Assembly (NCBI GenBank): GCA_036479435.1 | Contig: JAZGFI010000119.1 | Coordinates: forward strand, 1 to 44,329 | Reading direction: 5' to 3' | DNA: 44,329 nt | DNA from: Planctomycetota bacterium | Lineage (GTDB): Bacteria; Planctomycetota; GCA-002687715; DRQF01 | In this document: positions 1 through 44,329 of the stretch, piece after piece | How the letters are laid out: every line of letters starts with the position of its first letter | Position numbering within the stretch: the stretch's first letter is position 1 | Program-made: the position numbers and the translations under genes | Notes under the pieces: generated by a model | The model's input: only the letters and a program-made list of their open reading frames with translations | Database searches by the model: none | What the model was told of the DNA's origin: nothing

Positions 1-357
1 ACCAAGGCCGCCTGCGCCTCAACCCAACGCCAACTGAAAACTCGGTGCCCAGTTAACGCGGACCATAAACGCGGCGGTCATGCGCGCAAAGCGCCATCTA
101 TGCGCAGGTATCAACCGCCGTCTACAGTCTTGCTCTTCGCATGGTGGTTTTTGGTTCGCAACTCCGAACCGAAGTCATGGAGCCAGCGGCCGGAGTGGGC
201 CGAGTCAAAGTAGGGCCCGGAAGAAGTGCGCTCTGCCCAACCTGAGTTCTTGGGAACCCCCTCCTTCTCCGACCCTTCCACTACATGTGACCTTAACTAT
301 CTTCACAACAACGAGTTAAGGCTTACTGCCCATGGCAAATGCAGTGCCACGGCTATC

Positions 358-421
358 CTATTGGACAAATCGCGGAGGTTCTATTGGACAAATCGCGGAG
401 GTTCTATTGGACAAATCGCGG
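358..421 (+). repeat. 23-bp tandem direct repeat, about 2.8 copies (CTATTGGACAAATCGCGGAGGTT)
   Basis: Identical units at 358-380 and 381-403 plus a partial unit at 404-421, with no spacers; ends about 50 bp upstream of the AAA ATPase ATG. Confidence 0.95.
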
Positions 422-469
422 GCACTTTGATACCAGTATCGCGGCCTTTCAATCTCAATTGGGTTTGGC

Positions 470-1702
470 ATGCAGTACGAGCGTTGGCAGCGAAAAAACC
501 TAAAAGAAGCCTTAGGAACCTGGAGAGTCGTCCTGCTAACTGGGCCTCGGCAGTGCGGAAAAACGACTTTGTCACGACAGATCGCCTCGGCGAACGTCGA
601 GTACAGAACCCTCGATGACCTCACGACTCGTCAAGCCGCCGAGACCGACCCCTTAGGCTTCGTCACCCTCTCCTCTAAGGTCAAGACCCTCATCATTGAC
701 GAGGTCCAAAAAGCTCCCGAGCTGTTGACAGCAGTCAAGCAAGTCGTCGATCAAGACAACCGGCCCGGGCAATTCCTGCTCACCGGTTCGACCAAAATCC
801 AATCGTTGCCAACAGCGCGCGAATCGCTCGCCGGAAGGATTGGACGAGTCCGCCTCCGCCCTCTCACTCAGGGCGAACTAAGAAGCAGAAAACCAGACTT
901 CTTGGACCAGGCATTCAAGGGAGAATTTCCGCCGTCGCTCCATGACTGCAATCGAGATCTTCTCATCGACTACGCATTCAAAGGTGGATTCCCTGAGGCT
1001 CTCAGACTCGCCGGAAATAAGGTTGCGGCCTGGCATCGCCACTACATCCAGTCACTCGTCGAACGAGACCTCGTCGACATTGCCAACCTAAAAAAACTCG
1101 ATGCCCTCTACCAACTCGTCGACGTCATGGCGTCGTGGTCCTCGAAGTACATGGACCTCTCGGGCATCGGCAACAACCTCGACCTCGACCGAAAGACGCT
1201 GCAGACCTACATCAACGCCCTGCAGGCCATGTTCATCGTCGAAACGGTTCCCGCGTGGACCAAAACAGACTACGCGCGGGTCGGCAAACAAAAGAAGAGC
1301 TTCATGACCGACACGGGAATGATGGCTGCCATCTTGGCTTGGTCACCAAAAAGACTCTGGCTCGACCCCGATCGCATGGGGAAAATCATGGAGACCTTCG
1401 CCTTTCAGGAGCTCTCCGCCCATGCGGAGTCTTCCCGCAACCCTTATCGCATCTACCACTTCCGAGATCGAGAGAAGCGGGAGATCGATTTTTTGATCGA
1501 GAACCAAGAGAAAGCCCTGTTAGGTATCGAGATCAAATCGGGGGCCACGGTCCGAAAAGACGATGCCAAACATCTTGTTTGGTTCGCTGAAAACCTCGCT
1601 CAAGGGCCCTTCAAAGGAATCATCCTTTACGCTGGTGAATCCGTCTTATCCTTCGGAAAAAACATCTGGGCTGTCCCCTTCTCGGCTCTGTGGAGCAGAT
1701 AA
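470..1702 (+). CDS. AAA-family ATP-binding protein with C-terminal DUF4143 (PD-(D/E)XK-like) domain
   Basis: Walker A GPRQCGKT, Walker B LIIDEVQ, LLTGS, ESLAGR, GGFPE, and C-terminal REIDFL...IEIKSG motif; 410 aa. Confidence 0.9.
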   Translation: MQYERWQRKNLKEALGTWRVVLLTGPRQCGKTTLSRQIASANVEYRTLDDLTTRQAAETDPLGFVTLSSKVKTLIIDEVQKAPELLTAVKQVVDQDNRPGQFLLTGSTKIQSLPTARESLAGRIGRVRLRPLTQGELRSRKPDFLDQAFKGEFPPSLHDCNRDLLIDYAFKGGFPEALRLAGNKVAAWHRHYIQSLVERDLVDIANLKKLDALYQLVDVMASWSSKYMDLSGIGNNLDLDRKTLQTYINALQAMFIVETVPAWTKTDYARVGKQKKSFMTDTGMMAAILAWSPKRLWLDPDRMGKIMETFAFQELSAHAESSRNPYRIYHFRDREKREIDFLIENQEKALLGIEIKSGATVRKDDAKHLVWFAENLAQGPFKGIILYAGESVLSFGKNIWAVPFSALWSR

Positions 1703-1766
1703 GAACCCGCCTTCCCTACACGGAAAGCCAGCCTTTAGGACTTGGACCCAGTTAGGCCTTCAGCAT

Positions 1767-4043
1767 TTACTTCACGAGTTTGGGCTGAAAGCGCGCGACG
1801 CTGGCGGCGTCAAAAGACACGGTTAGGTGCCCCGCCTTTTCCAGGCGGCGCTGCAATTCTGCGACCGCGTCGTCGAACAGGCCTTCGGCGTTCACCGAGT
1901 CGAGGCCTTTGATCCCCGCGCTACGGGAGGGCAAGACGCCAGTCGGGAGCTCGAGTTCCACCTGAGCGCGGCGTAACACGATGTCGGGATGTTGGCTCAA
2001 GTAAGGCTCAAACTCCATCCGGGCGCGGTCGCTGGACACCCCAACACTCGCGCCGATCTCCAAGAAACTTCGGGCCAATGGATCTTTTCTGCCGCGAAAC
2101 AGTGGCCGTCCCCGAAACATCTGTCCGTCCTCAAGCTTCACACCAGGTTCGCGTTTCAAGGCATCGGCGAAGCGCATCCAAGCCGTGGATAGATTCATAT
2201 CTTCGCTTGGCGTCGTAAGGGCAGCGATGACGAGGCCGCGCTGATCGACAACCTCGATGCCCGCGATGCGACCGATCGATGTCTCAAGATCACTCACCCA
2301 TTCGGCGGGCGCGCGCCCCTCGATGATGAGTTTTTGACCCTCCACTTTTAGGGTCACGCCCGGCGGGGGCTGCAGAACAGATTTCGCCCGCAACAGCAAG
2401 ATCACCGGATCGAGCGAGAGCACCGGGGAGAAACTCAGGTCAACGTGATCGCGCTGCAGGCCCGCCTCAGCTCGTAGGTCGTCGGTGCTGGCGGACAGTG
2501 GATCGCGAAATCCCCGCACCAAAAACTTGCCATCACGATCGGGGTACTCCATCGCCTCGACGACCACGATCCCGGGAGTTTGTTTGAGGTATTTGACGAA
2601 GAGCGCAAAACTCTTTCTCGCCTCGGCCCCAATCATGCGCAGACCGGATGCGTCAAACTCAGTGATGCCGGTCAGCACCGGCCCGATTCGCGACGCTTTC
2701 TCCGCCCAAGCGCGATCTGAAAGTCCGGTGGCGAAGAGGGTTTCACCTTTTAGTTCAAGCGAGACCCCTGCGGGTGGCGCCAAGCGATCGGCGGCGCGGG
2801 CGATCACAAACTGCGATTCGCGCGATTCGTAAGTCGCAAGCTCCAGAACCAGCAAGTCAGGGTCAAGGCCAACATCCGCGAAAATGGCTTTCGCATCGGC
2901 AGCACGGGGATCTTTCAAACCCCGCAGGAAGAATTTACCGTCCTTGCGCTCTTGCCCAGAGATCAGAAATCCCGGTTCAGAAGCGACACGCTCGTTGAAA
3001 ATCGACCAGCGGCGCGAACGATCAAAAGAAACGAGTCCCCATACCGCCAAACCGGCCAACACCGCAGCGACGAGGGATAGGGCCAACCAGGGGATTTTTC
3101 GCTTCTTGCCTTTGGCACCGACTTCATCGGTTTTGCCGCGCTCGACCAACAACGTTTCGAGGACGCCCGCCGCCGCATCGAAAGGAGCCGCGTCGCCATC
3201 GAAACTCGATAACGCATCGCCTTCTTGTAGATGAACCTCTTCGAGGGCAACCTTCATGTCATCTCGCAGCGTCTCTGCGGGAGTGCCCCGCATGACCAAG
3301 GCCAAAGCCGCGACCGGCCCCGATTCAATCCAAACCGTGAGGTCGGCAACGCGCATGGATCGCAGCGACTCCCGCTCGTCGCTTACGCCAAAGGAGTCTT
3401 TAACGAAGTCCTGAATTGCAGTGAGCATGCCGCTCACCATGTCTCCGTCTTGCACGTTGACGGCGGAGGCGGCCACGTGTTGCAGAAGCAATCCGGTTTC
3501 GTTGTGGATCAAAAACACTTGTTCGACGCGATAAAGAATTGTGTGGCTGAGAACGATCTCCGAAAAAGGCCGGCCGGTCCGCCAAGCCTCAAAGCGCCAA
3601 CCCAAACTCTTGGGCGAAAAGCTATGCTCGAGCGTTTGATTGATCGACTGCAAAAAGGTCGCGAGCGTGTCGGAAATGCTGCGCCGAATAGCGGGACCCA
3701 TGACCGGGAACAAGGCATCGGCCAAGACTTGAGGTCGCTTGTGGACCGACTCTTTGATGACGTCCTCAATGTTGGGGGCCATCGCGCGACTCAGTTTTGA
3801 GTCCTGCTTGCCCCGCAACAAGATCGCATCCGGCAGCACCCGGCTTACGCGTAGCAAGTCTTCTTTGGGGTCGTTGAGTGCGTGTTCGACACGCTCCAGG
3901 CGATCGACTTGGTCGCCGGCGATTAAGCGACGGAGCTCATCCAAAACCTCGCGATTGCTTTGACCGTTGTTGGCAACCTGGCTTTGGGTCTGGTCTTGGC
4001 TCTGTTTTTTGCTTGTTGGTCGTTTAGAATCCACGGTACTCAT
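1767..4043 (-). CDS. Membrane-anchored OmpA-family-like protein of small-GTPase gene clusters; three periplasmic repeats; C-terminal OmpA domain apparently truncated
   Basis: Conserved-looking cytoplasmic N-domain (ADALFPVMGPAIR, YRVEQVFLIHNETGLLL, MVSGMLTAIQDFVKDSF), one TM helix (IPWLALSLVAAVLAGLAVWGL), three PG..G..DP..PP.GV repeats, and an end just after VSFDAAS. Confidence 0.75.
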   Translation of the reverse strand: MSTVDSKRPTSKKQSQDQTQSQVANNGQSNREVLDELRRLIAGDQVDRLERVEHALNDPKEDLLRVSRVLPDAILLRGKQDSKLSRAMAPNIEDVIKESVHKRPQVLADALFPVMGPAIRRSISDTLATFLQSINQTLEHSFSPKSLGWRFEAWRTGRPFSEIVLSHTILYRVEQVFLIHNETGLLLQHVAASAVNVQDGDMVSGMLTAIQDFVKDSFGVSDERESLRSMRVADLTVWIESGPVAALALVMRGTPAETLRDDMKVALEEVHLQEGDALSSFDGDAAPFDAAAGVLETLLVERGKTDEVGAKGKKRKIPWLALSLVAAVLAGLAVWGLVSFDRSRRWSIFNERVASEPGFLISGQERKDGKFFLRGLKDPRAADAKAIFADVGLDPDLLVLELATYESRESQFVIARAADRLAPPAGVSLELKGETLFATGLSDRAWAEKASRIGPVLTGITEFDASGLRMIGAEARKSFALFVKYLKQTPGIVVVEAMEYPDRDGKFLVRGFRDPLSASTDDLRAEAGLQRDHVDLSFSPVLSLDPVILLLRAKSVLQPPPGVTLKVEGQKLIIEGRAPAEWVSDLETSIGRIAGIEVVDQRGLVIAALTTPSEDMNLSTAWMRFADALKREPGVKLEDGQMFRGRPLFRGRKDPLARSFLEIGASVGVSSDRARMEFEPYLSQHPDIVLRRAQVELELPTGVLPSRSAGIKGLDSVNAEGLFDDAVAELQRRLEKAGHLTVSFDAASVARFQPKLVK

Positions 4044-4555
4044 CGGCCCCTCGATTCGGTCTTGGGTTTCGCCTTGTTTTGACCGGCCAGGGTCAAGGCG
4101 AGCTCGTTCAAGACTCCCGCAAAGACCACGCGATCAACTTTCGAATCCTCAAGTTCCAAGAACGAGGTTTCCATCTGAGTCTTGGTCGTCCGATCGACGG
4201 CTTCGAGTTCATTGCGAATGGCGCTCGATTGTTCGAGGATCCCGGCGCGGGCGGCCTCGCGATCTCTTCCCTGATCTGAGGCCATCTCGGCCGCTTTGCC
4301 CTCAATGACGTCGAGGCGGTCGCCCAGGGCATTTTGGAAGCCCTCGAATGCCGTTGCCCGTTGCTGCTCGCTTTCCATCACGTTCTTAACGGCGGATTCG
4401 AGTTTTTCGCAACGCTCACGATTTTCGGCCGCGACCTTCATGACCTGCTCGACGCTTTCCCTAAGGGAGCGCAGGTCCGGGCCGAAGAGGAGCTCTTTGA
4501 CGCGATCGAGCTTGCCCTCTTCGTGAATTGCCCGCGCGTTGTCGCCCTTACTCAT
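4040..4555 (-). CDS. Hypothetical coiled-coil protein of the GTPase cluster
   Basis: 171 aa; N-terminal LDRVKELLFG and C-terminal KVDR..LA motifs; 4-bp ATGA overlap with the downstream gene. Confidence 0.75.
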   Translation of the reverse strand: MSKGDNARAIHEEGKLDRVKELLFGPDLRSLRESVEQVMKVAAENRERCEKLESAVKNVMESEQQRATAFEGFQNALGDRLDVIEGKAAEMASDQGRDREAARAGILEQSSAIRNELEAVDRTTKTQMETSFLELEDSKVDRVVFAGVLNELALTLAGQNKAKPKTESRGR

Positions 4556-4594
4556 GATGTGTCCTTTCGCCGAGTCTAGTCTCTAGATCTAAAG

Positions 4595-5251
4595 CTAGAC
4601 CAAGCCAACTTCAATGCCAGCGGTCATGGCCATGCGCACCAGGGCGGCCAGACTCCGAGCCTTCATCTTCTGCATGACGCGACTGCGGTGAACTTCAATC
4701 GTCTTCACACTCAGCCCCAACTTGCTCGCGATCTGTTTGTTCAAATACCCCGCAACGACAAACTCCATGACTTCGCGCTCACGAGGCGAAAGGTCTTGAA
4801 GCTTGGCTTTGACTTCATCGAGGCCACCCTCGACGCGCCGAATATCAGCGTCTTCGTGAAGGGCTTCGCGAATGCGTTCGAGCAAGACTTCGTCGGTGTA
4901 GGGCTTTTCGAGGAGATCAAAGGCTCCGTCGCGCATCGCAGTCACGGCCATCGGAACATCGGAGTGTCCCGTTACCACGATGATCGGTAGGCGCAAATTC
5001 ATCTCGCGCAGCTTTTTCTGCAGCTCAAGCCCGCTCATTCCGTCCATTCGGACGTCCAGCACCAAGCAACTGTGAAGCCCTTGATCAAAGCCCGCGAGAA
5101 AGTCCTCGGCGTTGGCGAATGACTGCGAGGGAATACTCGCTGATTCAAGCAAAAAGCACACAGAGTCGCGCACCGCTTGGTCGTCATCGACAACGTAAAC
5201 AAGCGCGGGTGTTTCGTTTGGCGACTGAGGTGTTGAACCTTGTTCGCTCAT
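4595..5251 (-). CDS. FixJ-like response regulator (REC plus LuxR HTH)
   Basis: VVDDD, phospho-acceptor in CLVLDVRM, TG, EKP, and HTH LSPREREVM...NKQIA..LGLSVKTIEVHR; ATGA overlap with the kinase. Confidence 0.93.
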   Translation of the reverse strand: MSEQGSTPQSPNETPALVYVVDDDQAVRDSVCFLLESASIPSQSFANAEDFLAGFDQGLHSCLVLDVRMDGMSGLELQKKLREMNLRLPIIVVTGHSDVPMAVTAMRDGAFDLLEKPYTDEVLLERIREALHEDADIRRVEGGLDEVKAKLQDLSPREREVMEFVVAGYLNKQIASKLGLSVKTIEVHRSRVMQKMKARSLAALVRMAMTAGIEVGLV

Positions 5252-6555
5252 GAGTGAGTCTCCACTCGAATGGGAAGTTTAAATCGGAACGTGAGGCCAG
5301 GACCAGGTGAGGGATCGGCAATTAGCGAACCCTGATGCGATTCCGCGATAGAGCGGCATATCGCCAAACCAAGTCCCATACCCTCCACTTTCGTGCTGTA
5401 AAACGGCTCAAAGAGTTGGTCCAGGTCTAAGCCCTCAGGGCCCGATCCAAAGTCATGGACGCTAATCTCGATCTCCGTGTCGCCAGCACGCGACGTGGAT
5501 ACCACCAGCAGCCTATCAGCCGGGTCGAGACCTGACATCGCCTCAATGGCATTCTTGACCAAATTCAGCACGACTTGTTGCGCTTGAATGCCATTGGCGG
5601 TGACTTTGGGCAAAGAACTCGTTAGATTCAGGCGACAATCAACGTCATTGCGGTCGATTTCCGGTTGTAGCAAGCGAATAACATCTCTTACGAGGCCGTT
5701 GACCGATGTGGGCTCGTAGTCGACCCGCCCGGAGGCGATGAAGCCTCGAAGGTTCTGAATGATCGCCGCGGCGCGCTCGGCCTGAACGAGACTCCTCTCG
5801 ATAGCCTCGACCGCGCGTCCCTCGTGCACGCCGTCGCGAGCAAGGAACCGCAACCCCCCGCGTAAGTAGTTGGCGATGGCTCCGAGCGGCTGATTGAGTT
5901 CGTGGGCGAGCTGGTTGGCGATCTCTCCAAGAGCCCCCGCCCGAGACTCGGCCTCCAATTGCTGACGCAATTCATTCGCTCGTGCCACGGCTTGTTCGCG
6001 GTCAGAGATTTCTTCCCGCAACAAGCGGTTCGTCAGGCTCAGTTCACGGGTGCGATCAGCGACGGCCTCTTCGAGTTCTTCGTTGATTCCGCGGAGACCC
6101 GCTGCTTCCCGTTCTCGCTCGTTGGCCTTGCGTTGAGAATCGAGTTTTCCGGCACGCGCCTTTTGAATGACCTCGCGTTCGCGTTCGAAGCGACCTCGCA
6201 GGCGCTCGATCAACAGCAGTTTTCTACCCGAAACACTCAGTACCGTAGCTCCAAGGTGAACGGTCTTGCCATCGAGGTCCGACTCGGTCCAGATCCCTGA
6301 TTTCATGCGGCCGTCCTCGGCCGAATCCCAAAAATCCTCGGCGTCCGGAAGGAAACTATCGAGATATAAGAAATGTTCGCCGAGCGAAATCGACAGGCCC
6401 TCGAGTCCAGCTTTGCTTTCCGGCAAAAATCTCAAAAACCAAGGCGGCGGCTCCCCGACCAAAACCCCGTCGGCGGAATCCCCATAGTCGACCACGACGA
6501 CGTCGAGCGCCGTCATGAGTCCGCACATCAGATCGTCAGACCAAGTCTCAAACAC
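5248..6555 (-). CDS. Cytoplasmic FixL-type sensor histidine kinase
   Basis: H-box LAHELNQPL, N-box NLVKNAIEA, DFGSG, LFEPFYSTK, GMGLGL; no TM helix; unassigned N-terminal domain of about 130 aa. Confidence 0.92.
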   Translation of the reverse strand: MFETWSDDLMCGLMTALDVVVVDYGDSADGVLVGEPPPWFLRFLPESKAGLEGLSISLGEHFLYLDSFLPDAEDFWDSAEDGRMKSGIWTESDLDGKTVHLGATVLSVSGRKLLLIERLRGRFEREREVIQKARAGKLDSQRKANEREREAAGLRGINEELEEAVADRTRELSLTNRLLREEISDREQAVARANELRQQLEAESRAGALGEIANQLAHELNQPLGAIANYLRGGLRFLARDGVHEGRAVEAIERSLVQAERAAAIIQNLRGFIASGRVDYEPTSVNGLVRDVIRLLQPEIDRNDVDCRLNLTSSLPKVTANGIQAQQVVLNLVKNAIEAMSGLDPADRLLVVSTSRAGDTEIEISVHDFGSGPEGLDLDQLFEPFYSTKVEGMGLGLAICRSIAESHQGSLIADPSPGPGLTFRFKLPIRVETHS

Positions 6556-6558
6556 TAT

Positions 6559-7062
6559 TCAAGCCTCAGAACGAATCATCTCACGAGCCAAGGCATCAAA
6601 GGCCTCTTCGACGCCGACGCCTGTTTTCGCGCTAGTCCGAAACAGCTTGCTGCCATCTTCCACGAGTGACTGCAAATCTGTATCTGCGACATGCCAGTCG
6701 TCGACGAGATCAGACTTGTTGGCCAAGACCACATGGGGCAAGGGGCCCACCGCAGAACGGATGCGTTCCCGGAGGGCATCCGCGACCTCAAGTGTCGCCG
6801 GGCGCGTGCCGTCTACAACCAACAAATAACCGGCCGCGCCACGAAAATAGGAAGTCCGCACCCGAACGAACTCGTCTTCGCCCGCAAGGTCCCAGATGAT
6901 GAGATCGAGATCACGGTCTTCGATCTGAATCGACTTCTTGTCGATCTTGACGCCGACCGTCGTCAAGTACTTCTCGTCAAACATCGAGTGTACAAAGCGC
7001 GCCGCAAGACTGGTCTTGCCAACGGCGTAGGCACCCAAAAGACAGACTTTCTTGCGAATCAT
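6559..7062 (-). CDS. Rab/Ras-like small GTPase (prokaryotic Rup-type)
   Basis: G1 GAYAVGKT, G2 TTVG, G3 WDLAG, G4 NKSD, G5 SAK. Start moved from 7116 to ATG 7062 (MIRKKVCLLG), giving 167 aa; no C-terminal prenylation motif. Confidence 0.92.
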   Translation of the reverse strand: MIRKKVCLLGAYAVGKTSLAARFVHSMFDEKYLTTVGVKIDKKSIQIEDRDLDLIIWDLAGEDEFVRVRTSYFRGAAGYLLVVDGTRPATLEVADALRERIRSAVGPLPHVVLANKSDLVDDWHVADTDLQSLVEDGSKLFRTSAKTGVGVEEAFDALAREMIRSEA

Positions 7063-7154
7063 AGGATTCCCAATTGCGGACGGGGAAGCGATGGCCAGAC
7101 TAACATTTTCTAACATCCGGGCCTGCGAGCCAGATTCTTCCCTATCGCTGCAGT

Positions 7155-8390
7155 CTAGGCGAATCTTGAAGCGACGAGAATCCGCGCGAGGGCTTCTGCA
7201 TCATGACGACGGCCATCCCCTTCGGCGACTTTTGCCATCACCACGGAGATTCCCTGCTCATGGATGAGCCTTCGTTCTGTTTCCAGGTCTTTCTTCGCGG
7301 GGTAGCTCAGAGAATTATCGGCCAAGATCACGGCGTTAAGTAGTTCGCTCGTGCTGCAATCTGTCCCTGCATCCCGCCGCAAGTACTCCAACAACAAAGC
7401 TACTGAATCGGCCAGGGAATAGCCGACGATCTCGGGATCAAACCCGAGGCTCGGCACGAAGACTTTTGGACTGGGGCTTTGCGCGATCTCACGCCCCACT
7501 CCTTGGGGCAAAAGATTGGCGACGAGGCTCGTGAAGAAGCTCCCCATCGGAAAGCAGATCAAATCCGCGGTCCTGATCAAGGTCTTGATCAAGGTCTTGA
7601 TGCCCGAGTCAATGGCAGGCCCGGGAGTCCGGACTTTTCCACCTTTATTCACGAGCCGAAGATTGACGATGCGCGAGGTCAGCGCCGGATACTCCTTGCC
7701 CGTGATGCGATGCTGACCGTCGATGACGCGGCCGTCTTCGAGCTGCGCGCTCAGTTCCAAATCAACGTCAACCGTGGGCCGCACCAGTCCCCTAACGCCC
7801 AGCAAGTCGGCGTAGAACTCTAAGGCTTCATCAAGGTTGCGCTGTGAGCTGAGATAGCGACTCGCCAGCAACAAGTTTCCGATACTGGCGCATCGCAGAT
7901 CGAAGGCCTGCGGCATCTGGCCCGCGAGCTCGCGCAGACTTGCCGTCGCGATAGTTCGATGTCCTGGACTTAGATCTGCCGTCAAGAAATGCAAGCCATC
8001 TAGAATTGCCTCGAACTCGCCCCGAGACTCCGCTTGCGACAAGATGGGTGCAATCCGATGAACAAAAAGCCGATGGAAGGCCTGTTGTTGCTCGCTGTTT
8101 TCAACCGCTAATGCGGACAGTCGGCTGCGAAGGTCACCCACCGAGGGCATGCCAAAGACCCGGCGCAGCTCCCCAGAGCTTCCGCCCGAATCGAAAGGCG
8201 TCAGCAGATGAATCGAGTTATGGGTGTAGGCGGTCAGGGCCGTGCTAAGTCTCTTGGGAGCCGACCCTCCGCCGAAAAACAGGATCTTGGGCCCGGTCTT
8301 GAGGCTGGCGCGCCGGCATCTTGAGGCTGAGTTGTCGACGCTGGGCTTAGGATTTCTTCGATCACCCCTCGCCATGCTTTTCATCCCCAT
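7155..8390 (-). CDS. CofD/YvcK-family protein, resembling the GAK-system CofD-like protein
   Basis: GPKILFFGGGSA, YTHNSIHLLTPFDSGGSS, GDLRSRL, ASIGNL, GQHRITGKE, ADLICFPMGSF motifs. Exact start uncertain. Confidence 0.8.
   Translation of the reverse strand: MGMKSMARGDRRNPKPSVDNSASRCRRASLKTGPKILFFGGGSAPKRLSTALTAYTHNSIHLLTPFDSGGSSGELRRVFGMPSVGDLRSRLSALAVENSEQQQAFHRLFVHRIAPILSQAESRGEFEAILDGLHFLTADLSPGHRTIATASLRELAGQMPQAFDLRCASIGNLLLASRYLSSQRNLDEALEFYADLLGVRGLVRPTVDVDLELSAQLEDGRVIDGQHRITGKEYPALTSRIVNLRLVNKGGKVRTPGPAIDSGIKTLIKTLIRTADLICFPMGSFFTSLVANLLPQGVGREIAQSPSPKVFVPSLGFDPEIVGYSLADSVALLLEYLRRDAGTDCSTSELLNAVILADNSLSYPAKKDLETERRLIHEQGISVVMAKVAEGDGRRHDAEALARILVASRFA
7574..7601. repeat. In-frame 12-bp tandem duplication (TGATCAAGGTCT x2.3) encoding IKTL-IKTL
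   Basis: Directly visible in the sequence; the protein reads SGIKTLIKTLIRTAD. Confidence 0.9.
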
Positions 8391-8551
8391 CTCGTCGATC
8401 TGCGGCGATTCTTGGCAACCCTCGCCAAGGCCTTCCCGGACTCGTCTTATCGTGTCGAATCGCGATCGAAGAAGAAGTCTGAATAATTTTGAGGTTTCAA
8501 GATCTAAATCCCACGAGCGGCGTCTCCAAGCTGACGATGACCAAGGAACAC

Positions 8552-9118
8552 ATGAATCCAGCGCATCTCGAAGATTCCGACCTGAAACAGGGACTTGCAG
8601 CGCTTTTCGAAAAGCACGCTTGCGGCCTGGCCGGAGCCATACGCGGCATCCTGGGAAAAAATGCAGAGGTCGGGGAAGTGATTCAAGAGTCCTTCCTTCG
8701 CTGCTGGCGGGCTCGGAGTCGCGGAACTTCAGCGCGTGATCCTGTCGCTTGGATGTTCGTCGTCACCATGAACACGTCTCGCGACCTGCGGCGACGCGAA
8801 GGGCGGAGACGCCCGGCCATGAACTTGGAGGACATCAACCCCATGCAGCTCAGTGTCAGCTCTAATCCCGAAGAGAATCTCGAACGCGCAGAGGCCGTAA
8901 CGGCAGCGCGGGCCGAGATTGAGCACCTCAACGACAAGCACAAAGAAGTGTTCTTACTACGAGTGTCCGGAGGCCTGTCCTTCGACGCTATCGCCGAGGC
9001 CCTCGACATTCCCACCGGCACCGCCAAAACGCGAATGCGATCAGCCCTCCAACAGCTGCGGCGCCGATTGAGCGCACACGCCCCAACCCTTTATCCTGAA
9101 ACGGGAGAGCAAGCATGA
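8552..9118 (+). CDS. ECF-family RNA polymerase sigma factor
   Basis: Region 2 EVIQESFLRCW...WMFVVTMNTSRD..RR and region 4 KEVFLLR..GLSFDAIAEALDIPTGTAKTRMRSA. Start chosen at ATG 8552 after AAGGA (ATG 8537 is an alternative). Confidence 0.93.
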   Translation: MNPAHLEDSDLKQGLAALFEKHACGLAGAIRGILGKNAEVGEVIQESFLRCWRARSRGTSARDPVAWMFVVTMNTSRDLRRREGRRRPAMNLEDINPMQLSVSSNPEENLERAEAVTAARAEIEHLNDKHKEVFLLRVSGGLSFDAIAEALDIPTGTAKTRMRSALQQLRRRLSAHAPTLYPETGEQA

Positions 9119-12100
9119 ACCGTCGACAGAACGAAAAAACCCGCGACGAGCTGTTGTCTTTTCACTACGGATGCGCGGCCGATGAAGCGGCCGTCCGGGA
9201 ACGTCTGGCCACCGACCCGGAGTACGCTGCTCTTTACAAAGAGGTTCGCAGCACGGCCACCTTATTGGACGAAGCCGCAAGCCACCCGGCCCCCGCGGTT
9301 GACTTCGAAGCCTTGGTCGATCCTGCGCTAAACGCAAGCCCAAGCCACCGAAACGATCCCACACGAACCTGGCGCTGGCCCAAGGTTGCCGCGGCCGCGG
9401 CAGTCTTGTTTGCCGCCCTCGCCGCGATGCCACTCGGCAAGTGGGGCCTCGCCGAGCGTGACCTTGCTCGCGAAGAATCCAAGGCAATTCGCTTGGTCGT
9501 CGCCGGGCCCCCTCGGCTCGTCGCGGGGAGCGCGGCGAGTTTCAGCGTGGAAACCTGGGACCTTGAGGGCAAGCCTCGGGCCGCCGACCTGTCGTGGCGA
9601 GCCTTCAACCCGGCCGGTGCGCTGATCACCAGCGGCAAGGCGGCTTCCACCGGAGACTTTGACTTGCGGCTCGAGGCCAAGTACAGCGATTGTACGCATC
9701 TAGAACTCGTCGCCGACGCGGACGGCCATCCCGAGACGGTAACCGTCAAACTCCAACGCCGCGAGGATGCGCCTCTCGTCCACCTTTCTCAGGACAAAGC
9801 CGTGCACCGCCCGGGTGAGGTCTTGCGCGTGCGCGGCCTGTTCCTCAACCGTTTGTCGATGAAGCCTCGGCCTGGCGGATACCGAGCTCGCTTGCTCGAT
9901 CCGCGCGGCCAAGCCCTGCAAGACTTTGGGCTACAGCGCGCCGATCAGGGCATTGCCGCCTGGAACTGGACGATTCCCCCGGCGAGCCCGGGCGGTGAGT
10001 ACCGATTCGAGCTGCGCGATGCGACCAATACCTTTGCCGTCGAAACCCTCATGGTGAACGTGCAGCGCTTTCAGCCGGCCACGCTTGCCAAAAAGATCGT
10101 GCTCGACCGCGAAACCTACGCAGCGGGAGCCCATGGCGTCGCAGAAGTAAGCGTTCACGCCGTTGACGGCAAAACTAGCCCCAAGGTAATCGAAGGCTTC
10201 CTTTCGGTTGATGGCCAGGAGTGTTGGAAGGGTCGCACGAACCTCGATGCCCAAGGCCTGGGCTTCTTCGAGTTTTCGATCCCGAAAGAAGTCAAGATCG
10301 GCCGTGCCGTTTTCAGTGTGCGCGCCGAACACGAAGGCCGCGTCGAGACGGAGCTGGAGCCCTTCTTCATCCCCACCGGCGTGGTAGAAGTCGACTTTTT
10401 TCCGGAAAGCGGCGACTTTGTCGCGGGCCTTAGCAACCGTCTGTACGCATCGGCACAAGATGCCTTGGGACGGCCTGTGGCTTTTTCGGGACGCATCGTC
10501 GACGACTTAGATCGCGTCGTGGCAACCGTCACCTCGGCGCATCAAGGCCGCGCACGTTTTGACTTGCGCCCGATTGCGAATCGACGCTACCGACTTGAGT
10601 TTGACGAGCCGAAGGCTCCGGCCGTTGACCTCCCCATCCTCCGCGTTGAAGGGCTCATCATCCGCAGCCGCGCCGATGGATTTGAGCCAGGGATGCCTTT
10701 GGAACTCGAAGTAGAGACCACCGTTCAGGGCCCCTTCATCGCCGTCGCCTACTGCCGGGGGATACAAGTCGGGCAGGACAGTTTTGCGGGAAGTGGCCGC
10801 CACGCCCTGGAGTTGCCCCTGCCAGATGAAGTCGCCGGAGTCTTGCGCGTCACGGTCTTTGATGCAGACGGACGCCCTTGGGCGGAGCGCCTGCTACGCC
10901 GCAAGTCCGAGCGACGCATCCAAGTCGAGATCACGCCGGAGAAAGAGTCACTTTCGCCCGGCGAGACTCAGACTCTCAACATCAAAGCCAGAGATGAAAA
11001 CGGCGAACCCGTCATGGTCGTCTGCGGGCTCACCGTAGTCGACAAGGCCGTGCGAGACTTCCACGGCGAACGCCGCATCGGTCTTTTTGACCGCGCCTAC
11101 TTCTTCGCCGACGTGGAGTCTCTCGAAGCCGTCGAAGAGTTCATGGACGATCACCCCAATGCCGACGAGCACATCGATTTGTTGCTCGGAACCCAAGGAT
11201 GGCGGCGTTTTGCCTGGGTCGACGCCGAGGCCTTCCTCGCCAAAGAAAACGACCGCGCCCGGCAGTTATTCGTTCGCGAAGCCAACACTCATTTGCCCGC
11301 CGTCGTCGACAGCGCGCCATCTTCCTTCAAGGATCTGGCGCACTTGCAGATCGTGGCCCGGGACGTGGCTTCAGAATCGAAATCTCGCGCCGCTTGGGGG
11401 CTTTTGGGCTTGGGCGCGATTGGGGCCGCGGGCCTGGTCTTTACTCTGCTCTCGCGGGCGGCACCGCAAGTCGTCCAAGGGCGCCGGCGACTGGCGGGGC
11501 TGAGCTTGTTCGCTCTCTCTGCCTTGGCTTTGTTGCCCTTGGCCTTGCCTTGGTTGAAGAGTGACGCGCCTGAGGATTCTCAGCCGCACCGTCTCGTCTT
11601 TGCCGAAGCGGAATTCCAGACGGCAGCCTCGAAGGACCATGGCCTTCGGCTCGGCGAAGCCTCGATCATCAGCAATGAGGCCGACCTGGGCCTCATCCGC
11701 TGGGAGCAAGGCCCATGGCAAGGGGTGCGGCGAGCCGGGGCGCCGATTCATAATTTCATCGGGGGCGTCGTCCTCAATGGCAACCCGCCGGTCAACAAGC
11801 TCGAAATGGTGCCGCAAGCCCACGCTGTCGTATTCCCGGTGGATTGGGGCCAAATTCGGGCGGAGGCCCTCGTCAAACAAATCGAAGTCAAAAAGGTCGT
11901 GGCCGATGGGGACCGTCAGAATCAGATCTTACTCCTGGAGGATGCCATGGCGGGACTAAAGATCGACCTCGCCCGGGCCCAGCGCCTAGTCGTCGATGGT
12001 CCCTTCGCCCCCATTCCCCTTCGAGTGTTTGCTTACCAACGTCGTCCCACTACCGACGCTTACGCGCGCCGTGACTTCAGCGAGACTCTCTATTGGAACG

Positions 12101-14133
12101 CCGAACTAAAAACTGACGCTCAGGGTCTCGCGAAAGTCAGCTTTGATACGAGTGACCGCGTGACGCGATGGAGCATCGTGACCGACGCGCATGGCGCGGA
12201 GCGAGTCGGGCAGGACCTATCCTACTTCGATACCAAGCTCCCGCTAAGTGTTGATCTCCAAGCGCCTAACCAGGCGATCATCGGCGATCGGCTCCGGCTT
12301 CCGGTGACGATCCACAGCGATCTTCAAGATCTCGATCAGGCGCAGCTTTTCATCGAGTGCCACGGTGGTGTCCGACTCACAGGGGTGAACACTCGTGCGG
12401 TCCAAATCAGGGACGGGCTGGCACAAGTCGATGTGGAGGTCGAAGTTTGGGATGAACAGCCTGGCGTCGTCGATGTTCGGGTGACTCTCGGTCGCTTCGA
12501 AGACCGCGTCGAAAAGGTGTTCCCGATCGAACGTCGAGGCTACCCGCACGAAGAGTCGCGCAGTGGCACGCTGGAGAAAGAAGCCAGTTTCCGCGTCGGA
12601 TCTCCCGAGGACTACCAAAAGGGATCACTGCGGGCGCAACTGAAGTTTTATCCGCGCGCCCTCGACGAAATTGGTGAAGGCCTCGAGGGAATCCTGCAGA
12701 TGCCCTGTGGCTGCTTTGAACAGGCCTCCGCAACGAACTACCCCAACGTGCTGACGCTCACCTACTTGAAGAACAGCGAGACCGTTTCGCCTTCGTTGAA
12801 GATCCGGGCCGAGAAACTCTTGAAGGCGGGATATCAAAAGCTGACGGGTTACGAATGCGGCAAGCTCGGATACGAGTGGTTTGGCAACGACCCCGGACAT
12901 GAATCTCTTTCGGCCTACGGACTGCTTGAGTTCCAAGACATGTCTGCGGTCTACCCGGTCCAAGCCGAGATGATCGAAAGGACTCGGCAGTGGTTGCTGG
13001 AGCGTCGCGATGGCGAAGGTGGATTCAAACGATCCCAAGGCAGCGCCGACAGCTACGGACGCGCGCCGAAGGACGTCACCGACGCCTACATCACCTACGC
13101 TTTGGCCCTAACGGGAACGCCTGCGCACAAGATCCGTCGCGAAGTCGATCGGCTTGAGAGTTTGGCCGCATCTAGCGAGGACTTCTACGTCATCGCTTTG
13201 GCCGCAGCCGGTCTTCAGGCCGCGGGGCGGCACAAAGCGGCGACGAAGGCACGAGCCAAGCTTTTGGCGGGCCAGGCGGCGGACGGGTCGATCACCGGAT
13301 CAACGACGAGCATCACGTCATCCCGCGCTCGAGACCTCAAGGTCGAAACGACGGCTTTCGCGCTTTTGGCTTGGCTCGACGATCGCGACCAATGGGATGC
13401 GGCTAATCGCGCCGCCAAGTTCCTACGCGAGTCACGTTTGGGCAACGGTCGCTTCGGCTCCACGCAAGCGACCATCATGGTTTTGAAAGCCCTAACCACT
13501 CAGGCCTCGGTGATGGCGGTCCCAGAGGGCGAAGGCGTCCTCACCGTGTACATCAATGGCCAACTCATCCGCCGCATTGAGATCACGCTGGCTCACCGGG
13601 GGACCATCGTCATCGATGGACTCGATGAATCCCTGCTCGCAGGAGACAACGACATTCGCATGACCCTCGACGGCGAACTGACCTTCCCCTGGACTTTTGA
13701 TCTGCGCTACGTCTCAGACCTACCCGCCGACGACCCGGATGCGGCCCTGGTCCTGGAAACCTCGCTGCGCGAGCCGACCGTGCGCCTGGGCGAAACGGTC
13801 ACGCTGGACGTCTTGGTGGAAAACCTGAAGGACGAAGGCTTGGCCATGGGAATCGCCGTGGTCGGTCTGCCAGCGGGATTGCGGGCGACCCGCCAGATCT
13901 TGGAGGATCTGCAAAAAGAGGCCGCCTTCGACTACTACGAGCGCCGTGGTTCCAAGCTGGTCTTTTACTGGCGCGGCTTCGCCCCCGGCGCTCGCAAAGA
14001 GTTCGCGATGCCCCTGGTGGCCGAGTTACCCGGCTCATCCTGCGGATCGGCGTCCAGCGTCTATCTTTATTACGGAGCGGAATGCAAACGCTGGTGCCCA
14101 GGGCTTAAGATTGAGGTTCGGCGAGGCAGATAG
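9115..14133 (+). CDS. Alpha-2-macroglobulin / MG2-domain thioester protein with an N-terminal anti-sigma-like segment
   Basis: MG2 motif DKAVHRPGE, FFPESG, RRDFSETLYW, thioester GCFEQ at 12709-12723, GYEWFG, FGSTQAT, C-terminal receptor-binding-like region; ATGA overlap with the sigma gene. Confidence 0.9.
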   Translation: MNRRQNEKTRDELLSFHYGCAADEAAVRERLATDPEYAALYKEVRSTATLLDEAASHPAPAVDFEALVDPALNASPSHRNDPTRTWRWPKVAAAAAVLFAALAAMPLGKWGLAERDLAREESKAIRLVVAGPPRLVAGSAASFSVETWDLEGKPRAADLSWRAFNPAGALITSGKAASTGDFDLRLEAKYSDCTHLELVADADGHPETVTVKLQRREDAPLVHLSQDKAVHRPGEVLRVRGLFLNRLSMKPRPGGYRARLLDPRGQALQDFGLQRADQGIAAWNWTIPPASPGGEYRFELRDATNTFAVETLMVNVQRFQPATLAKKIVLDRETYAAGAHGVAEVSVHAVDGKTSPKVIEGFLSVDGQECWKGRTNLDAQGLGFFEFSIPKEVKIGRAVFSVRAEHEGRVETELEPFFIPTGVVEVDFFPESGDFVAGLSNRLYASAQDALGRPVAFSGRIVDDLDRVVATVTSAHQGRARFDLRPIANRRYRLEFDEPKAPAVDLPILRVEGLIIRSRADGFEPGMPLELEVETTVQGPFIAVAYCRGIQVGQDSFAGSGRHALELPLPDEVAGVLRVTVFDADGRPWAERLLRRKSERRIQVEITPEKESLSPGETQTLNIKARDENGEPVMVVCGLTVVDKAVRDFHGERRIGLFDRAYFFADVESLEAVEEFMDDHPNADEHIDLLLGTQGWRRFAWVDAEAFLAKENDRARQLFVREANTHLPAVVDSAPSSFKDLAHLQIVARDVASESKSRAAWGLLGLGAIGAAGLVFTLLSRAAPQVVQGRRRLAGLSLFALSALALLPLALPWLKSDAPEDSQPHRLVFAEAEFQTAASKDHGLRLGEASIISNEADLGLIRWEQGPWQGVRRAGAPIHNFIGGVVLNGNPPVNKLEMVPQAHAVVFPVDWGQIRAEALVKQIEVKKVVADGDRQNQILLLEDAMAGLKIDLARAQRLVVDGPFAPIPLRVFAYQRRPTTDAYARRDFSETLYWNAELKTDAQGLAKVSFDTSDRVTRWSIVTDAHGAERVGQDLSYFDTKLPLSVDLQAPNQAIIGDRLRLPVTIHSDLQDLDQAQLFIECHGGVRLTGVNTRAVQIRDGLAQVDVEVEVWDEQPGVVDVRVTLGRFEDRVEKVFPIERRGYPHEESRSGTLEKEASFRVGSPEDYQKGSLRAQLKFYPRALDEIGEGLEGILQMPCGCFEQASATNYPNVLTLTYLKNSETVSPSLKIRAEKLLKAGYQKLTGYECGKLGYEWFGNDPGHESLSAYGLLEFQDMSAVYPVQAEMIERTRQWLLERRDGEGGFKRSQGSADSYGRAPKDVTDAYITYALALTGTPAHKIRREVDRLESLAASSEDFYVIALAAAGLQAAGRHKAATKARAKLLAGQAADGSITGSTTSITSSRARDLKVETTAFALLAWLDDRDQWDAANRAAKFLRESRLGNGRFGSTQATIMVLKALTTQASVMAVPEGEGVLTVYINGQLIRRIEITLAHRGTIVIDGLDESLLAGDNDIRMTLDGELTFPWTFDLRYVSDLPADDPDAALVLETSLREPTVRLGETVTLDVLVENLKDEGLAMGIAVVGLPAGLRATRQILEDLQKEAAFDYYERRGSKLVFYWRGFAPGARKEFAMPLVAELPGSSCGSASSVYLYYGAECKRWCPGLKIEVRRGR

Positions 14134-14244
14134 GAAAATCGCAGTAGTAAGGGCTGTCGTCTCCGGACGGCAGCCCATTTCTTTCGGCCAAACGGTCGAA
14201 GAAAGATTGCCAATCGTTGACAACTAGGCCACAATCCGGGGGCC

Positions 14245-15873
14245 GTGAAAAACTCTATCACCCCCAATACAGCGTGCCGGCAATTGCCGACATGGCTTGC
14301 AGCTCTGCAATGGCTGCTGATGTCGTTTGTTTGCTTAGCGTTGATAGCCCCCGCATGCAAACAAGAAGAGTCAACGATAACGAATGCCGCCGATGTTCAA
14401 CTCGCGAAAGAGCGGGTCGCGGCGGCCTACAAGAAACTCGAGGCGGGCAACTATCCCGAAGCCGAGCGCTTGTTCGCCGAGGCGAGATCATTCGACGCCG
14501 ACAACGTCGCCGCGCGGAATGGCCGCGCTCTCAAGGTCGTGTCCGCGCTGAAAAAAAAAGAAGCGCTACAGGTCGTCGGCCAAGCACGAAAGATTGCCCA
14601 AAGGCAAGGTATCCCGGCCGCCCTGTCCTCCATAGAGCGCGCGATGACTCTAGATCCTAACCACCCTCAGATTCTCGAACTCTACGGCAACTCACTCGCT
14701 CAAGTTCGGCAGTTCTCAAAAGCCAGGAGCATCGCGAAGCGCCTGCAACAGCTTTACCCTGGCCGCCATCAAGGCTGGTGGCTCGAATGCCAAATCGACC
14801 ACGAGATGGGCGACTATCAATCCAGCCTTGCGCTGGTGGATATGATCAAGTCTGAATTCTCAGCCAAGGAACAGCCCAAGTCAATCAATCAACTTCAGTT
14901 GATCGAGGCCATAGCTGCCATCCACCATCGAAGGGATCGCTCCGAGTTACCGCTCCTTCGGGAGCTCATTCGACGCAATCCACGGGCACCCGCACATCGC
15001 GATCGCCTTGCCAGCCGGCTCGCCGACCTTGGCGAACACAAAAAAGCTCTGGTTCACCTGAAAATCCTCTGCGAGAGCGAGGAAGCCCCGCTTCGGCTCT
15101 TGCTCCACATGGGTCTGTTGCAGGAGAAAACTGGTCGCCTCAGCGACGCGCAGGCGACTTTCCGACGAGCGGCAACTGCGCCCAAGGGCCCGGGATCAGC
15201 ATGGAGCTCGATGGCCCGGGTGTGCTCTAAGTCCCAAGACGAATCCGACTGGCGATCTGGACTGTCCGCAGTTGAGAAAGCCCTGTCGCTGAACCCAAAG
15301 AATGTCGTTGCGCTCAGTTCCGCCGCGGTCATTCACCGCAAACTAAATCAGCCGAAGCAAGCGAGCGCATTCGCCAAAAGACAGCAAGAGGCAACAGACG
15401 AGAATGCGGCTCGCTTGAAAGACGCCCTCGTCGTCAAGGACCGCCTTGGTGCCCAACCTGAGAATCTCGAGCTTTACTTGCAATACATCCAAATCTCGAT
15501 CGTGCGCCGAGACATTGCCGAAGCCCGACGAACCCTAGACGCGGGACTTCGGCGTTGGCCGAAGAACAGCGATCTGTTGAGCTATTCCGCCCAAGTGTTT
15601 TCCGAATCGGGCGCATACGACAAGAGCTACTGGGAGGCGCAAAAGATCGTTGTCGGCTCGCCGCGGGATCACCGCGGCTTGGTGTTGGTGGCGCTCGCCG
15701 CCGAAAATCTCGGGCGCATTGAAGAAGCCGCCCACTACGCCGAACGGGCCGCTGACTTGGCGCCGGAAGATCTCTATAGCCTCAAGATTCTCAACCGCTG
15801 CTACCAACGACTCGGCGATCGCGTCGAAGCGGCCAAGCACGCCAAGCTGCGTGGGCTCATGGACCTTAAGTAA
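14245..15873 (+). CDS. Tetratricopeptide-repeat protein, probably exported
   Basis: N-terminal hydrophobic stretch ending in APAC, followed by many TPR-like helical pairs (ERAMTLDPNHP, EKALSLNPKN, ERAADLAPED). Start codon uncertain. Confidence 0.8.
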   Translation: MKNSITPNTACRQLPTWLAALQWLLMSFVCLALIAPACKQEESTITNAADVQLAKERVAAAYKKLEAGNYPEAERLFAEARSFDADNVAARNGRALKVVSALKKKEALQVVGQARKIAQRQGIPAALSSIERAMTLDPNHPQILELYGNSLAQVRQFSKARSIAKRLQQLYPGRHQGWWLECQIDHEMGDYQSSLALVDMIKSEFSAKEQPKSINQLQLIEAIAAIHHRRDRSELPLLRELIRRNPRAPAHRDRLASRLADLGEHKKALVHLKILCESEEAPLRLLLHMGLLQEKTGRLSDAQATFRRAATAPKGPGSAWSSMARVCSKSQDESDWRSGLSAVEKALSLNPKNVVALSSAAVIHRKLNQPKQASAFAKRQQEATDENAARLKDALVVKDRLGAQPENLELYLQYIQISIVRRDIAEARRTLDAGLRRWPKNSDLLSYSAQVFSESGAYDKSYWEAQKIVVGSPRDHRGLVLVALAAENLGRIEEAAHYAERAADLAPEDLYSLKILNRCYQRLGDRVEAAKHAKLRGLMDLK

Positions 15874-15874
15874 C

Positions 15875-17125
15875 ATGGCAAGTCCAGCGCCTCGCCGGAT
15901 CGCGCACCTCGTTCATTTGTTTCCGCCCGAATCTCACGGTGGCACCCAGTCCTATGTGCGCGCTTTGGCCAAAGCCCAAGCGGCGGCGGGCGACCAAGTG
16001 CGAGTGATTTGTGGCTCCAACGACCTTGGTCGCGGTCGCATTCTAGCTTCAGAGCGCATGGGCGAGGTCACCGTTCACCGATTCTATCGCGAGCCGGAGG
16101 AGAGGTTCTCAGGAGACTTGGGCTGCGAGCGCCTCTCTGACGAGATCACGGCCTTCGTCGAGGGCTTTGGCGCCGACATGGTGCACCTGCATCATTGGAG
16201 CGGCTTAAGTTCCAACCTCGTCAGAAGACTGGCCGCCGCGGGGCTCCCCGTCGTCGTGACCTTGCACGACTTGTTTGTCACTTGTGCTCGTCATTTTCGG
16301 ATGCCAGATCATCACAATTTTTGCCAGCGCGACGTTGGGATAGAAGACTGCGCCCAATGTCTCGCCCCAGACTTGGTGGGCTTCGATGGGCCGCGCATCC
16401 TTAGTGCTCTTTCGAAGCGGCGCGATGACTTCGCGGCCGAACTGCGGACGGCACGACGCGTCTTGACGGTGAGTGATGCACAGCGCGATCTTTTGCTTTC
16501 GATACCGGGCCTTGAAGGGCAAGACCTCAAGACCTTTCCCATCGGCGTCCCAGGCAGTTTCGCGCCGCCTTCAACGCGGTCGCAGGGCCCGCTTGAGCCG
16601 GGCCGACTGGTGGTAGCCAACTGGGGAGGTCTCGATCCACGTAAGGGGCTCGGCGACCTCTTGCAAGCAATACACCACACCGGACAAGCAAATGCCTATC
16701 GCGTCGAAGTCTGGGGTGGCGGCTTGGACACCGACTACGGTCGCGACGTGCAAAAACTCGCGGCGGGAATCGAAGTCCATTTCCATGGCCGCTATGAGGA
16801 CGCCGAGCTGCTTTCTTTTGGCTCAAAGGCTGACGTTGCAGTCTTTCCATTCTTAGCTTTTGAGACCTACGGCCTGGTTGTGGACGAAGCGCTCCGCCTA
16901 GACCTGCCAGTATTGGTCAGCGCCCACGGGGCGCCTCCGGAACGTCTCGGTGAAAGCGGCGATTGCTTTCCCGCTGGCAACATCGAGGCGCTCGCCATCC
17001 GACTAGAACTGCTCCGCAACCAGCCAGAAAATCTCTTGGCGCATCGCCAAGGAAAACACGGCGCGCGGTCCTTTGCGGACCACCGCCGTGCCCTTCAGGC
17101 TCTTTACGATGAGGTCTTGTCCTAA
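15875..17125 (+). CDS. Glycosyltransferase family 4 (GT-B fold)
   Basis: HLFPPESHGGTQSY, DMVHLHH, VVTLHD, RKGLGDL, ETYGLVVDEA; ATG at 15875, 1 bp after the TPR stop. Confidence 0.9.
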   Translation: MASPAPRRIAHLVHLFPPESHGGTQSYVRALAKAQAAAGDQVRVICGSNDLGRGRILASERMGEVTVHRFYREPEERFSGDLGCERLSDEITAFVEGFGADMVHLHHWSGLSSNLVRRLAAAGLPVVVTLHDLFVTCARHFRMPDHHNFCQRDVGIEDCAQCLAPDLVGFDGPRILSALSKRRDDFAAELRTARRVLTVSDAQRDLLLSIPGLEGQDLKTFPIGVPGSFAPPSTRSQGPLEPGRLVVANWGGLDPRKGLGDLLQAIHHTGQANAYRVEVWGGGLDTDYGRDVQKLAAGIEVHFHGRYEDAELLSFGSKADVAVFPFLAFETYGLVVDEALRLDLPVLVSAHGAPPERLGESGDCFPAGNIEALAIRLELLRNQPENLLAHRQGKHGARSFADHRRALQALYDEVLS

Positions 17126-17177
17126 TTCCACTTCGCTGGCCATTCTCGTCAAGAAGTGGCAAGCAAGGCAGATTGGA

Positions 17178-18179
17178 TCAGGCTCGAGCGTGTCGGCCCG
17201 CCTCGAGAATTTTCGCGGGTACCGGCCTCAGATCCCAGACAATTCCAGCCCACGACAAGATCTTCAGCAAGTAGAAGGTCACGTCGATTTCCCACCAGTA
17301 AAACCCCTGGCGAGTTGCCGACTGGTAGTGGTGGTGATTGTTGTGCCAGCCCTCGCCCATAGTAATGAGCGCCAGCAGAAAGTTGTTGCGGCTGGTATCC
17401 GTGGTTTTGAAGCGGCGATTGCCAAAGGTATGCGAAAGCGAGTTGATCGTGTAGGTGCCGTGGAACAAAAAGACGGTACTGATGAAGAAGCCCCAGATTA
17501 GCATCTGCCAGCCGTTCGTTCCCAAACCGGGAGCCCAGGCTTCAAGGCCTACACCCAGAAGGAAAGTCAAAACGCCCAGCAAGATCGGAACGACAGTATC
17601 GTACTTGTTGAGGAATCGAAGTTCGGGGTACTTGGCGAAGTCTTTGATCGTCGAAAAATCGGTGTCATTCGCTTCGCGAGTCAAAAACCAAAGCGTGTGG
17701 GAATACCAGAACCCGCGATGCTTCGGCGAGTGGAGATCACAGGGCTCGTCCGAATGCCGGTGATGGAAGCGATGATGCGCAGCCCACCACAAGGGGCCAC
17801 GTTGCACCGAGCTGTTGCCAAGGGCCGCGAACAAAAATTGAGCAAAACGAGAGGTCTTGAAGCTGCGGTGGGAGAAGTAGCGGTGGTAAAAACCGGTAAT
17901 CGCGAACATGCGGACGAAGTACATGAGGACGGCGACGCCGACAGCAACCCAGCTGACGCCTACAACCAAGGCAAACAGGCAAAGCAAATGAAAAATGATG
18001 AAGGGAGTACTTCGAACCCAATCAACCGTGGTCTTGGGAGGACCAGAAGTCTTCTCCGGACACTCCGGGGCGCTTCGAAAAGATCCCGACGCTTCCGCTG
18101 GCGAACTCGGCGGGTCTAAGGTGGTCGATCGTTGGAGCGGCTCGTTGGGCACGAGGCCGTCCTGTTTGGCTCTAAACAT
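17178..18179 (-). CDS. Delta-9-type fatty acid (acyl-CoA) desaturase
   Basis: His boxes HRYFSH, HRFHH and HNNHH, plus TM helices. Start moved to ATG 18179, preceded by AAGGAGG, which removes the overlap with the divergent kinase. Confidence 0.93.
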   Translation of the reverse strand: MFRAKQDGLVPNEPLQRSTTLDPPSSPAEASGSFRSAPECPEKTSGPPKTTVDWVRSTPFIIFHLLCLFALVVGVSWVAVGVAVLMYFVRMFAITGFYHRYFSHRSFKTSRFAQFLFAALGNSSVQRGPLWWAAHHRFHHRHSDEPCDLHSPKHRGFWYSHTLWFLTREANDTDFSTIKDFAKYPELRFLNKYDTVVPILLGVLTFLLGVGLEAWAPGLGTNGWQMLIWGFFISTVFLFHGTYTINSLSHTFGNRRFKTTDTSRNNFLLALITMGEGWHNNHHHYQSATRQGFYWWEIDVTFYLLKILSWAGIVWDLRPVPAKILEAGRHARA

Positions 18180-18434
18180 GGATCCCTCCTTTGGGGGTCG
18201 AATTGGATGCGAGAGCATAGCGCCTGAGCTGCCTCGGAAACAGCTACCCGATAGAGGGGAGGGGCCTAAGGGCTGGGCGTTTCGTTTTGCACGCAAGGCC
18301 TTTTGCTTCATAATCTTAGGGGACCTTGACAGATGATGAAATCGGAATGATAGTGGCAAAGTGTCGCCTTGCCACGCGGCATTATTGTCGCACGACGACC
18401 ACAATGACGATGCCTTAGTCGAGCTAAGCTCGCG

Positions 18435-20315
18435 ATGAAATCGAAACGCCCAACTCACGCTCCTCTTCGAACTCCCGCCGAGATCCCCCCGGATTGGACG
18501 AGGCAGGTGTCTTCCCGCGTGATCATGGTGGCGTTCACTATCGCCGCCCTCGCTTACGCCGGTACCATTTATCACGAGTATCGAAACATAGATGCCGCCT
18601 ACCGAATGGCCGGTCAACAACTAGCCTCTCTCAGTGCGGTAGCCCTTGGAGATGATTCCGGTGAGCTTCCCAATCGCGAGATTGAGTTTCGGCTTGAACG
18701 CATATGCCAAGATACGCCAACGATATTTGAAGCGAGAGTCTATCGCCCCCAAGAACCGCCGCTCGTCGTGACATCCGGTTCTGCCGCCAAGACGGGGCAA
18801 ACATTCGAGGCTCCCCTACTGACTCGACCCGGGATACCACCGACTGGACGGGTCGAAATCGCCTTTGACGAGCTGCCCTTCAAGGCGTCCTTCCAAGAAC
18901 GCGCCGCCTGGATTGCGCTGTTGTTCATTGGCCTCTTCACGCTGGTAGCGGTCTGCTCATCTTACTTCCTCAACTCCGCTCTCCGTCGCGTGTCGGCGAC
19001 CTTCCGCAAACACGTCGACCGACTCAGCAACGCGGGTAAACAAAGCCATCCCCCAGCTTCCGTCGGGGTACCGAGCGACGAATTCCAGCTGTCGTTAGCA
19101 AAGGCTCGGAATTACGTCGAATCCCTTGAGGATCAAGTCGAGTCCTATCGCCACGAGTTGAGTGACCTTGCCGACACCAAGACCCGATTTTTGGCAAATG
19201 TCAGTCATGAAATCAGGACTCCCTTGGCCGCAATCATCGGTTTTGTGGAAATGCTGGATGACGACGAGCTCTCGCCCGAACGTCGGCGCTCATACTTAGA
19301 GACGGTGTCCCGAAACGGCCGCCACTTGAAGCTCATCGTCAACGACATCCTTGACTTGTCTAAAATCGAAGCCAAAGGCATCACGATTGAGTCCTTGCCG
19401 ATCTTGCTGCATCAACTTCTTGGGGAAATCGAGAAGTCGATGCGCAACCGCGCTCTTGTCAAAGGCCTCGACTTCCGATTCGATATTGATGCTGAAGTGC
19501 CTACCAGAATAAAGGGCGACCCCACTCGCCTTAGGCAAGTCCTCGACAACCTCGTGGGGAACGCCATCAAATTCACGGAGCAGGGATTCGTTGGCTTAAG
19601 AGTCTCGGTCGTAGATAGGACCGCGGACGCTGCCCTACTTAGCTTCGAGGTACGCGACAGTGGCATCGGCCTCACCGCTAAGCAGATCGCCAAGATCTTT
19701 GAACCTTTCGTCCAAGCCGATAGCTCAGTGACGCGACGCTACGGCGGTACGGGGCTTGGGCTCGCGATCGCCAAGCAGTTCGCAGAACTAATGAACGGTC
19801 AACTCAATGTGACGAGCGAGGCTCAGCAGGGAGCTGCCTTCGACTTGAGAATTCGCGTCAAGACGCTCAGCGACGCCGAAGACCCCAAACCATCAGCGAA
19901 GCCCCCAGCGCCGAGTCCATCCTCCAACCCCAACCTGCGATTCCTTATCGTTGAGGACTCGCCTGACAACCAGTTGTTAGTTCGACTCCTGCTGAAAAAA
20001 GAAGGTATCGAATCCGATTGTGCCGACGACGGCCACCTGGGAATCGAGAAAGCCGTCGCGGCCGAAGCAGAGGGAAAACCGTACGACATCATCTTGCTCG
20101 ACATGCAAATGCCGATACTCGATGGCTACGAAACCGTTGCGGAATTACGTCGCCGCGCGCTGACGAGTCCTGTCGTCGCCCTAACCGCGCACGCCATGGT
20201 GGGTGATCGGGAGCGATGCTTAGAGGCCGGCTGTGACGAGTTTCTGTCGAAACCCCTCAGCCGCGATCAGCTTCTTGAGATCGTCGAAAAACTCGCCCTC
20301 GGCAACAACGAATAG
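18435..20315 (+). CDS. Membrane-bound hybrid sensor histidine kinase/response regulator
   Basis: Two TM helices, H-box VSHEIRTPL, NLVGNAIKFT, DSGIG, YGGTGLGL, and C-terminal receiver (VEDS, LLDMQMP, SKP). Confidence 0.93.
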   Translation: MKSKRPTHAPLRTPAEIPPDWTRQVSSRVIMVAFTIAALAYAGTIYHEYRNIDAAYRMAGQQLASLSAVALGDDSGELPNREIEFRLERICQDTPTIFEARVYRPQEPPLVVTSGSAAKTGQTFEAPLLTRPGIPPTGRVEIAFDELPFKASFQERAAWIALLFIGLFTLVAVCSSYFLNSALRRVSATFRKHVDRLSNAGKQSHPPASVGVPSDEFQLSLAKARNYVESLEDQVESYRHELSDLADTKTRFLANVSHEIRTPLAAIIGFVEMLDDDELSPERRRSYLETVSRNGRHLKLIVNDILDLSKIEAKGITIESLPILLHQLLGEIEKSMRNRALVKGLDFRFDIDAEVPTRIKGDPTRLRQVLDNLVGNAIKFTEQGFVGLRVSVVDRTADAALLSFEVRDSGIGLTAKQIAKIFEPFVQADSSVTRRYGGTGLGLAIAKQFAELMNGQLNVTSEAQQGAAFDLRIRVKTLSDAEDPKPSAKPPAPSPSSNPNLRFLIVEDSPDNQLLVRLLLKKEGIESDCADDGHLGIEKAVAAEAEGKPYDIILLDMQMPILDGYETVAELRRRALTSPVVALTAHAMVGDRERCLEAGCDEFLSKPLSRDQLLEIVEKLALGNNE

Positions 20316-20388
20316 CCAAAGGAAACCCGCGGATCGTCGGCCACGAGACAAACTCGCGGCTTATGTCAAACCCCGTCAACGGCCTCTT

Positions 20389-21039
20389 TTAGGAGTGGCC
20401 GTTTTCGTGCACCGCCAATGGAATTTCAGCTTCGGCGGCGCGGTAGAGAACGACCTTCCGAACCAACTCTGGCAGGTTCGCACTATCGAGTTTACGCATG
20501 ATGCGCGCTCGACGGGCCTCAACGGTGCGAAGACCTACTTTCAATTTTATCGCGGTTTTCTTGTTGGCCATTCCGACGAGCAGACTTTCCAGGACGTCGG
20601 CCTCTCCCTGGGAAAGCGCCGCGAGTCCTCCTCCGACTTCACGGCGAAAAGCGATGCGTTCGTAGCGACGCCTACTTTCAGCCTGGGCTCGCGAAAGGCA
20701 GCCGAGGAGGCGTTCGGAGTCAACCGGTTTCAGAAGGCAATCAAAGGCACCGGCGTGAAAGGCATCGAGAACAAGGCGTGGAGAGTCGGCGGCCGTCGTC
20801 GCGATTACCGCCATCGATAGCCTCTCGCGATGCAAACGGCGTAGCAGTTCCAAGCCGCTCGTGCCGCTGCCAACTAGCTCCAACAACAAGACACTGCGTT
20901 GACCGGGATCAAAGGCCTGCATGAAAGAATCAACGCTGGCGTAGGCACGGGTGTTGATGCCCTGGCTCTCCAAGATACGAGCAAAGCTTATTCGGGCGTC
21001 ATCGTCGGGCTCGATGATGTTGACAATGTCATTGACCAT
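20389..21039 (-). CDS. FixJ-like response regulator with a degenerate (aspartate-less) receiver domain
   Basis: REC fold plus LuxR HTH (LSQGEADVL..NKKTA..LKVGLRTVEARRARIM); phospho-site region reads VLLLELVG. Start at ATG 21039 after GAGGGG. Confidence 0.85.
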   Translation of the reverse strand: MVNDIVNIIEPDDDARISFARILESQGINTRAYASVDSFMQAFDPGQRSVLLLELVGSGTSGLELLRRLHRERLSMAVIATTAADSPRLVLDAFHAGAFDCLLKPVDSERLLGCLSRAQAESRRRYERIAFRREVGGGLAALSQGEADVLESLLVGMANKKTAIKLKVGLRTVEARRARIMRKLDSANLPELVRKVVLYRAAEAEIPLAVHENGHS

Positions 21040-21217
21040 GTTTTCGTTCCCCTCGTTCTCTGGCGCCGACAGCCAAGCGATACTCCAGGTTCTTAGGAGT
21101 GGTCTCTTCCTCACCATGGCGCTCTGGTCTCAGGTCAGTATAGGCCACCTGAAACAACTCGATGCTTCTGCGCTGCCGACTCGACTGTGCAACCTCAACG
21201 GCTAGGTCGAGTGCACA

Positions 21218-21292
21218 AACTGGACTTCGAAGTCGAGTTCAAAATTAAGCTCAAAGCCGATCGGCGCAAGGTGTCTCGAATAACTTCGAGAC
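21218..21292. promoter_or_regulatory. Two dyad-symmetry elements (candidate operators or hairpins)
   Basis: AACTGGACTTCGAAGTCGAGTT at 21218-21239 (palindrome with one mismatched pair) and GTCTCGAA-N4-TTCGAGAC at 21273-21292, in the intergenic region upstream of the regulator. Confidence 0.35.
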
Positions 21293-21481
21293 CAGGTAAG
21301 GACGTCTCGCCTGATTCGTCCTTCTTAGGTGTAAGGGCTACGGCGTCAAACCGCCACCAAAATTTGAGTTAAGAATACAAGACAGATGGCGCGAGGTTCT
21401 CGTGACCCGCAGCGGCCCTAGATCGCTGATCGCTATCGCGGTACTACACCTGCGTTTGTGAAAGATGATCCGCCCGGGGCA

Positions 21482-24400
21482 TCAGGCTTTGCTCTTACTC
21501 TCTTCCAATTCCTTTTTGGCTGCCTCGCCCGCCTGCTTGCATTCTTCCCAATGTTGCTTTCGATCCTCACGCCCAAGTTCATGACTCAATTGAATGAGGA
21601 CGTCCAGCAACAAAGGATGCTGGCACCAAGCCGCGACTCTCTCACCCACTTCAAGAGCGCTTGCCTTGCCATCTTTTGCCGCCCAGCGACTGATGACTTC
21701 AGCCAAGCGCTCAAGGTGAAGCCGGTCTTCAGTTAGTAGTTTCTTCTCGATAGACCAGGCGCGATCCTCATCCCCAAACTGGCGCGCCAGATCGACGACC
21801 CAGAGTTCGCGGCCCGCATTGCCCACAGCCTTTTTCGCCACCGACGCCAACCACGATCGCGCACGGTCTTCATCGCCTTGCTCGAAAAAACGCAATGCCA
21901 AGATCGCCTCCAACGAGAACAAGCGCTCAACGTCTACCCGCCCCTCTTCGATCCATTTGGGGATGCGTTCGGAAACGGCATTCAACCATGCGTTCGCGTC
22001 GTCCCAACCCTCAAAACCTTTGGGGAACAACTCCGCCAATTCAACATTTGAAAGCCGGCCGCCGTCTTCAAATCCAATGCGAAGCCATGGGCGCAGTCCT
22101 TGGGGGAACTCCAACTTCAACAGCCCGATCTCGAGGTAACGCATCGCGAGATCGATATCGCCGCGACGAGCCGCCAAACCTGCCGCGATCTTTGCCGCAC
22201 CGCGACGGGGGGCAGAGCCCAACACAAAGATCTCCTCTAAGGTCTTGGTGCAGCGTTCCCAAGTTGCATCGGGCCCCAAGACTTCAATCCAGGTCTTTAG
22301 CACTTGAGTCGTGTGCCGATCTTGACCCCAGTAGTACTCCGGCGAAGGTGCCGTGGCCCGAAAGATGTCTTCGAGCACTTCAATTCGAGCCTCGCCGTCG
22401 AGGGCCGCAATAATCTGGTCGATAAGTTCCCGCGAAATGCCACCGTAGCGGTTGTTGTCGTCACCAGCGACGGCAATGCTCCATCGCCACAACAAGGCGG
22501 CGCGATCCTTTTTGCCGAGGGCGGCATAAAGACGCGCCAAGCGTCTCGTCTGCCCTTCGTCCCGGGGACTGATGACGCGAACTAGCTCATCAACGCTCTG
22601 TTCGACCTTAGGATCGATATCTCCTTCGGCTGACTCCAAGATCGCAAACAGAATGCCGTAGTCGAGCTTGCCCGCTCGACCCTTGGCGTCAGCGTCTAGG
22701 ATATCGGCGATGGCCCTCTCGCGACCGAGTCTCGAAACACGCGCTTTGGCCTTCACCTTGAGGATTTCTCCCGCTCCGCTAGAGCTGAAGGACTCGGCCC
22801 CCAATGTGGAGAGCATGCGATTGATCTCGGCGGCACCAAAAGCGTGCTCGGCCAGAACTTCGTAGGCCGATCGACGCTTTGCGACCTTGTCTCTATTTTC
22901 CGTCTTCGGCTCGAAGCCGGGAAGGCCGCCACGGCTCACCTTAGTTTCAGCGTCCGTTTCTCTATCCTTAGGCCACCGGAGATCCGGCACGCGGGAAAAG
23001 GAGCTAAATGCCCAAGACGATCGGAAGTACTGGCTGGTCCGATCGGGAAAACGGCGCCACAATTCGTGGAACATCCGGTGCGCGGTCTTGGTATCGCCCG
23101 CATCCAGGGCCTTCTTCACGCCGCGAATCGTCGAACGTTCGCGCGGCTTCTTCTTGTTCGATCCACCGGATGTTTCGGCTTCCTCGCTAGCTTTTTTTGC
23201 TTTCTCACGTTCTAACTTGAGAGCTCGAACCGGGTTCCTTGCGGCCGTCCAACCCCGAATCAAGGCGGTCTTGTGTTGGTCCTTCTTCGGTTCTATCTCG
23301 GCTATCTTCGCTAACTCGGCCAAGGCCGCGCGACGATACCCACCGCGGTTCAGCCGACGCTGCAATGCCTGCCGGATCGTGACGTTTTTGGGAAAGCGCC
23401 CAAGCGCCTGACGAAGCGATGCCAAAATCTCTGAGGCCGGTACCTTGCCATCAAGAAATGTCACGCGCCGCAACACGAGGCTCTCGTTCTTACCCTCTTT
23501 CAATACCTCATCGAACAGGGCCAGCAATTCGTCAAAGTTAGTTCTGCGAAAAACAACAAGGGCTTGATCCAATGCGTAGGAACTCTCCCAGCCCGGGTTC
23601 TTCATCGTAAGAAGCTCCTTGATGGGCTCTTTGGCAAGAGCGAAGCCTTCCACGACTCTGCCATCCCCCACGAAGATCTGCGCCTTGGCAAGCTGACAGC
23701 TCATTGATTTCGACGACTTGGATGCGATCAGATCGATGAGGGAAAGCCGGAGATCAACATTGAACTTGCTCGAAGCCGCCAAACTCGAAACGCCCGACTC
23801 CAGAATCCGATCTCTCTCGACGTCATTCATACCCGCCTTGAAACTCTCGATGAGTAGATCGGCGTACCCGGGCTCGATGTCGTAAGAGAATTCTGGCACC
23901 AACTGTAAGACGAATGTCGCACGAAGCGTCTTCTTCACCTTGGGCCATATCTTTCGCAAGGTCGTCGACTGCGCTTCGGCATCGATCATCAGCAATAGCC
24001 TGGGGATGGCGTAAACCGAACGCTCGCTGGTCTCAAGTTTGCTTTCGATCAGTTTCTCGGCCTGCTCGGCGGTCAGCAAAGTGATCCCGAGCGATTTTTG
24101 GAGATCGGGAATACGACTCGCGAAGGAAGAGAACTTATCGGGGCTCTTACAGATCTTGTCGACCAGATACTGAATGAGGCTCTCCCCTTGTTGCTGGTCC
24201 AAGACGGTCTGACTCGCGCGGAGTAGGGACTCGACAACTTCATAGAGAGAACTTGTCTTGTGCTTGACGGTCATATCCAACCAACGACGGCAAAGTGTCA
24301 GGACTTGATCGGGGACTTCAAGGAATGCAGCGACGCTGACCAGCATCGGAAGATCATCAAGTTCCGTCTTGTCGCCAACCCCGAAGTCGATTCTCTCCAG

Positions 24401-27400
24401 CAGTGCAATCGCGTCATCATTGCGCCCCGCCACAACCAGGGGCATGGCCAAGGTCGCCATCTCGGCCACGCTGACTCGCGCGCCATCGCCGCCTTCAACT
24501 TTGCCCCCGGCCAACAAGGCGAGTCCATTCCTTATCGATTCGGGACGCCCACTCGCCGCGATCAAGTTGAGTGCAGAAGCGTTGTAGCCCCACCTCGCCC
24601 TAAAGCGAACGATCTCGGGCAACAGATTTTCGTCCTTCAGGAAAGACTGCAGCAGCTGTGCATCAACACGGTCGGCTCTTTCGAGCTGGCCATGGGCTAG
24701 AGCGATCCGACGGTAGAGCCGGGAGCGGTGCGCCAGCCGTGGGTAGCGGTCAAGTCGCTCACCGCGGTCCTCGCCAGCATCCATGACGAGCCGCAACTCG
24801 GCGTCCAGCTCTTTTCCCTGGTCGTCAAGAAAAACCAGGGCGTTCTCAAACGTGAGGGTGGACAACAGACCCTTGAGGATGAACTCCTTTTCGGAGTCGC
24901 TTTCCGTGACGTTGAGTTCGCGACGCATATAGGCCGGAATGCTCTCATCGATCTCTTTGTCTTTGCTCTTCGACTTTGAAAAGGGGCGTTTGTCGAGCAT
25001 GACTTTCGTGGCTCGAAGAAAAAGGCCCCGCGCGATCTCGTCGTACCCCAGCTTCTCGCGCATCTCCGCGACTCTTGTCAGCAAAGATAAATCGCTGGTC
25101 TCGACGGTCAGAATCCGCTCGTAGACTCGGATCGCTTCGTCGTCGTAACGCGCGGCCTCGAACGAGGCGGCGATCTTGCGTTGGAATGCCGCAAAGTCGG
25201 GAAGCTTGGCCGCCTGACTAAAAGTACGCGAGGCGTTCGCGACTTCTTGCTCGCGCAAAAAAGTCTCGCCAAGTTCCAAGTAGACCCCCGGGGGTACTAA
25301 CTCGCCTTGACCGAGAAGGCGCCGGCCGAACATCAGGTTTTGTTCCTTGAGGTCCAAAGAACTGGTTGATGAGGCCACGTCCTGCGTAACTAAGACCCCT
25401 CCGATGACAATGAAAGATGCAAATGCCGAGCGCACCTTCGGCTTCGTCATCGAAATGAGCTCGCGCAGCAAGTAAGTGCGTTGCTCGCCAGCAATGGGCA
25501 AAGCGGCTTTCAAAGCGCGCACCGCCGTCGCCTTGTCACCAAGTTCGTCAGAGAGATCGGCCGCCAATTGGAACAAGTAGAGCTTGTTGGGTCGACGCGC
25601 GATCCGTTCCAAGGTGATGCGGCGCGCCCACTCGATCAAGCGGTCCGGGGCACCTCTGTTCGTGCGACCATCCCGCATGTTGAGGATGCCGTCTATAGCT
25701 ATGGTGAAGAGGTCGTCGCGTTCTGCAGTCTCTGCCAGATACTGAAACATGGCGGCCGAGCGGTCAAACTGACCGAGGTCCTTCATGACATTCGACAACA
25801 ACAAGTAGTTGTCGATGCGGCCCGGATTGCGGGCGATGCCTCGCCGGTAGACCGCGATGGACTCCTTCCGCATTCCCGCCATTGCGAGCACACCAGCCTC
25901 AAACTCGTCGCTTGAGGTGCCGGCGTCCTCTCCCTTTAGACGGTCCAAAATCTCGCGGGCCTCTTGGCGTTGTCCACGCTCAAGCCGGCTCATGGCAAGC
26001 TGCCGGTAGTAGTCGGCGGCGTTTTCCGCATCGACTTCTATGAGTTTTTCGATCGTCTCTTCGTAGTTGAAGTAGTCAAGGCAAGTGAGATAAACGCGAG
26101 CTTTTTCGGCGAGGGTCTCGATGGGATTGCCGCTAGTCTGCTTCATGTACTCGTCGATAACGTCGGTAGCGGAGATCGCGTCTTTGACGCGGGTGTAAAT
26201 CCGCACCAACAAACCACTTTCGCGGTCGTTGGCTTCACCATCGGCCAGCCTCTTTTCGAGTGAAATGGCGATCTTCGCCAACTCGCCCAGACGCGCTGCA
26301 ATCGTCATCAGTCGCTCTTCGACGTACCGACGTCGAGGAATCGATTGAATCCTCTGCCACAGGTCCATCCAGCGCTTAAGGGCCTTATCTTCTTCGCCGA
26401 TGTCGGAGAGGAGCAAAGCCAGCTTCATCTCCATGTCGCCAGCGGTTCGCTCACCGCGCTCTTGGGATAGTCCCTCGAGGATCTCGACCGACCGCTTCTT
26501 TTTGCCCAATCGCTCGTAAGCGCCGGCCAAGTCCATGCGAAGGTCTTCTCCGCGGTCGAGAACTTTGGCGACTGCGTCGAGTTCCAATTCCGCAAGATCT
26601 AAGCGGCCGCGGCGAAAGAAAAGGTCAAAAAGGAAAAGGCCGGCGCGGGCTTTCTCCGCTCCAGTGCGAGCCGTCTTGCGAGCGAAACTTGCCGCGAGCT
26701 CGTCGAGGCCGAGGTTGCCTAGGGCATCGGCGGCAGCCAAGACGAGGTTGTCGTCTCCGCCGTCGTCGCCAAATCCATCCCAGACCGCAAGAGCGGCGGG
26801 TCGGTTTCCGCGTTCGAGATAAAACCTGGTCAGCCCCGTCCGCCATTCAATGTAGCGAGGTTCTTCGCTAATGAGCTTTTGATAAGCCCCTATGAGAGTC
26901 TCGTCTTCGCCGGTCTGCCGGCACATGTCGAGAAGCTCTCGACGCATGTCGACGGTAAAGGTCCCATCGCCCGAGTTCCTAAAAAGCCGCAAGGCCTCTT
27001 GGACCCGTCCCGTTTCGCGCAACAAGTCAATCCACACTCCGCGCGCTTCGTCGTCGAGCCCTTCCGTCTTTGCCAAAGTGTCGATCAAGCCATCAAGGTC
27101 GTCGGCACGGCGATAGCCTTCGACGAGAATGGTCAAGGCATAGCGGCGATCACGCTTTAGCTGTGCGGCCTCCACGGCGCGCCAACAGTAGCCCTGTGCC
27201 TTCTTCCAATCTTTGGCTTCGAGGGCCCATTCCGCGAGGCGAATGAGCTGCCGGTAGAGTTTCGAACCCTCTCCAGAAGTTACAAAGAGCTCCAGCGCAT
27301 CTTTTTGCCCCTCCTGAAGCGAGAGAATCATCGCCGCCTGATTGCGGAGGGTCTCAGATCGCGCGGCGCCTTTGGCGAACTCGGCCAAGGGCGACTTGGT

Positions 27401-27940
27401 TTTGTCATCGCCCTCTTTCGTCAACAGGGCGATACGAAGCAAGATGCGGTTCTTAAGTTCCACGTCCTTCATCAAGGACGCCAACTTCTTGTACTCAACC
27501 AAGGCGTCTTGGTCCTTGCCCGCCGCATCAAGCAGCTCGGCGCGCTGGCGACGGTCAGAAAGACTGATCGAGTCAGCTGCCAGCTTGCCGAGCGTCTCTA
27601 GAGCTGCCTCTTTCTCGCCAAAACGACGTAGGCACGCCGCCTGAAGTCGAATGAGGCGCGCGCGGCGAGTAGAACTGATTCCTGAGTCTCTCAGTTGCGA
27701 CTCAAAGGCGGCGGTGAGCGCATCGAGGTCACCGTGATGAATCATGCAGGCGTCAAAGACCGTCGCGAAATTCCGCCAGACCAAAAGCTCGCTCTTCAAC
27801 AATAGGTCTATTTCGATTCGGACTTCAGCGGCCAAGGCATCGGCCGGGGTCGCCTCCTCTTCTTGAGCGAAAGTCGAGGGCGCGAGGGCAAGCGCCAAAA
27901 AGCCCCAAAGAACTAGTTTCCGTCCAAGACTCGAAGACAT
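21482..27940 (-). CDS. Giant secreted TPR/helical-repeat protein (about 2150 aa), last gene of the MoxR operon
   Basis: Signal peptide MSSSLGRKLVLWGFLALALAPSTFA; TPR-like repeats throughout; ATG at 27940, 5 bp after the vWA gene stop. Confidence 0.82.
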   Translation of the reverse strand: MSSSLGRKLVLWGFLALALAPSTFAQEEEATPADALAAEVRIEIDLLLKSELLVWRNFATVFDACMIHHGDLDALTAAFESQLRDSGISSTRRARLIRLQAACLRRFGEKEAALETLGKLAADSISLSDRRQRAELLDAAGKDQDALVEYKKLASLMKDVELKNRILLRIALLTKEGDDKTKSPLAEFAKGAARSETLRNQAAMILSLQEGQKDALELFVTSGEGSKLYRQLIRLAEWALEAKDWKKAQGYCWRAVEAAQLKRDRRYALTILVEGYRRADDLDGLIDTLAKTEGLDDEARGVWIDLLRETGRVQEALRLFRNSGDGTFTVDMRRELLDMCRQTGEDETLIGAYQKLISEEPRYIEWRTGLTRFYLERGNRPAALAVWDGFGDDGGDDNLVLAAADALGNLGLDELAASFARKTARTGAEKARAGLFLFDLFFRRGRLDLAELELDAVAKVLDRGEDLRMDLAGAYERLGKKKRSVEILEGLSQERGERTAGDMEMKLALLLSDIGEEDKALKRWMDLWQRIQSIPRRRYVEERLMTIAARLGELAKIAISLEKRLADGEANDRESGLLVRIYTRVKDAISATDVIDEYMKQTSGNPIETLAEKARVYLTCLDYFNYEETIEKLIEVDAENAADYYRQLAMSRLERGQRQEAREILDRLKGEDAGTSSDEFEAGVLAMAGMRKESIAVYRRGIARNPGRIDNYLLLSNVMKDLGQFDRSAAMFQYLAETAERDDLFTIAIDGILNMRDGRTNRGAPDRLIEWARRITLERIARRPNKLYLFQLAADLSDELGDKATAVRALKAALPIAGEQRTYLLRELISMTKPKVRSAFASFIVIGGVLVTQDVASSTSSLDLKEQNLMFGRRLLGQGELVPPGVYLELGETFLREQEVANASRTFSQAAKLPDFAAFQRKIAASFEAARYDDEAIRVYERILTVETSDLSLLTRVAEMREKLGYDEIARGLFLRATKVMLDKRPFSKSKSKDKEIDESIPAYMRRELNVTESDSEKEFILKGLLSTLTFENALVFLDDQGKELDAELRLVMDAGEDRGERLDRYPRLAHRSRLYRRIALAHGQLERADRVDAQLLQSFLKDENLLPEIVRFRARWGYNASALNLIAASGRPESIRNGLALLAGGKVEGGDGARVSVAEMATLAMPLVVAGRNDDAIALLERIDFGVGDKTELDDLPMLVSVAAFLEVPDQVLTLCRRWLDMTVKHKTSSLYEVVESLLRASQTVLDQQQGESLIQYLVDKICKSPDKFSSFASRIPDLQKSLGITLLTAEQAEKLIESKLETSERSVYAIPRLLLMIDAEAQSTTLRKIWPKVKKTLRATFVLQLVPEFSYDIEPGYADLLIESFKAGMNDVERDRILESGVSSLAASSKFNVDLRLSLIDLIASKSSKSMSCQLAKAQIFVGDGRVVEGFALAKEPIKELLTMKNPGWESSYALDQALVVFRRTNFDELLALFDEVLKEGKNESLVLRRVTFLDGKVPASEILASLRQALGRFPKNVTIRQALQRRLNRGGYRRAALAELAKIAEIEPKKDQHKTALIRGWTAARNPVRALKLEREKAKKASEEAETSGGSNKKKPRERSTIRGVKKALDAGDTKTAHRMFHELWRRFPDRTSQYFRSSWAFSSFSRVPDLRWPKDRETDAETKVSRGGLPGFEPKTENRDKVAKRRSAYEVLAEHAFGAAEINRMLSTLGAESFSSSGAGEILKVKAKARVSRLGRERAIADILDADAKGRAGKLDYGILFAILESAEGDIDPKVEQSVDELVRVISPRDEGQTRRLARLYAALGKKDRAALLWRWSIAVAGDDNNRYGGISRELIDQIIAALDGEARIEVLEDIFRATAPSPEYYWGQDRHTTQVLKTWIEVLGPDATWERCTKTLEEIFVLGSAPRRGAAKIAAGLAARRGDIDLAMRYLEIGLLKLEFPQGLRPWLRIGFEDGGRLSNVELAELFPKGFEGWDDANAWLNAVSERIPKWIEEGRVDVERLFSLEAILALRFFEQGDEDRARSWLASVAKKAVGNAGRELWVVDLARQFGDEDRAWSIEKKLLTEDRLHLERLAEVISRWAAKDGKASALEVGERVAAWCQHPLLLDVLIQLSHELGREDRKQHWEECKQAGEAAKKELEESKSKA

Positions 27941-27945
27941 GGGTT

Positions 27946-30492
27946 TCACTCCGCGGCAGGACGATTCGCGCGGCGACGCCACGCGATATCGGCGAGATAA
28001 ACGAGTAAGGACAGCAACAAAAACCAGGGCCAGATCGGCTCGACGCGCAAGGGTGCCGAGCCTTTCGACCAGACGAGGTCACTAACATTGCTGGGGTCGG
28101 CGGCGGCCGCGAAGCCGCCGGTAAGGCGAGCGATGGCTTCCAGGTCGAGCGCTCGGGACGGGTCGACCATGAGTTCAGGAGTTTGGTCAGAAGCGGGAGC
28201 ATCGACGATGCGAATCGTGGCGAGCACATTTCGCCCTCGCCCCTCGGCCTGGCGACGCGCCGCGGCCATTACAAACACCGGCTCTTGAGGATCTACGACA
28301 GTTTCCGCTCGCCAAATCCCCGCCGTAAGCTGACTGAACTCGAAGGCCTCGCCGAGCTGGCCTGCGGCGTCGCAGCGCCAAGCCTTCGGTGCCGGTGCGG
28401 TGGCTTCGCGGCGCTCTGCGTACAGAAATACGCGATCACGTCGGCGTTCGAGTCGGAAGCGGTGGGAGCCAAGGTCGGTCGCCGCACTCCGTTCCAGCAC
28501 GCGAGCCAAGAAGGGACCGTATCCCGACCAATCTCGCCAGGAAGCCGTTCCCGGCCCGCTCGGCTCCGTGGTCATCGCCGTGACGCGCCCTAAGCCGTGG
28601 CGCCAGGTGGCCAAGATCGGGTGCGACTCGCGCGCGGTCTCCAGCAGCAAGCGTGCGCCGGGGCGCAGTTTTGTTTCGACATAGCCGCTGAGGTCCGGCA
28701 CCGCACGGGGATCGACATCGCCCCACCAACCGGTACCTCCCTTTGCTTTCACCGCGTGGCGGCCCGGACGATAGGCCGGCAAGTGGGAAGTCGAAGGTTG
28801 CTTCAAAATGACTTCGGGTAAATTGAAACGGTCGGAAGCGTGGTAAAAGCGACCTTTCCCCCAGTCCGCCAATTGAACCAAAAAGTCACTGTGGCGGCCC
28901 GGACCAACCAAAACGGTTGAAACCGTAACCCCATCTTTTGCCATCGAGCGCAATAAGGGCTCAAAAGCCCCGGTCTCCACCCCGCCGTCGGTCAGAATCA
29001 AGACGTGCTTGTAGCGCGTCTGCACATTCTTCATGCCGTAAAAGGCCTCTTCGATCGCGGGCAGGATCACCGTCCCGCCGCCAGCATCGAGGCGATTCAG
29101 CGCGCGCTGAATGTTGATGGCATTCGCCGCGGACTGAAGCGGCGCGGCCCAGCGCTTCGCACCGTAAAACTCAACGATGCCGACCTTGTCGTGCGGCAAC
29201 AGTCGGCGAATAGCGAGGCGTGTCACTTCTTTGGCCAGCACGATACGCTGCCCAGCCATCGATCCCGAAGTGTCGATGATGACGGCAAGGGCCGTGCTAG
29301 GGTCTTTCTTTTCCTCTTTCTGAACGGATTCGACCGGCAGAACTTCGGATAGGGCCGTCCGGTGATAGCCGCCCGGACCAAAAGAAGCGCTGCCGCCCGA
29401 GACCAAAAGACCGGTGCCTTGGTTTTGCACTGCGCTCACCAGGGATCGCTGTTGCGTATCTGATAGCGTCGTCGCCGGACGGTCATCGAGAACGACGAGG
29501 TCGTAGGCGGAGAAGTCGGTTGTCGCCTTCGTGCCGAGTTTACCCTGATCGGCGTCATCGACTTTGAAGGAAGAACCCAAAAGATCGCCCAAGGTCTTGG
29601 CGCCGCCACGCACGCGCTGGCCAAGGTAGAGGATCGACCGGGGATCTTGCACCGCGACCGGGCGACTCAAGACATTGTTGGTCTCAAAGCTGTCCTCGCC
29701 GTCGGCGAGAACCACCTCGACATCAAGCGCAAAGAATCCAGCTAAGGCTGGCTCGAACTCAACGACCTGAGTATGCCGACCCGACGCGCTGAAAGGCACA
29801 GATTCTGCGACTAACACTCCGTCGAGCAAGACTCGCAAAAACGCGGTTTGCCCGGCGCCGATGACGTCAACATTCAGTCGAGTGCTCTGCCCCACTCGCA
29901 GCTCTTCTTCGAACTCAGCGGCCACCACGCGTAAATCGCCGACCATGCCCGGGCGGCGCAAGGTGTTGAGACGAAGGCCGCGAGCACTGATCTCTTGGCC
30001 GGCACGCCCCCAATCATGGGAGGTACCAAGACCGTCGCTAATAAGCGTTAAGCGCCCGGACGACCCCTCGGGGATCGCAAGCTGAGCAAGCCTCAGCGCA
30101 CGCCCCAAGTCGCTGCCATGCCGCAGGAACTGTCGCTCGTCGAATTCAGCGGCGTCGACCGAGACATCCGGGCCCGCGCCGACGACGATGAGATGACTTT
30201 TGACCTTAACCTCGCCGTCGCGGCGCCGTTGCTCGCGGCTCTCGGCAAAGGCCTCCATCAAAGAATCCCTGTTGCTGTCAACATGAACGCTCGCGGAGCG
30301 ATCCAGGATCACAACATCGTGAGTCGGCGCAGAGTCACCAAGGTTGACCGGGCGGGCCAAAGCCACCACCACTAAGGCGAGAGCTAAACTGCGCAGACTG
30401 GCCTGAACGCGATCTTTCGCGCGGCGAGGCAAAAACCAGGGTAGCGGCAACAAGAGCCACAGCCACAGGAACTCGGGGTGTAAGAAAATCAC
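27946..30492 (-). CDS. vWA-domain membrane protein with glutamine-amidotransferase-like region
   Basis: N-terminal F.HP..LWL TM segment, two MIDAS motifs (DRSAS, DTSGS) with SDG/TDG, YDLVVLDD..GGSASFGPGGY..LPV, HPILATWRHGLGR, and a C-terminal TM helix. Confidence 0.88.
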   Translation of the reverse strand: MIFLHPEFLWLWLLLPLPWFLPRRAKDRVQASLRSLALALVVVALARPVNLGDSAPTHDVVILDRSASVHVDSNRDSLMEAFAESREQRRRDGEVKVKSHLIVVGAGPDVSVDAAEFDERQFLRHGSDLGRALRLAQLAIPEGSSGRLTLISDGLGTSHDWGRAGQEISARGLRLNTLRRPGMVGDLRVVAAEFEEELRVGQSTRLNVDVIGAGQTAFLRVLLDGVLVAESVPFSASGRHTQVVEFEPALAGFFALDVEVVLADGEDSFETNNVLSRPVAVQDPRSILYLGQRVRGGAKTLGDLLGSSFKVDDADQGKLGTKATTDFSAYDLVVLDDRPATTLSDTQQRSLVSAVQNQGTGLLVSGGSASFGPGGYHRTALSEVLPVESVQKEEKKDPSTALAVIIDTSGSMAGQRIVLAKEVTRLAIRRLLPHDKVGIVEFYGAKRWAAPLQSAANAINIQRALNRLDAGGGTVILPAIEEAFYGMKNVQTRYKHVLILTDGGVETGAFEPLLRSMAKDGVTVSTVLVGPGRHSDFLVQLADWGKGRFYHASDRFNLPEVILKQPSTSHLPAYRPGRHAVKAKGGTGWWGDVDPRAVPDLSGYVETKLRPGARLLLETARESHPILATWRHGLGRVTAMTTEPSGPGTASWRDWSGYGPFLARVLERSAATDLGSHRFRLERRRDRVFLYAERREATAPAPKAWRCDAAGQLGEAFEFSQLTAGIWRAETVVDPQEPVFVMAAARRQAEGRGRNVLATIRIVDAPASDQTPELMVDPSRALDLEAIARLTGGFAAAADPSNVSDLVWSKGSAPLRVEPIWPWFLLLSLLVYLADIAWRRRANRPAAE

Positions 30493-30507
30493 GCGAGCCG
30501 TATCTCC

Positions 30508-32340
30508 TTAGGGAATCCGACCGAGGGAATACAAAGACCATTCCAACAAGAGCAGCCCCAAGATCAAAAACAGCAACCAAGTCAAAAGGTTGCCGCTGGC
30601 ACCCGGCGCATCAAAGTCAGCGCCCAATGCAGCCGAATCCCCAACCGGTGCTAACGAAGACGGAGCGAACAAAGACACAGAGAGATCATTCGGTCCAGGG
30701 GGTGAATCCGAGAGTCTTGAAATTTGGTCCTCGCCAAGTTCCGCGGCGTTGAGCGAACGGTAGTCGCCCGCGGCGGGCGGCAGAAAGGTCGTCCCCGCCG
30801 CCACCAAGATCTCTCCGTTGTCGTCGCGAAAAGCAGCGAGCCCCTTGGACTCGGCGACACCTTGCGCCAAGAGCGGAGCTTCGCCCGCGGCGACTCGGGC
30901 CGGAAAAGCCTCGATCTTCGCCAGCCATCTCATCGACTTTGCGACGAACAAGGGAAAGCCGCGCGACTCGCGAAAGTCATACTCGTCGCTGATCAGTTCC
31001 CACCACATGGACAGACCGCGACGGTCGCCGGGACGAGCGCCAACTTCGATGCTGCGTCCCATGGATGTCGCCAGCTCGCTGGCATCGATCTGGTCCAATC
31101 CCAGGGCGGTGAAAGAGCTGAGAAGAGCTTGCTGAGAATCCAAATCGCCATCGTGTTGCACGAGAATGGCCTCAGTTTGTCGGTCCGCAGGGCTGAGCTC
31201 GAAAAACGGCAGGTCGAGAGCCAAGCTTTCGCCCGCAATTCGGACGACCACGTCGGCATTGAGACTTGCCGATTTTCCCGCCGCAACGACAACGACATCC
31301 AGAGCCGTGTCTGTCTCTAGGACTAGTCGAAGCGCCGCGGGGAGTTTCGCGGAGACGGCAACCTTGATCCGCGTTCGCTGCGGCAATCGAAGACGCGCTC
31401 GACTTCCTCGCGGGTCACTTGAGCCCTTGCGAGCGGGATACCCGACGTCACCAAGAGTTGCTTCAAGCAATTGACCCCGCGCCAAGACGTCCCTCAAGTA
31501 GATCCAGGCGCGATCCCCCTGCTGCCCTTGCTCTTGAACGTAGGTTAGGGGCTGACCGTCGAGCCACAGTTTCAGATCCGAGATTCCGCGATCGGCAGCG
31601 ATATCACCGCGCACTTCAAGGTAAACGTCGACCCGGTCAAAGGCACCCGATTGCGCCGGACTCAGGCCTATCGTCGTGATGCCGAGCCCCCGCGATGGGC
31701 TGTCGTTGCGTGACATGATGGCGTGAATCGAGCTGCCCGGAGGCAACAAGTCCAGACGCGCCGGGTTAAGCGCCACTGAACTTGCCACGAGACACACCGG
31801 TCGCGCATCGGCCTCGACGGCCAGAGCATCGGCAAGGCACTCCATGACCCGAGACGGAGATCGAGCCACCAAAAGGCCTTTGGCGCGTTCTGCGAACAAA
31901 CTCGATTCCTCGCCGGGTGCCAACAGGGTTCGCGTGCGATCGCCAACCCAAAGCACGCGCCTTCGGTCTTGAGGGAGCGCCTTTATTTGTTCTGCCACCG
32001 CACGATAGGCCCGATCGAAATCGTCGCCCTGCGCCATGTCGGCCGAACCGTCCCAGATCAGCAAATACTGCGGCCCATGGTCATCGCTAGCTCGAGGCTC
32101 TGAGAACACGAACCACATCAACAGGCAAAGACCCAGGATGAACGCGTAGGCCCAAGGGTGCCGAAACCGTTGCATCAAGACTCGCGCGCGCGAGGCATCG
32201 ATCGCCTCGCGCCAAAACAAAGTCGTCACGACCTTGAGGGGACGATGACGGACACGGAGCCGTTGCAAAAAGAACAGGCCAGCCGCTAAGGCTGCTCCGC
32301 CGAGCAAAAACCCCGGCCAAGATAAAAACTGCATGTTCAC
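30508..32340 (-). CDS. BatA-like N-terminal domain protein with degenerate vWA
   Basis: BatA-type start (FLS..FLL...FFLQRLRVR..VVTTLFW), DGSADM degenerate MIDAS, GFPLFV, and C-terminal LLLLEW TM motif. Confidence 0.8.
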   Translation of the reverse strand: MNMQFLSWPGFLLGGAALAAGLFFLQRLRVRHRPLKVVTTLFWREAIDASRARVLMQRFRHPWAYAFILGLCLLMWFVFSEPRASDDHGPQYLLIWDGSADMAQGDDFDRAYRAVAEQIKALPQDRRRVLWVGDRTRTLLAPGEESSLFAERAKGLLVARSPSRVMECLADALAVEADARPVCLVASSVALNPARLDLLPPGSSIHAIMSRNDSPSRGLGITTIGLSPAQSGAFDRVDVYLEVRGDIAADRGISDLKLWLDGQPLTYVQEQGQQGDRAWIYLRDVLARGQLLEATLGDVGYPARKGSSDPRGSRARLRLPQRTRIKVAVSAKLPAALRLVLETDTALDVVVVAAGKSASLNADVVVRIAGESLALDLPFFELSPADRQTEAILVQHDGDLDSQQALLSSFTALGLDQIDASELATSMGRSIEVGARPGDRRGLSMWWELISDEYDFRESRGFPLFVAKSMRWLAKIEAFPARVAAGEAPLLAQGVAESKGLAAFRDDNGEILVAAGTTFLPPAAGDYRSLNAAELGEDQISRLSDSPPGPNDLSVSLFAPSSLAPVGDSAALGADFDAPGASGNLLTWLLFLILGLLLLEWSLYSLGRIP

Positions 32341-33236
32341 GGGCGATAACTCCCTGATTCAAAGAGCGTCGCGAGCTGCGGAAGAACGGCTTGTTCGACG
32401 TCGAGTTGCAGCAATCCGATTTGGCGGCTCTTGGCGAACTTCGTCAACCCCGTCTCAAAGCGCCGGTAGGATTCGGCGTAGGCCTGAAGCACCGCCGCCG
32501 TCGCCGAAACGTCTTCGGCGGCACCGGTTTCGCAGTCGATGAGTTGCAAGTCTCCTTGCAGCTCGGGCCGCGCATCCGATTTTCGAACGAGCTGCACCAA
32601 AAGCAAGCGGTGACGCAGGGTCTTCAGAGCCTTCGTGACGGCCTCGATCCCTCCCGGATCGAAGAAATCCGAAATGACGACAACCAAACCTTCCCGCAAT
32701 TTCATGGCGTTGAAGGTGCGAAAACTCGAGGCGAAATCGGTGCTGCCCTGCGGTTCAACTGCACTCAGGCGTTCCGCAACGCGCATGAGTCTCCCCTTTC
32801 CGGCCTGGGGGCGCAGGGCCGTCGTCAAGCTTTCGCCGAAGGGGAAGATCCCCACGCTGTCGTGTTGGTTCAGTGCAATCGAAGCCAAAGCCAAGGCCGT
32901 GCGGAGACCTGCCTTGATGCGCGGCGGCTCTTCGAGAAAAAGACTCAGCGAACAATCGGGCAAAAGGTAGACCGGCAGGTCTTCGAACTCTTCAAAGAGC
33001 TTCAAAAACACCCGCCCCAAGCGACGGTAGATGTTCCAGTCAATAGCGCGAAAATCGTCGCCGGGCGAATAGGGCCTAAAGTCGCGAAACTCGATGCCGC
33101 TCCCAAGGTCTTTCGATCGTTGTTCGGCGTGCCGCCCCCCGCGCGCCACACGGCCCGCCAGAATCCGAAGCTGCGCGAGCGAAGCGAGGAACTCGGGATC
33201 AAAAAGATCCTTTGGACTAAGAGACGTTGCAGGCAT
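32337..33236 (-). CDS. DUF58 domain protein (MoxR-associated)
   Basis: GSGIEFRDFRPYSPGDDFRAIDW, DCSLS, VVISDF. Confidence 0.92.
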   Translation of the reverse strand: MPATSLSPKDLFDPEFLASLAQLRILAGRVARGGRHAEQRSKDLGSGIEFRDFRPYSPGDDFRAIDWNIYRRLGRVFLKLFEEFEDLPVYLLPDCSLSLFLEEPPRIKAGLRTALALASIALNQHDSVGIFPFGESLTTALRPQAGKGRLMRVAERLSAVEPQGSTDFASSFRTFNAMKLREGLVVVISDFFDPGGIEAVTKALKTLRHRLLLVQLVRKSDARPELQGDLQLIDCETGAAEDVSATAAVLQAYAESYRRFETGLTKFAKSRQIGLLQLDVEQAVLPQLATLFESGSYRP

Positions 33237-33295
33237 GTCTAAGGGCTCGGTATTCCTGAGGGGCTAGTTAATTTCGTTCTGGGCGCATGCCGGTG

Positions 33296-34309
33296 TCAAT
33301 CTTGAAGTGGCTTGACCTGATCCAAGACGGCGTCGATGATTCGGTCGGTCGTCACTCCGTCGGCCTGACCCTGAAAGTTCACGATAATGCGGTGCCGCAA
33401 CACATCGTGGGCTGCTGCACGCAGGTCTTCGCAGCTCACGGCGAATCGACCCGCGAGAAGAGCCTTGACCTTACCTGCCAACACCAAGCCCTGCGCACCG
33501 CGCGGACTGGATCCTAAAGCAACGTTGTCGTTGACGAGGCTCGGCGCGAATTTGCTGTTGGGTTGGGTCGCGACCACAAGATGAATGGCGTGCTCTTGAA
33601 CCTGCGAGGGGCAAGGGACCGAACGCACGATACCGCGCATCCGGAGGATTTCCTCCCCGCTGGAGACCGGCTTCACAACCGCGTCTTCGGTTCCTGTCGT
33701 GCGATCAAGAATTGCGGCGTAGTCTTCGATCTCGGGGTAGCCCACGATGATCTTGAACAAGAATCGATCGAGCTGAGCTTCGGGCAGCGGGTAGGTGCCC
33801 TCTTGTTCGATGGGGTTTTGAGTGGCCATGACGCAGTAGGGCGCGTCCAAAGCAATCGTCCGTTTACCAACCGTGATCTGTTGCTCCTGCATCGCCTCGA
33901 GCAAGGCCGACTGCGTTTTGGGCGTCGCGCGGTTGATCTCATCGGCGAGCACGAGATTCGCCACCAAGGGACCTTCTTGAAAACGAAGCTCATGGCCGCC
34001 GCCTTCCGTGTCCACGAGTACAGAGGTGCCCTGAATATCAGCCGGCATCATGTCGGGGGTGAACTGAATCCGCGAAAAGCGCAGATCCAGGGCTTCTCCC
34101 AAGGAGCGGACTAAAAGGGTCTTGCCGAGGCCGGGCACGCCCTCAAGCACCACGTGGCCACCCGCTAAGAGCGCGGTCAAAACCGACTCAACCACGACTT
34201 GCTGGCCGACAATGACCTTGCCGACTTCTTCGCGAATCTTGTCGTAGACCCCGCGAAACTCCGCCACCGATTGCTTGGCGTCTTTCACGCCCGATGCACT
34301 CTTGCTCAC
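33296..34309 (-). CDS. moxR: MoxR-family AAA+ ATPase
   Basis: EGVPGLGKT, RIQFTPDMMPADI, LADEINRATPKTQSALLEAMQE, ATQNPIEQEGTYPLPEAQLDRF, GSSPRG. Confidence 0.95.
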   Translation of the reverse strand: MSKSASGVKDAKQSVAEFRGVYDKIREEVGKVIVGQQVVVESVLTALLAGGHVVLEGVPGLGKTLLVRSLGEALDLRFSRIQFTPDMMPADIQGTSVLVDTEGGGHELRFQEGPLVANLVLADEINRATPKTQSALLEAMQEQQITVGKRTIALDAPYCVMATQNPIEQEGTYPLPEAQLDRFLFKIIVGYPEIEDYAAILDRTTGTEDAVVKPVSSGEEILRMRGIVRSVPCPSQVQEHAIHLVVATQPNSKFAPSLVNDNVALGSSPRGAQGLVLAGKVKALLAGRFAVSCEDLRAAAHDVLRHRIIVNFQGQADGVTTDRIIDAVLDQVKPLQD

Positions 34310-34379
34310 CTTCTGTTTCCTTTCATCCGAAAAACCGAAGCGCGCTTACGCTGGCGGCCTCTGCCCATAGGGCTACTCT

Positions 34380-35894
34380 TCAATCAAGCTGTCCGCGCAC
34401 GCGGAGGTAGTAGTTTTTTACGAGGGTCCGCATCCAAGGCAAAAGATCGGGGCTGGCGACGTGACCGGCGGGAGCCTTGCGTGGCGACCTTTTCTGCGCG
34501 CCGATACGGCTCACCTGATCTGGCTTGGGCTCAATGCGTTCTTGAGTGATCTTGGTGCGGCCCGGACTGGGGCGGCCTTTGATGTGATCGGGGATCGGCA
34601 CGCCCAGCACCAAAGTCGCAACGCCTCGAGATTTCTTTTGCTCTGAAGGCCCACCGCGGCCATTCGCGTCTGGGTTTTTCTGATTGCCAAAACCAATGCC
34701 GAGGTCGCGATTCACCGGAGGCCTTCGGTCCCGCAACGAGGGCTGCAGACCACCGCGAGCTTCGTTTTCCTCGTCTTCGTCTTCCACTTCGGGCTCGGTG
34801 TCGAGGTCTTCTTCGTCCTCAGAAGTCACTTGGTCTTTGCTCGACCACTCCGACGCCGCAGGACTTTTGTTCGATCCGGTGGCACTCCCCTTGCCCGCAG
34901 TAGCGCCTGACTTTTCATTCTCGGGCTTCTTGTCGCTGGAAGCCTCAGGAGACTTCTTTTTGGGCTTCTTGGTCTTTTTCTTCTTGGCCTTTTTTTCGGG
35001 ATTGATGCTCGCTTGGGCCTGTTGGCTCGCCGCCCCTTGTGACTGACTCGAACCACTCGATGCCGAAGCATCCGAGGAACTGCCGCTACCGGTGGCACCT
35101 TGAGTTTCCTTGACGTCGTCGGCGAGGCTTTGGTCTTCTAGGCGCGCCTTCGGCTCGCCTTTGCGCGCCCCAGGTGCTTCGCGTGTCGACTCCGACGGGT
35201 CTTCATCGACGAGAGTCTCGCGGTCATCGTCATCCTCGTCGTCTTTTGCGGCATCGGTTTCGATTTCGGCGATGGTGCGGGCTGCTGCAAGGTCATTGGA
35301 CCGCCCCGCTTTTTCGTTTCGATAGGGAAAAAACACGCAAGCCATCGCCAGCAAGATTCCCAGACAAGCGGCGACTAAGGATGCCCGCGAGTATCTCCAT
35401 TGCGGATCTGCGGGTGCCAAGGGCGCCGACTTAGCTCGCTCAAAGTGCTCAGCGGCATCGGCGATAGCCGCGTCCATGAAGGGGCTGCGCACTTTGGTCT
35501 CAAGGAACTCTGCGGCGGCACCCATGCGGTCGTGAAGTTGGAGCTGATCGTCAACAAAAGCGAGCGCCTGGGGCCGACCAACCGGCCGCCGACGAGCCGC
35601 CATCACCACCGTCAGCAACCAAGCCAAGGGCGGCAGAAACGTGGCGCCAAAAATGGCCCATCCCGGCAAACGCGGCGGTTCCGCATCACCCACCCAGCCC
35701 ATGCCGAGGTAAAGCAGATAAAAAGCGGGAAAGACCAAGAGCAAGAGCATGGACGCGCCAAACTCGTCGCCCAAGGCACGTCGACCACGTTCACTGCGCA
35801 AGACGTCTTGGGCGCGCTGTGAGATCAGTTCAAGGCTGGACTCGGCATCTGCCTCCAAGCTCCCAGCACCAGAATCTGGCTGCGGCGCGTCCAT
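34380..35894 (-). CDS. Hypothetical membrane protein with low-complexity charged C-terminal half (MoxR operon)
   Basis: Three TM segments, a L.DR..AA.EF motif, Ser/Gly-rich, Lys-rich and acidic tracts, and C-terminal VKNYY; starts 2 bp after the upstream stop. Confidence 0.78.
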   Translation of the reverse strand: MDAPQPDSGAGSLEADAESSLELISQRAQDVLRSERGRRALGDEFGASMLLLLVFPAFYLLYLGMGWVGDAEPPRLPGWAIFGATFLPPLAWLLTVVMAARRRPVGRPQALAFVDDQLQLHDRMGAAAEFLETKVRSPFMDAAIADAAEHFERAKSAPLAPADPQWRYSRASLVAACLGILLAMACVFFPYRNEKAGRSNDLAAARTIAEIETDAAKDDEDDDDRETLVDEDPSESTREAPGARKGEPKARLEDQSLADDVKETQGATGSGSSSDASASSGSSQSQGAASQQAQASINPEKKAKKKKTKKPKKKSPEASSDKKPENEKSGATAGKGSATGSNKSPAASEWSSKDQVTSEDEEDLDTEPEVEDEDEENEARGGLQPSLRDRRPPVNRDLGIGFGNQKNPDANGRGGPSEQKKSRGVATLVLGVPIPDHIKGRPSPGRTKITQERIEPKPDQVSRIGAQKRSPRKAPAGHVASPDLLPWMRTLVKNYYLRVRGQLD

Positions 35895-35896
35895 CC

Positions 35897-38239
35897 CTAT
35901 TTCTTCTCCGATTTTGGCATGGGCTTGATGTCGACTTGAATGGCCTGCAGGACTTCGCTCGTCGTGCTATCCCTCACGAAGGCGACGACCGCGACCTGAC
36001 GGGGATCAATTTTCATCGACAGCCGTGAGCAGGCCCCGCCGCCCTCCTCTTCAAAGTCTTCAAGAAAGACGGAATTGTCTTCGCTGACGTCGGCGAGTTT
36101 GCGCTCGAAGTCGAAAACCATGACGCCCATTTTTGGCTCAAAGTCAATACCGCCGAGTTCCGGCGTTAGCTCGTCGCGGGCGACCATGCGGTGAACGACG
36201 ACCTTCCCTTTGCCGGGATAAAGGACGCCGCGCTCCACCAATACAACCTGTAACACCGTGTTTTCGCGGCTGGGTCCGGTCACGGTGATGCGACCGGTCA
36301 GTTTTTCGCCTTCGAGTTTTCCCTCTAAGCTCATTTCGTACTTCGAGGGTTCTTTGAGATGCTGGTAGACAGTTTTCTTCGCAGCCTCGTAGAGCGCTTC
36401 GGCGTCACGCCAGCGTCCCGCGCCGCGTGACTGGTCTTTGCCGTTGATGAGGAAGACCCCCGGGCCGCCGATCCCGTAGTACTTCTGAGCTTGCAGTGAG
36501 GCCGCGTTTTGAAGCGCCGAAGGCTCGGGTTGCGGCAGGTGATAGGTAATGACGGCGACCGTTTGGCGATCGAAATGACTGAGGATGCCCTCGCTGGCCA
36601 TCGTGCCGCCTTCGGTAAGACTCATCCAGGTTTCGCCACGCTTGCGGCCGAGGTGAGCGTTGATGAAATGCTCGACCAAGACGCAGCGATTTGAGCTGTT
36701 TTTGTCCGTCGCTTTGAACTTCGTGGCCGCAGAAAAATTGTAGGTCTTACCCTGCACCATGCGATCGACGAGGTCTACCGAGAGCGGCTCGCCCTTCATC
36801 TTCAATTGCAAGCCTTCCAGGGCAACAACTGCTTGAGGACCAGATTCCGGTTGGATCACGGCCATGATGTAACTGGAAAAGGCGCGGCGGTACCGTTTTT
36901 CTTGCTCGTAGAAGCGGCCGAGATGAAGCTTGATGATGCCGTCGTTGGGAAGACCAAAGGCCGCGGAAAGCAGGTGTTCCCAAGCCGCACGGCCTTCGCC
37001 GTCTTCGAGCAGCAGTTCGCCGACTTTCGCGTGCAGCTTGTGGACCGATTCCACGTAGCGATCCTTGCGACCCTGCTTGATGCCCATCCGACCGGCGCGA
37101 ATGGCCAGCTTCGGGCGACGCCCGGTCAAAAGCATCTGCATCGTCTTGAGCGCTTCAGTGGCGCGAAGGTCTTCGATGCGCGTTTTGTCCATCCATTGCA
37201 GCATGCGCTCGATGTCTTGGTCTGAAGTCGATTTGTCGTCGATCGTCAGCAACATGAGCTGCTCGGCCGCCTCTCTGGCGAGCCGCGACGAGGGATAAGT
37301 GTCAAGAGCCTTCAGCAAGGGAGTCGCTTCTTCGGTCACCATCGCCTTGAAGTAGGCGAGGTCTGCTTTCGGAAACACCGCCGGAGACGTTCGGGTGAGG
37401 CGCGCAAAAAGATTGACGCGATCGACCTCGACCCGGTAACGCATCAAAAAACCAAGGCCCGTGACACCAAGTGGTCGATCGGGATGTACCTGGATTAGTT
37501 CACTGGGGCGCCAAGCGACGTCTGCTGACAAATCCGCGCCGCGCAGAGCAACCTTGCCGATGTTACCCGCGGGTCGATTCAGCTCGCCGCAAATATCTTG
37601 ATCGATCACGCTGTCGATGCGGGAGGAGCCCAGGGCCAAGACTGCGGTGCTGTTGTCCTCAAGTCTCACGGGCATCCAAGCGAGATCGTTCACCAAAGAA
37701 ATCGAACTTGTCGTAGCGCCTTCGACTTCCTCCGGAGGCCCGTCGACTTTTTCGCGCGCCAAGCGCAAATAGATGAGGCCAGCGGCGAGATCAAAAGTGA
37801 TGTGGTAGTCGCGTAGAATATCGAGACCGATCGTGCCGATGCAAGCGGTCTCGCCGAGCTCTTTGGAGTAGAGCTTGCTGAAGTCGTCGAGCGCTTTTTG
37901 GTCGGGATGCTCGCGGCGCGCGATCTGGATATTGAAGCCAGGCAGATACACGGTGATCAAATGCCCGCCCTGGTCGACTTTCAGACCACCGCTCCCCGCG
38001 GCCTGGTTGTGGAGTTCTAGGCCGCAAGCGCGGTCGTACTCAATGAAGAGGTTCGCCGGAATGCGGCGCGCGGGCGTCGACAGTTCGCAACGCAATACGA
38101 GCTTGTCACCGATGACGGTGACGGGCAGGCGTGCGACTTGGCCCGCCGTCGCCACGGGAGCTGCCGTTTCGCCTTTTTGCGACCGCAAAGGGCCAGCGAA
38201 AATCGCCAGGACCGCCGTCGCCAACAGGAAGAATCTCAT
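35897..38239 (-). CDS. Secreted multidomain protein: tandem degenerate retropepsin-like domains, TPR region, thioredoxin/Omp28-like C-terminus
   Basis: Signal peptide; IGTIGLDIL..YHITFD and LGVTGLGFL..YRVEVD retropepsin-type motifs; TPR-like HLGRFYEQ; VLVEHF and YHLPQPEPSAL...FLING...HRMVAR. Domain calls are by eye. Confidence 0.65.
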   Translation of the reverse strand: MRFFLLATAVLAIFAGPLRSQKGETAAPVATAGQVARLPVTVIGDKLVLRCELSTPARRIPANLFIEYDRACGLELHNQAAGSGGLKVDQGGHLITVYLPGFNIQIARREHPDQKALDDFSKLYSKELGETACIGTIGLDILRDYHITFDLAAGLIYLRLAREKVDGPPEEVEGATTSSISLVNDLAWMPVRLEDNSTAVLALGSSRIDSVIDQDICGELNRPAGNIGKVALRGADLSADVAWRPSELIQVHPDRPLGVTGLGFLMRYRVEVDRVNLFARLTRTSPAVFPKADLAYFKAMVTEEATPLLKALDTYPSSRLAREAAEQLMLLTIDDKSTSDQDIERMLQWMDKTRIEDLRATEALKTMQMLLTGRRPKLAIRAGRMGIKQGRKDRYVESVHKLHAKVGELLLEDGEGRAAWEHLLSAAFGLPNDGIIKLHLGRFYEQEKRYRRAFSSYIMAVIQPESGPQAVVALEGLQLKMKGEPLSVDLVDRMVQGKTYNFSAATKFKATDKNSSNRCVLVEHFINAHLGRKRGETWMSLTEGGTMASEGILSHFDRQTVAVITYHLPQPEPSALQNAASLQAQKYYGIGGPGVFLINGKDQSRGAGRWRDAEALYEAAKKTVYQHLKEPSKYEMSLEGKLEGEKLTGRITVTGPSRENTVLQVVLVERGVLYPGKGKVVVHRMVARDELTPELGGIDFEPKMGVMVFDFERKLADVSEDNSVFLEDFEEEGGGACSRLSMKIDPRQVAVVAFVRDSTTSEVLQAIQVDIKPMPKSEKK

Positions 38240-38405
38240 CGCTTCTCCGGGATAATTCGCGAGCAGAAAAAGAGCCTAGCACACGGGCCTAGATGTTTGA
38301 AGATCCAAGGAGATTCTAAGATCCACAAGCACTCTTGAGACGTCCAAGCTTCGGGCCGATTTCAGACCATTGGGGATCTTTGTGAATCCGCGACAGTTTG
38401 TGCGC

Positions 38406-38439
38406 AAAAAAAGGCCCGATCGCTCGACGACCAGGCCTT
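38406..38439 (-). terminator. Rho-independent terminator
   Basis: On the minus strand, GGCCTGGTCG-TCGAG-CGATCGGGCC (10-bp stem with two G-U pairs) followed by T7. Confidence 0.8.
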
Positions 38440-38470
38440 CCATATTAGCTCAAGATGACCAAGGCTGCGG

Positions 38471-39637
38471 TCAGCGCCGTTTGCCCTCGACTTTTCCAAA
38501 GGCCCAGTTTTCGGTTTCCATCACAATCTTGAGTTCAACGTTGCTCGGTACGCTCACGGCGACCGGGACCATTCCCGATCCTCATCAGCTTCCCGGGAAG
38601 TACGCCAGCGCGATCTCCTTGCCAGTCTTGTTGTTCAAGATCGTAAACTTCGGCGATTTGCCGAGTGGGCTCCAGTCGTAGTATTCCTCGCCGAGATCGC
38701 CCCAATACCAAACTCTGTCCGGAGACAGGGTGACCTTGGAGGACTCTCGCGCGTAGTCAAAATTGGCCTTGACGGGGCCGCCCCAACCAATGGGAGTCTT
38801 TTGATCCGCCGCGACCAGGATGCTTTTGGACTTACCGCTGCGGAACTTGACGACGTTCTTGCCGATGCCGAGCTGACCGTTGATCAACTTGTAGGGCCCG
38901 GCGGGCACTTTCAGACCTTCCTTGGCACGCGACAGCTCAAAGGAGTAGCGGCCATCGCTGCTTTTGACGACGGCTCCCAAAAGCTTGGCTTTTGATTGAT
39001 GGCCGGAAGCGACATCAAGGATGCCTTGTGCGCCTTCAAAGGCCTTGGTGCGCATCTCGCTGCCATCTTTCGCCACGCTGAGTTTAAATAGCGCGCCGTC
39101 GATGTTGACAACCTTCGACAGAAAAGAGGCAAAACGTCCCCGACCAATGACCATGGCGTCCTCGCCGAAGTCGTTGAAACGTCCGTTGTTGTTTTGATCA
39201 ATGAGTTGAATCTTGGTTTTCCCAATTTTGCCCTGGCGCACATGCGCGGGGCGAAAGGCCCAACCTTTGGGGCTTGGCACCACGCGAAGGGCGTAGGCAG
39301 CTTGGTTTTTGCCTTCCAGCGTGATGAGGGCGCCTTCGTTCTCGACGGTAACGTCCATCTTGCCGTCGCCATCGACGTCGATTCTCAAAGACGTGCCTTC
39401 CGGCTTAGCGCCGAAGAATTGGCCCAGCGTGTTTTGAAAGTGAAAACCTGTACCGACGAGCGTCAATTGCTCCTGCGGCAACACCAGCTTCCAACTCCTG
39501 AGGGTCTTGTGTTTAAGGGGGATCGCGCCGGACTCGATAGGGGCCGCGTTGGCAGTCCGGGTGTAGGCCAGGTCTTGCGCCGGCAAAAGCCCCATCCATA
39601 GACCGCTGCAGAGCAGAGTCAAAAGCAACTTGTTCAT
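38471..39637 (-). CDS. Secreted hypothetical protein; 350 aa if it stops at 38585, or 388 aa if the tandem TGA-TGA is read as Sec-Sec
   Basis: Signal peptide MNKLLLTLLCSGLWMGLLPA and DxDGDG / DQNNNG Ca-binding-like motifs. After FPGS come TGA (38587-38585) and TGA (38584-38582), then 36 open codons (GSGMVPVAVSVPSNVELKIVMETENWAFGKVEGKRR) to TGA at 38473-38471. The CDS itself is solid; the read-through is inferred. Confidence 0.6.
38546..38580 (-). promoter_or_regulatory. Candidate SECIS-like hairpins downstream of TGA-TGA
   Basis: GATCGGGA-ATGG-TCCCGGTC (38580-38561) and the overlapping alternative CGGTCGC-CGTGA-GCG(T)ACCG (38565-38546). Confidence 0.4.
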
Positions 39638-39796
39638 GTCTTGGCCTCATCCTTAGGAAGTCGACATCGAGGAAAGCTCCCATAGCTTGCCTTATTCACT
39701 CATCGGAAGTGAGAAGCCTTCGGTGGCTTTTTTTCCACAGCCGACTCCTCCAGATTTCGGATCTTGGCCCCCACCCTCAGAGCAGCGGCGACCCTC

Positions 39797-41500
39797 TTAA
39801 GCAGATTCTTCGGCGTGGGACAAAACGAACCGTAGAGTAACCCGAGTCCCGCGACTCGAGACGCTTTCCACCCGAACATCGCCGCCACGGCGCTCTATCA
39901 GGCCCTTGACCACAGCCAAACCCACGCCAACCCCCGCTTCGCCTTTGGTGCTGAAATAGGGTTCAAAGACGCGGCTCAGCGTGGATTCATCCATCCCGGC
40001 CCCATCGTCTTCGACGCTAACCTCCACGCGCTCACCTTGCCGCTCGACGCCCACCGCCACGCGTCCTTGCTGCCCTGGCGGAATCGCCTCCACCGCATTC
40101 TTAATCAAGTTCGACAGCACCCTGCCCAATGACAAGCGGTCAATCTCCACCGTGCAAGCTCGGTCCAAGGACTTCCATTCCACTTTCGCCCGCTCTGAAT
40201 ACTGTCGGCGCAGGGCCGCCAAGTCGACGTCCATCGCGCACCGCAGCTCGGTCGTCTCGCGACTCTCCTCCCCCGCCTGCGGTTCTACCAGCAGCTTCTT
40301 CACCAACTCCGTCGCGCGCCGACTCGCCAAGCGCATGTCGTTCACCGATTCTCGTACCGCTTCCGCTCGACCCTGACCCAAATATTCATCCATCAAATCC
40401 AAAGAACCGCTCACGACCATCAGAGCGTTGTTCAAATCGTGTGCCACGCCCGCCGCTTGCCTCCCCACTTCGTCCAAATGACTCGTCAAGAGCATCCGAG
40501 CTTCGGCCTTCACCCGCTCAACGCGCGCGCATTCCAGTTCGTGTAGAAATGTTGCCAACGCCAACCCGGACAGTGTAAGGACCACCAAGAAAGTCTGCAT
40601 CGCCAAGACATCTGCGTGCAGGGTTGTGCCCGATTGGACAAAAGGCCCGCGCCCAGAATCGGTAAAAAGCGCCAACATGATCACGACCACAAAGTTTGCC
40701 GAGCTCACGCCCAAGACCCGGAAACGCGCCCCCGCCCAAATCACGAGAGGAAACAACAAGTAGGGGAATCCGAACAGATCGCGAAGCGGTGGAGACTTGT
40801 CCTGAAAACTCAGCGTTCCCAACACCAACACCAAGCTGACGAGAATGAGGTACTCCAGAAGTAGCCACCGATCGAGTCCTCGGTCACCGATCCGTTTAAG
40901 CCGACTGCGTGCCGACATCGCCAGGGGAACGATCGTTAGCATGCCCAGCGCATTGCCAGCCCACCAAACGCCCCAGCTCAGCGAAAACAAGATTGCCTCA
41001 TTCGCTGAATCCCAAATCAACGCGCCCACCAAGCTCCAGATCCCCGATGCCAAGACCGCCGCACCCACGACCACTGCCAATAAGGTTCGCACGCGCGAAC
41101 TCTGGAGAGGCCGGCCACCGAAACGCCCTACCAAGTACGCCGCGGTGACGCCCTCCGCGACATGACATCCCCCCACCGACGTCGCCACCCCAAGAGTCGC
41201 CAGGTCAAAATCCCGCAAGCTCCCCATGTAGTAGAAGTTTCCCACGACTTCCGAACTCGACGCCAAAGCCAGCAACACTCCCCAAAGCCGCCGTTTCGCC
41301 AACAACAAGGCCGCCGCCAAGGCCCCCGACGAAAACCAAACCATCGCCACGCTTTGGGCTGAGTACTGCAAAAAGTAGCCCAGGTGGATGGACGCCTGGT
41401 GCGCCAGCACGAATATCCCGAGCCCCAATATCAGTCGCATGTACTTCACAGGCCCAAATCTACACTTCCCCACACCGGCCCCTACCCCCTCCCCCATCAA
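39797..41500 (-). CDS. MASE1-domain membrane sensor histidine kinase
   Basis: Multi-TM MASE1-like N-terminus (VWFSSG, WWAGNALGML..P, PLVIWAGARF, GRGPF), H-box VAHDLNN, NLIKNAVEA, DDGAG, FEPYFSTK, GVGVGL. True start may be 41449 or 41440. Confidence 0.9.
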   Translation of the reverse strand: MMGEGVGAGVGKCRFGPVKYMRLILGLGIFVLAHQASIHLGYFLQYSAQSVAMVWFSSGALAAALLLAKRRLWGVLLALASSSEVVGNFYYMGSLRDFDLATLGVATSVGGCHVAEGVTAAYLVGRFGGRPLQSSRVRTLLAVVVGAAVLASGIWSLVGALIWDSANEAILFSLSWGVWWAGNALGMLTIVPLAMSARSRLKRIGDRGLDRWLLLEYLILVSLVLVLGTLSFQDKSPPLRDLFGFPYLLFPLVIWAGARFRVLGVSSANFVVVIMLALFTDSGRGPFVQSGTTLHADVLAMQTFLVVLTLSGLALATFLHELECARVERVKAEARMLLTSHLDEVGRQAAGVAHDLNNALMVVSGSLDLMDEYLGQGRAEAVRESVNDMRLASRRATELVKKLLVEPQAGEESRETTELRCAMDVDLAALRRQYSERAKVEWKSLDRACTVEIDRLSLGRVLSNLIKNAVEAIPPGQQGRVAVGVERQGERVEVSVEDDGAGMDESTLSRVFEPYFSTKGEAGVGVGLAVVKGLIERRGGDVRVESVSSRGTRVTLRFVLSHAEESA

Positions 41501-41539
41501 TCTTTGATGAATTCCCCGCCATCTTTTTGCTTCCTACAC

Positions 41540-41567
41540 TTCACCTTTTCCCCAGGCTCATTATCAT
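41540..41567 (+). promoter_or_regulatory. Candidate sigma-70 promoter of the tRNA gene
   Basis: TTCACC-N16-TATCAT followed by GC-rich GCCCACGC, 11 bp before the tRNA 5' end. Confidence 0.4.
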
Positions 41568-41578
41568 GCCCACGCAAA

Positions 41579-41619
41579 GGGCCCTTAGCTCAGTTGGTTA
41601 GAGCAGGAGACTCATAATC
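41579..41619 (+). tRNA. 5' half of tRNA-Ile2 (anticodon CAT), broken just after the anticodon loop; probable att junction
   Basis: GGGCCCT-TA-GCTC-AGTTGGTTA-GAGC-A-GGAGA-CTCATAA-TC gives the acceptor 5' strand, D arm and anticodon loop, closely resembling lysidine-type tRNA-Ile2 genes. No T arm or acceptor 3' strand follows. Confidence 0.85.
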
Positions 41620-41711
41620 GAAAGCTACTGGCCGAGTCTTTCCCCTAAACAATCTTCTTATCTGCTAGCCCTCACTCGATTTGTCGACTAGACTTTGGGT
41701 GTCTGCTCAGA

Positions 41712-42818
41712 ATGCTGTGTCAGCAAATGAGCAAACAAAACGGCGTCCCACGCATCTTCACCCTGGATCAGCAGCCCATGAGAGTGTTCGTTCGCGGAAA
41801 ATCCAAAATGCTATGGATCTACTTTCGTCTTGGCGGTCGGACGTTTCGTGAATCGTCACGCACTACGGATCGAGAGAAGGCCCGACAGTTTCTTGCTTGC
41901 CGTTATAACGAGGAGATGCGTCGTCAGGCAGTCTTGGAAAGCCCAGAAAGGATGCCGCTGAGTTTGGCTTTCGAAGGCTTCGAGAAGCAACTGGGTGGTT
42001 CTGAAGCAACGGGCTGGGATAGAAAGAAGATTGTGGCCGTTCGAAGCTTCGTCGGCTGGCTTGGAAAGTTCAAGCCTCTTGAAGCTGTCACCATCACCCG
42101 GCTGTCGGCCTACGTAGATTTTCGAATGGAAAGCGTTGTTCCCCAGACTGTTCACCGGGATCTTTCGGCACTATCGACCTTCTTTCAATGGACGGTCCGC
42201 AAAGGCTGGATCGTTCGCAATCCCGTCCGCGATGTTCAGCGGCCGAAAGCGATCCCTCAAAAACGATTCGGCCTCCCGGCCGAGGAGGTTCGCCGGGTTC
42301 TCGTCGCCGTCGAGGGGACTATCTTGGAACCGGTTTTTAAGTTGGCGTTCTTTCAAGGCCTTCGAAGATCCGAAATAGTTGCCGCTCACTTCGAGGACGT
42401 CAACTTGGAGCTTGGTACCTTTTACGTTCGCGGCGGCAAGACGCCGGAAAGTGCAGCAACACTCCCATTACACCCCGAAATGGCTCGTTACGTGTCCGCA
42501 AATGGCTTGGAAGTAGCGTCCAACGGTCAATTTATTGGCCCGATCGTTCGGAAACGGCGTATTCGAGCTGGCGAAGCGGCGTGCTACTCGCCTTGCTCTC
42601 TTGAAAACTATCGGAAAGAAATGAATGCGGCCGGGGCTCGTCTGCCCAACTTCCACCTTGCCCGACATACACTCGGTACTTTGCTCGTCGAAAAGGGAGT
42701 CGACATCTATCGGGTTTCTCGACTTCTCCGACACTCAAGCGTCAGGACGACCGAGCGGTATTACGTCCACCTCCGCCCTGCCATTGCACGTGAGGATCTT
42801 GCTCAATTCCTGGCATGA
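41712..42818 (+). CDS. Tyrosine recombinase/integrase
   Basis: N-terminal arm-binding-like WIYFR.GGR.FRESS.TTDR, and catalytic set R (GLRRSE), K (GKT), HxxR (HLARH), H (LRHSS), Y (TERYY). Confidence 0.93.
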   Translation: MLCQQMSKQNGVPRIFTLDQQPMRVFVRGKSKMLWIYFRLGGRTFRESSRTTDREKARQFLACRYNEEMRRQAVLESPERMPLSLAFEGFEKQLGGSEATGWDRKKIVAVRSFVGWLGKFKPLEAVTITRLSAYVDFRMESVVPQTVHRDLSALSTFFQWTVRKGWIVRNPVRDVQRPKAIPQKRFGLPAEEVRRVLVAVEGTILEPVFKLAFFQGLRRSEIVAAHFEDVNLELGTFYVRGGKTPESAATLPLHPEMARYVSANGLEVASNGQFIGPIVRKRRIRAGEAACYSPCSLENYRKEMNAAGARLPNFHLARHTLGTLLVEKGVDIYRVSRLLRHSSVRTTERYYVHLRPAIAREDLAQFLA

Positions 42819-43022
42819 CGGCTCTCCCCCGAAACTCAGGAATAAGGTGGGGGATTAGCTTCCCCGCATGACCTACTTTGATCTCCTATTTTGCGATGCC
42901 ATCTTCTTTTCTCAAAAGCCCCCCCACCCCCCAGAATTGACAGCAAGGCCACTGGGTTTTGATGGTGGGTGGTGAGCCTCCGGCACTTGTTTTTCCTCGT
43001 ACGCCGGATTTGACCCCCACGA

Positions 43023-43061
43023 GGTTGCCGTTCGTTACCTACTTAACGGCAACCATTTTTT
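43023..43061 (+). terminator. Terminator-like hairpin
   Basis: Perfect 10-bp stem GGTTGCCGTT/AACGGCAACC with a 12-nt loop, followed by A and a run of at least six T. Confidence 0.5.
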
Positions 43062-43390
43062 GGCATCCTGATTTGGCTGGTTCATCAGGTGGTATCGAAA
43101 ACTCTCGAACGCCACTTTTATGATGCCGACTCTTGGCGTTTTGGCAGGAAAGATCCGCGAGGTTTTAAGATCGCATCTTAAATCGTGAGTGTGTGAGACA
43201 GCCCCACCACGGTTTTAGGGATCGGCGTTGTTGTCCCCAGAACGAAAAAAGTGGGTGGGAGTAAGGGAGTGTGTGTCTCGGACTCAAAAGCACTACCCCG
43301 AGGGAGATTTAATGGTAACTACATTGCCAATCTAATTTGTTGGCAGAGCGAATCGCTCGGGTTGAGAGTCAAGGGTGGATCAACATACGA

Positions 43391-43915
43391 TCAAGCACGA
43401 GCCATTTCCGGCTCTGTGTTTTTTACTTGTTCTTCCAAAGCTGAAATGCGTTCTTCGAGGATCATGCGGAACTTCTTTGGGTTTGGGATTCCAGGCAGCT
43501 CTGTTGTTTTGCCACCGGTTCCACTTACTACGACACACCCGTATTCGAACATCCCTTGGCGAATTGAGACGCCTTCGATCTTCGCTAGGCGAATTTCATC
43601 CATTTGGGTGTTGAAGATGCCTCGGGACAGAATGACCCGTTTGTTGGTGATGGCATATTCAGTTCCGGCGTGCCTTGCGTAGGACCATATCACCGTGACG
43701 ATCGTCGCCATGATTGTCAGCATCCAGTAGGGAAAAAGAGACGCCCCCTTGTCGCCTTCGTATCTGGGCTCCTCCTTCATGATGATCGCGAGTACCAATA
43801 CTGATCCAGTCAACACGAGGGTCCAAATTGGAAACTGAAGCGAGGCTGTCGGGTGGATACCCGTGGTAAACCTGATTCGCTCGCCCTTTGCCAGACTATC
43901 TTGGATTTCAGACAT
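43391..43915 (-). CDS. Membrane protein with bacterial PH (bPH_2) domain
   Basis: L..GE.I.F...IH start, two TM helices, and TEYAITNKRVILSRGIF...EIRL.KIEGVSIRQG..YG.V.V.GTGG..I.NP..FR. Confidence 0.85.
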   Translation of the reverse strand: MSEIQDSLAKGERIRFTTGIHPTASLQFPIWTLVLTGSVLVLAIIMKEEPRYEGDKGASLFPYWMLTIMATIVTVIWSYARHAGTEYAITNKRVILSRGIFNTQMDEIRLAKIEGVSIRQGMFEYGCVVVSGTGGKTTELPGIPNPKKFRMILEERISALEEQVKNTEPEMARA

Positions 43916-44035
43916 TTGATTTCTCCGTGAAATTTCTCCATTCTCTTCTTCGGGATTCCAAGCCTACGAGCTTCATGATGGGTAGCACCGTCTCGGCCGC
44001 CTTGGTGCCAGCAACCTTCCCCTGAGCCCCCAGAA
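43908..44035 (-). pseudogene. 3' remnant of an ORF interrupted by the IS
   Basis: Open frame LGAQGKVAGTKAAETVLPIMKLVGLESRRREWRNFTEKSNV* runs from the IS end to a TGA that lies just inside the start of the bPH gene (ATGTCTGA). Confidence 0.4.
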
Positions 44036-44329
44036 GGGTGTGGTTCTCGTAGTGAGAAACCCGGACTCACGCGGCTCTCCTCACCGGGGTCCGAATGCGC
44101 TCGAAGAGTTTGTCCATCGCTGGGTGCCATCGGCTACTAAGCGCTAGCGCTCGAAACTGCATGACTTGATGGCCTGAGTCTTCCTTCCATCTCGACCCGG
44201 ACCTCTTCATCCTCATCGCGACCAAAGACTTGCAGGTAGCCTCGACGTTTCCGCTGCCGATCGGCAGCTTTTTGTTGAGCGCAGTCGAGTAGTTCATTCG
44301 GTCCTTGTGATTTTCAATGTAGGTGATGG
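44036..44329 (-). mobile_element. Right end of an insertion sequence (ISKra4/ISLre2-like)
   Basis: Transposase C-terminus, then 31 bp to a probable terminal inverted repeat (GGGTGTGGTTCTCGTAGTGAGA on the plus strand from 44036). The other end is outside the window. Confidence 0.65.
44067..44329 (-). CDS. Transposase C-terminal part (ISKra4/ISLre2, UPF0236-like), cut by the window edge
   Basis: RMNY......LPIGSGNVEATCKSLV..RMKRSGSRW motif. Confidence 0.85.
   Translation of the reverse strand, partial: ITYIENHKDRMNYSTALNKKLPIGSGNVEATCKSLVAMRMKRSGSRWKEDSGHQVMQFRALALSSRWHPAMDKLFERIRTPVRRAA

Follow-up and report, generated by a model that had tools for sequence, protein, structure and literature searches.

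The minus-strand gene at 38471..39637 of the window, the 44,329-nucleotide stretch of Planctomycetota DNA analyzed here, has a reading frame that continues past two adjacent TGA codons and belongs to what is almost certainly a selenoprotein family, the selenium incorporation itself being predicted from sequence. The UGA codons are likely decoded as selenocysteine (Sec, U), because the homologs settle the case: Cys and TGA interchange at the site and the tail behind it stays in frame. The copy in the window very probably carries a predicted Sec-Sec pair. With good probability, both UGAs are decoded by SelB on one SECIS hairpin to give an all-beta protein of 388 residues that is predicted to be exported. 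The decoding mechanism would be the known bacterial one, and both the family and its tandem use of UGA appear to be uncatalogued in the literature searched.

The elements at and around the site are:
38471..39637, minus strand: full gene, 388 residues if both TGAs encode Sec; from an all-beta Planctomycetota (seleno)protein family absent from the catalogues searched
39578..39637, minus strand: predicted Sec-type signal peptide, residues 1-20, recognized by eye; holds the gene's only Cys codon
38585..38587, minus strand: TGA 1, residue 351; a Cys codon in most homologs
38582..38584, minus strand: TGA 2, residue 352; TGA in 87/90 loci, Cys in 3/90 and in full-length database homologs
38474..38581, minus strand: tail of 36 sense codons, conserved in frame; 43% identity to homologs vs 41% for the body
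38570..38572, minus strand: internal ATG, codon 356, with GAGGA upstream; unconserved (family consensus Phe) and rejected as a separate start
38471..38473, minus strand: third TGA, the true stop; TAA or TAG in 40/90 homologs
38403..38441, minus strand: terminator-like hairpin with U-tract, from a folding computation

ATG 39637 starts a 350-aa ORF (39637 to 38588) whose C-terminus, AYFPGS, is followed by TGA TGA, 36 sense codons and a third TGA, all in agreement with the first-pass annotation of this DNA. The annotation had also placed a terminator about 30 bp past the third TGA, and a 15-pair hairpin (38441-38409) running into a U-tract indeed begins 30 nt on, with -22.6 kcal/mol, z -4.2 and 0 of 200 shuffles as stable; a simple promoter/terminator scan listed no promoter, and this hairpin was likewise unlisted there. 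The N-termini of homologs are hydrophobic as well. An assembly error was ruled out by contigs from three runs of three studies, which span the whole stretch and are identical to it, with no other letters or gaps; two of the three runs may be the source of this DNA and one (X4) lacks that mark. Among RNA datasets, none was listed as holding the stretch.

Taken by itself, a TGA-TGA followed by an open tail is weak evidence, because 14 of the 39 ORFs ending in TGA-TGA (among the genome's 3044 crude ORFs of 200 aa or more), the window gene included, stay open for at least 36 further codons, and because 30 of 611 control tails reach the coding score of this tail (0.45, vs 0.46 for the gene body). 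It is the conservation among homologs that carries the case.

Homologs and the Cys/TGA site

The family comprises 231 representatives at E up to 1e-30, and its named homologs belong to the Planctomycetota. Of 113 loci, 98 had a readable site and 90 were kept as non-redundant; left out were 3 without a match, 6 cut by contig ends, 1 distant paralog, 8 duplicates and 5 distant homologs whose site lacks TGA, two of these having a single Cys. The site motifs of the 90 loci were CU (69), TU (7), UU (5), SU (3), CC (2), GU (2), SC (1) and AU (1), i.e., an in-frame TGA is present in 87/90, with the tail kept in frame. The commonest contexts are G-C-U-G and S/T/N-C-U-G. Rather than ending at the site, an outcome that the first-pass annotation had allowed for, homologs continue in frame through the 36-aa tail, whether the site reads Cys-TGA, TGA-TGA or Cys-Cys. 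The Sec-Sec reading proposed in that annotation is supported for this copy, with the refinement that Cys-Sec is the family norm and Sec-Sec a recurrent minority (5/90). These natural Cys-Cys, Cys-Sec and Sec-Sec versions allow sulfur and selenium chemistry to be compared.

Within the genome's class, 20 of 23 genomes gave a match, and TGA was found in 27 of the 28 matches, the exception being cut by a contig end. Identity beyond the hairpin described below was 33%, and differences at the three codon positions amounted to 0.52, 0.39 and 0.58, least at the second. Two loci, L057 and L019, are identical at the site. A distant paralog of 768 aa in the same genome (L026, G000:C27) carries a lengthy extension at its N-terminus, and its site contains neither Cys nor Sec.

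Database proteins show how such genes have been annotated. At the site end 189 of 232 entries, 129 of these in Cys; another 21 extend across the tail, and the remaining 22 are fragments of other kinds. Most of the entries that stop at the site probably lack part of their last domain. Among the 20 tail-spanning proteins listed of the 21, nine have Cys-Cys, five one Cys and six, all distant, no Cys and no Sec there. The alignment with one of the database proteins, P0161, runs gap-free through FPGS-CC-G. In another, P0050, the body is fused to the tail with loss of some 14 residues, the site among them, possibly an assembly artefact or a deletion. The ends of four more, P0018, P0070, P0080 and P0144, hint at additional UU members.

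Sec machinery and the in-frame hairpin

The first-pass annotation had suggested a check for the Sec machinery, and all four components, tRNA-Sec (selC), SelA, SelB and SelD, were found in the genome (92% complete), each above its family's cut-off; the SelD gene carries an in-frame TGA of its own. ARAGORN returned 44 tRNAs, with tRNA-Sec (SeC) as the sole one bearing a UCA anticodon. A genome-wide reassignment of TGA was excluded, because TGA is the commonest stop (1385/3044 crude ORFs) and the only UCA tRNA found is tRNA-Sec.

38546..38565, minus strand: SECIS hairpin, 7-pair stem with one bulge, loop CGUGA at 38558-38554; from folding, conservation and covariation

This hairpin spans nt 17 to 36 past the second TGA; measured to the loop, its distances from TGA 1 and TGA 2 are 26 and 23 nt. 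Third positions of codons 358-361 are 96-100% fixed; the body columns (77) average 59% and peak at 81%. In 30 hand-picked sequences the upper three pairs hold throughout and the middle pair covaries (GC 17, AU 9, UA 4; score 0.399), a value as high as this occurring in 0 of 500 shuffles and slid controls giving at most 0.138. One lower pair fails in 16 of the 30, because pairing there differs in the other subfamily. A loose test finds the upper stem intact in 77 of 82 single-TGA genes and in all five UU genes, and three Cys-only loci pass it as well; in the two divergent GU loci the hairpin is absent. For single-TGA genes the spacer to the loop measures 23 nt (71 genes), 20 nt (5) or 26 nt (1); UU genes combine 26+23 or 23+20 nt.

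According to the available part of the published bSECIS model (PMC13188914), the loop has 3-9 nt with a G in position 1-2, the stem 4-16 bp, the spacing is 16-37 nt and the MFE at most -7.5 kcal/mol. For both UGAs the hairpin falls within all four of these constraints (CGUGA, 7 pairs, 26/23 nt, -9.1 kcal/mol), and the spacers of the other family members likewise stay inside the 16-37 nt range. Alone it is not unusually stable (z -1.08), and in a 53-nt context a competing hairpin beats the SECIS fold; the ribosome would partly open this competitor.

A scan of the genome for TGA plus hairpin gave 86 candidates, many of them surely false. We hand-picked 18 others than the window gene by eye for selenoprotein-like motifs (UxxC, UxxxC, CU); their loops lie 17-31 nt from the UGA, where the filter allowed 14-32, and six of the 18 share the loop start CGUGA with the window gene. 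They are located on G000 contigs C263, C211, C290, C279, C96, C109, C146, C124, C97, C294, C220, C295, C274, C262, C163 and C46 and include TlpA-like, HMA-like and other proteins, as labeled by eye. This suggests a large selenoproteome in this genome.

Tandem TGA codons and their decoding

The five UU loci are the window gene, its paralog on contig C103, both paralogs of genome G272 and one locus in G345; SelA is present in all three genomes.

G000:C103:139392-140490 (L025), plus strand: paralog that likewise has TGA-TGA; it carries a separate SECIS (loop GGUUC) and stops at TAA

In a FastTree tree built from the alignment of the part before the site, the five loci stand apart, each among single-TGA relatives. 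UU may have arisen independently only two to three times, because the DNA flanking the site is similar in four of the five loci, which come from two genomes of a single family. TGA takes the place of the Cys codon in the window gene and in L033; the pair of L025 and L061 lies one codon later, at the ancestral Sec and Gly positions. The UU tails are without decay: that of the window gene scores 0.54 against the consensus, equal to the median of 54, and L061 differs from its closest relative L020 beyond the hairpin by 8 synonymous and 5 replacement codons. GGA follows the last TGA in four of the five UU genes (window:38582-38579 and other UU loci) vs 5/82 single-TGA genes, a bias that could reflect shared ancestry or a context preference.

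Tandem TGA codons also occur in a second, unrelated family:
G000:C55:7257-8114, plus strand (L136:2758-3615): unrelated exported protein with signal peptide, Q-U-U and Gly-rich linker, found by scan

In the C55 gene, TGA-TGA comes directly after the signal peptide and is followed by 256 open codons and a hairpin. The protein has no Pfam match, and its later region looks thioredoxin-like by eye. At the mature N-terminus, the 27 readable of 30 loci comprised UU (7), CU (7), UC (6), single U (6) and CxxU (1). We dropped the idea that UU is a trait of two genomes only, as the second family has UU in seven genomes; two of these seven have CU in the all-beta family, and G272 has CU in the second family. 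Tandem decoding appears to be the economical reading in this phylum, because a double stop in the second family would leave only a signal peptide. On contig C75 (G000:C75:12411, minus strand), a lipoprotein ends in TGA-TGA-x4-Cys-Lys, followed by hairpins.

For the window gene we regard the following course as highly likely. SelB would bind the CGUGA loop with UGA 1 in the A site, 26 nt away, and, after one translocation, would bind again for UGA 2, now 23 nt away, serving both codons in turn from the same loop; failure at either UGA would yield a truncated product with an incomplete last domain. Counterpoints to Sec-Sec are that UU is found in only 5/90 loci and that only one single-TGA gene has a 26-nt spacer. 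Furthermore, the available part of one report describes Sec insertion in E. coli as inefficient (PMC8659212); two successive insertions would therefore multiply an inefficient step. As bacterial Sec insertion depends on the distance between UGA and hairpin, one hairpin for two UGAs makes this spacing rule directly testable, and the gene offers a template for making diselenide proteins.

Read-through with only one UGA decoded as Sec, the other being misread as Cys or Trp by a near-cognate tRNA or skipped, is improbable. A single hairpin for two codons, the rarity of the 26-nt spacer in the family and the competing hairpin, which could mask the SECIS at UGA 1, would all fit such a scheme, but no other tRNA with a UCA anticodon was found in the 92% complete genome, and both spacers agree with the bSECIS model and with the 17-31 nt range of the 18 hand-picked candidates. 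Moreover, if Cys were required at the site, one would not expect TGA to become fixed repeatedly, given that TGC is available.

Still less probable is that TGA 1 arose by nonsense mutation from the ancestral Cys codon (TGC to TGA) and left the copy truncated or dead, even though a single base change suffices, UU is rare, TGA is used most often as a stop and double stops of the TGA-TGA type are common. Against this stand the occurrence of UU in both paralogs, in this genome as well as in G272, the conservation of tail and SECIS, and two UU genes whose second TGA replaces the relatives' Gly and thus is no Cys-to-stop change. In the second family, moreover, stops would reduce the product to a signal peptide in 7/27 loci.

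Separate translation of the tail as a 33-residue peptide from ATG 38572, which the first-pass annotation had considered, is scarcely credible: the ATG is present with GAGGA 6 nt upstream, and the GGA bias would suit such a start, yet a start codon lies within six codons past the last TGA in only 2/5 UU genes (and 20/82 single-TGA genes), the Cys-Cys homologs are single chains, and a peptide without a signal sequence presumably could not join an exported domain.

Structure, neighbourhood and relation to known systems

38474..38776, minus strand: predicted C-terminal beta-sandwich, tentatively Fn3/Ig-like, residues 288-388, bearing the U-U loop; from AlphaFold2 and fold comparison
39338..39379, minus strand: DxDxDG loop, residues 87-100; motif in 74/90; weak FG-GAP_3 match below cut-off, E 0.013
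39158..39199, minus strand: second loop, DxNxNG-type, residues 147-160, with invariant D147 and G152; 83/90

The structure of the read-through protein was predicted by AlphaFold2 from 70 read-through sequences in which Cys replaced Sec. The model (pLDDT 95.3, pTM 0.90) is all-beta, with no helix of at least four residues. The tail, whose part in the fold the first-pass annotation had asked about, forms the three last of the eight strands listed for residues 288-388, and the UU pair falls in a loop that connects strands (block pLDDT 85). No Cys is left in the mature protein; a stop at TGA 1 would therefore leave neither a chalcogen nor a complete last domain. The two DxDxDG-type loops we take, judging by the motif, to be of the predicted Ca-binding type.

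Residues 288-388 align with Fn3/Ig-like domains at Z 6.0-6.8 over about 80 residues with an rmsd of about 3 A, scores below the level at which relatives can be told from a common arrangement. No match to the whole-protein fold was found, the best Foldseek TM-score being about 0.2. Since the N-terminal domain was barely covered in the fold searches, no new fold is claimed. A PDB sequence search returned nothing usable (best match E 0.0017, an antibody chain). The model lacks a thioredoxin fold with a helix-capping motif, and no Trx-clan model of Pfam or NCBIfam matches. In line with the first-pass annotation, which recognized no selenoprotein family, no Pfam or NCBIfam family scored over its cut-off, the read-through protein matching no NCBIfam family at E up to 0.1. 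The family adds a non-thioredoxin, all-beta scaffold, exported by prediction, to the selenoproteome.

Mammalian thioredoxin reductase carries a Gly-Cys-Sec-Gly arm, a vicinal Cys-Sec flanked by small residues. The family's commonest motif resembles it in both respects; unlike that arm, however, the site of the window protein is an internal beta-sandwich loop rather than a C-terminal extension, and the protein is no flavoenzyme and is predicted to be exported.

Closer in annotation history are SaoL, SaoB, SaoC and HgcA, for which the available part of the source describes a CU motif, database truncation at Cys and Cys-Cys homologs (10.1101/2022.07.06.499078). They share with the window family the vicinal Cys-Sec, the truncated records, the Cys-Cys homologs and the homology that resumes past the UGA, whereas the window family has no NCBIfam model match, a predicted exported all-beta scaffold and a Sec-Sec variant, the latter not reported in that part of the source. 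Adjacent Sec residues in print are, as far as we searched, confined to the algal PDI_e with its GUGUU motif, stated in the accessible text to be the first selenoprotein with two consecutive Sec (PMC7539508). PDI_e likewise has two consecutive Sec, but it is eukaryotic and PDI/thioredoxin-like, with no bacterial homolog found according to the same text; eukaryotic SECIS elements lie in the 3' UTR, in contrast to the position-dependent in-frame hairpin that would serve both codons here. Table 1 of PMC13188914 covers 119 prokaryotic families and holds CU motifs, no UU and no identifiable match, some of its rows being without a motif. Planctomycetota go unmentioned in the available portions of deep-Sep (PMC12013277), Haft and Gwadz, and PMC13188914. 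The literature listings searched contained no natural bacterial Sec-Sec protein; the groundwater candidate lists cited in PMC13188914 could hold the family.

Downstream of the gene lie:
35897..38239, minus strand: conserved neighbour, 780 aa, exported judging by its N-terminus; in 46/48 loci of the window gene's subfamily
21482..35894, minus strand: cluster of a 504-aa protein, MoxR AAA_3, DUF58, a 610-aa protein, a vWA/GATase1-like protein and a 2166-aa protein, from profile matches

The 780-aa neighbour occurs in only 1/28 loci of other subfamilies. It gives a weak match to an Omp28-related selenoprotein model (22 bits vs a cut-off of 200) and has neither a CxxC nor a TGA of its own. In 9 longer loci the 504-aa gene is next after the 780-aa gene; the 2166-aa protein has weak TPR matches. 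With MoxR AAA_3, DUF58 and vWA genes in a row, the downstream genes form a MoxR-DUF58-vWA cluster that resembles Bat-like clusters in its gene types; the terminator-like hairpin intervenes between gene and cluster. In the available part of PMC3557215, Bat proteins are proposed to reduce the periplasm, and a bat deletion in Leptospira had no oxidative-stress phenotype.

Five loci (L050, L101, L105, L106 and L110) have tails that run into thioredoxin-type (ResA/TlpA-type) sequence. In the two of these fusions that were scanned, ResA was the best match, below cut-off. In L101, WATSC replaces the usual first Cys position. A Cys no more than about 20 residues from the site occurs in eight of 13 single-TGA members other than CU. 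Some members lack any Cys close to the Sec, L062 having none in the stretch read.

Given a Sec-Sec pair, we favour, at about an even chance, a periplasmic redox site recycled by TlpA-type proteins, because of the thioredoxin-type fusions and the nearby Cys in 8/13 members without an adjacent one. Sec351-Sec352 would sit on an exposed Gly/Ser loop and cycle between selenol and vicinal diselenide, with a Cys-Sec selenosulfide or Cys-Cys disulfide in relatives; TlpA/ResA-type thioredoxins would re-reduce the oxidized pair, and the site would serve the 780-aa neighbour and, by way of a possible link, the MoxR-vWA cluster. Taken jointly, these steps are evenly balanced between right and wrong. Counting against this picture are the members that lack a Cys close to the Sec, the six distant homologs with neither residue, the intervening terminator-like hairpin, the rarity of the 780-aa neighbour in other subfamilies and the Leptospira result.

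That the pair instead binds a soft metal (Hg, Cu or an organometal) we consider rather unlikely. The site is an exposed loop of a predicted exported protein, and the available text of Haft and Gwadz proposes a metal role for the SaoL, SaoB and HgcA families, which are marked by CU and CC dipeptides; the NCBIfam models of these three families do not match, however, neighbour clustering, a comparison of clusters rather than of individually annotated genes, shows no recurrent metal-resistance or transport gene, and the thioredoxin-type fusions favour redox. More unlikely again is a beta scaffold acting as a periplasmic sensor or adhesion module with the selenium pair as redox switch. Its fold neighbours are Fn3/Ig binding domains, but a Z below 8 says nothing on function; two database proteins, P0214 and P0219, carry the domain behind two zf-HC2 fingers and a hydrophobic segment, an anti-sigma-like layout, but these fusions are distant and their TGA is without SECIS (L085, L091).

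Returning to the redox site, a wider picture can be offered tentatively, at somewhat less than an even chance: Planctomycetota would routinely decode UGA-UGA via one in-frame SECIS, placing vicinal diselenides on exported proteins, and the all-beta family, unlike catalogued selenoproteins, would act in the periplasm as a selenium-based redox relay serving a MoxR-vWA assembly system, with a natural CC/CU/UU series.

In L085 and L091, an in-frame TGA lies near the site and the family SECIS is absent. Near the end of the window, a gene of the phage-integrase family is found at window:41712-42818 on the plus strand.
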